64,000 bases of DNA from Paraspadella gotoi (taxonomy: Eukaryota > Animalia > Chaetognatha): assembly GCA_051294375.1 (NCBI GenBank), contig CM119264.1, forward strand, positions 21,547,582 to 21,611,581, written 5' to 3'. The translations under genes were made by a program, and so were the position numbers. The notes beneath the pieces were generated by a model, which did not search any database, was not told where the DNA came from, and saw only the letters and a list, made by a program, of their open reading frames with translations. The first letter of the stretch is position 1. Each line of letters begins with the position of its first letter. Of the stretch, positions 1 to 64,000 are shown one piece after another.

Positions 1-3000
1 AAAGAGATAAAAAGGTTAAAAACACCGACAAACAACTTTTTTAATGTAAAAATAGATAAAAATGTTAAATACACCGGCAGACGACTATGTAAAAAGAGCT
101 AAAAACGTTAAAAACACCCGAAAACGACTTTTCCAATGTCAATAAAGATAAAAACGTTAAAAACTCCGTAAAACGTCTTTTCCATTGTAAAAAAGGATAA
201 AAACGTTGAAAACAGCAGAAAACAACTTCTTCAATGGAAAAAGAGATAATAACTTTAATAACAAAGAAAAACGCTTTTTCCAATGTAAAAAGAAATAGAA
301 ACGTAGAAAACACCGGCAAACGATTTTTCAATTTAAAAAGAGATAAAAAAGTTAAAAAACCGACAAACAACTTTTCCAATGTAAAAAGAGATAAAAACGT
401 TAAATACACCGGCAAAGGACTTTCACTATGTAAAAAGAGCTAAAAACGTTAAAAACACCCGAAAAACCGAAAAACCGAAAAACGTCTTTTACATTGTGAA
501 AAAGGATAAAAACGTTGAAACCACCAGAAAACAATTTCTTCAATGTAAAAAGAGATAAAAACTTTAAAAACAAAGAAAAAAGAGATAAAAACGTAGAAAA
601 TACCGGAAAACGATATTTTCAAAGAAAAAAGAAATAAAAACTTCTGCAAACCACTTTTTCAAAATAAAAATAAATAAAAACGTTTAAAAAATTGGCAAAC
701 AACTTTTTGATTGTATAAAGAGATAAAAACGTTAAAAACACTAGAAAACGACTTTTCTTTTGTAGAATGAGATAAAAACGTTAAACACACCAGAAAACGA
801 CTTTTTCCTAGTAAAAAAAGTGAAAACGTTAAAAACACTGTAAAACGACTTTTCCAATTTAAAAAGAGATAAAAACATTGAAAACACCGGCAAACGATAT
901 TTTCAATTTAAAAAGAAATAAAAACGTTAAAAACTTCGGCAAACACAACTTTTTCATTATAGAAAAGAGTATAAAATGATTAAATACGCGGCACCAACGA
1001 TTTTTTCCAATGTAAAAAGGAGATAAAAAACACGACAAACGACTTTTCCATGTAAAAAGATATATAATAACGTTAAAAAACAACCAGCAAGACTGAATTT
1101 TCCAAAAAGAGATAAAAACTTTAAAAAAACAAAGGAACAAAACGCTTTTTCCAATGTAATAAAGATGATAATAACGTAGAAACACCGGCAAACGAGTTTT
1201 TTCAAATGTAAAAAAAATAAAAAACGTTAAAAAAGCATCGGCAAACATTTTTGGCAATATAAAAAAGAGAAAAAAAAGTATATACTAAAAACACCGAAAA
1301 AACACTTTTCAATGTAAAAAAGTAAAAACGTTAAATACACCGGCTAACGAACTTTTTCCTATGTAAAAAGAGCTAAAAGCGTTAAAAACACCGGAAAACA
1401 ACTTTTCCAATGTCAATAAAGAATAAAAACGTTAAATAACAGCATACGAAAGCGGAAAAAAATTTTTCTTCCTTGTAAAAGGATAAAAACATTAAAACAT
1501 CGGAGAAAACCGTGATTGTTTCAATGTAAAAAAGAGAAATAAAACTTTCAAAACAAATGAAAACGCTTTTTTCCAAGTAAAATAAAAAAATAAAACAAAC
1601 CGTAGAAACGACAGGAAAACGAATATTTTTCAAAAAGAAAAAAAGAAATAAAAACTTCTGCAAAACGCAGCTTTTTTCATATAAAAAAGATGAAAAGGTT
1701 CACAACACATCGACAAAACGACTTTTCCAATGTAAAAAGAAAAGATAAAACACGTTAAAAAAACGGCAGCAAACGACTTTTCCCAAAGAGATAAAAACTT
1801 TCAAAGAAAAAACGCTTTTTTCGCAATGTAGAAAAGATAAATACGTAGAAAACACAGCCTAAACGATTTTTTCAATGTAAAAAAGAAATAAAAAACTTTC
1901 GCGGAAACATTTTTTTAAATATAAAAGAGATTAAAAGGCTTTAAAACACCAAACAAACAACTTTTCCAATGTAAAAAGAGATAAAAACGTTAAATGATGC
2001 ACCGGTTAACGGACTTTTCCTGATGTAAAAAGAGCTAAAAACGTTAAAAACCCGCGGATAATACGACTTTTCCATTGTCAAAGTNNNNNNNNNNNNNNNN
2101 NNNNNNNNNCGATTTTTTCAATGTAAAAAAAAATAAAAACGTTAAAAACATCGGCAAACATTTTTTGCAATATAAAAAGAGAAAAAAAGTATAAAAAACA
2201 CCGAAAAAACAACTTTTCCAATGTAAAAAAAGATAAAAACGTTAAATACACCGGCAAACGACTTTTCCTATGTAAAAAGAGCTAAAAACGTTAAAAACAC
2301 CGGAAAACAACTTTTCCAATGTCAATAAAGATAAAAACGTTAAAAACACCGAAAAAATTCTTTTCCAATGTAAAAAAGGATAAAAACATTGAAAACAGCA
2401 GAAAACAACTTTTTCAATGTAAAAAGAGATAAAAACTTTAAAAACAAAGAAAAACGCTTTTTCCAATGTAAAAAAAATAAAAACGTAGAAAACACAGGAA
2501 AACGATATTTTCAAAGAAAAAAGAAATAAAAACTTCTGCAAACCACTTTTTCAATATAAAAAAAGATGAAAAGGTTCAAAACATCGACAAACGACTTTTC
2601 CAATGTAAAAAGAGATAAAAACGTTAAAAAAACCAGCAAACGACTTTTCCCAAGAGATAAAAACTTTAAAACAAAGAAAAACGCTTTTTCCAATGTAGAA
2701 AAAGATAAAAACGTAGAAAACACCAGCAAACGATTTTTTCAATGTAAAAAGAAATAAAAACTTCGGGAAACATTTTTTTAAATATAAAAAGAGATTAAAA
2801 GGTTAAAAACACCAACAAACAACTTTTCCAATGTAAAAAGAGATAAAAACGTTAAATACACCGGTTAACGACTTTTCCTATGTAAAAAGAGCTAAAAACG
2901 TTAAAAACACCCGAAAACGACTTTTCCATTGTAAAAAAGGATAAAAACGTTGAAAACAGCAGAATAATACTTTTTCAATGTAAAAAGAGATAAAAACTTT

Positions 3001-5225
3001 AAAAACAAAGAAAAACGCTTTTTCCAAAGTAAAAAGAGATAAAAACGTAGAAAACACCGGAAAACGATATTTTTTAAGAAAAACGAAATAAAAACGTTAC
3101 AAACTTCTGCAAACAAATTTTTCAATATAAAAATAGATAAAAAGGTTAAAAACACCGGCAAACAACTTTTTGATTGTATAAAAAGATAAAAACGTTAAAA
3201 ACACTAGAAAACGACTTTTTCCTAGAAAAAAAATGAAAACGTTAAAAACACTGTATAACGACTTTTCCAATGTAAAAAGAGATAACAACGTTAAATACAC
3301 CGGCAGACGACATTTCCTATGTAAAAAGAGATATAAACATTAAAAACACCAGCAAACGATTTTTCAAAGAGATAAAAACTTTAAAAACAAAGGAAAACGC
3401 TTTTTCCAATGTAAAAAGAGATAAAAACGTTGAAAACACCGGCATACGATTTTTTCAATGAAAAAAGAAATAAAAACGTTAAAAACTTCGGCAAACATTT
3501 TTTGAAATATAAAAAGAGATAAAAAGGTTAAAAACACCGACAAACAACTTTTCCAATGTAAAAAAAGATAAAAACGTTAAATACACCGGCAAACGACTTT
3601 TCCTATGTAAAAAGAGCTAAAAACGTTAAAAACACCCGAAAACGACTTTTCCAATGTCAAAAAAGATAAAAACGTTAAAAACGCCGAAAACCGTCTTTTC
3701 CATTGTAAAAAAGGATGAAAACGTTGAAAACAGCAGAATACCACTTTTTCAATGTAAAAAGAAATAAAAAATTTAAAAACAAAGAAAAACGTATTTTCCA
3801 ATGTAAAAAGAGATAAAAACGTAGAAAACACCAGAAAAAGGATATTTTCAAAGAAAAACGAAATAAAAACGTTAAAAACTTCTGCAAACAACTTTTTCAA
3901 TATAAAAAAGATAAAAAGGTCAAAAACACCGGCAAACAACTTTTTGATTGTATAAAAAGATAAAAACGTTAAAAAACACCAGAAAAAGACTTTTTCCTAG
4001 TAAAACAAATGAAAACGTTAAAACTTTTCCAATGTAAAAAGAGATAAAAACGTTAAAAACACTAGCAAACTTCTTTTCCAATATAAAAAGAGATAAAAAC
4101 TTTTAAAAAACCGGCAAACGATTTTTCCAATGTAAAAAGAGATAAAAAACACCGACAAACGACTTTTCCATTGTAAAAAGAGATACGAATGTTAAATACA
4201 CCGGCAGACGACATTTCCTAGGTAAAAAAAGATAAAAACGTTAAAAACACCAGCAAACGACTTTTCCAAAGAGATAAAAACTTTAAAAACAAAGAAAAAC
4301 GCTTTTTCCAATTTAAAAAGAGATAAAAACGTAGAAAACACCGGCAAACGATATTTTCAATAAATAATGTTAAAAACTTCGGCAAATATTTTTTTTCAAT
4401 ATAAAAAGAGATAAAAACGTTAAATACACCGGCAAACGGCTTTTCCTATGTAAAAAGAGCTAAAAACGTTAAAAACACCCGAAAACGACTTTTCCAATGT
4501 CAATAAAGATGAAAACATTAAAAACACCGAAAAACGTATTTTCCATTGTAAAAAAAGATAAAAACATTGAAAACACCAGAAAACAACTTCTTTACAAAAG
4601 AAAAGTCGTTTTTTGATGTTTTTAACGTTTTTAGCTTTTTTACATAGGAATAGTCGTTTGACGGGGTTTTCAACGGTTTTATTTCGTTTTTTTATTGGAA
4701 AAGTCATTTGCCAAAGTTTTGAACGTTTTTCATTCTTTTTACATTGGACAAGTGCTTTTTCGGTGTTTTTAACGTTTTTATCTCTTTTTGCATTGGAAAA
4801 GTCGTTTTCCAGTGTTTTTAATGTTTACATTTTTTTTACTAAGTAAAAGTCGTTTGCTATTGTTTTTAACTTTTTTATCAATTTTTAAATTTAAAAAGTC
4901 GATTGTCGCTGGGAAAGTCGTTTGCCAAAGTTTTTAACGTTTTTATTTCTTTTTAGATTGAAAAAGTTGTTTGACGGTGTTTTCAAAGTTTTTATCTCTT
5001 TTTACATTACGTTTTCCGGTGTTTTTAACGTTTTTTGCTTTTTTTACATTGGAAAAGTCGTTTTACAGTGTTTTTAACGTTTTCATGTTTTTTACTAGGA
5101 TAAAGTCGTTTTCCGGTGTTTTTAACGTTTTTATCTCATTCTACAAAAGAAAAGTCTTTTTTTATCGGTTTTATCTCTTTATACAATCAAAGTTGTTTGC
5201 CGGTGTTTTTAACCTTTTTATCTTG
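1..5225. repeat. Satellite array, degenerate ~49-bp monomer (consensus-like aaaaagagataaaaacgttaaaaacaccggcaaacgacttttccaatgt) with higher-order variants; A-rich strand to ~4590, inverted ~4591-5225
   Basis: Continuous recurrence of gataaaaacgttaaaaacacc / aaacgacttttccaatgt; all ORFs here are low-complexity F/L/K translations of the repeat. Confidence 0.95.
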
Positions 5226-5253
5226 CTTTTGCTTGAGAGTCATAAAACTTTAG

Positions 5254-5624
5254 TGTTAGTTATATTTGAATTAGCCTCCAATTTAGTAATTAACTTTCGT
5301 TCAAATTTTTTCTCTCTAAATTTTCTCAGTTCCAAAGTTTAATATTTCATAGATTCCCAGGAACTCGGCGCCTATTTTGTAAACATTTTGTCTAAGTAGA
5401 ATAAACAAAGGAAGAGAGACGAGAAGGAGGCCGAGATTTTAGTGTATTCCATTTTTAGATCTCAAGGGAGTAAGACGCAATATTTTATCAACTGTTTTAT
5501 TAACTAATACAACTTTGGCAATTTACAATTATATCAGGTAACTTCAAAAACTAATTAGACAGATTATGCATAATCCAGCTCTCTATCTGACATCTATTGA
5601 GGGTCACAGGTCACGTTACCGACA
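5254..5624 (+). repeat. 5' LTR (371 bp)
   Basis: TG..CA termini, colinear with 14605-14966, contains AATAAA. Confidence 0.93.
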
Positions 5625-5636
5625 TGGTGGCCAGCG
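5625..5636 (+). promoter_or_regulatory. tRNA primer-binding site (TGGTGGCCAGCG)
   Basis: Starts with TGG (complement of tRNA CCA) directly after the LTR's terminal CA; same motif next to the LTR copy at 36949-36960 (minus). Confidence 0.85.
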
Positions 5637-5850
5637 TTGTTCGCTTAACGGACAGCCTCGAAGTTATCTGTACGCGCGAATGATTGTTTTTGTCCGAGTT
5701 GATAAGGGGGTAATATAAGATTTTTTTTTCTTTTCCCGATGATAGGATATGTGTTGAAATGTGAAGGAAATTTTCCTTGTAACAAATAGTATTTATTTTT
5801 TTTTGCCTTTCTGACATTAGAATATGAATTATGATTGGAGACGAAGAAAT

Positions 5851-6386
5851 TTTTAGTCGGCTCTGCTTATCAGCAGATCCCGACTCTATAAAACTCACTT
5901 TGTCGTCCGCCCCCTCAATATTGTCGGGCACACACTTATATCAGTCAGAACATCGAATTATGATAAATTATGCAAAAAAAATGATGTCCGTCCGTTCGTC
6001 GTCCGTCCGTCCGTCCGTCCGTCCGTCCCACCTTAGCAAAAAACTCCAATTACTCGTGATTGATGGATGGATTGGTATGAAATTTTGTGTGTGTGTGGTA
6101 GGAACTGTGTGATTGAGATGGATATGAAGTTTCGAGGGAATCGTGCGAGTGGAAATGGGGTTTAAATGGAAAAAACAAAAGTCATATTTTACTTGAAGTA
6201 TTTTTACTTAAATTTACTCATAATTATTATGTTTATTAAAATTGGATAGATAAATCGAAATTGATTTTTGTGTGTGGGTAGGAAAGTATGTGATGGAATC
6301 ATAGGAGTGGAAAAGAGTTCAAATTAGAAAACCAAAAGACACATTTTATTTGAATTTTTTAAAGTTTCTCTCTCTCTATCTCTCTC

Positions 6387-6422
<36 letters not shown>

Positions 6423-7709
6423 GATTGATTGATTGATTGATTGACCAAATTATGCCAATGTGACAAAAATATGCCAGTTGACCAAATTCCTAAAGTTGAC
6501 CAAATTATGCCAGTTGACCAAATTCTGCAAGTTGATCAAGTTCTGCAAGTTGACCAAATTATGCCTGTTGACCAATATTGATGCAAATAATAGGCCAGTT
6601 GATGAAATTATGCCAGTTGACCAAATTATGCCGGTTGACCAAATTATCTTAATTGATCGAATTATGTCAGTTGACCAAATTATGTCAGTTGACCAAATTA
6701 TGTCAGTAGACCAAATTATGTCAGTTAACCAAATTATGTCTGTTGACCAAATTAGGCAAGTTGATTAAATTATGCAAGTTGACCAAGTTAGCTTATTACC
6801 ACTTAATTATCGATTGACCTGGAATTTTGTTATATGAGTAGAAAAGTGTGTGATTGAACAGGAAACCAAGTTTTGATGAAATCTTTTGGGTAGAAATGAG
6901 TTTAATGGAAAAAACAAAAAACCTGTTTCACTAATTGATTATGATTCTTTTTCCTTTTATATTAAATGTATATGCAGGATGTATTAATAAATCAAATAAT
7001 TAATCAGTTAATTAATCAATTGTCAATTAATTAATCAATAATTAATAATCAGTCAATCAATCCGTCCATCCGTCCCACCTTAGCAAAAAGCTCCAATAAC
7101 TCGTGATTGGCTGTTGGATTAGAATGAAATTTTGTGTGGTGGGTAGGAAAGTGTGTGATAAAGCTGGATATAAAGTTTCGACGGAATCGTGTGAGTGGAA
7201 ATGAGTTTAAGAGGAAAAAACATAAGTCGAATTTACTAAAATATTTTTACTTATTTTAACCAATAAGTCCTCTAATTAATCATAATTGGATGGATAGATT
7301 GAGTTCAATTTTTTTGTGTGAGTAGAAAATGTGTAACGATGCTTGATTAAAGTTTCAGAGGAAACGTACGATGGAAATGAGTTTAAATGAAAAAAAATAT
7401 GAGTCACATTTACTTGATTCTTTTTACTTCTTTTAACCCATAATAGATTAAGATGAAATTTTTTGAGGCGGGTAGGAAAGTGTGTGAAAAAGCTAGATAT
7501 AAAGTTTTGACGGAATTGTGCCAGTGGAAATGAGTTTAAATGGAAAAAACATAAGTCACATTTACTTGAATCTTTATTATTTATGATTACTAATTTATGA
7601 TTACTAAATAAATGTTTTAATTAATTAATTAATTAATTAATTATGTGAAAAAATGATGCAATTTAAAAAAAATATGCAAGTTGAAAAAATGATGCAAAGC
7701 AAGGATCGA

Positions 7710-7765
<56 letters not shown>

Positions 7766-7799
7766 AGAAAAATGAGCATAAGGATCATCGCTATTGCAA

Positions 7800-7832
<33 letters not shown>

Positions 7833-8830
7833 AAAGAGAGCAGAAAATGAGCATAAGGATCATCGCAATTGCAAAGAGAGAGAGAGAGAGAGAGAGACAG
7901 AAAAATGAGCATAAGGATCGTTGCAATTGCAAAGAGAGAGAGAGAGAGAGAAGAGAGAGAGAGAAAGAGAGAGAGTCCGAGATAAATTAGCGAATAAAAA
8001 GTTGTTATTTTACTCACTTAATAAAAATACTTAAAATACTTGCAAAATACATAAAATTGATAAAATTATTATTCCGATAACAATGTTTAATCACATGCAA
8101 TATATCTAGTAAGGCGGGCCAAAATTGAACACTTTTTATAACTTCTAGTTCTCGTCTGCTTAACCATTATTTATTTGAGAGAACTTCTAGTTTTCAACCA
8201 GTTCCGGCCTAATATCTAGTAAGGCGGGCCAAAATTGAACACTTTTTAATAATTCTAGTTCTCTTTAAAATTTTTTTTCCTTTTACTACTAAATCGATTT
8301 TCAATGTAACTTTTTGAATTAGTTCATTGGGTTTGTTGCACTGAAGCTTTTAAATATTGATTAATATATAATAATTATATAAAGTTTTGACGGAATTGTG
8401 CCAGTGGAAATGAGTTTAGATGGAAAAAACATAAGTCACATTTACTTGAATCTTTAATATTAATGATTACTAAAATGTTTTAATTAATATATTAATTAAT
8501 TAATGTGAAAAAATGATGCAAGTTAAAATTTTTTTAAAAGCATAAAGATCGTCGCAATTGCATAAAAAAAAAAAAAAAAAAAGAGAGAGAGAGAGAGTAG
8601 AGAGAGAGAGAGAGAGAGAGAGACATAAATAAAATAGAGGATATTTGTTTGTTTTGATAAAATGTAATGATATTTAATAACTGTCCTAACCAATTTTAAG
8701 GACATCGATGATAGGTTGAATATAAATTTAAAATTAATTATTACATATTAAAATTTATTAATTAATTAATTAATCGATTAATTAATTAATTATCGTAGGC
8801 AGATCCGACATTGTTTGCTCAAACTTGTTT
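5851..8830 (+). mobile_element. Non-autonomous DINE-1/Helentron-associated (HINE-like) element nested in the LTR element leader
   Basis: 5' hairpin AGTCGGCTCTGCTtatcAGCAGATCCCGACT; (GTCC)n microsatellite at ~5986-6030; internal tandem repeats; 3' subterminal inverted copy GCAGATCCGAC (8799-8809), then a small stem and CTTG; inserted in a T run; the related leader at 36700-36780 (minus) lacks it (empty site). Confidence 0.8.
6440..6790 (+). repeat. 18-bp tandem minisatellite (gttgaccaaattatgcca-like) inside the HINE-like element
   Basis: Visible 18-nt periodicity; explains the VDQIMS-repeat ORF at 6460-6768. Confidence 0.9.
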
Positions 8831-9412
8831 TGAATATTGCTTACTCGAAAACCAAAACATTAACCTAAAGTCAAATAATAGATCACAAGTTTCTTATTAC
8901 GTCAAATATTTTTATTTTCACGCCTCACTTCGCGTCCTGTCAAACGATTTTTTTCGAGTTTTCTTTCCTTTAATTCCTCACTCTCAGATTATCTCTCCAA
9001 CCCTCTCGCAAAATAATATTTTATTTTCATGATTCAACGAATTCTTTCGAATTTTTTGGCACTAATTGTACTAAGGATCGACCGATGAAATGACTTGACA
9101 TAAAAAAGATTTTACTCCTAATTTCGACGTTTTGGTTTATTCTAAACTCTCCTTTTCACTCGATTCCATTTCCACGAATTTTAATTTAGTACAAATGCAT
9201 TTTCATTTGACTGAGTATGTTTATATTTTGTTTATTTTCTTTCTTTCTCGAAATACGGTTAAAACGAACAATGTATTTGGATAACTAAAATAGTAAGCAC
9301 GGAGGGTTACAAAGCAATTGAAATTGGGTCGAATAATATAAACGAGTTGAGACAGAATTTTTCCTTCCTTTAGGAGGGAGGGGAAAGTATACCTAAAGAA
9401 ACGAAAAATTAT

Positions 9413-10827
9413 ATGAGTAAACGAATTTATACTATTTTCACCAGGATCACAAGGAAAAATCAAGGCCGGATCGAAGGATTGCTATTGCTCTCTACGACCG
9501 AATATAAAATTACAACAAATTTTAAAACAAGGAGTACGAATTTTGATTACGGATTTACGACGGATTGCTACGGCTCTCTTGGCCGAATAAAATGAAATTG
9601 ACGGACATATAAAACAAAAGAAGTTTTCCCGTGGTGATTTGGATACTTGGACGATGCAGGAGCTCGTGAGAGAGTGTGACGTTGTTCAGACCTGCGTGCA
9701 AGACGCGATAGAAGCTCCGCTTTTGGTGTACAAAAAAGAGGCCGACCCACGATCGTCGAAGAAGCAACGCGTTTAGAGCTCATAGAGACCCGCTCTCCAA
9801 CATTACGCGTGAGGGCTCCGGATTCTTGTACGCAAAACTACAACACGCCACAGGCCCCACTGTTGGGTCCATGTTGAAAGTCAGAAGCGGTGAGGGCTAA
9901 CGACGACACAGGAGATACGACGAAATTGGCATGCCGCCGACGTCTGGAGCGGCTACTCCAGACGCGCCAATGGATCTTCGCATCGTTCCTGGAGAATGGA
10001 GAGAGAATGTTGCGTTCCGCTTTCTCTGTTCCACAACCTTTTCAAACTCGATGAATGCTGCTGCCTAATCCTTCGTGGCAATCGCCAGCTGCCGCGTCAC
10101 AGCAGTTTGGTCGTTGGATTGCCCCGAGGGCATTTCATCGTGAGGGCGTGGCCGACGCTGAACGGAGCCTTTTCCGGAAAGGAGTTTCAACGTCTTGGGG
10201 CTTATCGAATGCTTCTGCAATGCAGCAGCCGCCGCCACCGACACCAGGATTTGCTTCTCCTGCGCCGCCTGTTGTAGACTCTGCCGCACCGGGAGTTCCA
10301 CGTCCAGGTTCAGAATTACCCTATATGAGAAATGGATCCGTCAGAAACGTTTTAAAAATTCCTATTAGATTTTTCGACGTCTCACGAAACGAAATGTTTT
10401 ATTGCTAATTTACATTGCGGGAACCACTTTAGAGTGAATGGTGACGCTGTGATTGAATTAAAAGAAATTTAATTAATTAAATTTATAGAAAGCCTAGCCG
10501 AAATACGGGATGCATTGGTTTGGGCTGACGACACAAATTATTCATCTAATGGCCTCGTCAGTTACGATAGTGATAGTGATAGTGATAGTGCGCGTGCCGC
10601 GCGACGTTTTGATCGTACGAGAGTGAATGCGATCGATGAAAGTGAGTTTCTTGTTTAATCCCGAGGGAAGCGGGGATGAGGAAGATCAAAGTAAATCGTT
10701 TACAGTAAAAAGGAAACTAAACTATACCGAATCGGCGGAAAAGAAAGGGATTGGCAAGAATGTATGCTGGAATTGTTTTTCTGACAAACACATGGCAATA
10801 ACTTGTCTGAAGAAACGATGCCTGTAG
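9413..10827 (+). pseudogene. gag: Decayed gag with CCHC zinc knuckle
   Basis: CWNCFSDKHMAITC = C-x2-C-x4-H-x4-C in ORF 10627-10827; Pro-rich fragment at 10055-10408; lies between PBS and protease; broken into several ORFs, start uncertain. Confidence 0.75.
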
Positions 10828-10928
10828 GCTAACAAAATGAAACTGGAAGAAAAGAAAATGAAATGAATGTTTGAGATTAAAATTAAACATTTTGAAATCA
10901 GCAATGCAAAAAAAAAATTGATAGGGAA

Positions 10929-11345
10929 TTGGTGGTAAAGTTTTTTATGAGGAATATGTCAATAAACAAAACGGAAATAAACGTTTTTGCATATGTAATG
11001 GGAAATGAATGTCCGAATTTTTTAGGTAGTGATGTGTTGGCATCCAATGACAGTATAATTGACTATGAAAAACGTATATTAAAAATAAAAGGTGAAAAGG
11101 TAACCTTATTCCGTTCTCTGAGAGAGGCTAAATATAGTAGCTGGACAGACAGACCGAAAACCGAAAATATGAAATTTTCCCCTCGTACCGCGCTCTCTCT
11201 TCCTCCGACGGCTTTGACTTCCGTTGAAGTTGAACTCAGTGACCAAAATTCGGCGATCATCTTAACTCTTTGGTTAAACCGAATGACGGAGTAACCTAGG
11301 AAAAAGAAGAAAAGATTTATTGGGTCTTAATGATGAACAAAAACG
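10929..11345 (+). pseudogene. Retropepsin-like aspartic protease remnant (5' part of pol)
   Basis: NFLGSDVLASNDSIIDYEKRILKI resembles the C-terminal 'LGxD.L....IDY' motif of Ty3/Gypsy proteases; directly follows gag. Confidence 0.7.
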
Positions 11346-11850
11346 AAACAGCTCGTGCCTTAAATTATATACAAGAATTTTATGAAATTGGTACAACCAA
11401 TATAAAAATTATCCATTCATTTAATAAATAAGCTATCTTGCCCCTGACTTTGGACAGGCTTTGGTGGTTTAAGGCCTCCATCACTCTTACAAGATAATGA
11501 CATAGCATATTATTGTTCGTTTCATACCGTCGACTTTAAATGCCGCCGATCAAAGTTTGGAATCGAGCGACGTGAATTCGAAAATGTCAGGCTAAAAATA
11601 TTTTTCGCGATATTATTATTAGAAATTGACAGGGCGAGGTTATCCCTAACAAAAACCTATTTCGAAAAGGGGAAAAGAGGGCCCTTGGCAAAAATATCTA
11701 ATATTTCAAAAATAAATTCAGATTAATCAGAAATCTTCCCTTTAGAATCTTTTTGGGCCCTGAATCTCGAAGTGGATTCCGCTGCACCTCAGGGGTTGAC
11801 ACTCAAGAAGCAAACGAATCCGCCTGCAGATGGCAGTGTAAAAGGAATAA

Positions 11851-11950
11851 GGGCTGTTGTGAGAGGAAACCAAAGGATAAGGGCTGTTGTGAGAGGAAAC
11901 CAAAGGATAAGGGCTGTTGTGAGAGGAAACCAAAGGATAAGGGCTGTGAG
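11851..11950 (+). repeat. Perfect 30-bp tandem repeat x3 plus a partial unit (gggctgttgtgagaggaaaccaaaggataa) within a Cys-rich exon-like fragment
   Basis: Units at 11851-11880, 11881-11910 and 11911-11940 are identical. Confidence 0.95.
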
Positions 11951-12009
11951 AGGTTTAATTGTAATCGGATCATTGCTCCTGCTGCTGTAATTGTATATTT
12001 CAACTAAAT

Positions 12010-13188
<1,179 letters not shown>

Positions 13189-13561
13189 GAGAGAGAGCGA
13201 TCGATCATAAGTCGCCTTACTCGTTTTATTTCGATTTCTGGCGATACGATTTTTGTTATTAAATTATAAACAGATTTATTTTATTTTATCATTTTTTGAA
13301 AATGTTGATATGAAAATAAAAGGGTAATAACATACATATTGCCATGTAATGTTGATCGAAATCTACCTGGAAAAGGTTGGGAAAATTTATTCGAAATAAA
13401 TAAAATATTAACATTTCATACTTTGCGCTGAGGTGCGACCGGACGTTTCTTACTCCTGTTACGATGATTGAGGAGAGTACAAGGAACCGACAAACGATAC
13501 TTGGAACTTGAAGACCCTGAAATCATAATTTGTTTGCACCCTTTTACTTCAAAATAACCTG

Positions 13562-14011
13562 TTAGCACGAATCTGTTTGCACTTTTTCATTTCGACTTAA
13601 ATTGATTTTTGCATGTATCGGCACTGAATTAATTTGTACCTTTCTCTTACCGACACAATGACGACATTGAAGGGCGACGATGCCGATGATCAATACCAGA
13701 CAGACAATTGATAAAGCAGCAAGAACGACAAAGTAAAGAGTAGAATGGTCGGGCTGACAAATGCCGAAAACGCCTTGATTGGTGATGGGAATAGAACATG
13801 ATTTCCCATATTTCCAGCCGAGTCCGGCGAGCAGAGTGTAAAATGGCGCCGCAGACTGAACGAAAAAAATTTTCTCAATAGTGTTTACGAAATTTCTTAC
13901 CAAAATAATATTTTATATTTTACTTTAACTAAAAACCCGCCCTGGCGAAATAATCTTACCTTAAGGTTCTGAGTCTCTTACCCTTCCTACTGTTAAAAGG
14001 ATGAGCCACAT
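13562..14011 (-). CDS. Predicted 2-exon antisense gene in the LTR element: 107-aa type I membrane protein (exons 14011-13982, 13855-13562)
   Basis: ATG at 14011; MWLILLTVGR then donor AGG|GTAAGA; 126-nt intron; acceptor ttttttcgttcag| in phase 0; exon 2 SAAPFYTLLAGLGWKYGKSCSIPITNQGVFGICQPDHSTLYFVVLAALSIVCLVLIIGIVALQCRHCVGKRK...TDSC*. Confidence 0.6.
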
Positions 14012-14594
14012 TGCGGCACTGCACTCTGAGGACAACTGAGGTTGCCGGCACTGTTTTGAATTTAAATTAAAATTATGAAACGATTAATTTTAATTGGAAA
14101 TTGGTGACCTAATTATAATTTGCGCACCTTTCAAGAGGATGATAGACTGATCCGTTACACTTACTACTTTGGGGTTAGAAAAAGGAAGATTTTCCGTCGA
14201 TATGTGAAAAGATATCGAAAATTGATGAATGAATGAACGATTTCAGGACCGTGAATGACTTCCAAATTTGCGTAGAAATGTTTGTTTGATGTTTGTTTAC
14301 ATATTGGTCCCCAATATATAGGTATATAATTAATTTTACATTTTATTCTCGAACTGTTTGGCCGGCAGTTTCGACTTATTTTCAAAACAATTTTATTTTT
14401 GTTACGTTTTTTCATATTAGATGCAGCGCAGATTTATTTTTGTCCTTAATTTACTTTTCCCCAATTTAGCTATATGTGATCAATTGTAATACCGTTATAA
14501 CTATTAAGATTATTTGTACTACTGCCTTACATGTGATCATTTGTACTCACTGTTTAGCTTACTCATCTATTTGCTATTTAACAAAATTTGTTTT

Positions 14595-14604
14595 GGGGGG
14601 GAGA
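14595..14604 (+). promoter_or_regulatory. Polypurine tract
   Basis: GGGGGGGAGA immediately before the 3' LTR TG. Confidence 0.85.
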
Positions 14605-14966
14605 TGTTAGTTATATTTTAATTGGCCTCCAATTTAGTAATTAACTTTCTTTCAAATTTTGTCTCTTTAAATTTTCTCAGTTCTAAAGTTTAATATTTCA
14701 TAGATTCCCAGGAACTCGGCGCCTATTTTGTAAACATTTTGTCTAAGTAGAATAAACAAAGGAAGAGAGACGAGAGGGAGGCCGAGATTTTAGTACATTC
14801 CATTTTTAGATCTCAAGGGAGTAAGACGCAATATTTTATCACTGTTTAATTTTCTAATACAACTTTGGCAATCTACAATTATTTAAGTTAACTTCAAAAA
14901 CTAATTAGACAGATTATGCATAATCCAGCTCTCTATCCGTCATCTAATGAGGGTCCGCTACCGACA
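14605..14966 (+). repeat. 3' LTR (362 bp)
   Basis: Colinear with 5254-5624, ends ACCGACA followed by TSD TTAG. Confidence 0.93.
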
Positions 14967-14970
14967 TTAG

Positions 14971-17900
14971 AAACAAAGAAACACGCTTTTTCCAATGTAA
15001 AAAGAGATAAAAACGTAGAAAACACCGGCAAACGATATTTTCAATGTAAAAAGAAATAAAAACGTTAAAAACTTCGGCAAACAACTTTTTTAATATAAAA
15101 AGAGATAAAAAGGTTAAAAACATTGAAAAAGGACTTTTCCAATGTAAAAAGAGATAAAAACGTTAAATACACTGGCAGACGACATCTCCTATGTAAAAAG
15201 AGATAAAAACGTTAAAAACACTAGCAAACTTCTATTCCAATATAAAAAGAGATAAAAACTTTTAAAAAAAGGGGCAAACGATTTTTCCAATGTAAAGAAG
15301 ATAAAAAACACCGACAAACGACTTTTCCAATGTAAAAAGAGATAAAAACGTTAAATACACCGGCAGACGACATTTCCAATGTAAAAAGAGATAAAAACGT
15401 TGAAAACACTAGCAAACTTCTTTTCCAAAATAAAAAAAGATAAAATCTTTTAAAAAACCGGCAAACGATTTTTCCAAAGTAAAAAGACCAAAAAAAAACC
15501 GATAAACGACTTTTCTAATGTAAAAAGAGATAAAAACGTTAATTACACCGGAAGACGACATTTCCTATGTAAAAAGAGATAAAAACGTTAAAAACACCAG
15601 CAAACGACTTTTTCAAAGAGATAAAAACTTTAAAAACAAAAAAATCCCGCTTTTTCCAACGTAAAAAGAGATAAAAACGTTAAAAACTTTTCCAATAAAA
15701 AAAAATAAAACCCTTGAAAAACCCGTCAAAAAAAAGCTAAAAACGTTAAAAACATCAAAAAAAAACTTTTCTTTTGTAAATAGAGAAGAAAACGTTAAAA
15801 ACTTCGGCAAACAACTTTTCCAATATAAAAAGAGATAAAAACTTTAAAAAAACCGGCAAACGATTTTTTCCAATTCAAAAAGAGATAAAAAACAACGATA
15901 AACGACTTTTCTAATGTAAAAAGAAATAAAAACGTTAAATACACCCGCAGACGACATTTCCTATCTAAAAAGAGATAAAAACGTAAAAAACACTAGCAAA
16001 CTTCTTTTCCAATTTAAAAACACCAGAAAACGACTTTTCTAATGGAAAAAGAGTTAAAAACGTTAAAAACACCGAAAAACGTCTTTTCCATTGTAAAAAA
16101 GGATAAAAAGGTTGAAAACACCAGAAAACAACTTCTTCAATGTAAAAGGAGGTAAAAACTTTAAAAACAAAGAAAAACGCTTTTTCCAATGTAAAAAGAG
16201 ATAAAACGTAGAAAACACCGGAAAACGATATTTTCAAAGAAAAAAGAAATAAAAACGTTAAAAACTTCTGCAACCAACATCATTGAGGTTGTTAAAATTG
16301 GGTGAGGACAGTTATTAAATATGTTTTTTTTACTTTTATCAAAACAAACAAATTTCCTCTTTTTTATTTTTGTGTCTCCTCTCTCTCTTTTCTCTTTTAA
16401 TTATATGTAGCTTTCTCTCACTCTTAAGAGATAAAAACGTTAAAAACACCAGAAAACGACTTTTCCTTTGTAAAAAGAAATGAAAACGTTAAAAATAACA
16501 GAAAACGATTTTTTCCAATGTAAAAAGAAATAAATGCGTTAAAAACAGCGACAAACGACTTTTCCAATATAAAAAGAGATAAAAACTTTAGAAACAAAGA
16601 AAAACGCTTTTTCCAATAGAAAAAGAGATAAAAGCGTAGAAAACACCGGCAAACGATATTTTCAATGAAAATAGAAATAAAAACGTTAAAAACTTCGGAC
16701 AACAACTTTTTCAATATAAAAAGATATAAAAAGGTTAAAAACATCGACAAACGACTTTTCCAATGTAAAAAGAGATAAAAACGTTAAATACACCGGCAGA
16801 CGACATTTCCAATGTAAAAAGAAATAAAAACGTTAAAAACACTAGCAAACTTCTTTTCCAATATAAAAAGAGATAAAAACTTTAAAAAAACCGGCAAACG
16901 ATTTTTCCAATGTTAAAAGAGATAAAAAAAACCGATAAACGACTTTTCTAATGTAAAAAGAGATAAAAACATTAAATACACCTGCAAACGACTTTTTTAA
17001 AGAGATAAAAACTTTAAAAACAAAGAAAAACGCTTTTTCCAATGTAAAAAGAGATAAAAACGTTAAAAACTTTGGCAAACGACTTTTCCAATAAAAAAAA
17101 AATAAAACCGTTGAAAAACCCGTAAAACGACTATTCCTATGTAAAAAATACTAAAAATGTTAAAAACATCAAAAAACGACTTTTCCTTTTCCTTTTCTTA
17201 TGTAAAAAGATCTAAAAACGTTAAAAACACTGAAAAAAGACTTCTCCGTTTTCTTTTCCTATGTAAAAAGAGCTAAAAACGTTAAAAACACCAGAAAACG
17301 ACTTTTCCAATGTCAAAAGGGATAAAAACTTTAAAAACACCGAAAAAGTCTTTTCCATTGTAAAAAAGGANNNNNNNNNNNNNNNNNNNNNNNNNNNNNN
17401 NNNNNNNNNNNNNNNNNNNNNNNNNNNNNNNNNNNNNNNNNNNNNNNNNNNNNNNNNNNNNNNNNNNNNNTTTTACATTACGTTTTCAGTATTTTTAACG
17501 TTTTTAGCTCCTTTTACATTTTAAAAATTCGTTTTACAGTGTTTTTAACGTTTTCATTTTTTTACTAGGAAAAAGTCGTTTTCCAGTGTTTTTATTTCTT
17601 TTTTCTTTGAAAATATCGTTTCCGGTGTTTTCTACGTTTTTTTCTCTTTTTACATTGGAAAAAGCGTTTTTCTTTGTTCTTAAAGTTTTTATCTCTTTTT
17701 ACATTGAAAAAGTTTTTTCTGGTTTTTTCAATATTTTTATTCTTTTTTTACAATGGAAAATAATTTTTTTTCGGTGTTTTTAACGTTTTTATCTTTATTG
17801 TCATTGGAAAAGTTGTTTTCCGGTGTTTTTAACGTTTTGAGCTCTTTTTACATAGGAAAAGTCGTTTGCCGGTGTATTTAACGTTTTTATCTCTTTTTAC

Positions 17901-19540
17901 ATTGGAAAAGTTGTTTGTCGGTGTTTTTAACCTTTTTATCTCTTTTTATATTTCAAAAAATGTTTGCCGAAGTTTTTAACGTTTTTATTTCTTTTTACTT
18001 TGAAAAATCGTATGCCGGTGTTTTCTACGTTTTTATCTCTTTTTACATTGGAAAAAGCATTTTTCTTTGTTTTTAAAGTTTTTATCTCTTTGAAAAATCG
18101 TTTGCTGGTGTTTTTAAGGTTTATATCGCTTTTTACATAGGAAATGTCGTCTGCCGGTGTATTTAACGTTGTTATCTCTTTTTACATTGGAAAAGTCGTT
18201 TTACAGTGTTTTTAACGTTTTCATTTTTTTTACTAGGAAAAAGTCGTTTTCTGGTGTTTTTAACGTTTTTATCTTTTTATACAATCAAAAAGTTGTTTGC
18301 CGGTGTTTTTAACCTTTTTATCTATTTTTATATTGAAAAAGTGGTTTGCAGAAGTTTTTAACGTTTTTAATTCTTTTTTCTTTGAAAATATCGTTTTCCG
18401 GTGTTTTCTGCGTTTTTATCTCTTTTTACTTTGAAAAAAGCGTTTTTCTTTGATTTTAAAGTTTTTATCTNNNNNNNNNNNNNNNNNNNNNNNNNNNNNN
18501 NNNNNNNNNNNNNNNNNNNNNNNNNNNNNNNNNNNNNNNNNNNNNNNNNNNNNNNNNNNNNNNNNNNNNNAGAAAAGTCGTTTTCTGGTGTTTTTAACGT
18601 TTTTATCTTTTTATACAATCAAAAAGTTTTTTGCCGGTGTTTTTAACCTCTTTATCTTTTTTTATATTGAAAAAGTTGTTTGCAGAAGTTTTTAACGTTT
18701 TTATTTCTTTTTTCTTTGAAAATATCGTTTTCCGGTGTTCTCTACATTTTTATCTCTTTTTACCTTGGAAAAAGCGTTTTTCTTTGTTTTTAAAGTTTTT
18801 ATCTCTTTTTAGAAGAAGTTTCTGGTGTTTTCATGAGATAAAAACGATAAAAAAACCGGAAAACGACTTTTTCCTAGTAAAAAAAATGAAAACGTTAAAA
18901 ACACTGTAAAACGACTTTTCCAATGTAAAAAGAGCTAAAAACGTTAAAAACACCGAAAAACGTAATGTAAAAAGAGATCAAAACATTGAAAACACATGCA
19001 AACAACTTTTTCAATGTAAAAAGAAACAAAAACGTTAAAAACTTTGGCAAATGACTTTCCCAGCGACAATCGACCTTTTCAATTTAAAAATGGATAAAAA
19101 GTTAAAAACACTAGCAAACGACTTTTCCCTAGTAAAAAAAATGTAAACGTTAAAAACACTTGAAAACGACTTTTCCAATGCAAAAAGAGATAAAAACATT
19201 AAAAACACCAAAAAAGCACTTTTCCAATGTAAAAAGAATTAAAAACGTTAAAAACTTTGGCAAACGACTTTTCCAATAAAAAAAGAAATATAACCGTTGA
19301 AAACCCCGTCAAACGACTTTTCCTATGTAAAAAAAGCTAAAAACGTTAAAAACATCAAAAAACGACTTTTCTTTTGTAAAAAGAGATGAAAACGTTAAAA
19401 ACACCGAAAAACGACTTTTCCTTTTCATTTTCCTATGTAAAAAGAGCTAAAAACGTTAAAAACAAGGAAAAACGATTTTTTCAATGTAAAAAAAGATAAA
19501 CACATACAAAACACCGGCAAACAATATTTTCAATGTACAT
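14971..19540. repeat. Continuation of the ~49-bp satellite; A-rich 14971-17370, T-rich (inverted) 17471-~18830, A-rich ~18835-19540; two 100-N gaps
   Basis: Same monomer motifs as 1-5225; ~18840-19380 is a reverse-complement relative of ~4591-5140. Confidence 0.95.
16272..16424 (-). mobile_element. Short fragment of the HINE-like element embedded in the satellite
   Basis: ttaaaattgggtgaggacagttattaaatat...ttttatcaaaacaaacaaa matches the reverse complement of ~8636-8712. Confidence 0.7.
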
Positions 19541-19592
19541 GCTCGTCTAACCCTAACCCAAGTACGAAATAATCCTTTTCTCTCTCTCTCTT

Positions 19593-19635
<43 letters not shown>

Positions 19636-19700
19636 ATTTTTTTTTTCTCTATATTTTTTTTCTCTCTATTCCTTGTTCTTTTCTGTGCCAAGTTACTTAC

Positions 19701-20376
19701 CAAATGGCCACTTGCCCTTCTCTATTTTTTTTAGTTTTTGTGTGAGGAGACGCGTCGTCGGCCGACGAGTCATCGACAGAAATGTCGGCCATTGTGAGAA
19801 AAGGCGGGCGACGCGCTCTCGTTGCATACTGCGGTCGGCTTAAAGGTCGCCATATTTGTCGGGTTTGGAGGTGATGCCATCGACGATAACTTGATGATTG
19901 ATCGGTAACTTGATGATTGATCGGTAATAAGAATATAAGAAATAAGAAATATGAAAGAAAAAAAAACATGGAATCTGGTTAAAAAAGCGCGAAAACTTTG
20001 TTCCTGTTAACCGTTTATACAACCGATCATTTGTCTTTATTTAAACTCTCAACTCCACTCTCGGTTGATTTCCTTGAACCGATTACACCTTTCACACTTT
20101 CCCATCGAATGTCCTTGGCCCCAACCTTTTTCGCGGTTCTTGCCAACCGTCCCGCCAACTTTCAGCCCTTCCCTCCCTCCCTTCTTCAAATCCCATCTCA
20201 ACCCGTCCCCCGCGTCCCGTCTCGCTTTTGAAATCTCTGGGTCAACTTCTGGCCTTTTTCTATCAGGCGCCATGTTTATTAATTGACTCATTGCGAGTCT
20301 TCGTGAAAAGAGTTCATGGGAGAGAGGGACGACGACGTTGATGGCGACGACGACGACGACGAAAATGAAGACGATC
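19701..20376 (-). other. Probable 5' exons of an unidentified minus-strand gene continuing left of the window
   Basis: GC-rich blocks; acceptor tttttcccttttcatag at ~20377; consensus donor TG|GTAAGT at 19701/19700 after MADISVDDSSADDASPHTKTKKNREGQVAI; no recognisable domain. Confidence 0.4.
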
Positions 20377-20733
20377 TATGAAAAGGGAAAAAAATGTTTT
20401 CGCAAAAAACTTTGAAACCTTCGATTGCAAAAAATATGACACTTGACAAGATTATATAGTTAAGACTCGAGAAAAAGAAATGACTTATACTCTCAGTCCT
20501 GATTTAAGACAAATAATTTAATATGTCCTTAATTAAAGAAAACAGGAAACTTAATTTAATTCAATTAAATTTCAAATAAAAATTTTAAATATTCGGCCAT
20601 AAAAGTTTTCGATTTAAAAAAAAAAACGTTCAAAGTCGATAAAAATAAGAGGAGAAAACGTTTAAAATTAAGTCCTTTTGCCATTCAATTTATTCCTTTT
20701 ATTTTTAAACGCTAGCTTCCGAACGCGACTCTG

Positions 20734-20800
<67 letters not shown>

Positions 20801-23800
20801 CTCAGCCTCGGACCAAGATTGCCAGTCAGCAGCATCATATCTCCTTTCCTCCCCGGTGGCCCTAATTAACTCGCCTGCGTTGCCATGTGCGACTCTGATT
20901 ACATTGACTCCTTTTTCTCTTTCTCTCTCTCTCCTCTCGGCAAAAGAAAAAGAGAAACTCCCTGTATAAAAAAGAAGTAGAGAGAGAAAAGGGGGAAAAA
21001 AATGATAAAAACAGAATTTCTTGATTAAATTCCAGCGAGAAGTAACTTTGCCGCCTTCGAAAGTCGTTGTCGTCTTCGTCCGCGGAGAGAGTCGACTTTT
21101 CCACGTTTGAAGCTTTTTAATCGCGAGAGTCGTTACAATTTTACGCTTCATCGATTTTATCCGCGATATATCCGAGCGTATAAAGTACGAACGGTTTTGG
21201 TATAATCACCCAAAAAATGGTTAATTTAATATTTAAGTTTTCCGTATTGTTTTAACGGGATTTTGACGTCCCTGAGCCGAACAAAAGGAGAAAATTTTCC
21301 ACTCAAATCTGACCCGACAGGAAATTAGTCTTTTTTACGGCAACTCGCCCAAAATGAAGAGAGTTTCCATTTCTAACTCACGCGAAATCCTCAGGTAATA
21401 GAGAAAGAAGGAAGACGAGTATCGAGATCATGACGTTTATATTTTATAGTTAAAGCATCACGCCTTTATAGTTTTGCCTCTGCCTAATCTTTAATGGAAA
21501 TTATCTTGGCCTCCACAGATAATGAGATATCATATTGTTACAAAACAATTGACGAATACAGTATTTGTAGTTGTTTTCTTGTACNNNNNNNNNNAGCTGA
21601 GATAAGTAAAAAGAAAGGATATTTTATTTTTTACGTAAAAACAAATAATCGTGTCAATAGTTGACAGTGATAATCGATTTTGATGTCACAGTATAGTTTT
21701 TGAAATTTATAGGGAAAAAAATGTTAATTTTGAGCTTTTGGATCTTTGCTGTAATCGGTTCGAGTCCCAAAGATCAAGGTTGAAACCTTCTAAGGGTCAA
21801 ACGCTGCACCAGCGTCACTCAGAGCTTTTCTCCACGTTGATTCCACAGTGAGTCTCCTAAAAGGTGATGCAACGACCATCGGCGGTCCCGTCGCCGTTTC
21901 TTAGCCCCGCTTCATTTCCCCCCTCTCTCTCCGATGGGTGCACCAAAAGGGGCTGCCTCACACCCGCCCCGATGGGCCCCGTTCTCGAGGCCTCGAAATT
22001 GTTGGCGTCTCATCTTTCGGTCTCCGCCCAGCGGGTCGAGAAGAAGGCAAAGGTCGGCGACGCGAGAGGCAGAACCTAAACGCTCTCATGATTAACTGGC
22101 GGGAGAGAGGGAGGGAGGGAGGTGGGGAGAGGTGAAAGAGGGATCAAGGGAGGGAGAGGGGGAGAAGTGGAGTATCGGAGGGGGGATAGGTCAAAAAGGG
22201 AAAGGAAGGGGATGAAAATGAAAGACAAACCCAATGTTTCACATAGACCCGCGCATAAAAGAATTAAAGGTAGAAAAAGATTTCAATCCCTCGTTACGCC
22301 AATTTCCACCAACATTTTCGACATAATCTTAACATTCAGAAAAACAGCCCCGAAACTAAAAAGCGTAGGCCCAGGAATGTGGCTAGCTGCAGCCGCTGAA
22401 TGATAAGTTGTAGCTGATGAAAGTGTTGAGGGGGAAGATCGAAGATGAGGATGAGGCGGATCGTGAACTGGGAGAGAATCCTCACTCCTCACGGTGAAAA
22501 CTGAAAGCGAAGCTCGAAGATCGGACGTTGAAGGATCTTTTTAGTTTCGACCTAACATTTTTTGCCGGGAGTAGCGAGGACCCTTGCTCGACTTTTCTCA
22601 TCCCATCTCATATCATCCTTTCGCCGATTTTTTAAACATTTTTTCAGATGCTTGGTTAAAAAAACATTTTTTTTTAATTCAACGCCTTCATTTGGTCTCT
22701 TCCTAAAAGCCTTTTAAATTATTTTTTTAAAATTAGAAATGGAAATGAAATAAGTACTACTCAGTTAAAATTTAACGATAATTATTACTTAAAAGTTTTA
22801 TATATCTGTTCCTCAATGGGTTGAGAGGAAAAAATCCGTAAATATTCATAATTATTAATTATCAACTCTTACTGCCAGAAGTAAATATCCAAACATGATG
22901 CAAATACCCGATCCTAAAATTAAGTAAATATCCGCCCAAAAAATATGAAAATATCCCCAACTGTAACTTGTACAGAAATGATAAAACGTCGCGAAATAAA
23001 AAGAATTGTGTTCGTCTCTTCCGATGCATTAAAGAGAGAGGAAGAAGCGGAAACCAGTTTATGCGTTTTTTGTGTGAGCGAAATTTTGGGCTCCGCCCTC
23101 CGTCGCTGTTTATAAGGGTTTCGTATGATTGCCCTTTATTATCTGTGCAAATAGAAAAAAAAAATCGAGATATTTTAGATTTTCGTCGTCATTTTTCTAT
23201 CGATTGCCGTTTAATTTTTGTTTATTTTAAGAATTATAAATATTTCCTTTTTTAGGTATAAAAATAATAAATGTGTATCTTGTATAAAATGGACTACTCA
23301 GATGATTTGCCCAAAGTATATAAATACGTACAACGAAGCGAAAAGATACCCCTTATCATATAAAGATTGTAACAATAATGAAAAATTGTTTGTCCTAATT
23401 CCGTTTTTTTGGTTCTTTTTCTCTGCTAAATAAATTCCTTATCTGCTGCTCGGGAAATTGCTATTTAACTTTCGGAAACAATTTTTATTCGCCGGTCGAT
23501 GACATGAAATGGGAGAAATAAATTTAATATATATAAACCCCTCCAAAAAAATAATATCTCTCCAATTTTTTGTAAATTATCAAGAAAATAGAAAATTCTT
23601 TACATTACTTCTGAGAATGGCTAAGAGGCTTCTCGCGATCTCAAACAGGCTTCCTCGTTTTGAGCTCTGGCCTTTGAAAAACTCTCGCTGAAGCCAGACG
23701 GGCCGGGGTTGGGCCCCACTTCAGGGCCAAACTAAGCTCCAAACATCGAATTTTGAGTGACTCTGCCTCCCAATCGATTTTCTTTTCGTTTGGATATTTG

Positions 23801-24331
23801 ATTCTTTTCCTATGTTAATTCCTTCTTTTCTATACTTTTTCACTCTTTTTATTTGGATTCCGTCTTATTTGAACGAAAAAATTTTTTTCTGAAATAAAAG
23901 AAACAATTTGACAGTAAAAACGATAAAAAGATAGAACGAAAAAAGAAACAATTTGACATTCAAACGATAAATGAGCATTGAGCAAGACTAAAGATGAAGA
24001 AATTTTCTTTTCGAAAGGTATAAACTAGTTTGATTTTAAATTAAATAATCATTTAATTTTTTTAATTCTAATTAAAACCAGACAATATAAACCAAAAGGT
24101 AAACAATATTTTTAAATTCCCGAAAGCATTAAAGTGAAGATTTTTGCTTGCGTCAGAATTAGTAATGAACGAAATCGGATTTTATGTTTCTCGCTGTCTT
24201 CTTTACTGAGTTTTAACACTTGCATTCTTTCTTTTTTTTTTTGTAATTTCTTCTTCTCTTTTTTCTCTCTAAAAGCAACTCATTGAAACTCGAAATCAAA
24301 GATAGGTTGCAGGACTGGATAATCATCATAC

Positions 24332-24367
<36 letters not shown>

Positions 24368-24547
24368 CCTCTCTCTCGCCAATAACCCGTTAATGGGCGG
24401 GAACCAATTTTTGACAGAAACGATTTTTCATTTAAAGTCGCTATTTGTTCCTCGACAATAATTGCATCGCTTGCTTAAAACAGAGGCGTTTTTTTTTTCG
24501 TTAAAATATTCTTTTGATTCGTAAGGAAAGTCTCATTTCTCAACAGC

Positions 24548-26523
24548 ATGAAAATCAAGGCAGTCACGGTCAACGATGACGGACATTCTATTTGCAGTAG
24601 ATCTGAGGATAGCCTCAACGAAAACGTTCGAATCTCCGTTCTGCGAATATCGGAAGCTGCAGACGAAAACTTGGACGCTTCATCGGTCAAAAGCCATCGG
24701 ACAACATCGATTGCCAGCTCGCTCGTTGCATCATTTACAGACAAGCGGCAAATCTTTAAGCCCAAACTATCTTCATTTTCGATCACAATCCTTCTTCTCG
24801 TCCTTGTGATTGTTCAGCGAAGCGTCGCCGTCTCCCCCACGACCTCCTCCACCGGGGATGCCCTGTCCATCCCCTCGACTATCGCCTCCACCCCTTCTAC
24901 CCCTCCCTCCGCCCCCGTAGACTTTTACTCTTTCACCGTCAAAACCCCAGGGGGTCGCTCCTTCCCGCTCTCCAAATTTCGCGGGAAACTGACCCTGGCG
25001 GTCAACGTGGCCAGCGAATGCGGCTACACCGACGATCACTACCACGAGATGGTGGAGACGAGCACCATTTTTAAAGGTGAGGGGGGGTTGGGAGCTGGAT
25101 GAGCCGTTGAGAGTAAACAAGGGAGTTGGACTAGACGGAAAGGGGGACGTGAGATTAGTGAGAAACCCATTTGAATATTCGCTGAAAATAACATATTTAT
25201 AGTTCAATTTGAATACTTAAGTTTCTAAGTTAACATTTTATGGCCAATCTAAACCCGTTTTCCTCTTTTATGCATGAACAGACAGTTTGATTGGTTTTTT
25301 CCCTTTCACTAAATTCACCGAATTTTGCGTCTTTTTTATGGCCTCTGATGCTATTTCTAATTATCTATAATTTATTTATTTATGACACTCCTCAAAAATT
25401 ATACATAGTTTATTTCGAGTCTGTAGTTTTGTAGTTATTAGTGAACGAGAAAAAATACTTAATTTCAGCACAAAATGCTGACTTGCTAAAAGGACATAAC
25501 ATATTCATAGATAAAAATAGGTTATCTTTAAATGTCTCATAAAAATAAAAATCAAAAATCGTTTTCTTTATATAAAGCGCTAATTAAGTAACTCCAATTC
25601 GCCAATTTCCTAATAATGTTCAAATATTTTGACTTTTCACGATTTCGAGTTCCTGGCTGATTTTGACCTATTTAGGTTGACCTCATCTAATTCCCTCTGA
25701 TTTGTTTCGCCATCCTCCTCATCCTCATCAATCAACTCGCCAATCCTTTCATACCCTCCCAGCTACGCCCCGCCCTTCTCAGTTCTCACTATTCTTTTTA
25801 ACCCTTTCCTGACTCCAGATTATCCCTTCGACATCCTGGCATTCCCGTGCAACCAGTTCGGAGAACAGGAGCCGGCGCCAAGCCGAATCGTCGCCAGATT
25901 CGTCAAGAGTTATTACAAAGTCAAGTTCCCCGTCTTTCACAAGATCGCCGTTAAGGGTGAGAGATAAATGGGATGGGGTGAGGACTGAGGGGTGAGGGGT
26001 GAGGAGGGAGCGCGTGAATTTTGAGAGTGAAGTTAGTTTCTGGAGGATTACTCGTTTTTGTTGTTTTAAATCGTCTTTTGACAATGTTGTGGGCTTTTTC
26101 TTTTCGTCCTCGTCATTTTTGTGGGCTTTTTCTTTTCGTCCTCGTCATTTTTACATTTATGGTAAACAATACTTTAAAGAATTATTAATTTATTTAAAAT
26201 TTTTTTTTTAAACATAATGGCATACAGAAGCAGTCGTCGTATTCTTCTGCCTAAGAGAACCTCCCTATGTCAAATGTCATCTCTATCCATCGTCGGTCAA
26301 GGTTTCCAAAGCTCATTTCGGAAATTCTTGGGCGCCCGATGTCCGTTCGTGGATAATTTGCGAGTATGAAAAAAAAGGGTGTAATCTCAATCAGTGGTCG
26401 AGGATTGAAAGGAACGAAGACAAAAGGCTGGCGCTGTTTTTCCCTCTCTTTGTTCTCTCCTCTGAGCTTAATTTCAAAAAATTCACTCATTTGTCGCCGG
26501 GACGTTGGTTTGTACAAGGGAGG

Positions 26524-26609
<86 letters not shown>

Positions 26610-26682
26610 TGGCTCGCTCGGTCCATTACTCCATTAAACAGGAACGAACAGGGCAGCGGGTTGGAAATGTTCGGAAGAGAAA

Positions 26683-26737
<55 letters not shown>

Positions 26738-27590
26738 AAAGGGGGAGGAACCCAATTTGTTTTAGTGCGTCAGAGGAAGGCAATTAGATGGTCAAGGCCT
26801 GAAGGTGGCGATTCTCGTCCCCTCTTTTCAATTTTCGGCGCCATTTTTTTTAAACGCTTCTTACTTTTTTGTCTTAAACTATCCGACATTTTAGCGTCAG
26901 GGGGAGATAGTGTTCTTGAAGGCGGGGAATTTACGACTCAGGTCTTTTGTTATTATCAAAATTTTCTGTTTCGCGTAAAGAAAAAAAAGGAATATAAAAC
27001 GAATGCACTTTGTCTGCAATTTAACTTGAAGAAAAAATAAATATAGTTCAGACTTAAACGTTTATTTTGCTGGTTTTTATTCGATTGAGCATTTTACGTC
27101 GCTGTTATTCAATAAAAATATCTGTGATGGTAGAACGAAAAATGCAAGCGCAGTATCTAGTTTTCTTAACATTATTTATAAATAAGTACAATGGGTAATT
27201 GGGTATATAGATACATAAGTAGATTCATAATAATTCCAAGGTCTAATTTTCACCAACCTTTCTCCACCACCCGCTTCCCCAGGTCCCGACGCTGACCCGG
27301 CCTTTCGCTTCCTCGTCGCCGAATCCGGCGCAGAACCGACCTGGAACTTCTGGAAATATCTCGTCGACGCGTCCGGTCACGTGATTGGCGCCTGGGGTCC
27401 CGACGTCAAGGTTTTCGATCTCTACAACGTTATTCGTGATCGTCTCGTCGGCGGGGAGGTGGGGGAGGGAGGAAGTGGGGATGGGGAGAAAGGAAAAGAG
27501 GAAGATGGAGAGTCGCCTGGAGCGGAAAGTGTAACAGACGAAAGTGGGAAAGCCATTGAGCAAAATGTTGCCGAAAGGCAAGAACTATGA
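24548..27590 (+). CDS. GPX7: Cys-type ER glutathione peroxidase, GPx7/8 family (exons 24548-25076, 25819-25956, 27283-27590)
   Basis: Motifs VNVASECGYTD, ILAFPCNQFGEQEP, PTWNFWKYLVD; GT-AG introns with consistent phase; C-terminal RQEL (KDEL-like); AATAAA at ~27594; start codon less certain. Confidence 0.92.
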
Positions 27591-28528
27591 TTGAATAAAA
27601 AAAATGTATTTACAAGTAAGCCTGCTTAGCGGCAGACGCTACCTGATATTCTGTAAATTGCCTGTACATCATTAGACGGATCTGTAATTTACTCTGTCGG
27701 TCTGTTGGTCGACGACCATCGTTTGGTCACTTAAATCATCTTAGAACTTCGAATGATGAGAAATTATGTAAAATAAAATGTCCGTTTCCTATGAAAGACG
27801 CGGAACAGAGAGGGGCGTTTCGCACGAGTAGCGTGGTGTGGCGAGGGGAGGCGAGGGGGGCGTTGAATTGAAGAGCTGTCCTTAATTCAAGAATTCAAAT
27901 GTTTAACGAAAGCAAAGTTCATATTTTATTTAAAAGAGTTTAAAACGTGCAAAATCCAATGAATCTTTCTTTCAGTTAATTCACACTCCCCAACGTTCCC
28001 TAGATCGCGTTCAGTCCAAGTGGAACCCATCTCCCTTAGCTCGATCTCTCCTCGTCCTCGAGCAAGCTCCTCCTCCTCCTACTCCCTTCAGCTGTCCTTT
28101 CTCCTCAAGCTTCGATCGTCAACGTTTCTCGTGCTAGCGGCCACGTCGTCGATGGCGGCGTCGGCGTCCCGGGACGTGCTCGGGGCGTCCTGGCCGTCCC
28201 CGTTTTTCGATAGTCCTTTCAACATGCGATCCATCGTTTATATTCGATAATTTCTTTACGCGGAGCGAATGGACTATATTGTTAACGCGGCTTGTCGAGC
28301 GGAGGCCAGGGTGGCGTCGTAATCGAGGCTAGCCACNNNNNNNNNNNNNNNNNNNNNNNNNACACCACGTAAACGTTAACGCAAGAATATCAATGTTTAC
28401 TAAAGCAATGTTTATTTTAATTCTAAACAGATGATTTGAACGAGACAAAAGGAAAGGATTTTTATTTCAAGTTTCAAGTCCAAACGCTCCTTAGATCGCG
28501 TACAGTTCGAATGCTGCCGGGAGCGAGT

Positions 28529-28772
28529 CCCGCTCCTACTTCGCTTGCTCTCCTCTCCTCATCCTCAGGAGCAAGTCCTCCTTCTCTCCTCCCGCTCCTA
28601 CTTCGCTTGCTCTCCTCTCCTCATCCTCAGGAGCAAGCTCCTTCTCTCCTCCCGCCCCTACTTCGCTTGCTCTCTCTCCTCATCCTCAGGAGCAAATCCT
28701 CCTTCTCTCCTCCCGCTCCTACTTCGCTTGCTCTCCTCTCCTCATCCTCAGGAGCAAGTCCTCCTTCTCCTG
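28529..28772. repeat. ~62-bp pyrimidine-rich tandem repeat x4 (also at ~31459-31700)
   Basis: cccgctcctacttcgcttgctctcctctcctcatcctcaggagcaagtcctccttctctcct recurs four times per copy. Confidence 0.9.
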
Positions 28773-29793
28773 GTCTTTTGCATTGTCCCTTGCTCCTCCT
28801 ACGTTCGATCGTTTTGTGAGCGAGCGTTTGCTGTTTGTTTGTTGTCGTTGTTGTCGTCGATGATATGAATATACTTAATAATAATCAACAGGTTTTCCCT
28901 TTAAAATCTATTTTAAAAAATTTCAGCATGGGGGGAAAAAAATTTAACAATATTAGTTACCATAGTAAATAGGTTAGGTTTTACATAAAAATATTTTTAT
29001 TATAACAAATTATTTTTAAAATAGATAACTTCACAATCAGCATTAAAAATTGTTAAATTGTTAAAAACTGTAAAATCTTGGAGGAAAAAATGAAGAAAAG
29101 TGACTCTGCGCTTGAGAGCCACTGTGATTATACTATTAGGAAATTTGAACATTTTTTTAAGTCAACATAAACGTCAAGTAGTTTCTAACTAATAAATGTT
29201 TAAAAATAATATACAGTGAAAGAATTACGAGTTTAATCAAGTCTTTTTTGTATCGGTCCAGATTGAAGATAGAGAGAGAAATTGTTTTTATTAGTAACAC
29301 TTTATATCCTTTTTGTGTGTGGAAGTACACTTTCACCGTGTAGAAAATAAAAATATGACATCTGTAATCAATTCCACTTGTCTGGGCTCATGATGCCTAG
29401 TGGGGTTGAGATGGACTTCTGTAGCATCTCTAGCTACAAGACTCTGACTGAGGCTGTCCCGAGATGAATAAAAAGTGTGAATAAGTTTTTGTCTTTTATT
29501 TCTATTTACAACAATTTGTACATCAAAATTTTTGAGTGGAGAGGAACTGATATCTCTCTCTTTTCTGCTTTCCTTTTTATACTTTTCTTAGACCACCCTT
29601 AAGATATTGCGCAACCGGATCTTTGGATTTCACTGGGATTGTGAAATCAAGACCCAAAAATTCCTTTGAAAGTACTTTTACTTCAAGGATGTAACTCTCC
29701 TTAAAAATGACATATTTTTTATGCCAGTTGTTAACATAGGAATAACACCTGGGATATATAATTTCTTTATTACCAGAATGGTCAGAAAAGGGT

Positions 29794-31044
29794 TTAAAAT
29801 TTATGCATAATAAAATAACTTAAAAGGGTAAAATGTTTAATTGTATCTAATAAAACCAGTTTTATTAGGATAATTTTTTCTAATTAGCACCTCAATAGTC
29901 TTTCCCGCGGTCGTTATCGGCCCCATTTGCTAGACTCAAGAATTCGGCAAACGCGGGATGAGTGTCATCGTTAGCTTTAAAATTAAAAACCCAACTTTAA
30001 ACTTCCCGTAAGTTCCCCATTGGGAAAAATTCTGAGCAGATCGCCGCGTAAGCCTCATTTTCGAGTCTAACATTTCCTAATTCATAAGGACGAGCCCATT
30101 CTCCCAGATCGGGGACTGAGCAGAGAGAATCCATTTTATCTTGGCGAATGCACAAATTCCTACTCGCGGATAACAAGTCAATCTCACTCGCACTCCGGCC
30201 AGGTGGCGGACAAAGACGTACCACTCGGTTACGTGTAAAGTGTCCTAAGTCAATGTCTGAACGATCAATGTTTTTACCAAGATCGCGTTGTGAGTAAAAA
30301 TCATTGATCATAGCCTCAAAAAATGGTCACGTTTGCATAAATTGATTTTACACTTTTGACAGTACTTAACAAAAACATAATTTTTTAAACCAAAAATCCA
30401 AAAGTTTCCTGCATCATCTCTCTTTGAAGCTATATCACCAACTTTGGAACGTAAAAAATTATTAATTTCCGCGTCTTGTGAATAAAACTTTACAAATTTA
30501 AACCCAGAGGTAGAGAAATCATCAGCAAATCCGTAACCGCCGGCGGGAATCTTAGAGCAAGATCTTCCTAAAAAACTTATAAGCGATAGAATTCATTGTT
30601 ATGTGTTTTAAACATGTCATTACCCACTTTAAGCTCCACGCCTTTGCTTACTTTTACTAATCTGGTAGTAGATGTTGATGAATCCGACTTATTGAAAAGT
30701 CTATTTAACCACAAGCGCGCTGTCGATTGGTTTCCACTGGCACGCCTTCCCTCCGCACAGGTCGCTTCGACGATGGACGGTAACGATTGAATTCTCCCCG
30801 CCGCGGTCAGACCCGTGTCGCAGATGCCTTCAACCGTTGCACCGTCTTTGCCACTGACCTTGACGCCGCTTCCGTCATGAACGACGCCTCTTGATAGTCC
30901 ATCCGCGCTGCGAGTGACTTTGAGCGGCGCTGTCGCACCGCATGCTCGCCCGATGGCGCCGTTCGACGCCACCGAACTCTCCCTTGAAGCAATGGAGCCA
31001 TCGCTTTCCACCTTATCGACGGCGTTCCAGTCTCCCAAAGGCAT
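29794..31044 (-). pseudogene. Frameshifted copy of the 32732-33982 orphan ORF
   Basis: ORF pieces 30577-31044 and 29997-30311 match the 416-aa ORF; breaks may be sequencing errors. Confidence 0.8.
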
Positions 31045-31311
31045 GGTTTCGATTTTTTTGCTTTCTACGTCGCGAGAGAAAAAATCTCTTTTGTCTTTAA
31101 TCGATCGGCGCGAAGCGATGCGAGAAAAAAGATTTTTCGTAGCGTTATTGGAAAAGTTCGCAAAGTGATCGCGTAAGTTCTGTAGTCGGGCATAGCAAAG
31201 TTCACCCCGCCTCTAAGCATGAATCCTTCAGTCGTGACCCGCGTGGCTTCATTGAGTAAGGCCATCAGCTCATGACCACCAGTACGGGTTCAATCCCAAT
31301 CTCCTCTCTCG

Positions 31312-34232
31312 AAGAATATCAATGTTTACTAAAGCAATGTTTATTTTAATTCTAAACAGATGATTTGAACGAGACAAAAGGAAAGGATTTTTATTTCAAG
31401 TTTTCAAGTCCAAACGCTCCTTAGATCGCGTACAGTTCGAATGCCTGCCGGCAGCGATCCCGCTCCTACTTCGCTTGCTCTCCTCTCCTCATCCTCAGGA
31501 GCAAGTCCTCCTTCTCTCCTCCCGCTCCTACTTCGCTTGCTCTCCTCTCCTCATCCTCAGGAGCAAGTCCTCCTCCTCCCGCCCCTACTTCGCTTGCTCT
31601 CTCTCCTCATCCTCAGGAGCAAAGTCCTCCTTCTCTCCTCCCGCTCCTACTTCGCTTGCTCTCCTCTCCTCATCCTCAGGAGCAAGTCCTCCTTCTCCTG
31701 GTCTTTTGCATTGTCCCTTGCTCCTCCTACGTTCGATCGGGTTTTGTGAGCGAGCGTTTGCTGTTTGTTGTTGTCGTTGTTGTCGTCGATGATATGAATA
31801 ATACTTAATAATAATCAACAGGTTTTCCCTTTAAAATCTATTTTTAAAAAATTTCAGCATGGGGGGAAAAAATTTTAACAATATTAGTTACCATAGTAAA
31901 TAGGTTAGGTTTTACATAAAAATATTTTTTTATTATAACAAATTATTTTTAAAATAGATAACTTCACAATCAGCATTAAAAATTGTTAAATTGTTAAAAA
32001 CTGTAAAATCTTGGAGGAAAAAATGAAGAAAAGTGACTCTGCGCTTGAGAGCCACTGTGATTATACTATTAGGAAATTTGAACATTTTTTTAAGTCAACA
32101 TAAACGTCAAGTAGTTTTCTAACTAATAAATGTTTTAAAAATAATATACAGTGAAAGAATTACGAGTTTAATCAAGTCTTTTTGTATCGGTCCAGATTGA
32201 AGATAGAGAGAGAAATTGTTTTTATTAGTAACACTTTATATCCTTTTTGTGTGTGGAAGTACACTTTCACCGTGTAGAAAATAAAAATATGACATCTGTA
32301 ATCAATTCCACTTGTCTGGGCTCATGATGCCTAGTGGGGTTGAGATGGACTTCTGTAGCATCTCTAGCTACAAGACTCTGACTGAGGCTGTCCCGAGATG
32401 AATAAAAAGTGTGAATAAGTTTTTGTCTTTTATTTCTATTTACAACAATTTGTACATCAAAATTTTTGAGTGGAGAGGAACTGATATCTCTCTCTTTTCT
32501 GCTTTCCTTTTTATACTTTTCTTAGACCACCCTTAAGATATTGCGCAACCGGATCTTTGGATTTCACTGGGATTGTGAAATCAAGAACCCAAAAATTCCT
32601 TGGAAAGTACTTTTACTTCAAGGGATGTAACTCTCCTTAAAAATGACATATTTTTTATGCCAGTTGTTAACATAGGAATAACACCTGGGATATATAATTT
32701 TTCTTTATTACCAGAATGGTCAGAAAAGGGTTTAAAATTTATGCATAATAAAATAACTTAAAAGGGTAAAATGTTTAATTGTATCTAATAAACCAGTTTT
32801 ATTAGGATAATTTTTTCTAATTAGCACCTCAATAGTCTTTCCCGGGTCGTTATCGGCCCCATTTGCTAGACTCAAGAATTCGGCAAACGCGGGATGAGTG
32901 TCATCGTTAGCTTTAAAATTAAAACCCAACTTTAAACTTCCCGTAAGTTCCCCATTGGGAAAAAATTCTGAGCAGATCGCCGCGTAAGCCTCATTTTCGA
33001 GTCTAACATTTCCTAATTCATAAGGACGAGCCCATTCTCCCAGATCGGGGACTGAGCAGAGAGAATCCATTTTATCTTGGCGAATGCACAAATTCCTACT
33101 CGCGGATAACAAGTCAATCTCACTCGCACTCCGGCCAGGTGGCGGACAAAGACGTACCACTCGGTTACGTGTAAAGTGTCCTAAGTCAATGTCTGAACGA
33201 TCAATGTTTTTACCAAGATCGCGTTGTGAGTAAAAATCATTGATCATAGCCTCAAAAAGATGGTCACGTTTGCATAAATTGATTTTACACTTTTGACAGT
33301 ACTTAACAAAAACATAATTTTTTAAACCAAAAATCCAAAAGTTTCCTGCATCATCTCTCTTTGAAGCTATATCACCAACTTTGGAACGTAAAAAATTATT
33401 AATTTCCGCGTCTTGTGAATAAAACTTTACAAATTTAAACCCAGAGGTAGAGAAATCATCAGCAAATCCGTAACCGCCGGCGGGAATCTTAGAGCAAGAT
33501 CTTCCTAAAAAACTTATAAGCTGATAGAATTCATTGTTATGTGTTTTAAACATGTCATTACCCACTTTAAGCTCCACGCCTTTGCTTACTTTTACTAATC
33601 TGGTAGTAGATGTTGATGAATCCGACTTATTGAAAAGTCTATTTAACCACAAGCGCGCTGTCGATTGGTTTCCACTGGCACGCCTTCCCTCCGCACAGGT
33701 CGCTTCGACGATGGACGGTAACGATTGAATTCTCCCCGCCGCGGTCAGACCCGTGTCGCAGATGCCTTCAACCGTTGCACCGTCTTTGCCACTGACCTTG
33801 ACGCCGCTTCCGTCATGAACGACGCCTCTTGATAGCTCATCCGCGCTGCGAGTGACTTTGAGCGGCGCTGTCGCACCGCATGCTCGCCCGATGGCGCCGT
33901 CCGACGCCACCGAACTCTCCCTTGAAGCAATGGAGCCATCGCTTTCCACCTTATCGACGGCGTTCCAGTCTCCCAAAGGCATGGTTTCGATTTTTTTGCT
34001 TTCTACGTCGCGAGAGAAAAATCTCTTTTGTCTTTAATCGATCGGCGCGAAGATGCGAGAAAAAAGATTTTCGTAGCGTTATTGGAAAAGTTCGCAAGTG
34101 ATCGCGTAAGTTCTGTAGTCGGGCATAGCAAAGTTCACCCCGCCTCTAAGCATGAATCCTTCAGTCGTGACCCGGTGGCTCATTGAGTAAGGCCATCAGC
34201 TCATGACCACCAGGTACCGGGTTCAATCCCAA
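31312..34232. repeat. Copy 2 of the ~2.93-kb tandem duplication
   Basis: See copy 1; separated from it by a 12-nt filler tctcctctctcg. Confidence 0.95.
32732..33982 (-). CDS. Intronless 416-aa orphan ORF, probably element-encoded; may extend at both ends across frameshifts
   Basis: Longest non-repetitive ORF in the window; a diverged homolog at 35840-36420 conserves peptides (LPSIVEATC, VSKG); C-x2-C-x4-C-x3-H motif; lies downstream of a PBS-like site. Confidence 0.65.
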   Translation of the reverse strand: MPLGDWNAVDKVESDGSIASRESSVASDGAIGRACGATAPLKVTRSADELSRGVVHDGSGVKVSGKDGATVEGICDTGLTAAGRIQSLPSIVEATCAEGRRASGNQSTARLWLNRLFNKSDSSTSTTRLVKVSKGVELKVGNDMFKTHNNEFYQLISFLGRSCSKIPAGGYGFADDFSTSGFKFVKFYSQDAEINNFLRSKVGDIASKRDDAGNFWIFGLKNYVFVKYCQKCKINLCKRDHLFEAMINDFYSQRDLGKNIDRSDIDLGHFTRNRVVRLCPPPGRSASEIDLLSASRNLCIRQDKMDSLCSVPDLGEWARPYELGNVRLENEAYAAICSEFFPNGELTGSLKLGFNFKANDDTHPAFAEFLSLANGADNDPGKTIEVLIRKNYPNKTGLLDTIKHFTLLSYFIMHKF

Positions 34233-34622
34233 CCCGGTACCTATTCTGCGGGAAGTGTGAGGACGGCCGTAAGCCGCCTTGGGGGCGTGGAAAACCCTCA
34301 AGCCTGGTTCCAAGCCCAGGACCCGTTCCATAGCTGCTAGAGGGGGTTAAAGAAGTTACGGATAGTCATCTTCAGCCCACTTAGCGCCTTATCCACAGTT
34401 CGTTTAATTTTTGATCGATTTTAGTTTTAAAATTGTTTCTTCGAAATTGGCAAAGCCAAGATGATTTTTAGCTTTACCTCTCGCGAAGGTGCGCGCTTGA
34501 AATGACTTTGAGCAGCGAACCTTTTAGTTTAGAGAAAGAAAGGGAACGATTAAATCAACACACCGCCCCCCTCAATTTACAAAAATACAACTATTTTAAA
34601 TTGATAAACAAACAAGCCATAA

Positions 34623-35084
34623 GCTGCCACCAGATAGTTAATAGCTCGTCTCATAGCTAGTTTGAGGTTATTTTGCTAGTTGCCTAAGCTAAGGCGCATG
34701 GATATATTGTTTACCTTTTAATACCTTTGTAAAGAGATAATAAGGCGTTTTGTGTGAAGACTTGAAACGTTGAGAAGCAAGAGGTGAGTTTGAGGTGCGA
34801 GAGAGGAGTGAGGAAAGATCCCTGAGAGGCCCCTTTTATATTCTCCCAAGACCGCATGTGGAGGCTAACAACTCCTCCAGCTGCATTGTATATCCTTCCG
34901 AAGGAGTTCGTCGATCCATCGGCATGATACTCAGTTGTATTTGTGATAGCAATCGTGACTGCTGAAGGGAGTCCCGGTTGCTTTAAGGAAAACTGTTTCT
35001 CCAACGGGTATGTGTTTTCTTGCCACAGTTTATTGAGTTCTTTGCCATATTCCTTTGTCCTTTGGAAAGAGTGATCTATAAACT
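34623..35084 (-). mobile_element. Second LTR-like sequence (AGTT...TAACT termini, 35084-34636) with PBS TGGTGGCAGC (34632-34623)
   Basis: On the minus strand: TATAAAAGGGG (34840-34830), later ATTAAA, end TTAACT, 3-nt spacer, then TGGTGGCAGC (Leu-tRNA-like PBS); diverged partial copy at 36420-36560; partner LTR not seen; outer boundary uncertain. Confidence 0.55.
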
Positions 35085-35839
35085 GATACGATTCATCGCC
35101 TCAAAACTTTTTTCTCAAACTCCCGATGTGAGGAAAGATTTAGTCGAATTAGTCCGGTTTTTCCTCGTTCTCTCAGGAGAGATTCGGATTTTTAGATGAA
35201 CCCCCAGCTTTGTGGATTTTCTCTCTACCTCGGAAAACACAATTCGGTCAAATTAGTCCGTTTTTTCTGGGGTAAGCTTTCAAGGAAAACAGAGTCCAGT
35301 CAGCTGGTGAATAAAGAAAAAAAAAAACCTGATTGTGGTTGAAGCAGAAAAAAACTTTCTTCAACCGCTTCGTTTCGAGTTAATCATCGCTTGGGTCGTT
35401 TGTTGTACTATTCAAAATATTTCATTAATTAATTCATTGGTTTTAAATGTACTTTTAAAGAGTGAATTACGCATTTTTGATGTTTTCTTTGTTTGATCAC
35501 GAGGGAAAAGATGATGATTGTTAGAATAATGCAACCGGAGAAACCCGAAACAGCTAATGCATTAGAAATTTGAGTGTTTTAGTGTGAATGTTGAGTTTTC
35601 GTGTTTCATTGTTTGGGGGGTAAATTGATGTGTGAACGTGTGAAGTTGGAGTGAATTTAGTGTTTACGGGGTTTTGGGTTGTATGGGAGATTAATTGGCT
35701 GGTTATTGGTGCGGTTGGGAAAGGTAATTTAGTTGTTTTTAGAGTTGTGTTTTTATTTGAATAGGGAACGGTCGAGAGCGGGATGGTCATCTTTACAGGG
35801 TGTGGCTCGGGTTCTACTTTCGTTGGGAAAAGAGACTGT

Positions 35840-36560
35840 TCGGTAGTGCCTTCAGATCTGGAGGTTTTGAGAGGCAAAAGTCTGATGATAAGGTCCATGC
35901 CCTTGCTTACTTGCACAATTCTGTGTGTAGACGATTGTTGCATATATGACTACAAGAGAGTTTCTGACTGTGCCTTGTCCCAATTCAATAAGAGAGAAAA
36001 TAGTTTCAAAGCCTTTATTTCACAATTTATTTACAACAGATACAAAAAGAAAATTTGTATGTGGAGAGGATCTGATCTCTCAGATTTTGTCTCTTCTTTT
36101 ATACTCCCGTCGACACCTTTCCTAAGGATTGCGCAATGCCGGCTTCTTGATTTCATTTGGATTGTGAAATCGCGAAGCCGGCCTTCCCTGGAAGATTTTC
36201 CCCCTCGACCATTCTTTTACTTAGGATGCTACACGATGATAGATCTGTCCTCTTAAAGAACTTGTCAAACCACGAGCGCGTGGTTGACCGACAACCTCTG
36301 GCACGCCCTCTGTCCTCGCAGGTTGCCTCGACTATGGATGGCAATGACTACACTTTTCCCGCCGCTGTCAGACCCGCGCCGTAGAGATGGCCTCCTACCA
36401 TTGCACCGTCTTCGTCGCCGGTTATTTTGCTAGTTGCCTAAGCTAAGGCGGATGGATATATGTTTACCTTTTAGTATTTTGGTAAAGAGAGATCAAGGCC
36501 TTTGTGTGGAGACTTTCTCGTTGAGAAGCAAGAGGTAGGAGAGGTGAGTTTGAGATCGAA
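35840..36560 (-). pseudogene. Rearranged, diverged fragments of the orphan-ORF element and its LTR-like sequence
   Basis: SLPSIVEATCEDRGRARGCRSTTRSWFDKFFK and SSTHRIVQVSKGMDL match the 416-aa ORF; ~35960-36170 resembles ~32380-32585; 36420-36560 resembles 34665-34800. Confidence 0.75.
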
Positions 36561-36699
36561 CTGTCTTGTCCCATTTATCCATAACGAGTTCCACGTTAAC
36601 GATACTCTACTCCGTCGGGGCGGCTGCCTCGCCTGTCCCCTCTCCCTTTCCGGATCCTGGCGATGCGGCTGCCTATGCGTTTGGCGCCCCGCCAATCGA

Positions 36700-37268
36700 T
36701 TTATGTTTTTTTGGTTTTCGAGTAAAAATATCCAAAAACTTTTCGTCCCCAATCATAAATCATCTTTTAATGTCAGAAAGGCAAAAAAATATATACTATT
36801 TGTTACAAGAAAAATTTCCGTCACATTTCAACACATCCTATTATCGGGAAAAGAAAAGAAAAAATCTTATATCACCCTATTATCAACTCGGACAAAAATA
36901 AATATTCGCGCGTACAGATAACTTCGGGGCTGTCCGTTAAGCGAACAACGCTGGCCACCATGTCGGTAACGTGACCTGTGGCCCTCAATAGATGTCAGAT
37001 AGAGAGCTGGATTATGCATAATCTGTCTAATCAGTTTTCGAAGTTACCTGAAATAATTGTTGATTGCAAGAGTTGCATTAATTAACGAAACAGTTGATGA
37101 AATTTTACTTCTTACTCGCGCGCAAAGTCGTCATGGTGTAACCACGCCCATACGGACGACGACGATGCTCGCCCACTAAAGTCCGTGATTTGTATGGCGA
37201 CAATCGCACTAAAGAAATAATTAGTGCAAGCAACAAAAGGAGACAGTATTAACTAATTAAAGTTTACA
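36700..37268 (-). mobile_element. Truncated relative of the 5254-14966 element: LTR (37268-36961), PBS (36960-36949) and leader
   Basis: 36961-~37117 matches the 3' half of the LTR; 36700-36948 matches leader 5637-5850 joined to 8831-8860; the remainder up to TGTAAAC at 37268 is unrelated to the other LTRs. Confidence 0.85.
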
Positions 37269-38209
37269 TTAATGCCCTTTGAACTCGCTGAAATCCCGCG
37301 CATCTAAGGAGCGTCTCAGCAGGTCGTGGTATGGAGGTACCACGCGGAGAGGGATGGAGCATTCTTGCAAATAGATATAGGAAGTTCCTCACGGGCAAAG
37401 GAGACCAATCCGCCCCTGAAATGGCGGCAAAGGATGCGGCAGTCGATTCGCTGCATCTCTGCCAGAGTAAGAAACTTTTCTAGGTAGAGTAAGATTTCTG
37501 TAATATCATCGGAGGAACCGATGACCACCGGGTCTTGGGAAAGACAGAAATTAAACAACAGTTGGATTTGAATAGGTCGTCTTTTTGTTGCTTGTACAAT
37601 GCTGAAGTTCATTCCGAGAATGTTTGAGAGGGTTGAAGGCAAACCTCGAATCGAGCCAATCCGTTCGGGGCTATGGGGGCTTTTTTGCCTGTTTCTTTTC
37701 ATCTCTTTTCAATTATTCATTTATTTATTCATTAATTCATTTATTTACAGTTGTCAATAGGTTTTTAAAATTTTTTTAGTGATACATATGACAAGGTTTG
37801 AAATCTTTTATCATGATATACATTTCATGAGCCTTTCATCATGAATTATCCAAAAAATTCATCAGCATATTCATCATCCTCCTATATTTTTAAAACAAGT
37901 GTTTTTAGAGAAAATGAAAATAATAATAGTAATTAATGATTATGCTTTTTTCTTTTCATATTAGATGTAAATTAAAGATTAATTAATTAATTAATTAATT
38001 AATATATAGTTGATGAAAAGTGTTGGGTTTCGCCAAGATTCGTCCATCTTCGACTCACCCAGTACATCCTTCTGCACAGCGAAGTAGGATACTCGTCCTC
38101 GAGCCCTTTCTGCAGATTCGCCGCCGTCCGCGAGAAGAGGACTTCCTGAAAAAGGAGGATGTCCGGAGGGCGGAGCCCGAACCGCCCGTCCACTTCCTTC
38201 AAGGCGGGT

Positions 38210-38409
38210 ATTAATTAATTTATTGATTGATTGATTAATCTTTAATTTACATTTTATATAAAAAAGCAGAAATTTTTTTGCATAATTTATAATAATCCGA
38301 TGTTCTAACATGATCTAAGTTACTTACCGACAAGATTTTGGGGGGACCGACGGACCGACAAAGTGAATCGTAGAGCCGGGATCTGCTGTAAGCAGATCCG
38401 GCTAAAAAA
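38210..38409 (-). mobile_element. HINE-like element 5' end (same family as 5851-8830)
   Basis: Minus strand ttttttAGCCGGATCTGCTtacAGCAGATCCCGGCT hairpin followed by the conserved tcactttgtcggtccg...agaacatcg block. Confidence 0.8.
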
Positions 38410-39170
38410 CATTTCTCTTCAGGCTAAACTTTGGAAATGAGCCCAATTTATGTCTATGACAAAAATTAAGATTGATGGCGACTCACTAAGTATTGTTTTC
38501 GTATTGTGCAAGGTATTTTCTATTTAAATTATAACAGAGTTTGAAAAGTTTTATATTTCAAAAATACTTACCATGCCACTTTCCACCTTCCTCAAAAGTT
38601 GTTGACTTATACAATATATATGAAGCGGTGTAAAATTAAGGGGAATTTAAAATTGTTACTGAAAAATGTTTTTGTATGTTTGCATAATTGTTATTATGTG
38701 ATGGCCATATTTTTCTTCGCATGTTTAAAAAATTATTTCTATTGTATTAATTTTTAAAAACAAAGATCACAGATGTGTTGTTTTTTTCTTTTTATTTCGT
38801 AACATTCCTCGAGTATTTTTTTTTCCACCTCATCCTAAATTAATAATTAAGTTTTAGTGTGTATCCGAAAAAATGTTTGTCATGTGTCTATACATTTAAT
38901 TGAAATAAAAAAATTAAATCGTCTCTTTATTTTGATAAAACAAGTTGAGAGATCCTCGAATTCTATTTCCTTGTATACAGCGAGGCAGTTTTTCCCAGAT
39001 CCCCGAAATTCTCCACCTTCCAACCCCCCCCACCTTGCCTGGCTTCGTCCAACGACGGTGATTCCGAGCCAGCGCTCGGATTGATTCCGCCTTTGGAGTG
39101 AGTGAGACATGTGGACGCTTTCGTGACGCTAACGAGTACAAATGTCTCTTGTGAAAAGTGGGAGTGACCA

Positions 39171-39273
<103 letters not shown>

Positions 39274-41260
39274 AGGCGTTAAACGCCAATCCGAAGGCAA
39301 ATCCCGTGTTATTCAATACCCTGAACATTGAACGAACTTCCCACCTTTTCTCACAACAACATCCTCTACGGTCTACCTCTTTTTCACCTCTACGTATCCC
39401 TCTCTCATTCTTCACTTCGTACTTACCCTATGTTAACCTCATCCTCTCCTCATTCTCACCACAATCAATTATCACACCGGACCCTGTTCGCACCCTGTTC
39501 GCACTTTTCTCAGTCGACGTTCTTACGATTGCCAGATTTGTTCCCATTGTTTCAAGGCGACGAATGGCGATTGATTTGTCTGAAGTCGTTTTCGTCGTCG
39601 TCAAAGATGTTGTTGTGGTCTTCGTGGTCGTCGTCGTGGTCGTCGTCGTTGCAGTTGTGGATGATTTTGGTTCCTGTCGCCAGTCAACAGTGACAACAAA
39701 ACACTGAATTATTTTCTGTGGTTTTCTTTTTTTCTCTCTACTCTCTCTCTTTTTCTCTCCCTCTCTCTCTCCCTCTCTCTCTCCCCTCCCTCCCTCCCTT
39801 CTTCAAAGAACCTCGTTTCTTTCGTTGGTCACCGTTAATTCGTCTTGTTTACTACATCTAATTTTCCTCCCTCCTTTCCCCCGCCTTCATATAGTCTCAC
39901 ACTCTCATCGACTTAATCACACTCACCACTTTTTTGTTACTTATTTTTTTTCCTCAAATCAAACCCTTTCTCTCCTTTTCTATCTTTTTCCTTTTTCTCC
40001 TTTTCTATCTTTTTCCTTTTTCTCCTTTTCTATCTTTTTCCTTTTTCTCCTATCCTTCTTCCTTGTAACCTCTTCTTTCTCAGTGTCAGTTCACCTCATC
40101 CTCCCCTCACCTTCTCAAACTTATCCTTTCCCTCTCTCCTTGTCTTATTTTATCCTCTCACATTTTAGCGCTTGCCTTTTCTAAATCTTACCTCCTTTCT
40201 TTCTCCTCTCGACTACATTTCCTCCTTCCCTCTACTTATGTTTATAGCCTTTGTTTTCTTTTTCCTTTCAATCCTCTGTTTTCCCTTTTTTTCCTCGTTT
40301 TCTTTTTCATTTCCTTCTCCACCCCGTTACCATCCCTTGCTTCCCCAAGCCTCCTCACCCCTCTTTTATTTTCTCATATTCTTTTTCTATCTTCCATTTC
40401 CCGCCATCCAATTCCATTACGATTCCATCGCTTCCACCTTTGCTTTAATCTCCTTTTCCTTGTCCTCCTTTTCTTATCGCCTTCATTTTCTTTTCCCCTC
40501 ATTTTCCTCCTCTCCTTTACGACTCCCTCCTTCCTCCTCTTCCCCCCCCTTTTTCCCCCACTCCCCATGTCTTGTTTACTGCCGCTACGAGCCTCGGAAA
40601 CTTATTTCCATTTAAGGTTCAGCCGTCGTTCGTCAGACGAAACTGGACCGAAAATGGAAGGTTTTAAGGGACGAAATGGCGCCGGGTACGCCACGCTGGA
40701 CGAGCCAATTCCCTTCCCCGCTCCGCCCCCCCCCTCTCTTCCGCCGCTCTCTACCTTTTTCCTTCCCTCCACTTGTTTTCTTTTCTTTGGCATCTTTATA
40801 TTCATTAAAGAGTGGCCTTTTTATTTGATATCATGTAATATGACAACAAAACAACAAAATAAAAAGCAACAAATATATTATAAAATAGAAAATTTTAATT
40901 TTAAACCTTTAAGTATTCAAACTTATTTTCTTAGCGACTTATTTTAAAGCTTTTATTAGTCCTCAGCCCCGATAAGTAACTCGCACTGACTGGTGGTCAG
41001 TGACCACCTTTGCCTATCAAATTGAGTCTTTGGGACCTTCCTGTCACATTGCCATTTTCGAGCTTTTGTTTTTATTTTCTCAAATCTACGCGACCTCTAT
41101 CGCGAACGTTAGTCGCGACGAGAAACGCCGACGACGATAACGGTCAAACCCGAGGCAAGAATTACAATTTCCCTCTTCACTCTCCCTCTCTCTTTTTGCG
41201 ATTCGCAATCGCGGGCGAGAGGCGATAACCTTTATCGCCGTCACGTGAGGNNNNNNNNNN

Positions 41261-41292
<32 letters not shown>

Positions 41293-44200
41293 CCAGCAAA
41301 CTCGGATAAGAAAAAAAATGAAAAAAGACGGTAAAAAAAATAGGGCGAAAGAAAGAAGGATGCGATGAAAAGAAGTAAGAAAAAAAAAAGAAAAGAAAGA
41401 TCAAAATGGCGAAAGAAAAAAAATCCCTCGTCTCCTGAATTTTACGAGTGAGTTGGACGGACGTTGCCTCGGCGACGCGAACGCGACGTCCGCCTAATCG
41501 CAGCCGACGTAGACCGACGCCGCCCGACGCCGCTGGCCAGCCGAGGACGACGCCGACTTCAACGCCGCCCCTGGCAACGACGCCGCTCTCGATCACGCGC
41601 CACCGCGAAATGACGCGCGCGCGTTCGATGGTGCGTGGGATTGCGCGCGACGGTGGCGCTAGAGGGGGAGAAGAGAGAGAGTGAGAGAGAGTCAGTCTCT
41701 CTCTTTTTTTTTTTTTGCGTCATATGGCGCGCGTAATTGGGCACGAGATGGCAAGGAAGCCGCCCATCATCCTCGTGGCCGACCACCCAACCTCACCAGG
41801 TTTTCCTTCCCCCTTTCCCTCCTTTTTTCTCTTGAGCCTTCGGGGTCGCCACCGCCCTCCGCCTCCCCTCGTCTCCCGTCTGTAATGAAGAGAAGGGAAA
41901 AGCCTTAGTTCCCAGTAGTTACCGTTAGATAAGAAGGAAGCCTGGTCCGAAGAAAAAAAAGGGTCAAAGAAACGCTACTCTTGCTTTTTTATAACAGACT
42001 CTCTTTTCCTTTCCATCTTTCTATTTTCTCTCTTCAGCCGTTCCTTCATTTACGCTTTCACCTTTCCATCTATTTTCCCCCTCCAGTTTATGTTTATCCC
42101 TACACACTCTATATCTTTACTCTATCTGTATGTGATGTCTCCTCGTTCCATGTAAAATAAAATATGAAAAAAAAACGTGAAACCCAATTTGAGTTGTTTT
42201 TTCATAAATTTTTTTTAAAAACTACAAAGCGACGCGTCCCGCTTATTTTCTCGCTTTTTTTATCTCACACTGTTTTCATTCACCCCTCAGGTCCCCTCAC
42301 CGAATCGAATTTGAACCTTCCTAACATTCCTTGCCCCCGAAACCTTTTTTGTCATCCAACAACTTAACCGATTTTTCACCCATCTCTCGCCTCTCACCCA
42401 CCCCTCACTGCTTCTCTCCTTACTGCGCCCGCCAAAGCAGAAAAAAATGCCAAGTTGTCAGCGAGGTGACGCGACCAAAACCAAAGGGAGCGACGCCCTT
42501 TGGCACCATAAGCTCCATGGAAAAAAAAGGTGCCAAATAAGATGGATGACTGCCGATGACAACGAGGATGATGACGCTCCCCAACGGACGAAAATTGATG
42601 AGATCAGAATGACCCGAAGATTGAAGAATGGTGATATCAATGACTCGCTAAGTATTGATGCAACTCGAAATAGAAAAAAAATATCTTAACTTGTCACATG
42701 ATTTGTGCATTTTTGAAATTGGACGGAAAATCAGGGACTGTTTGTTGTATACATATACTTTTTCGGGCTTGGGATAAGAAACAGTATTTTCTGATCGACT
42801 TTCTGCATTTTTGTTAGTTTTTGTTAGTTTAGCTAGCCGAATCTTAAATTTAGCAAAGAGAATTATCAACGAAAATAAACAGGGTTTGTGTCAGATTCTG
42901 CTTATTTTCTAATTCAACTTAATTCCCTCCTTTTTTCGTCTTTTGGAAAACTAAAATTTATGATTTTATAAACACGAGCAAGCAGAACATAAGGTGTTTG
43001 ACTTTTGTAAAAATAAGCTTAGACCAATATCCTTTATCCATTTTTTATTTCGCATCAGAATTTAGGCAGGTAGATGGCAGCAAGAACTATAGCTGCAAAG
43101 TTAAAAAAAACAAATGATCCTTTTTTGATCCTCGCTAAGAATACGCCAATATTGACAATTTTTTTTTCACGGCATTGGTACGTAAATGTATAAAGTCATG
43201 CTGTGAAATTGCTCAACGTAATACTTGTTTTCATATAGGCGACATTAATTGCTAGTTTGCAAAAAAAATGTATTACGCAGCTCCAATGTGTTTTATATTA
43301 AAATAAATTCATGAAAATCGAGGAAAATAAAACTAAGGAATTAGAAAGGTAGCCAAAAATATTTCACTAATTTGTTAATGATATACAGAAATTGTAAATA
43401 GTAAATCGTATAGAGAAATACGAAGAACAGAAAAGAAACATAAAAATTGTAAAAAGTAAAGAGTTTAAAGTAAAATTTAATAAAAATAATTTCATAAAAA
43501 ATTAGCTGCCAATCAGAAGTTAAATGAATGAATTCAACAAACAAATCAGTTGATGATTTAATCACCTTGCTGTTGAAGAAGGGTTGGAAAATTCAAAGAT
43601 GAATTTCTGGTAATTATTATTACGAGCCGCATTGTTTGAATTGTTTAAGGTGTATTGCTGCTAAAAAAACAACACATTTTTATTGGAAGTAAAAATTTAA
43701 AATCTATACTATTTTCATCCAGACCTCGTAAACTTGTGGCATCATCACATAGAAACTCTGTTCGGTCACCCAAGTGATAACAATTGCATCGAAACTCATT
43801 TTCAAGATATTCTTATAAATTTTAATGTTTATCGGATTCATAAAAAAATGACAAAAAGGTAAATAAATGAACAAAATTATCAAAAAGCATTGGAACTTAA
43901 AAGTAATTTAAGAAAACTACATAATATCCGATTATACATGCAGAAATTGGCCCTCGGACTATCGGACATTTTCGTGACCTTCCTGTGATAAGGAAAAGAT
44001 TATGTTATGAACTGAAGGTTTTCTACTTATAAAAATGGTAAATTCGACGTCTTAGATGTGTCTTAGATTAGAGAAATTGACGCCACACCAAATCCAAACT
44101 TTTCCTTTCCAGTTGAAAAAAACCCCAAGAATCAGGGGCATTGTTCGTCGGTTAATTCCGCATTTGGAGGGCAGACAGAGGTATGTTACAGCATGAACAA

Positions 44201-45030
44201 TCATTATTTTTTTTCACGGAAAGAAGCGTGTTGTGGCCCAAAGGCCTCTTGGCCACTTTGCCGCAGTAAGACGAAATAAAATAGAATGAGGACGAACACT
44301 GAACTTATTAGAATTTCGAGATTTCGGGATAATTATTTATCTGGAAATTAATAGTTTCAGGTTGTCAATAAATATTTATAAAATGGTAAATATTAAACAA
44401 TTTATTTCTATTTTTTTAACTATTCTCCTACTGAATTTTGTTAAAAATTTTTAATCAGACTTGCTTAGTTTTTATTGTTAAGCTGTTATTATTTATCAAA
44501 AAGAGAGAAACATTTTTCACAAAAAATATAGGTTTTTACAACGATATCTTTGATATATTAGATATATTAGATACCTTTACAATTTTTGGGTGTAAGAAAT
44601 ATTTTCAAAATAAACTTTCTTTCTGAAATTATTAACCCCGGTGATTATCTGATTCAATTGAATGGACTCTAATAAGACCCTAAATAGATTATGTTTTGGT
44701 TGCATTTCAACGGTTAGGGTTACGAACTTAGCAAAGCATTGAATATTTGGCCCCCACTGAAAGCTATCTTTTTTTACGTTAAAAAGTTGAAAGGGTCAAA
44801 ATTCATAAATTGTAAGTGAATTATCAAAAAGAATTATAAAAAATTAATCTTGTAATAATCCCATAATTAAACTTTTCTTACCGAGTGCGACAATATTTAG
44901 GGGAAAGCCAAAGCAGCTGCCATCATCAATCCATCATTCCTATTATTTATAACTGATTACTGAAGCATTTCACAAACACTAACACAGAAAAGCGACAAAA
45001 TCACAAGCCATTACATTTTATCAATTTTTT

Positions 45031-45111
<81 letters not shown>

Positions 45112-45158
45112 GAAGAGAGGGAGAGAGGGAGGAGTGAGGAGAGAGAGAGAGAGACGAG

Positions 45159-45204
<46 letters not shown>

Positions 45205-45213
45205 AAGAGATCG

Positions 45214-47958
45214 TCACGCATCTTTAATTCCTTCTCCCGTGGCATCTGTAGGCGAAACTTTGACGAAGGATTTAAGAGAGACTCTGACGAGCAACTCGAA
45301 AATCTCCAAGGCGGTGATCATGGAGCAGCCGATCCACAGACTGGCGCAGCCGCCCAAGATTCCGGCGAAGACGAAGATATCGTATTTGGCCTTTTCTTCG
45401 ATGCGCTGATAAACGAGGGATTCGAAGAATATCTTAATCCTGAAATGTTTGTCAATTTCTTTAATTGAGCTTCTCTTCGGATTTAATATCAATGTCATTA
45501 ATGTTGTCATAGAAAATCGCGTCACCTGGCGACGTTTTTCCTAAAATCGCTCAAGTCGAAATTCTTTTGTGTTTGTCGGTTAAACTTAACGACTTGCTTT
45601 TCGCCATAGGAGCCGGCGGTGGGCCAAGAGGCGGCAGAGACGGTCTTGGAGTAGACCGACTCTTTGCAGGACAGTTTGCAAGAGGCTGAAGAGAACCGCG
45701 GCGACCGGGCGACCGGGGGTCGAGGGAGTGAGACAGAATTTCTTATTTTTAACTTCTCGTATTCAATTGAGTTTCCATGTACACGGATTAGACTCACTGG
45801 CGCATGCGTGCGAATTAAGATTCTGTCTGACTTCCTCCACACATTTCAGCGTCTCTGAGATTCTTTGACATTTCAATCGCAACGATTGTGGAACTTCGCA
45901 CTTTTCCTCGACGACGTCGTCGTCTTCCTCTTCCTCTTCTTCTGCTCATGGTATTGGTAGGTAAGTAATGTTGTTTATAATTACGGAAATTTTTTAAATT
46001 TAAATAAAAATACTCCGATAAACAAACCTTCTTCCTCTTCGTCTTCCCACGATGAGTGGCAGCACTTGTCAATGTCGAAAAAGGAGACACAATTGGTCAT
46101 GGATCTATAAAAGAACATTTGAAATGCGTAGGCATTCGGTCAACTGTATCGATGCGAAGGTTGTCTTCACAAAATAAAATTTCAATAAAAAACAGTCCTT
46201 TCACTGCTTTCACTGCTTCTTCAAACTTTTCTTCGTATACCACTTTCTTACCCGTTCCAATGCTCGCTCGGCCAAGGATGATAAGAAAAGACGCAGCCGC
46301 AATTTTCCGCAACTTGTTGCTGCAAACATGAGCGGATGCAGGCCGATTGAGAGTAGCGATAAATCGGGCTGGATCTGTCGTCAAAAACAAGTGAACGTCG
46401 CCCACAATAACTTGCTTAATGCTTATGTTTATTATATGTTTTGTGAAAAATAACAACTAATACTTTCCCCTCGCTACTGACTCGGAAACGTTTCCGTAGA
46501 CATTTTCCAGTCCGGCGGGATATTCTTTATTGCATCCATGGTGAGGTTTCGGCAACCGTTTGTGTTCCTCCATCTTGATTGCAATGCTGGTCGATTGACC
46601 GGGCAGTAACTTCAGGCCGTTGTCGCCTTGAACAGAGTAGTTTGTGTCTAGGCAAGACTGAAAGCACCATAATTGCTCAAGTTGGTTTACTAGTATCAAT
46701 TTAAACTTCTTAGGGCATTTTAAGAGTTGCTGTTTTGTTTTCTTTGGCACATTTAACAGCCACAAACCGTCGAAAAAACTGGACACCGCAACATCTCGAC
46801 ACAATTTAGTTTATTCAAATATGTAGCCCAAACACCTGCAAATGGAATCTTGTGGTGGTCGTGGAGAGTGACTATGACCTCCTTTCTGGTTCCACCGATT
46901 TCGTCGAGATGATCGTCCGCGTCGATGAAGAGCTTCATCTTGAGTCCATAGCGTCGACCCTTTCGGGAGGAGCGGAGGATCTTCGCCTCTGTTCCGCTAT
47001 TGAAAGTGTAGCAGTTCCCGTATCTGGATGGAGATGTAGTACAGGAAAGTGTCGATTTATTGATTGATTGATTTTTTTCACCGAAAGCTGAAGACGTAGC
47101 TGAAGCGTTCCTCGGAGCAGCCGGCGTCCGAGTTGTCCCACGAGCATTCGTAGATCAGATCTTCCTTCGTTACTCCCAACCACCTCGTCAGATTTCGGTG
47201 CTTGTTGTAGAGATAACCTAACATTTTATATAATAAGAAATAAATAAAAAGGGCAAATATTTTTACACAGTCGCGAAAGGGTTACTGCGGATCCGAATTC
47301 TTCTCACCGAAAGCGGCCCTTTCTCTTCCTTTGCCCCACCCTGCTCCGCCTTTTAAAATCGTCTCCAGCAGTTTGACGTCCTTCTTTTCGTTGAGACCAA
47401 AATATCTTTGCTCCTCCTTGGTAAGGAATTTTGGGTAGGGCAGAGTAAGATGGAGACAAGCTAAGGCTTAGGTGGCCCTTTCAAAGAAAGAACCTCATTA
47501 CTAGTAGGGTAAGCTCTTTCAAATATCAATACATTTTTTCACAATAACGAATTATCTAGAGGACTATTCTATTCTGGACAACGGGTATACTCGTTCACTC
47601 TTTGTGGTCATTTTCCCACCTTGAATTTAAAAAGCTTTGCTCACCTCCGATCAGCCCACTATACTTCTCTTGTTAATTTTTTGAGGCTTATTTATTGATA
47701 TTATTACGTATTGCTATTGTTTTGTTTTCGATCGACGCCCGATCATGATTACCGGCGAGGATACAATTTGACCAAGTCGTTTCTTGGAGAAGAAATTCCC
47801 CGAACAGATGGTGACACTGGGAAACTGAAGCGTCGAGTTGAGCTCCATTGAGATGCTCGTCACGAAAGGGTAACCGTAGTAGTCGTACACGCTCATGTAG
47901 ATCTGGAAAGTGGGGGAAGATATTATAGATGATGATGAAGACGATGATGATGATGATC

Positions 47959-47990
<32 letters not shown>

Positions 47991-48267
47991 CATGATGATG
48001 ATGATGATGAAGACGATGATGATGATCATGATCATGATCATGATGATGATGATGATATTGATGATAATGATGACAGGATAAACCAGTCCTCCAACTCGCC
48101 AACCTTTTCTGCATCACCTGATAAAAGGCGCAGGCGCAGGCGGCCACGACGGCCACGACCCAAAAGGACCTCAGGAAGAGGTGCGTCCGTGGACGAGCCG
48201 CTTGGGCGATGCCGTGGGCCGTGGTGCCGCTGGCGAAGTCGCCCAGGATCGAAGAGTAGGTCGACAT
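45214..48267 (-). CDS. DEG/ENaC-family (amiloride-sensitive-type) cation channel subunit, multi-exon
   Basis: Pre-TM1 FASGTTAHG; TM1 FWVVAVVAACACAFYQ (exon 48267-48118); YYGYP..FPSVTIC (47902-47753); LPKPHHGC; YSQSACIRSCLQQQVAENCGC; CKLSCKESVY..WP (45685-45526); TM2 ILGGCASLWIGCSMITALEIFE (45439-45214); GT-AG junctions in phase; some middle exon edges not fixed. Confidence 0.93.
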
Positions 48268-49359
48268 TGGAGAAAGTTATGGTTGTTGTTGATGATGTTG
48301 AAAAGAAGTTTACTTCCTCGAAGGAGGACATAAATTTTGCGACGGTTATTGATAATGATGACGATAATGATGACGATAATGATTTCGATTTTTTAATTCT
48401 TTTTTTACGCTAAACTTAACAACATTATTTAACAAAAAATATTGTTTTGATAAACAAGTAAGAGATCCTTCAACTTACTTTTCAGAATCGGCGCGTGTAA
48501 TATAGAGGATTCTGGTCAACTTATAAATCAAAATTTTCACAAGATACACGAAGTTTTAAAGGAACAAACAGACAGATAGACAGATTAGACAGTCTAATGG
48601 AATTGTACAGTCTGTCACACAAATGTTTATAACGAAATAATATTATTTTTTTCTTCATCTTTATATAAAGTATCACTTAGGGATAGAAATTGCGAAAGAG
48701 GAAAGAAGAGAAAGCTAGCTCGATAGTGAATTCAATTCACCACAAATTCCTTATTTAGTTATGAAGAAATTGATCAGGAATTAAATCGGGGAAGTGAATT
48801 GTTAAGATTTAATATAAAAATGCTCAAACGAAACAATATAGAAGCCAAAACAGAACAAGTTCAGAGAATAACCGATATGAAGACACAGTTTTGAATATGA
48901 GCAAACGTGCAGAAAGAATAACAAGTAAGCAGGTTTTGATTTTTTTGCTGAAAATACTTGCAATAGATTTGAGAGAAATGCCGGCAAATTGTACCATCGA
49001 GAAATATATTTGAATATTGGCCGTAATTCTTACTTCATGGAAGAACTTAGTAGTGTACACATTACGTAAAATTACATTTTGAAAAGTTCCCCGAGGTCCA
49101 GGATCCTAAAGAAAAACTAAATGTTTGATGTCCAGCTTATTTTGTTTTTAAACTCAGTATTTTAAGTCATTTACTAATAAAAACGCAAGGGAAACGTGAG
49201 TGAGATTTACTCTATTCTCCTTCGACGTTTTGGTCATTTTGGTGACGCCAACGATTTTTGATCTTTTTGTAGTACATTTTTGGGACACTGAGGCGAGTTT
49301 GAAAGAACCAAAGAGAGAGAGATAGAGGGAGGGAGCGAGAGAGAGAGAGAGAGAAAGAA

Positions 49360-49393
<34 letters not shown>

Positions 49394-49845
49394 TGAGAGT
49401 GAACAACCTTTCTCCATTGGGTCAATAAAAAACATTGATTTTTGGGCTTTTTAATATAGTTTGTTTATCAGCCATATCGGAAACAAAACAAAAAACCGCT
49501 CACGTCCACTCAATACTGAGCGGCAATCGCTGGCCAAAATACATTGCCAGATGAAATAAAATTACCCAAAAATATACTTAATGTAAAGCAGTTTTCCATA
49601 TTTTTCCCCTATCCCTGTCTCTCCTTCCTCCAATTCAATTTGTATAATAATAATAATATAATAATAATACAATTTCTATACCATTCCTCCATTTTTTTGC
49701 TTGACCAAGTCATTATTTTCACTTTTACTAATCCCCAAGCTATACCAATCTGCTTATATCTGAAATGACTAAGGTAACTTTGAAATTGATTCGTGAAATG
49801 CTTACGTCAACTATATTTCCCCTCACAAACCGCCCCCCCCCCGGG

Positions 49846-50257
49846 TCACTCGTTCTTCTCCCCAAACTCCTCCTCGTCCACCAACTCGGGGATCCCTCCG
49901 TTGTGTTCGCCGAAGCTACCGACTTTTTTCAAAAAGTTGTCGGTCATTTCGAGGCTGAAGTCGCCGGAGACCGTCGAGCCGTCGGCCTTGTCGTCGTCGT
50001 CTTCGTCGTCGTCGTTGTCGGCGGCGCTGACTGGACGGCGGCCGACGTCGCAGTTCACGATCGAGTCGAACCTGGATGATGCGCGGAGAGATGTTGTTGT
50101 ATCTGTTAAGTTTGCTTCATTCTCATCAATGCTATTTATAGCTAGATAGCAAAATGAATAACGATATCACTATAAAGGACTTGCGGAATTAAATTGATAA
50201 TTATGCTTATTATTTTTAACTTACTTTTCATTTGAAAAATGTCAAAATCGTAACTGT

Positions 50258-50327
<70 letters not shown>

Positions 50328-53018
50328 ACATCGAACCCTCTTCACCCGTAATCCTCGTCCAGGCGCCGATTTTCCTCTCGGCGCCGGAAGTAGTTAAAAT
50401 TTGAGACGATGACCGGGACCGGAAGCGCGATAGTGAGGACGCCGCAGATGGCGGTCAGGGATCCCACGACCTTACCCAGAGTACCCAAGGGATACATGTC
50501 GCCGTAACCCACCGAAGTCATCGTAACGATGGCCCACCAGAAGGAGGCGGGGATGCTGGAAGCCGAAAATATGTACTGTTAAAGAAGGTTACATACTTGT
50601 ATATATGTAATGTACTTGTAATGTATATTTTCAGATAGCAGGGAATAGGAAAATGATTAATAGACAGAAGGTGACGTACGAACAAAGTGATAACTAGTTT
50701 TTATTAGCAAAAAGTTGTGGCGGTGTCGTAAATCTGTCCTATTGATTTGACAGATGTATCGTCTCTGCCATATTGGCAAGTTAGTATCATCGATGATTAA
50801 CAATCAAGTTTGGTGTTAATGATAATGTCGTGATAAACTGTGCCATCGCTGGGTCCACGACCAAAAAGAGTGCGACCCGATGACACTGACCAATCCCCCC
50901 GGGCATCACCCCTCTTCACTGTCACATTTTTGACAAACTTCACCAAGCTTCTCACTTCTCCTAACCACCTGGAGAAGTGACTCCCCGGGATGTTGAGCTC
51001 GGCGAAGTAGACTGCGGAGGAGAAGAGGATGATGCCGATCGAGAGGAAGAAGACGAGGAGGCCCAACTCGTAGAGGCTCGCGTGCAGGGTTTGCCCAAGG
51101 ATCTGGAGACCCTTGGAGTGGCGCGAGAGCTTGAAGATGCGAAAGACGCGGACGAGACGCATGACTCGGAAGATGGCCAGAGTCTAGGGAAGGGGTTTGT
51201 GGAGAGAGTTAAGGAGAGAAGATAAAACCGTGAATAGCTTTTTAACAGTGTGTCAGGTGTCGTCTTAGTCCAGTGTCTAATGTGTCCTAATGAGTTCTCT
51301 GGCAAACCGACATAATCGGAACAAGCGTGACAGTGACTGCCTCTAATTGGTGAAATGTTTTGCGGCCCGGGCATCTCAGTCAATCTTACTTTAGCCAAGA
51401 CATTGTGGACGCAACATGTCAATATTGTACCGACTATCTAGGAAAAAAGTATATCACATAATTCATTTTTTCAATAAAAAGTATACAAAACATGGGTAAA
51501 ACATTTTCAATATTTAGTATTTCGTTCCTTGGCATCGACTACAGCCTGCATTCGTTTGGGCATGGTCTCATACAGCAAATTTAGATATGACAGTGAAATG
51601 TTTTTCCACATCTTTAATATAATTTTTTTCAGCCCTGATGTTAATGTTGCGCGTTTTCCCTCTTTTCTGAGAGCTATAATAGCACTTTTTTGAACCAAAA
51701 ATAGGTGCAAGGCCTTTAGCATTGCCAAATAAAAAAAAATAACTAATTTTATTCAAAATAAAAACAATCAATTAAATTACAAAAATGGTGGAATGCCATT
51801 TTTCGTTTGAAGTAACAGTATTTTTTTGCCTGTCACTTCTAAACGATTTGACCTACAAAAAAATAGAAGGAAGATACTGATATGAAATTCAATATAGATT
51901 TGGAAGCATTATAATTTTTTTAAAAATCAAATAAGTTTTCGATTAGATATCCTTTATTAAAAATGTGATAAACTTTTTTCCTAGATAGTATAAGTAAAGG
52001 TAAACAATAAAAAATTCTTCTCCCCATCGCCTCTCTTCTCACCTTATGCCCTTTTCCCTCTTCGCCTCCCCGCGCGCCCAATCCCACAAAGTAGGGGGCG
52101 ATGGCGATGACGTCGATGAGATTCATGGCGTTGAGGAAGTAGAGGTGTTTGTCGGGGCAGGTGGCGAAGCGGACGAGCAGCTCGAAGCAGAACCAGACGA
52201 TGCAGCAAGTCTCCACCACGAAGAAGTCGTCCGCGTCCCAGGAGGAGATAGAGGAGACGTCGGCGGACGAGGCGTTTGAGGCGTTGGAGGAGAAAGTGGC
52301 GTTGCGGTCGATCAAAGGGGGACTTGTAGGGGGCGCGGAGGATTCGGATAATAGATTTAAAAATTATTTAAACGGTTGATTTTAAACAAAGAAATTTTGA
52401 GGGTACGGGTCTATAGACGGACTTGATCGTCCTTGTGACGTTATTGGTAGTCTTCTTTTAGGATCATAAGTGCGACCAAATCTATACAGGTTTTTTTTCT
52501 TGTATAATTGTTTACAAATGCGATATGACTGTTCACCAATGGCATTACAATATAAGTATATAAGTAAAAAAAGGAAATATGAAAGCTACATATTAATTTT
52601 TATGCTAGCAGCTATGGTTAAAAAGTTTGCCTTGATAATAATAAGGGACACTGAAGTTAAGAATAGGAATCCCATCCTGGTCTCTCCAGTCTCCACTGAC
52701 TTTGACACCCTATCAAAGCATGAGCTCAACCCGGCGGACCATACCTTTTTCTTTTCTTAAAACGAGGCAGTGTCTCCAGACAAAAACAGGCGATGGAGAG
52801 GAGAGTGACGGCGACCGACCACAGCGCCAACCCGTGAGCGAACTTGGAAGTCTCCGGATGCTCGAAGAGTTGCCAGATGGCGCGCTGCACGGGATGACGG
52901 GGAAGAGGAGGCTCTACCGTCTCCTCGATGCCTTCGAGGAAGCGATACCGGGCGATCACCTCGTCCGCCAGTTGAAAGAAGATTATTTCCTGGAGCTAGT
53001 GGGTTGAGATGGGACCAG

Positions 53019-53063
<45 letters not shown>

Positions 53064-53138
53064 AAGAGAAAGAGAAGAGAGAGAGAGAAGAGAGATAGTG
53101 TAGTGTGTAAAATAAAATCGATAACTGACACCGGATGT

Positions 53139-53225
<87 letters not shown>

Positions 53226-53483
53226 AGAGAGAGAGAGATAGAGTAATAAGTAATATCACCATATTAAAGCGTAGAAGGTAAAAAGTTTTACGTATACTTT
53301 AATGGTCTCAACAAAAAAACAGAAATTAGGTTGGAGGATATATGTATGTAATATGTATGCTGCATGTGTGTAACTGCGTATGTATGTTTGTAAAAAATCG
53401 CCCGAGTAAAAGTAAAATCGATAAAAGGCAACGAAAACTGATATTTAGTAAAGAGAGAGAGAGAGACGAGAAGAGCGAGAAGG

Positions 53484-53555
<72 letters not shown>

Positions 53556-56541
53556 CAAAAGCATCCTCTAATAACCCGCAACATCATCACAAGACAGAGA
53601 GCCAGAATTTTATGGTAATATAAATGTAGTCATAATTTTTAAACAATCTAATATTTTTTTCGTGGTCTTTAAACAAGATTGGATAATGGATATATTTTTA
53701 TATTAAAAAGAATAAAAAAAATTTCTAAATTATCAAAAAAAAATTTTTAATAGGTGTTTGTATGTGTTTGTAAAATAAATATATCTAATTAGGTAATATG
53801 TATACAACTTTTTCAGCACTATATTGACAAATTAGTCTTTTTGTTTTACGACTCTTTCACAAGTCCGCAAATAATAACCAAATCAGGTATAAAAAAAATA
53901 TTAATAAAATATCTATAATGAGAGTTAACTGTTTAAAAACTACTGTGTGCTCCCTTAAGCAGATTCCAGATTATTGCAATTATCTACTCAACGTTTGGCA
54001 AAACAAAATGTGGCCATTTTTTGTCGCTTTTTTGTTATACGGAGAAATAATGATTACCCCATCAATGCAAACTTGGCAGCTACCGATAGAAAAGTCAGTC
54101 ATGAAGTTTCTGGATTGTGAAAGAGGTAACGAGGGTAACATCAACCCATTCAGGCACAACAGTTTCTTTACTTAACTCTTTTTTGCACAGGGGACATCCT
54201 GGAATTTGTGAACGCTACTATTACAGCGACTTCAGAATGGGATCACCACTTTTACTTTGCCTTAAACCTACTGTCCCGGCGCCGAGACCACGGCTGGAAC
54301 AGCGCGAAGGAATCGGCGCTGCCACAGTCGGTGTTTCTTCAGCTTCCGGAATCAGTCGTCGTCCGACGAATCGCTTTCAAAACCGATTATCCCTGCGAAC
54401 TCGACGCTGAAAAACGGGCTCCCTCTGCCTACGACCTACGCGGTTCCTCTGAGAAGACTTGCGACGTCGGAACAGAAAATTGGAAAACTCTGATTACCCA
54501 AGGCGACATCAAGTGGGACAATTGCAATCAAGACCGCGTCGACGTTGTTCCAGAATCGTCGAGGGAAAGTTTTTCATGCTACAGACTGGATGTCATCAAA
54601 TCAGGGCTTCCCACACACACAGAGAAGGGCACAGGTTTTTCGCATTTGCGAATGTGGGTCAGCGACGTTGGGTCTTGCTTAGAGTACATGTTTTGAATAC
54701 ATCAACTTCATTATCATAATCAGTGACTTTTTTCTATGAAATTGGTACAACCAATATAAAAATTATCCATTATTTTTCTTTATATATATATAATTACCGA
54801 CATGGTAATTGGTAAATACTTTTTACTTCCGCCCTGTAATCTTTTGTAGTAAAATTATTTCTCAGATCAATTATACTCTCTGCTTGAAATATAGAATTTT
54901 TCCCATTGCGTACTATCTTTCTTTATTCTTTCTGCTTTTGATGTCTTGTGACAACACTATACTCGTAATTATACCATTTTATTCCGTTTATTCCATTTTT
55001 GGTGTCACCAATACAATTTAAACAGTATCCCATGGCATCGTCTTTGAAGTGACCTGTAGAAATACGTCGATAGGCACGTTGAGGGGGCGTCTCAGTCTCC
55101 CGCCGCTTTGATAGTAATACAAGATGGCGTCGAAAGAGTTTCGATCTCGATCCAAGTAGAACTCGTTGCGGAGAGGGTCGTAGAAGTCCAGCCTCTTCTC
55201 CGGGTTGCCTAGCAACGTCTCGGGAAAGGCTGAAGATGTACGAAAAAAAGCGCCCTTTAAATTGATCACGAACTTGAATAAACCATTATATGTATATATC
55301 TCGCAGTTAATTTGTCTTTAGCCGGATCTGCTCACAGCAGATTCCTGCTACATATATAATTCACTTTGTCGGTCCGTCGGTCCGCCCCACAATCTTGTCG
55401 GTAAGTCACTTAAATCATGTCAGAACATCGAATTATATTGAATTATGAAAAAAAATTGATGTCCGTTCGTCTGTCCGTCCGTCCGTCTGTCTGTCTGTCT
55501 GTCTGTTTGATTGAGCAGGAAATCAAGTTTTGATGGAATCGTCTAAGTGGAAATGAGTTAAAATTCAAAAAACTAAAAATATATTTCACACTTTGTTTGT
55601 GATTTTTTCTTTTTATATTTAATGTAAATTCAAGCTTCATTAATTAATTATTAATAAATTGGCAATTAATTATTTAATTGGGAATTAATTAATTAATTAA
55701 TTTTATGATAGAGATTATTGTTTTGTGATTGTGAAGCGAGACAAAGTGAAAAACGATTTGGATACGAAAAAAAAATAATATTAATTAATTAATTATATAA
55801 TTTAATAATTGATTAATTATCTGATCAGCTGCTTACCGCTAATGTAGCAGCATAATTTGTGGTTCATTTCAAATGAGATTGAGTTCTTCAATCTCTGTAT
55901 GAAAAGATATGAGAAATGATCTAAACTGTTACAATATGTAAATGTCAATAGTCAATAGTCAATACCTTTTAGCGTGATCCATAGTCAATAGTCAATAGTC
56001 AATACCTTTTAGCGTGATCCATAGTCAATAGTCAATAGTCAATACCTTTTAGCGTGATCCATAGTCAATAGTCAATAGTCAATACCTTTTAGCGTGATCC
56101 ATAGTCAATAGTCAATAGTCAATACCTTTTAGCGTGATCCATAGTCAATAGTCAATAGTCAATACCTTTTCGCGTGATCCATAGTCAATAGTCAATAGTC
56201 AATACCTTTTAGCGTGATCCATAGTCAATAGTCAATAGTCAATACCTTTTAGCGTGATCCATCTCGTCTCGTATCTTTTTCCGCTGATGTTGATGGAGAC
56301 GAATTCGTTGTCCTCCATTTCGCTGCCGACGAGACTCTCCGCCTGATTCGACCCTTGAGACCCGAAGACGGAGCAACATCCTTAAAATAAGATAAATGTT
56401 AAGTGAACGAGAGGAGAGAGATAGACTCTACACTTTGTGTACCCAGTGGGTCCGGGAGATGAAATTCCGTCGTTTACCTTTCATTTCGTAATCGTCGGTA
56501 GGCTTGCTACCAGGGAGACCAGGGATAGAACCCGGGTTCAT
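49846..56541 (-). CDS. KCNA/Shaker: Shaker/Kv1-family voltage-gated K+ channel (exons 56541-56478, 56380-56246, 55229-55054, 52989-52745, 52322-52043, 51183-50969, 50555-50346, 50071-49846)
   Basis: T1 domain [44 protein letters not shown]; S4 [26 protein letters not shown]; pore [16 protein letters not shown]; S6 [15 protein letters not shown]; all junctions GT-AG and in phase; first exon least certain. Confidence 0.95.
51433..51989 (-). mobile_element. Internally deleted Tc1/mariner element in a Kv intron
   Basis: 26-bp TIRs at 51433-51458 and 51964-51989 (one mismatch); TA context on the right; transposase C-terminus [22 protein letters not shown]. Confidence 0.85.
54008..54696 (+). CDS. 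Nested antisense 2-exon gene, 207 aa, secreted F5/8 type C (discoidin/galactose-binding-like) protein (exons 54008-54125, 54191-54696)
   Basis: Hydrophobic N-terminus [12 protein letters not shown]; donor G|GTAAC and acceptor ttttgcacag in phase 1; pattern ITATSEW..GWNS..PQ.V.LQLP..RAP..YDLRGS..NWKTL..YRLDV recalls discoidin-like domains (recognised by eye). Confidence 0.72.
55317..55700 (+). mobile_element. HINE-like element fragment in a Kv intron
   Basis: tttAGCCGGATCTGCTcacAGCAGAT hairpin, conserved block, (GTCC/GTCT)n microsatellite, then gtggaaatgagtt repeat unit as in 5851-8830. Confidence 0.8.
55944..56260 (-). repeat. 40-bp tandem repeat x8 that copies the Kv exon end plus 5' splice site
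   Basis: Unit atagtcaatagtcaatagtcaataccttttagcgtgatcc; on the minus strand ggatcacgctaaaag|gtattgac...; one substitution in the unit at 56141-56180; leftmost unit truncated. Confidence 0.97.
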
Positions 56542-57698
56542 TGGGCTCGGAGATGAATGAATAAATGAAAGAATGAATTGTTGAATATTGAGTGGTTCTG
56601 TCACTAACTCATAACAATTGTTACTGTCTCTTCAGAATGAATGAATGAATATATAAATGAGTGAATAAAGAATAAATAAACAATTGAACTCATTCGAGCA
56701 AACATACATATATTCACCTTGAGACTTGTTGTCCTCAGCGTTTGGGGATTTAGCCATTCTTCAATCTCAAAAAGCGAACGGGTTGTAATTCTTTGAGGCT
56801 TTGCGTGCCTGCGACAACAGCGGCGACGGCGGCGAAGGTTTGCGGTAATGGCGGCAATGATGGGGAAAGCGGCGGCGGGGGCGATGGTTTTAAATAGCGA
56901 AGGCAAATGGCAGCGGGGAAAATAAAATGGCATGAGGTGAAAAAAAATTATGGTTTTACATTAAGATACAATCAACGAAAAGTAGGAAAATTTCAGGTAA
57001 CCGAAGGTCACGTTAATTAATTCGTTACAAAATTTTCTTGTTTTCTAACAAGAAAATAAAACGGAGAGAGAAACAAGAAACGACAAAATTAACCATCGAA
57101 TCAAAATGTGAAATTCTCTGCGATGGAACCGAGTGACGGAATTCTTCGATCCGTTTAATTTAATTATTTTATCAGTTTATTTGTTTGTTTATTTATCGAC
57201 GCCTCACCTCCGATCCAAGTGGCTAATCGAATCCGACGTCGAACGTCGAAAAAAGACGAGAGACAAAAGACACGTCGGCGGATGCTGCAGCTGGGGAGGC
57301 GGCGGCTGTGGCGGCGGCGGCGGCGGAGGCGGAGGCGGAGGCGGAGGCGGAGGCGGAGGCGGCGGCGGCGGCGGAAGACTGAGTGACCCGCGGAGTGTTG
57401 GAAAAAACCCGATACGAGATAAGAGATCAAAGAAAAAAATGTCAGGCGAGGGAAGTGGCTGGCGCAATTCCACAAATATGGATTTAAATTCCACAGCTTT
57501 TATCACTGTTCGATTGTTTCTTTTAATTGTAATACAACTCTTTTTTTTTTTTCCTTTACCATTCCACTGTTTTTTCTCCGCGATTCCACAGCAATTCCGC
57601 TGAACTCGACAACGAGGAAAAACAATTTCGACGCTAAAACCAAAAAGCTGAGCGATAATCGTTGACGCCGCGGGACGCCGCGCCATCGTCCCGCCAGC

Positions 57699-57763
<65 letters not shown>

Positions 57764-58104
57764 GTCCTCTGTTTTTATGTATGTTCATTGATCTCTATCT
57801 CTCTCTCTGTAATGTCTCTCTCTCTCTTTCTCTTCCTCTCTTTGGTCCTCTGTTTTTATTTTTTTCATTTGCTTTCTGTCTTTTCTCTATTTCCCTCTCT
57901 CTCTATTTCTTTCTATCTCTCTATCTCTCTCTATCTCTCTCTCTTTTTGGTCCTCTGTTTTTATTTGTTCATTTGATCTCTCTCTCTATCTCTGTGTGTG
58001 TGTGTGTCTCTCCATCTTTCTCTTCCCTCTCTTTGGTCCTCGTTTCTATTTTTTTCATTTGCTTTCTGTTTTTTGTCTCTCCCCCTCTCTTTCTATTTAT
58101 CTCT

Positions 58105-58161
<57 letters not shown>

Positions 58162-58432
58162 TACCCTTCCCTTTCTCTCCCTCTCTCTGCCGCACGCGAT
58201 GACGGGTAAGCGACCGGCCTCAGTTGCCCGGGCGTGATAGACTGCGAGCGACTGAACTTGGTTTGCCCGACCACTCACCTCTTGCGGTCGACCGGCGGCC
58301 GGAAGTGGCGCTGTTTGTCATCTGCCAGTTTAACATCTAGCAGTTTAACATGATATAATCCGATGTGTTTTATCCATTCGACAGGTTTGTCCTTCTTTTT
58401 TTATCCAACACGTCTATTTTTAGACTCTTTTG

Positions 58433-58640
58433 TCATCCGGCAGCGTCGCCCGTCATCCGGCTGCGTCGCCCGTCGTCCGGCTGCGTCGCCCGTCGTCCGG
58501 CTGCGTCGCCCGTCGTCCGGCTGCATCGCCCGTCGTCCGGCTGCGACGCTCGTCGTCCGGCTGCGTCGCCCGTCGTCCGGCTGCGTCGCCCGTCGTCCGG
58601 CTGCGTCGCCCGTCGTCCGGCTGCGCCGCCCGTCGTCCGG
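58433..58640. repeat. GC-rich 20-bp minisatellite (ctgcgtcgcccgtcgtccgg) x~10
   Basis: Direct 20-nt periodicity; explains the repetitive ORFs at 58363-59059. Confidence 0.95.
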
Positions 58641-59630
58641 CCGAGTTTCGTGTTGTGAAGTCGAAAATTAAATTTGGTTCCGGTTTTCGATTTTTCTCTG
58701 AAAGAAAAACTCAGTCGACATTTTTGCACCAAATGGATCGACTTCCTTTTTTTCATCTTAAAGAATTAATGTATTTTTGTTATACGAAGGATAGAAATTC
58801 GAGGCAATCTTTTATCTGTTTATGCTTGCTTATTGCTTGTTTTCTAGTTATCGAAACGACAAGCGTAGCCCTTTTTTATCCCACCCCCCAAATCCATTTC
58901 TGGATTCTTTCGCAGACGCGTGGATCGATACGATTTCGTTTTAGTATATTGTTTATTTTTTCTTTCCTTTTATTAGGTTCGTTTCGTTCGAATACATTGC
59001 CCTTCTTGCACATTGTGATCCTTCGTCTCTCGCTCCAATTCCACCTTCTCTTGGGTTAACCTTTCCAGTTTCCGCTTCTCCCTCGGGCATTTTCCATTTT
59101 CCGCTTCTCTCCATATCGATAACCTGGGGTCGTGATCTCGCATACATTCAGTTATTTCGGGGAAATTAATCGGGAAGGATTGAAAGCAGTTCTTGTCCCA
59201 CCTCTTGGAACTCTATATTTAGCCGACTTATGATAATGCGTTGTGAATACAGATTGAGGATATGAATTAAAGCGTAGCAAAAATATTAAAATCATTTTTG
59301 AATAAAAACAATTTAATTTTTATTTTTCAATTTTCGCATACGCCCATATTTATACAAAATTTAAAAAAGTTTTTTTCTTATTTTCGAATTCGAATTCCTC
59401 ATGAAAAGTTAATATAACTCTTAGAAAATTATTTTATTCAGTGGGTAAAAATCCCAAATAACTATTATTATTAACCTATAATTAAATTTTAGTATAAAAT
59501 TTTTTTTTTTTAATTTTTGGCTAATTTGATGAAAGAATTTCCGATTAAGACTTATATTTTCTTTTATCAACTTTTTTATGAGGAATTTGAATCTGCTTTC
59601 AAAACTAAGAAGATATTAGTTTAAAATTGT

Positions 59631-59718
59631 TTTAGAACAAAGTTTGAAGAGAGATTTAACAACGATTTTTATTTCATAGTGAAACGTTGTTAAATCTCTC
59701 TTCAAACTTTGTTCTAAA
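59631..59718. other. Perfect 34-bp inverted repeat with 20-nt loop
   Basis: 59631-59664 is the exact reverse complement of 59685-59718. Confidence 0.95.
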
Positions 59719-62700
59719 TCAAATCACAACGAAACAGAAAGGAAAAAAAACACAAAATTGTTTTTATAAATTTTAATTTTTTTTATATATATCAATTTTT
59801 TTTAATCCAAGACTGTTCATGATTAACTATTCGAATTTTGATCTGAAACTTTCACTAAGCCTTAATATCCATGCATCCAGATTAAATTTTTCTCAATGTC
59901 ATTATCAAATAGCATTGCTGGAATTTTCTGTTTCCATGTATTTATAGGACATCATTGTTATTGGCATAAAGAATAGCGCAATAGTATCGAAGTCAACTAA
60001 ACAAATATCGAGTGATAGTGATTAGAGAACCTGAGAATCAGATCATTGTAAACGCACAGAAATAGCGTAATGAAGCAATTTGAGGATTGCTAAGAAATTA
60101 GGTTGTTTTTTTTTTTTGCAAACATTCTACAGTGTTTCCCAATGGTACTGTCGGTTAACTTTGACATATTATGCGGATCTGTGTTATTAAATGTTATTTC
60201 TAAGATAACAATGTCAAAGATAAGTTCTTACCATTTATGATACTATATTTAGAATTCAATTTTTATCAATTTTTCTTTGCAGATCATTTAATTTAAATGA
60301 GTCCTCATTCTCAATTTTTTAATTTTTAGAAAATTTTTCTTATTTTAAAATAATTGTTATTAAAAAAATTATATAAAAAATTTTTTAAATGGATATAAAT
60401 TATTTAAATTTTAATTTGAGCATTAATGTAAAGAAATAAACAAATATTTTAAAAAAATAAAAATTGTTAAAAATATGTTAATTAATTTGACATTTAAATT
60501 TTATCATTTGAAGTTGTGAGCGATTGAATCATTAAGCCACAACAAAATGGTTGCTATTTCTTTAATAAATTATTATAAATCAATTAAAAAAGTAATATAA
60601 CAAGTTAAGTAGATAATTTTAAAAATATTGATTTCTGCATTATAAAAGCTCTGGAGCTAAAAATATGAGGTAGTTTCTTACTGTCCTGCATCTAAAGAAA
60701 AGTTTTAAAACATTATTTAATCAATAATATAAAAATATTTGATAAATATTAAAAAAATATATTATTTAAGAATTTTTTTTTTTAAATCACTGAAAAAACT
60801 TTTTTACCAAGTGCTTCATGTAATAACTACAGGAGTTTGCTTGGTTCAATATTTAAAATTTAGGTATCCATACTTGTGCACATCTTCATTATAATGAATT
60901 AAAGTTTTTCGATCTAGTATAGGAGCAGCAAGCTTTTCTTAACCGACAGTACACTGTAACTCATTGTTAATTGATGAAAAATTTTAATAATTAATGTTTA
61001 CTGTTTAATGTTTTATTACTCAAGGCGGTTCCAGCGGCCATGTGCCACAAATAATCACATTTCCAATTACAATTAAATTACAAAAACTACAAATTTTGTA
61101 AAGGGAAGATCCATAATCCATAATATGAAACGCATGGTACAAATAGTGAAACAAACATATTTTTCATTGAACTTTCAAATAATTATGTTGACATTAAAAA
61201 ATTCCTTTTGTTTTACGTAAAAAAATGTGACAGGCAGCGATACATGAGCACGTCGTTCAAACTAAAAGATAAAAAAAGAACAACGTTTCGGAAAAAAACG
61301 TTTTTTTAAAGAGTAGTTCAAAACGTTTAAGTCTATTTTATCACTGGCCAAAATATTAACGGACAACTAAATCTCAGACTCAGAGACATGTTTTTCTGAA
61401 ACTCTAACATTTTTAAAATAATTTTTTGAATACGAGATAGACTTGGAACGGTTTTCCTAAAATATTTACTAAATAGTTCAACGATAAGTTTTAAACTGCG
61501 AATTTTACTCGAAAACATTAATAACATGAATATTGATTATGCAACTTTAAAAAAATATGAAATGCTTTCGCTTCCTCAGACAAACGAATCATTTTCTTAT
61601 TTTTCTCTGTTTCGCTCGATCCATGACGTTTTTCCAGTCACTCATCATATTTTTTTTCCTTTCCTGTAAATGTTTATCATAACTTCTTTTCTATAAAAAA
61701 AAATTTAAAAATGTTTTTAAAAAAACTGCTTATGCAAACAAACACTAAAATCGCCCGCCGGTTACGCGCTGATTGAAAACAAATTCTTGTTTTTATATTG
61801 ATATCAGTTTAATGACGTTTCTCGGTTATCACTATTTATATTATTTTAATAACGTTTGATCACAGATAAAATCCTTTTCAACGACTAACGAAAGGTTTGT
61901 CTCTCAATGGGAGGTTTGTTTATAAAAATGCTGGCGGAGTTCATGAAGATTCTGACGTCGTAATTAATCTTGACCTCGAGACCAACGATTCACCACGAAA
62001 AAAATTACATAAAAGCTTTCTCAAAACTCTATAAAGTTTCTATTACTTTCGGCAGTAAAGGCGGGAGAAGAAAATAGAGAATTTAAAATTCATGAAGCTA
62101 AAACGTTTTTATTTCTCCCCAAAAAATAGACACGAATTATTTCAAAAATTAAAAAAAACTAATTGTCAATCTGAAAACCGAACATATGGAGAATTGAAAC
62201 CTTTGTTTTAGTTATATCCGGGATCAATGGTTTAATTATAAAAAAATGTTTATTATCATCGATACAAAAAAGAATGTTTGATTGCGAAGCAGAAGTTAAA
62301 GCATTTAAAAAGGAATATCATCGAAGAAAAAACATTTAAAAAAGTCCAGAGAAGATATAAAAGGAATTTCCTGGGGGGAAATGTAAAGAATTCGTTGTTA
62401 AATTCCCTTAAAATCTAATGATAAAAAGTTTCGAGATTGCCAAACCAGACAAGCTAATTCAGGGCTCGACCAAGGCGATCGCGTTTTTTTTTTTTTTTTA
62501 TTCTCTTTTTTTTATGTATGAAGGGAAACGCCCGTTGTTGGTTTCCTCGTTTTCCCTTTGTTCCATCGAAGACCGCAAATAGTTTTTGGTCGAACGGTTC
62601 TTTGTTGCGCTCAAAGTTAAATCTCTTCGACTTTACGACTTCGACGAACAAAAACTAAAGAAATAAACGATCGTTATTTTTGTTGACTCTATCAATTCTT

Positions 62701-64000
62701 TCACTTAGTTGCTCAATAGATTTTTATTAAGAACCTTTTCCAGTTTTCTTTCGGATTTTCCTCTGAGAGGTTGACTGCAAAAGTCACGAAACCGTACGAT
62801 TTTCGCTATTTAGTCTACCTATTTTTAGCTCTTGACCATATCCCAGGTGAAAACAATTTGTTTTAGGATTCGATACCTGCCTAATAAATTAGGTTCTAGT
62901 ATAGTCAATCAATCTCCGAATTTCGTAATACTATTTCCTTCCTCTGGACACATTAGAGTCGTTCTCTATTGTGGAATCAGACCACAAAAAAAACTTTCTT
63001 TTTTTAGGGCAAATTTCTTTGAAAGTGTCAAAATATTACGTAAAAAATGAATCTTAAAGAAATAAAAGCAAAATAATTTCACCGATTTTCTCACACTCAA
63101 TCATCGCCGGATCCGTCAAAAATGTCGCAGATTCCAGATGAGCTGTGATTAGTCGATAACCAACGCGCTTCAACTCTTTCCCAATTCTGATTGATTTAAA
63201 AAGTCAACTTTCTTTCATGAAAAAACAAAGAACAAAACGTAAAGCGGAAAAAAAAAACCCCGGAGGCTTCACTTCAAAAGGTTTGGCGGGTTTCCAGAGA
63301 GCTGTTAACGACATCGGTTTTTGAACTTGACTACAATTTTTTTTCTTTTTTGTCTTTTACTTCCGTTTTTGTTGAGACTTTACAATGCGTCTTGTTGTTC
63401 CCAGTTTCCCAAAACGAATCGTTTTTTTAATAAATAATCACTGACGCTGTAAGGATTCACCACGAATATATTTCTCCCTCGACTCCCAATCAACCCCCCC
63501 CCCCCACCGGAACCCCCTTCAAAATCGACCTCGAGAATCTCCGCTCTTCAAAATCTCCCTTTAAAATCCTTAAAAAAATTCTGCTTTTTAACGACGGCCG
63601 ATTTTTTTGCGCACTTCCCTTCATGAGCTCTTCACACAATCGTTTCTTAAAGATCCGCCTCCCCGCGCCGCCCTTCCTACTTCGTCTTTTCACACTGCCT
63701 CAACACTGTGACTTTCCTCGCCACGCCACCTCTCAGCGCCGGCTTTCCCCCGCGGCGCAGCTGCCGCCTTCCCCCGCGGCGCTGCTGACGCCCCGCCGCA
63801 TTGCCGCGCACCTCCAACGCGTTCGCGAGCCCAGTTTCGCTTTCCCCTTCGAAGTCGCGAGACGTCGTCGTGTTTTTCGTCGTCTTCGTCGTCGCCGTCT
63901 TCGTTGTCGTCTTCTTTGCGTTAGTCGTCTTACGTTGGGACAGAATCGCTTTCTATTTTTTTATTCGCTTAAAGCTTACGATTATTTGAAATTGGGTTCG

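Follow-up and report, generated by a model that had tools for sequence, protein, structure and literature searches.

The question raised by this locus is what a short open frame on the minus strand of an LTR element, at the place where an envelope gene would sit, is or once was. The window, i.e. the whole stretch of 64,000 nucleotides of Paraspadella gotoi DNA that was analysed, was described in an earlier note as holding an env-less Gypsy element with a spliced antisense gene for a 107-aa, single-pass, FAST-like membrane protein. A spliced antisense membrane-protein gene between pol and the polypurine tract was supported by the present analysis, whereas the 107-aa single-pass model and the FAST assignment were not.

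The LTR element occupies positions 5254-14966 of the window. Its two plus-strand LTRs of about 370 nt (5254..5624 and 14605..14966) begin with TG and end with CA, align with 342 matches, 20 mismatches and 3 gaps (K2P 0.057), and are flanked by the target-site duplication TTAG (5250-5253 and 14967-14970). A PBS-like TGG... stretch abuts the 5' LTR (5625..5636, plus strand), and a polypurine tract lies at 14595..14604 on the plus strand, so that the LTR pair, TG..CA termini, target-site duplication, PBS and polypurine tract by which Ty3/Gypsy elements are recognised are all present. No tRNA genes were found in the 64-kb window. The coding part is heavily eroded. A decayed integrase on the plus strand (12015..13059; zinc finger partly deleted, rve core) carries 3 stops and 1 frame change, gave a Pfam rve match under the curated cut-off (E 2.3e-06) and shows 33-55% identity to relatives in tblastn. 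Upstream of it, tblastn with the pol of relatives detected a remnant of the RNase H end or connection region (11488..11728, plus strand). Residues 1-459 of the pol of a related locus, L001, found no tblastn match in the element, which upstream of 11488 has lost RT and the greater part of RNase H. A plus-strand ORF at 10896..11294 is probably a decayed aspartic protease region, a call made from the ORF, its position and what we take to be an LG.D.L-type motif; Pfam returned no match for this ORF, and a Pfam search of the element identified no gag. The element lacks env, as observed before, but the losses extend well into pol.

The integrase has 87 relatives at E 0.001, the best of them 60% identical. 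In the closest two (P0008 and P0011), pol is ordered RT, RNase H, integrase, which places the element in Ty3/Gypsy; the window copy keeps the RNase H end before the integrase and has no RT. None of the 10 clusters of relatives examined bears a clade name. In sum, this is an old Gypsy-type LTR element that has lost its RT. In the pol of P0089, P0008, P0011 and L001, RNase H and integrase are separated by a long stretch of low complexity that contains Cys pairs. A second, truncated copy of the family lies on the minus strand at 36734-37117 and consists of the 3' half of the LTR, the recurring PBS-like stretch and leader, about 90% identical.

Other repeats have invaded or surround the element. 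The leader (5850-8800) is filled by tandem units, (GA)n runs and repeats resembling 55317-55701 and 38273-38408, another (GA)n run (13079-13185) breaks up the end of the integrase, and the whole is embedded in a 49-bp satellite array (1-5250 and 14970-19400) whose orientation flips several times. Elsewhere in the window, host exons were recognised for a glutathione peroxidase (24518-25102), a DEG/ENaC channel (46753-47154) and an intron-containing Kv1/Shaker channel (50797-52363); these exons point to an animal host. A duplicated 433-aa ORF on the minus strand (30577-31212 and 32732-34033) has no Pfam match, and the pair is possibly part of another mobile element; repeat-rich duplicated plus-strand stretches (28427-28868 and 31364-31808) adjoin it.

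The antisense frame as first described could be confirmed in part. The minus-strand ATG at 14011 opens an exon of 30 nt (14011-13982, MWLILLTVGR), which ends at the donor AGG/GTAAGA and is followed by a 126-nt intron (13981-13856) with three in-frame stops, the acceptor TTTTTTTCGTTCAG and an open frame of 97 aa plus stop (13855-13562), giving 107 aa once joined to exon 1. The transmembrane (TM) helix, with a mean Kyte-Doolittle value of 3.21 over 21 uncharged residues, is present and is followed by CRHC and KRK. The glycine-rich stretch PFYTLLAGLGW, to which the earlier note had drawn attention, exists in the window, but one of its Gly codons differs in all three listed sister contigs that cover it. 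That this frame is open even though gag and pol are broken is correct as well but carries little weight: with 3 stops and 1 frame change over some 1045 nt, the integrase is disabled about once every 260 nt, and at this rate an open frame of 294 nt is expected about one time in three.

Chance alone does not readily produce the combination of features. Two null models were each run with 1000 Markov shuffles, and neither yielded a frame of this length with such a helix and basic patch; relaxing the threshold to 80-aa/2.5 gave 2 and 10 such frames, and the loosest setting (60-aa/2.0) gave 9 and 53. Of 33 tiles of equal size from the rest of the window, 1 passed. Block shuffling, with two introns permitted where the real sequence was allowed three, produced in 0 of 400 cases a spliced model that begins with ATG, reaches at least 100 aa and has such a helix. 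All these tests were designed after the feature had been seen, and their significance is thus somewhat overstated. Between 13270 and 14604, nine donor-like GTRAG sites lie on the minus strand and none on the plus strand (expected 1.6); none of 2000 shuffles reached nine, and 2 of 144 overlapping windows elsewhere did. Exons 1-3 of the model given below have a GC content of 0.44-0.54 and the introns one of 0.29-0.36, while exon 4 is not GC-richer. The antisense frame, its splice signals and its membrane helix thus exist beyond chance. The word GTAAGA occurs five times within 530 nt of the minus strand (13981, 13959, 13900, 13650 and 13453; expected 0.26), which exceeds the needs of the gene model.

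The revised exon-intron model changes mainly the 3' half of the gene. Exon 1 (13982..14011), which starts with the ATG and encodes 10 aa, may be longer at its 5' side and begin at an acceptor at 14051, the exon so extended (14050-13982) having a GC content of 0.54 and no stop; a stronger-looking donor at 13959 was rejected, as it puts a stop after the ATG. Intron 1 (13856..13981, 126 nt, GC 0.29) is followed by exon 2 (13640..13855, 72 aa, GC 0.47) with a Cys-x12-Cys loop, a 23-residue TM helix, CRHC and KRK. Intron 2 (13517..13639, 123 nt, GT..AG, GC 0.32) starts on the minus strand with AAG/GTACAA, ends with ATGATTTCAG, holds three in-frame stops and includes the tail and stop of the first model. 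A predicted exon 3 of 21 aa (13454..13516) contributes a second hydrophobic segment between the acceptor ATGATTTCAG/GG and the donor GGA/GTAAGA. It precedes a predicted intron 3 of 87 nt (donor 13453, strong acceptor 13367) and a predicted exon 4 of 25 aa plus stop (13289..13366, acceptor TCCCAACCTTTTCCAG/G), which has a GC content of only 0.26 and is the weakest part of the model. AATAAA-type signals lie at the 3' end, at 13285 and 13230. Together, the four minus-strand exons encode 128 aa with no internal stop, and hydropathy alone gives peaks of 1.3, 3.3, 1.8 and 1.0. The modelled introns of 126, 123 and 87 nt are all in phase 0 and, like a possible upstream one of 114 nt, are multiples of three (13289-14164, minus strand), so that every exon lies in one genomic frame; intron 3 contains no in-frame stop, and its retention would therefore keep the frame.

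Evidence for splicing comes from X1, the sole public run found with the segment, which is of uncertain kind (RNA by guess), contains 17% of the sampled words and yields strandless contigs. One sister contig departs from the window at 13639, and its loose part resembles 13485-13516: roughly 26 of 32 columns agree, and within exon 3 the length differs by a single base. This is a by-eye reading of a single contig and is absent from the automatic joint table, in which both sides were aligned and 12 loose ends were not displayed. Random deletions in the region have GT..AG ends in 0.8% and GTR..YAG ends in 0.17% of cases, and of the five junctions examined the other four, i.e. the joints listed in the table, are not GT..AG (0/4). 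The 13639-13517 junction appears to be the best indication of antisense splicing, although it stands by itself. By this junction the last 25 residues and the stop of the first model (13562) fall within an intron, so the 107-aa end is probably not genuine, and a product of about 128 aa with additional hydrophobic segments is likelier than one of 107 aa. No spliced joint at 13855/13982, as predicted for intron 1, was listed among the X1 contigs, which show presence and not absence. A joint 13371->13457 was considered as intron 3 and rejected, measuring 85 nt instead of the predicted 87 and having non-canonical ends, though within 5 nt of both ends; joints of 78, 64 and 140 nt were rejected as introns on either strand. 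That antisense splicing is real we regard as probable, and that exon 3 belongs to the gene as rather likely.

The segment is not particular to this insertion. Aligned at 80% likeness, 73 contigs of X1, 80-99+% alike, cover 30 of 30 bins of 13200-14960, none of them spanning the whole stretch; the segment is thus multi-copy and diverged. Over 13550-14020, 12 contigs align, and the counts given here are based on 8 listed pieces, with another 6 in existence. Three small indels were found among them, all in intron 1 (P ~0.04, with 570 exon and 312 intron bases), a value counted on the 8 displayed pieces plus one inferred piece and weakened by the homopolymer runs in intron 1. Two bigger losses of 78 and net 60 nt, each a multiple of three, lie inside exon 2 of listed contigs; the first deletes the two cysteines of the loop, and the other deletes one of them together with the start of the helix. 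None of nine differences in TM codons introduces a charge, Pro or a stop (neutral chance 0.10; listed contigs). Synonymous sites in exon 2 of the first model showed no excess of differences among the listed contigs (4/23 versus 6.5 +/- 2.1 expected), and one sister contig carries a premature stop. The juxtamembrane CxxC has one Cys changed in one of three listed covering contigs. Nor is the layout of exon 1 and intron 1 kept in any of the three listed contigs over the first acceptor: in one the AG is changed, another has no donor and no exon 1 (joint 13908->14049), and the third changes to unlike sequence at 13864. Over exon 2, the deepest sister contig has an ectodomain shortened by 78 nt and exits at 13864 into unlike, GC-rich sequence; it possibly represents a subfamily with a different 5' part.

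Two further signals were discarded. A synonymous pattern of 11/23 in another minus-strand frame was the best of six frames tested and yields no plausible protein, and a drop in contig depth after 14792, in the 3' LTR, was set aside as a sign of RNA in X1, as contig depth cannot show ends. Most likely, the window copy evolves neutrally. Neutrality is expected of old dead copies, so the missing selection signal does not bear either way on whether the gene once functioned.

Searches for relatives of the product gave little. A similarity search of 5.8 billion proteins, made with exon 2 of the first model against proteins of near length and with the 72-aa exon against longer ones, found nothing, and in this series a protein search with the element integrase also gave nothing. 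Scans of viral contigs with P0003, P0001 and alignment A2 revealed no relative. Pfam searches with the exons singly and with the intron-containing read-through produced only weak matches to TM-adjacent models; connexin and claudin families were missing from the results even with the limit at E 10. The first Atlas matches (0.90 and 0.85, with low recognition scores) were to assorted unrelated small single-pass families and are leads only. An AlphaFold model of P0001 made without an alignment had a mean pLDDT of 62 and one confident helix (residues 37-69; block pLDDT 88 and 94 over residues 41-60), for which Foldseek found no matches at E 0.001 in the viral and PDB libraries. Sequence, profile and fold searches of the exons and the read-through provide no link to FAST proteins.

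More can be learned from the one related locus that was obtained (L001, one of 294 pattern matches), which shares about 48% integrase identity and has an intact 1423-aa pol frame. Its pol is followed by a sense ORF (4205-5002, plus strand) that is GDSL/SGNH-like (Lipase_GDSL_2, E 9.9e-05, below cut-off), and about 1 kb after pol contains neither an antisense membrane gene nor any similarity to the window region. That a different gene sits in this slot suggests that the slot between pol and the polypurine tract takes exchangeable cargo. A similar situation is known from bdelloid rotifers, whose LTR elements carry varied ORF3 cargo after pol (Vesta4, Vesta6c and Vesta1), including SGNH hydrolases and 210-230-aa proteins with two TM regions and cysteines between them (PMC5408684). 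The changeable cargo is alike, and the ORF of L001 resembles Vesta1 ORF3; unlike the window gene, rotifer ORF3s are longer, that of Vesta4 has RXXR and a coiled coil, and PMC5408684 uses neither the word 'intron' nor 'opposite'.

In position and orientation, the window gene is identical to the antisense ORFs between pol and the 3' LTR that are termed aORF-3R and comprise maize Grande gene23, for which an own antisense promoter was demonstrated, rice RIRE2 and Retand TRP28 (PMC7264820, PMC11963269). It falls under their positional definition, is multi-copy, has one GT..AG junction read by eye in X1, and shows weak indel and TM signals without synonymous excess, old copies being expected to look neutral. 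The brtn gene of Botrytis Boty is reportedly another antisense additional ORF of this type. In contrast to the window gene, which is in an animal element and has a predicted small membrane product and several short introns, the aORF-3R genes covered by these sources are from plants and fungi, with described products that are nuclear or predicted to bind DNA. In the literature searched, which included few subscription papers, no LTR retrotransposon of an animal was described with a membrane-protein gene that is both antisense and spliced.

Which protein was encoded can be weighed between several readings. The one advanced first, a two-exon, 107-aa, single-pass, p10-like FAST fusogen replacing Env, has a good deal of architecture in its favour. 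As in the p10 FAST proteins of orthoreoviruses and the p10/p11 look-alikes of pistolviruses (PMC12945298), the window copy combines two ectodomain cysteines, a TM helix, juxtamembrane cysteines and a basic patch (R, K, R and K at most 9 residues from the TM) without myristate, and it occupies the env position. It also resembles the insect sORF2 in being a small TM protein with a juxtamembrane basic patch in an env-less Gypsy-type element. In the preprint (bioRxiv 10.1101/2025.03.14.642691), sORF2 is an insect MDG1-group protein of 63-107 aa, mostly myristoylated, that has a single TM and an ectodomain of around 30 aa; the screen asked for 60-210 aa, an ectodomain of 10-50 aa, N-out/C-in topology by TMHMM and Phobius, MGxxxS/T and one TM. 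The 107 or 128 aa and the 49-aa ectodomain of the window gene lie within these sizes, 7 of 22 lepidopteran sORF2s are sited after pol, and that of Stalker has no myristoylation motif. FAST proteins tolerate a hydrophobic patch in the endodomain (PMC12945298), so that exon 3 is not necessarily a second TM. Against this stand the orientation, as all 105 published candidates are sense; the predicted splicing, as sORF2 transcripts of D. melanogaster are reported there to be unspliced; probably more hydrophobic segments; and the lack of MGxxxS/T, since an alternative myristoylation-type start, proposed in the earlier note through a 1-nt insertion, has a length difference at that place in 0 of 3 listed contigs covering it. 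Purifying selection, described for sORF2 in PMC13486581, was not observed among the listed contigs. The p10 cystine loop (PMC12945298) has 11 residues between its cysteines and a hydrophobic patch, and adjacent, palmitoylated juxtamembrane cysteines follow the TM. The window gene, by comparison, has 12 residues, a 19-residue Kyte-Doolittle value of ~0, a CxxC, a hydrophobic N-terminal extension and loop cysteines of which one or both are gone in two sister contigs, and sequence similarity was not found. With the tail probably intronic besides, and neither family, sequence nor fold matches, this reading seems to us quite unlikely, and a true FAST-type fusogen in any form is given the same low standing. 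As the gene is not sense, carries no myristoylation motif and lacks a conserved p10 loop, it is not filed under sORF2/FAST.

A host gene for a multi-pass membrane protein (connexin-, claudin- or PMP22-like), of which a part was captured antisense together with its introns but never used by the element, would account for the three or four hydrophobic segments of the four-exon model, the neutral substitutions and the absence from L001. The best PDB matches of exon 2 are all connexin 26 (TM3-loop-TM4, 68-74 residues), but at non-significant E-values of 0.11-0.53 and with no other connexin entry scoring, so that the assignment to connexins was rejected; the Cys/basic linker of exon 2 is, we presume, claudin-like. 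The Pfam result, the unrelated single-pass families matched in the Atlas and the avoidance of exon 2 by small indels speak against such a capture, which is judged improbable, though less so than the fusogen. Still less credible is the view that no gene was ever there and that an AT-rich 3' UTR by chance holds a hydrophobic frame, its GTAAGA/TCTTAC repeats being a sense-strand RNA or DNA signal. It draws on the lack of a selection signal, a homologue and a splice joint in the automatic list, on nine donor-like words where the model uses three or four, and on null tests shaped post hoc; the shuffles (0/1000 and 0/400), the GC steps at predicted exon borders and a junction with GT..AG ends argue the other way. 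What was observed plainly, i.e. the anatomy of the element, a non-random TM frame, minus-strand splice signals and the segment in diverged sisters, is on balance best explained as the probable relic of an antisense, multi-exon accessory membrane-protein gene in an old Gypsy-type element, which presumably served an env-less family at a cell membrane. That it was once a real coding gene is considered very probable.

In such a relic, a transcript of three or four exons would start from an antisense promoter, for which the 3' LTR or its vicinity is the candidate seat. The introns would survive retrotransposition because they are on the strand opposite the genomic RNA, an idea already put forward in the earlier note and shared here. 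The product of about 128 aa would be hydrophobic at its N-terminus and would further have a loop with two cysteines, a single strong TM helix, a Cys/basic linker and one or two weaker hydrophobic segments. This membrane protein might have helped particles of an envelope-less family to get to adjacent cells or to enter them; such a broadly defined role in cell-to-cell passage, argued from position and architecture, is possible yet doubtful.

It is similarly hard to credit, at the level of the fusogen reading itself, that a Gypsy lineage outside the insect type evolved its own Env substitute in the form of an antisense, intron-containing, alternatively spliced gene for a p10-like cystine-loop micro-fusogen. 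If true, it would be the first antisense and first spliced FAST-like member, invisible to screens for sense, unspliced, myristoylated ORFs, and the fusogen would be regulated apart from the genomic RNA, so that a cell could become fusogenic without making particles. Even a passenger host fragment would still document that an intron-bearing gene was captured into a slot with exchangeable cargo. The antisense accessory genes known from LTR elements come mainly from plants and fungi and look mostly nuclear, and the small membrane proteins that may replace Env have been described as sense. If an animal element has a membrane gene that is spliced and antisense, it would unite these two classes, and it would show that ORF-based screens for Env substitutes miss intron-bearing cases on the opposite strand.
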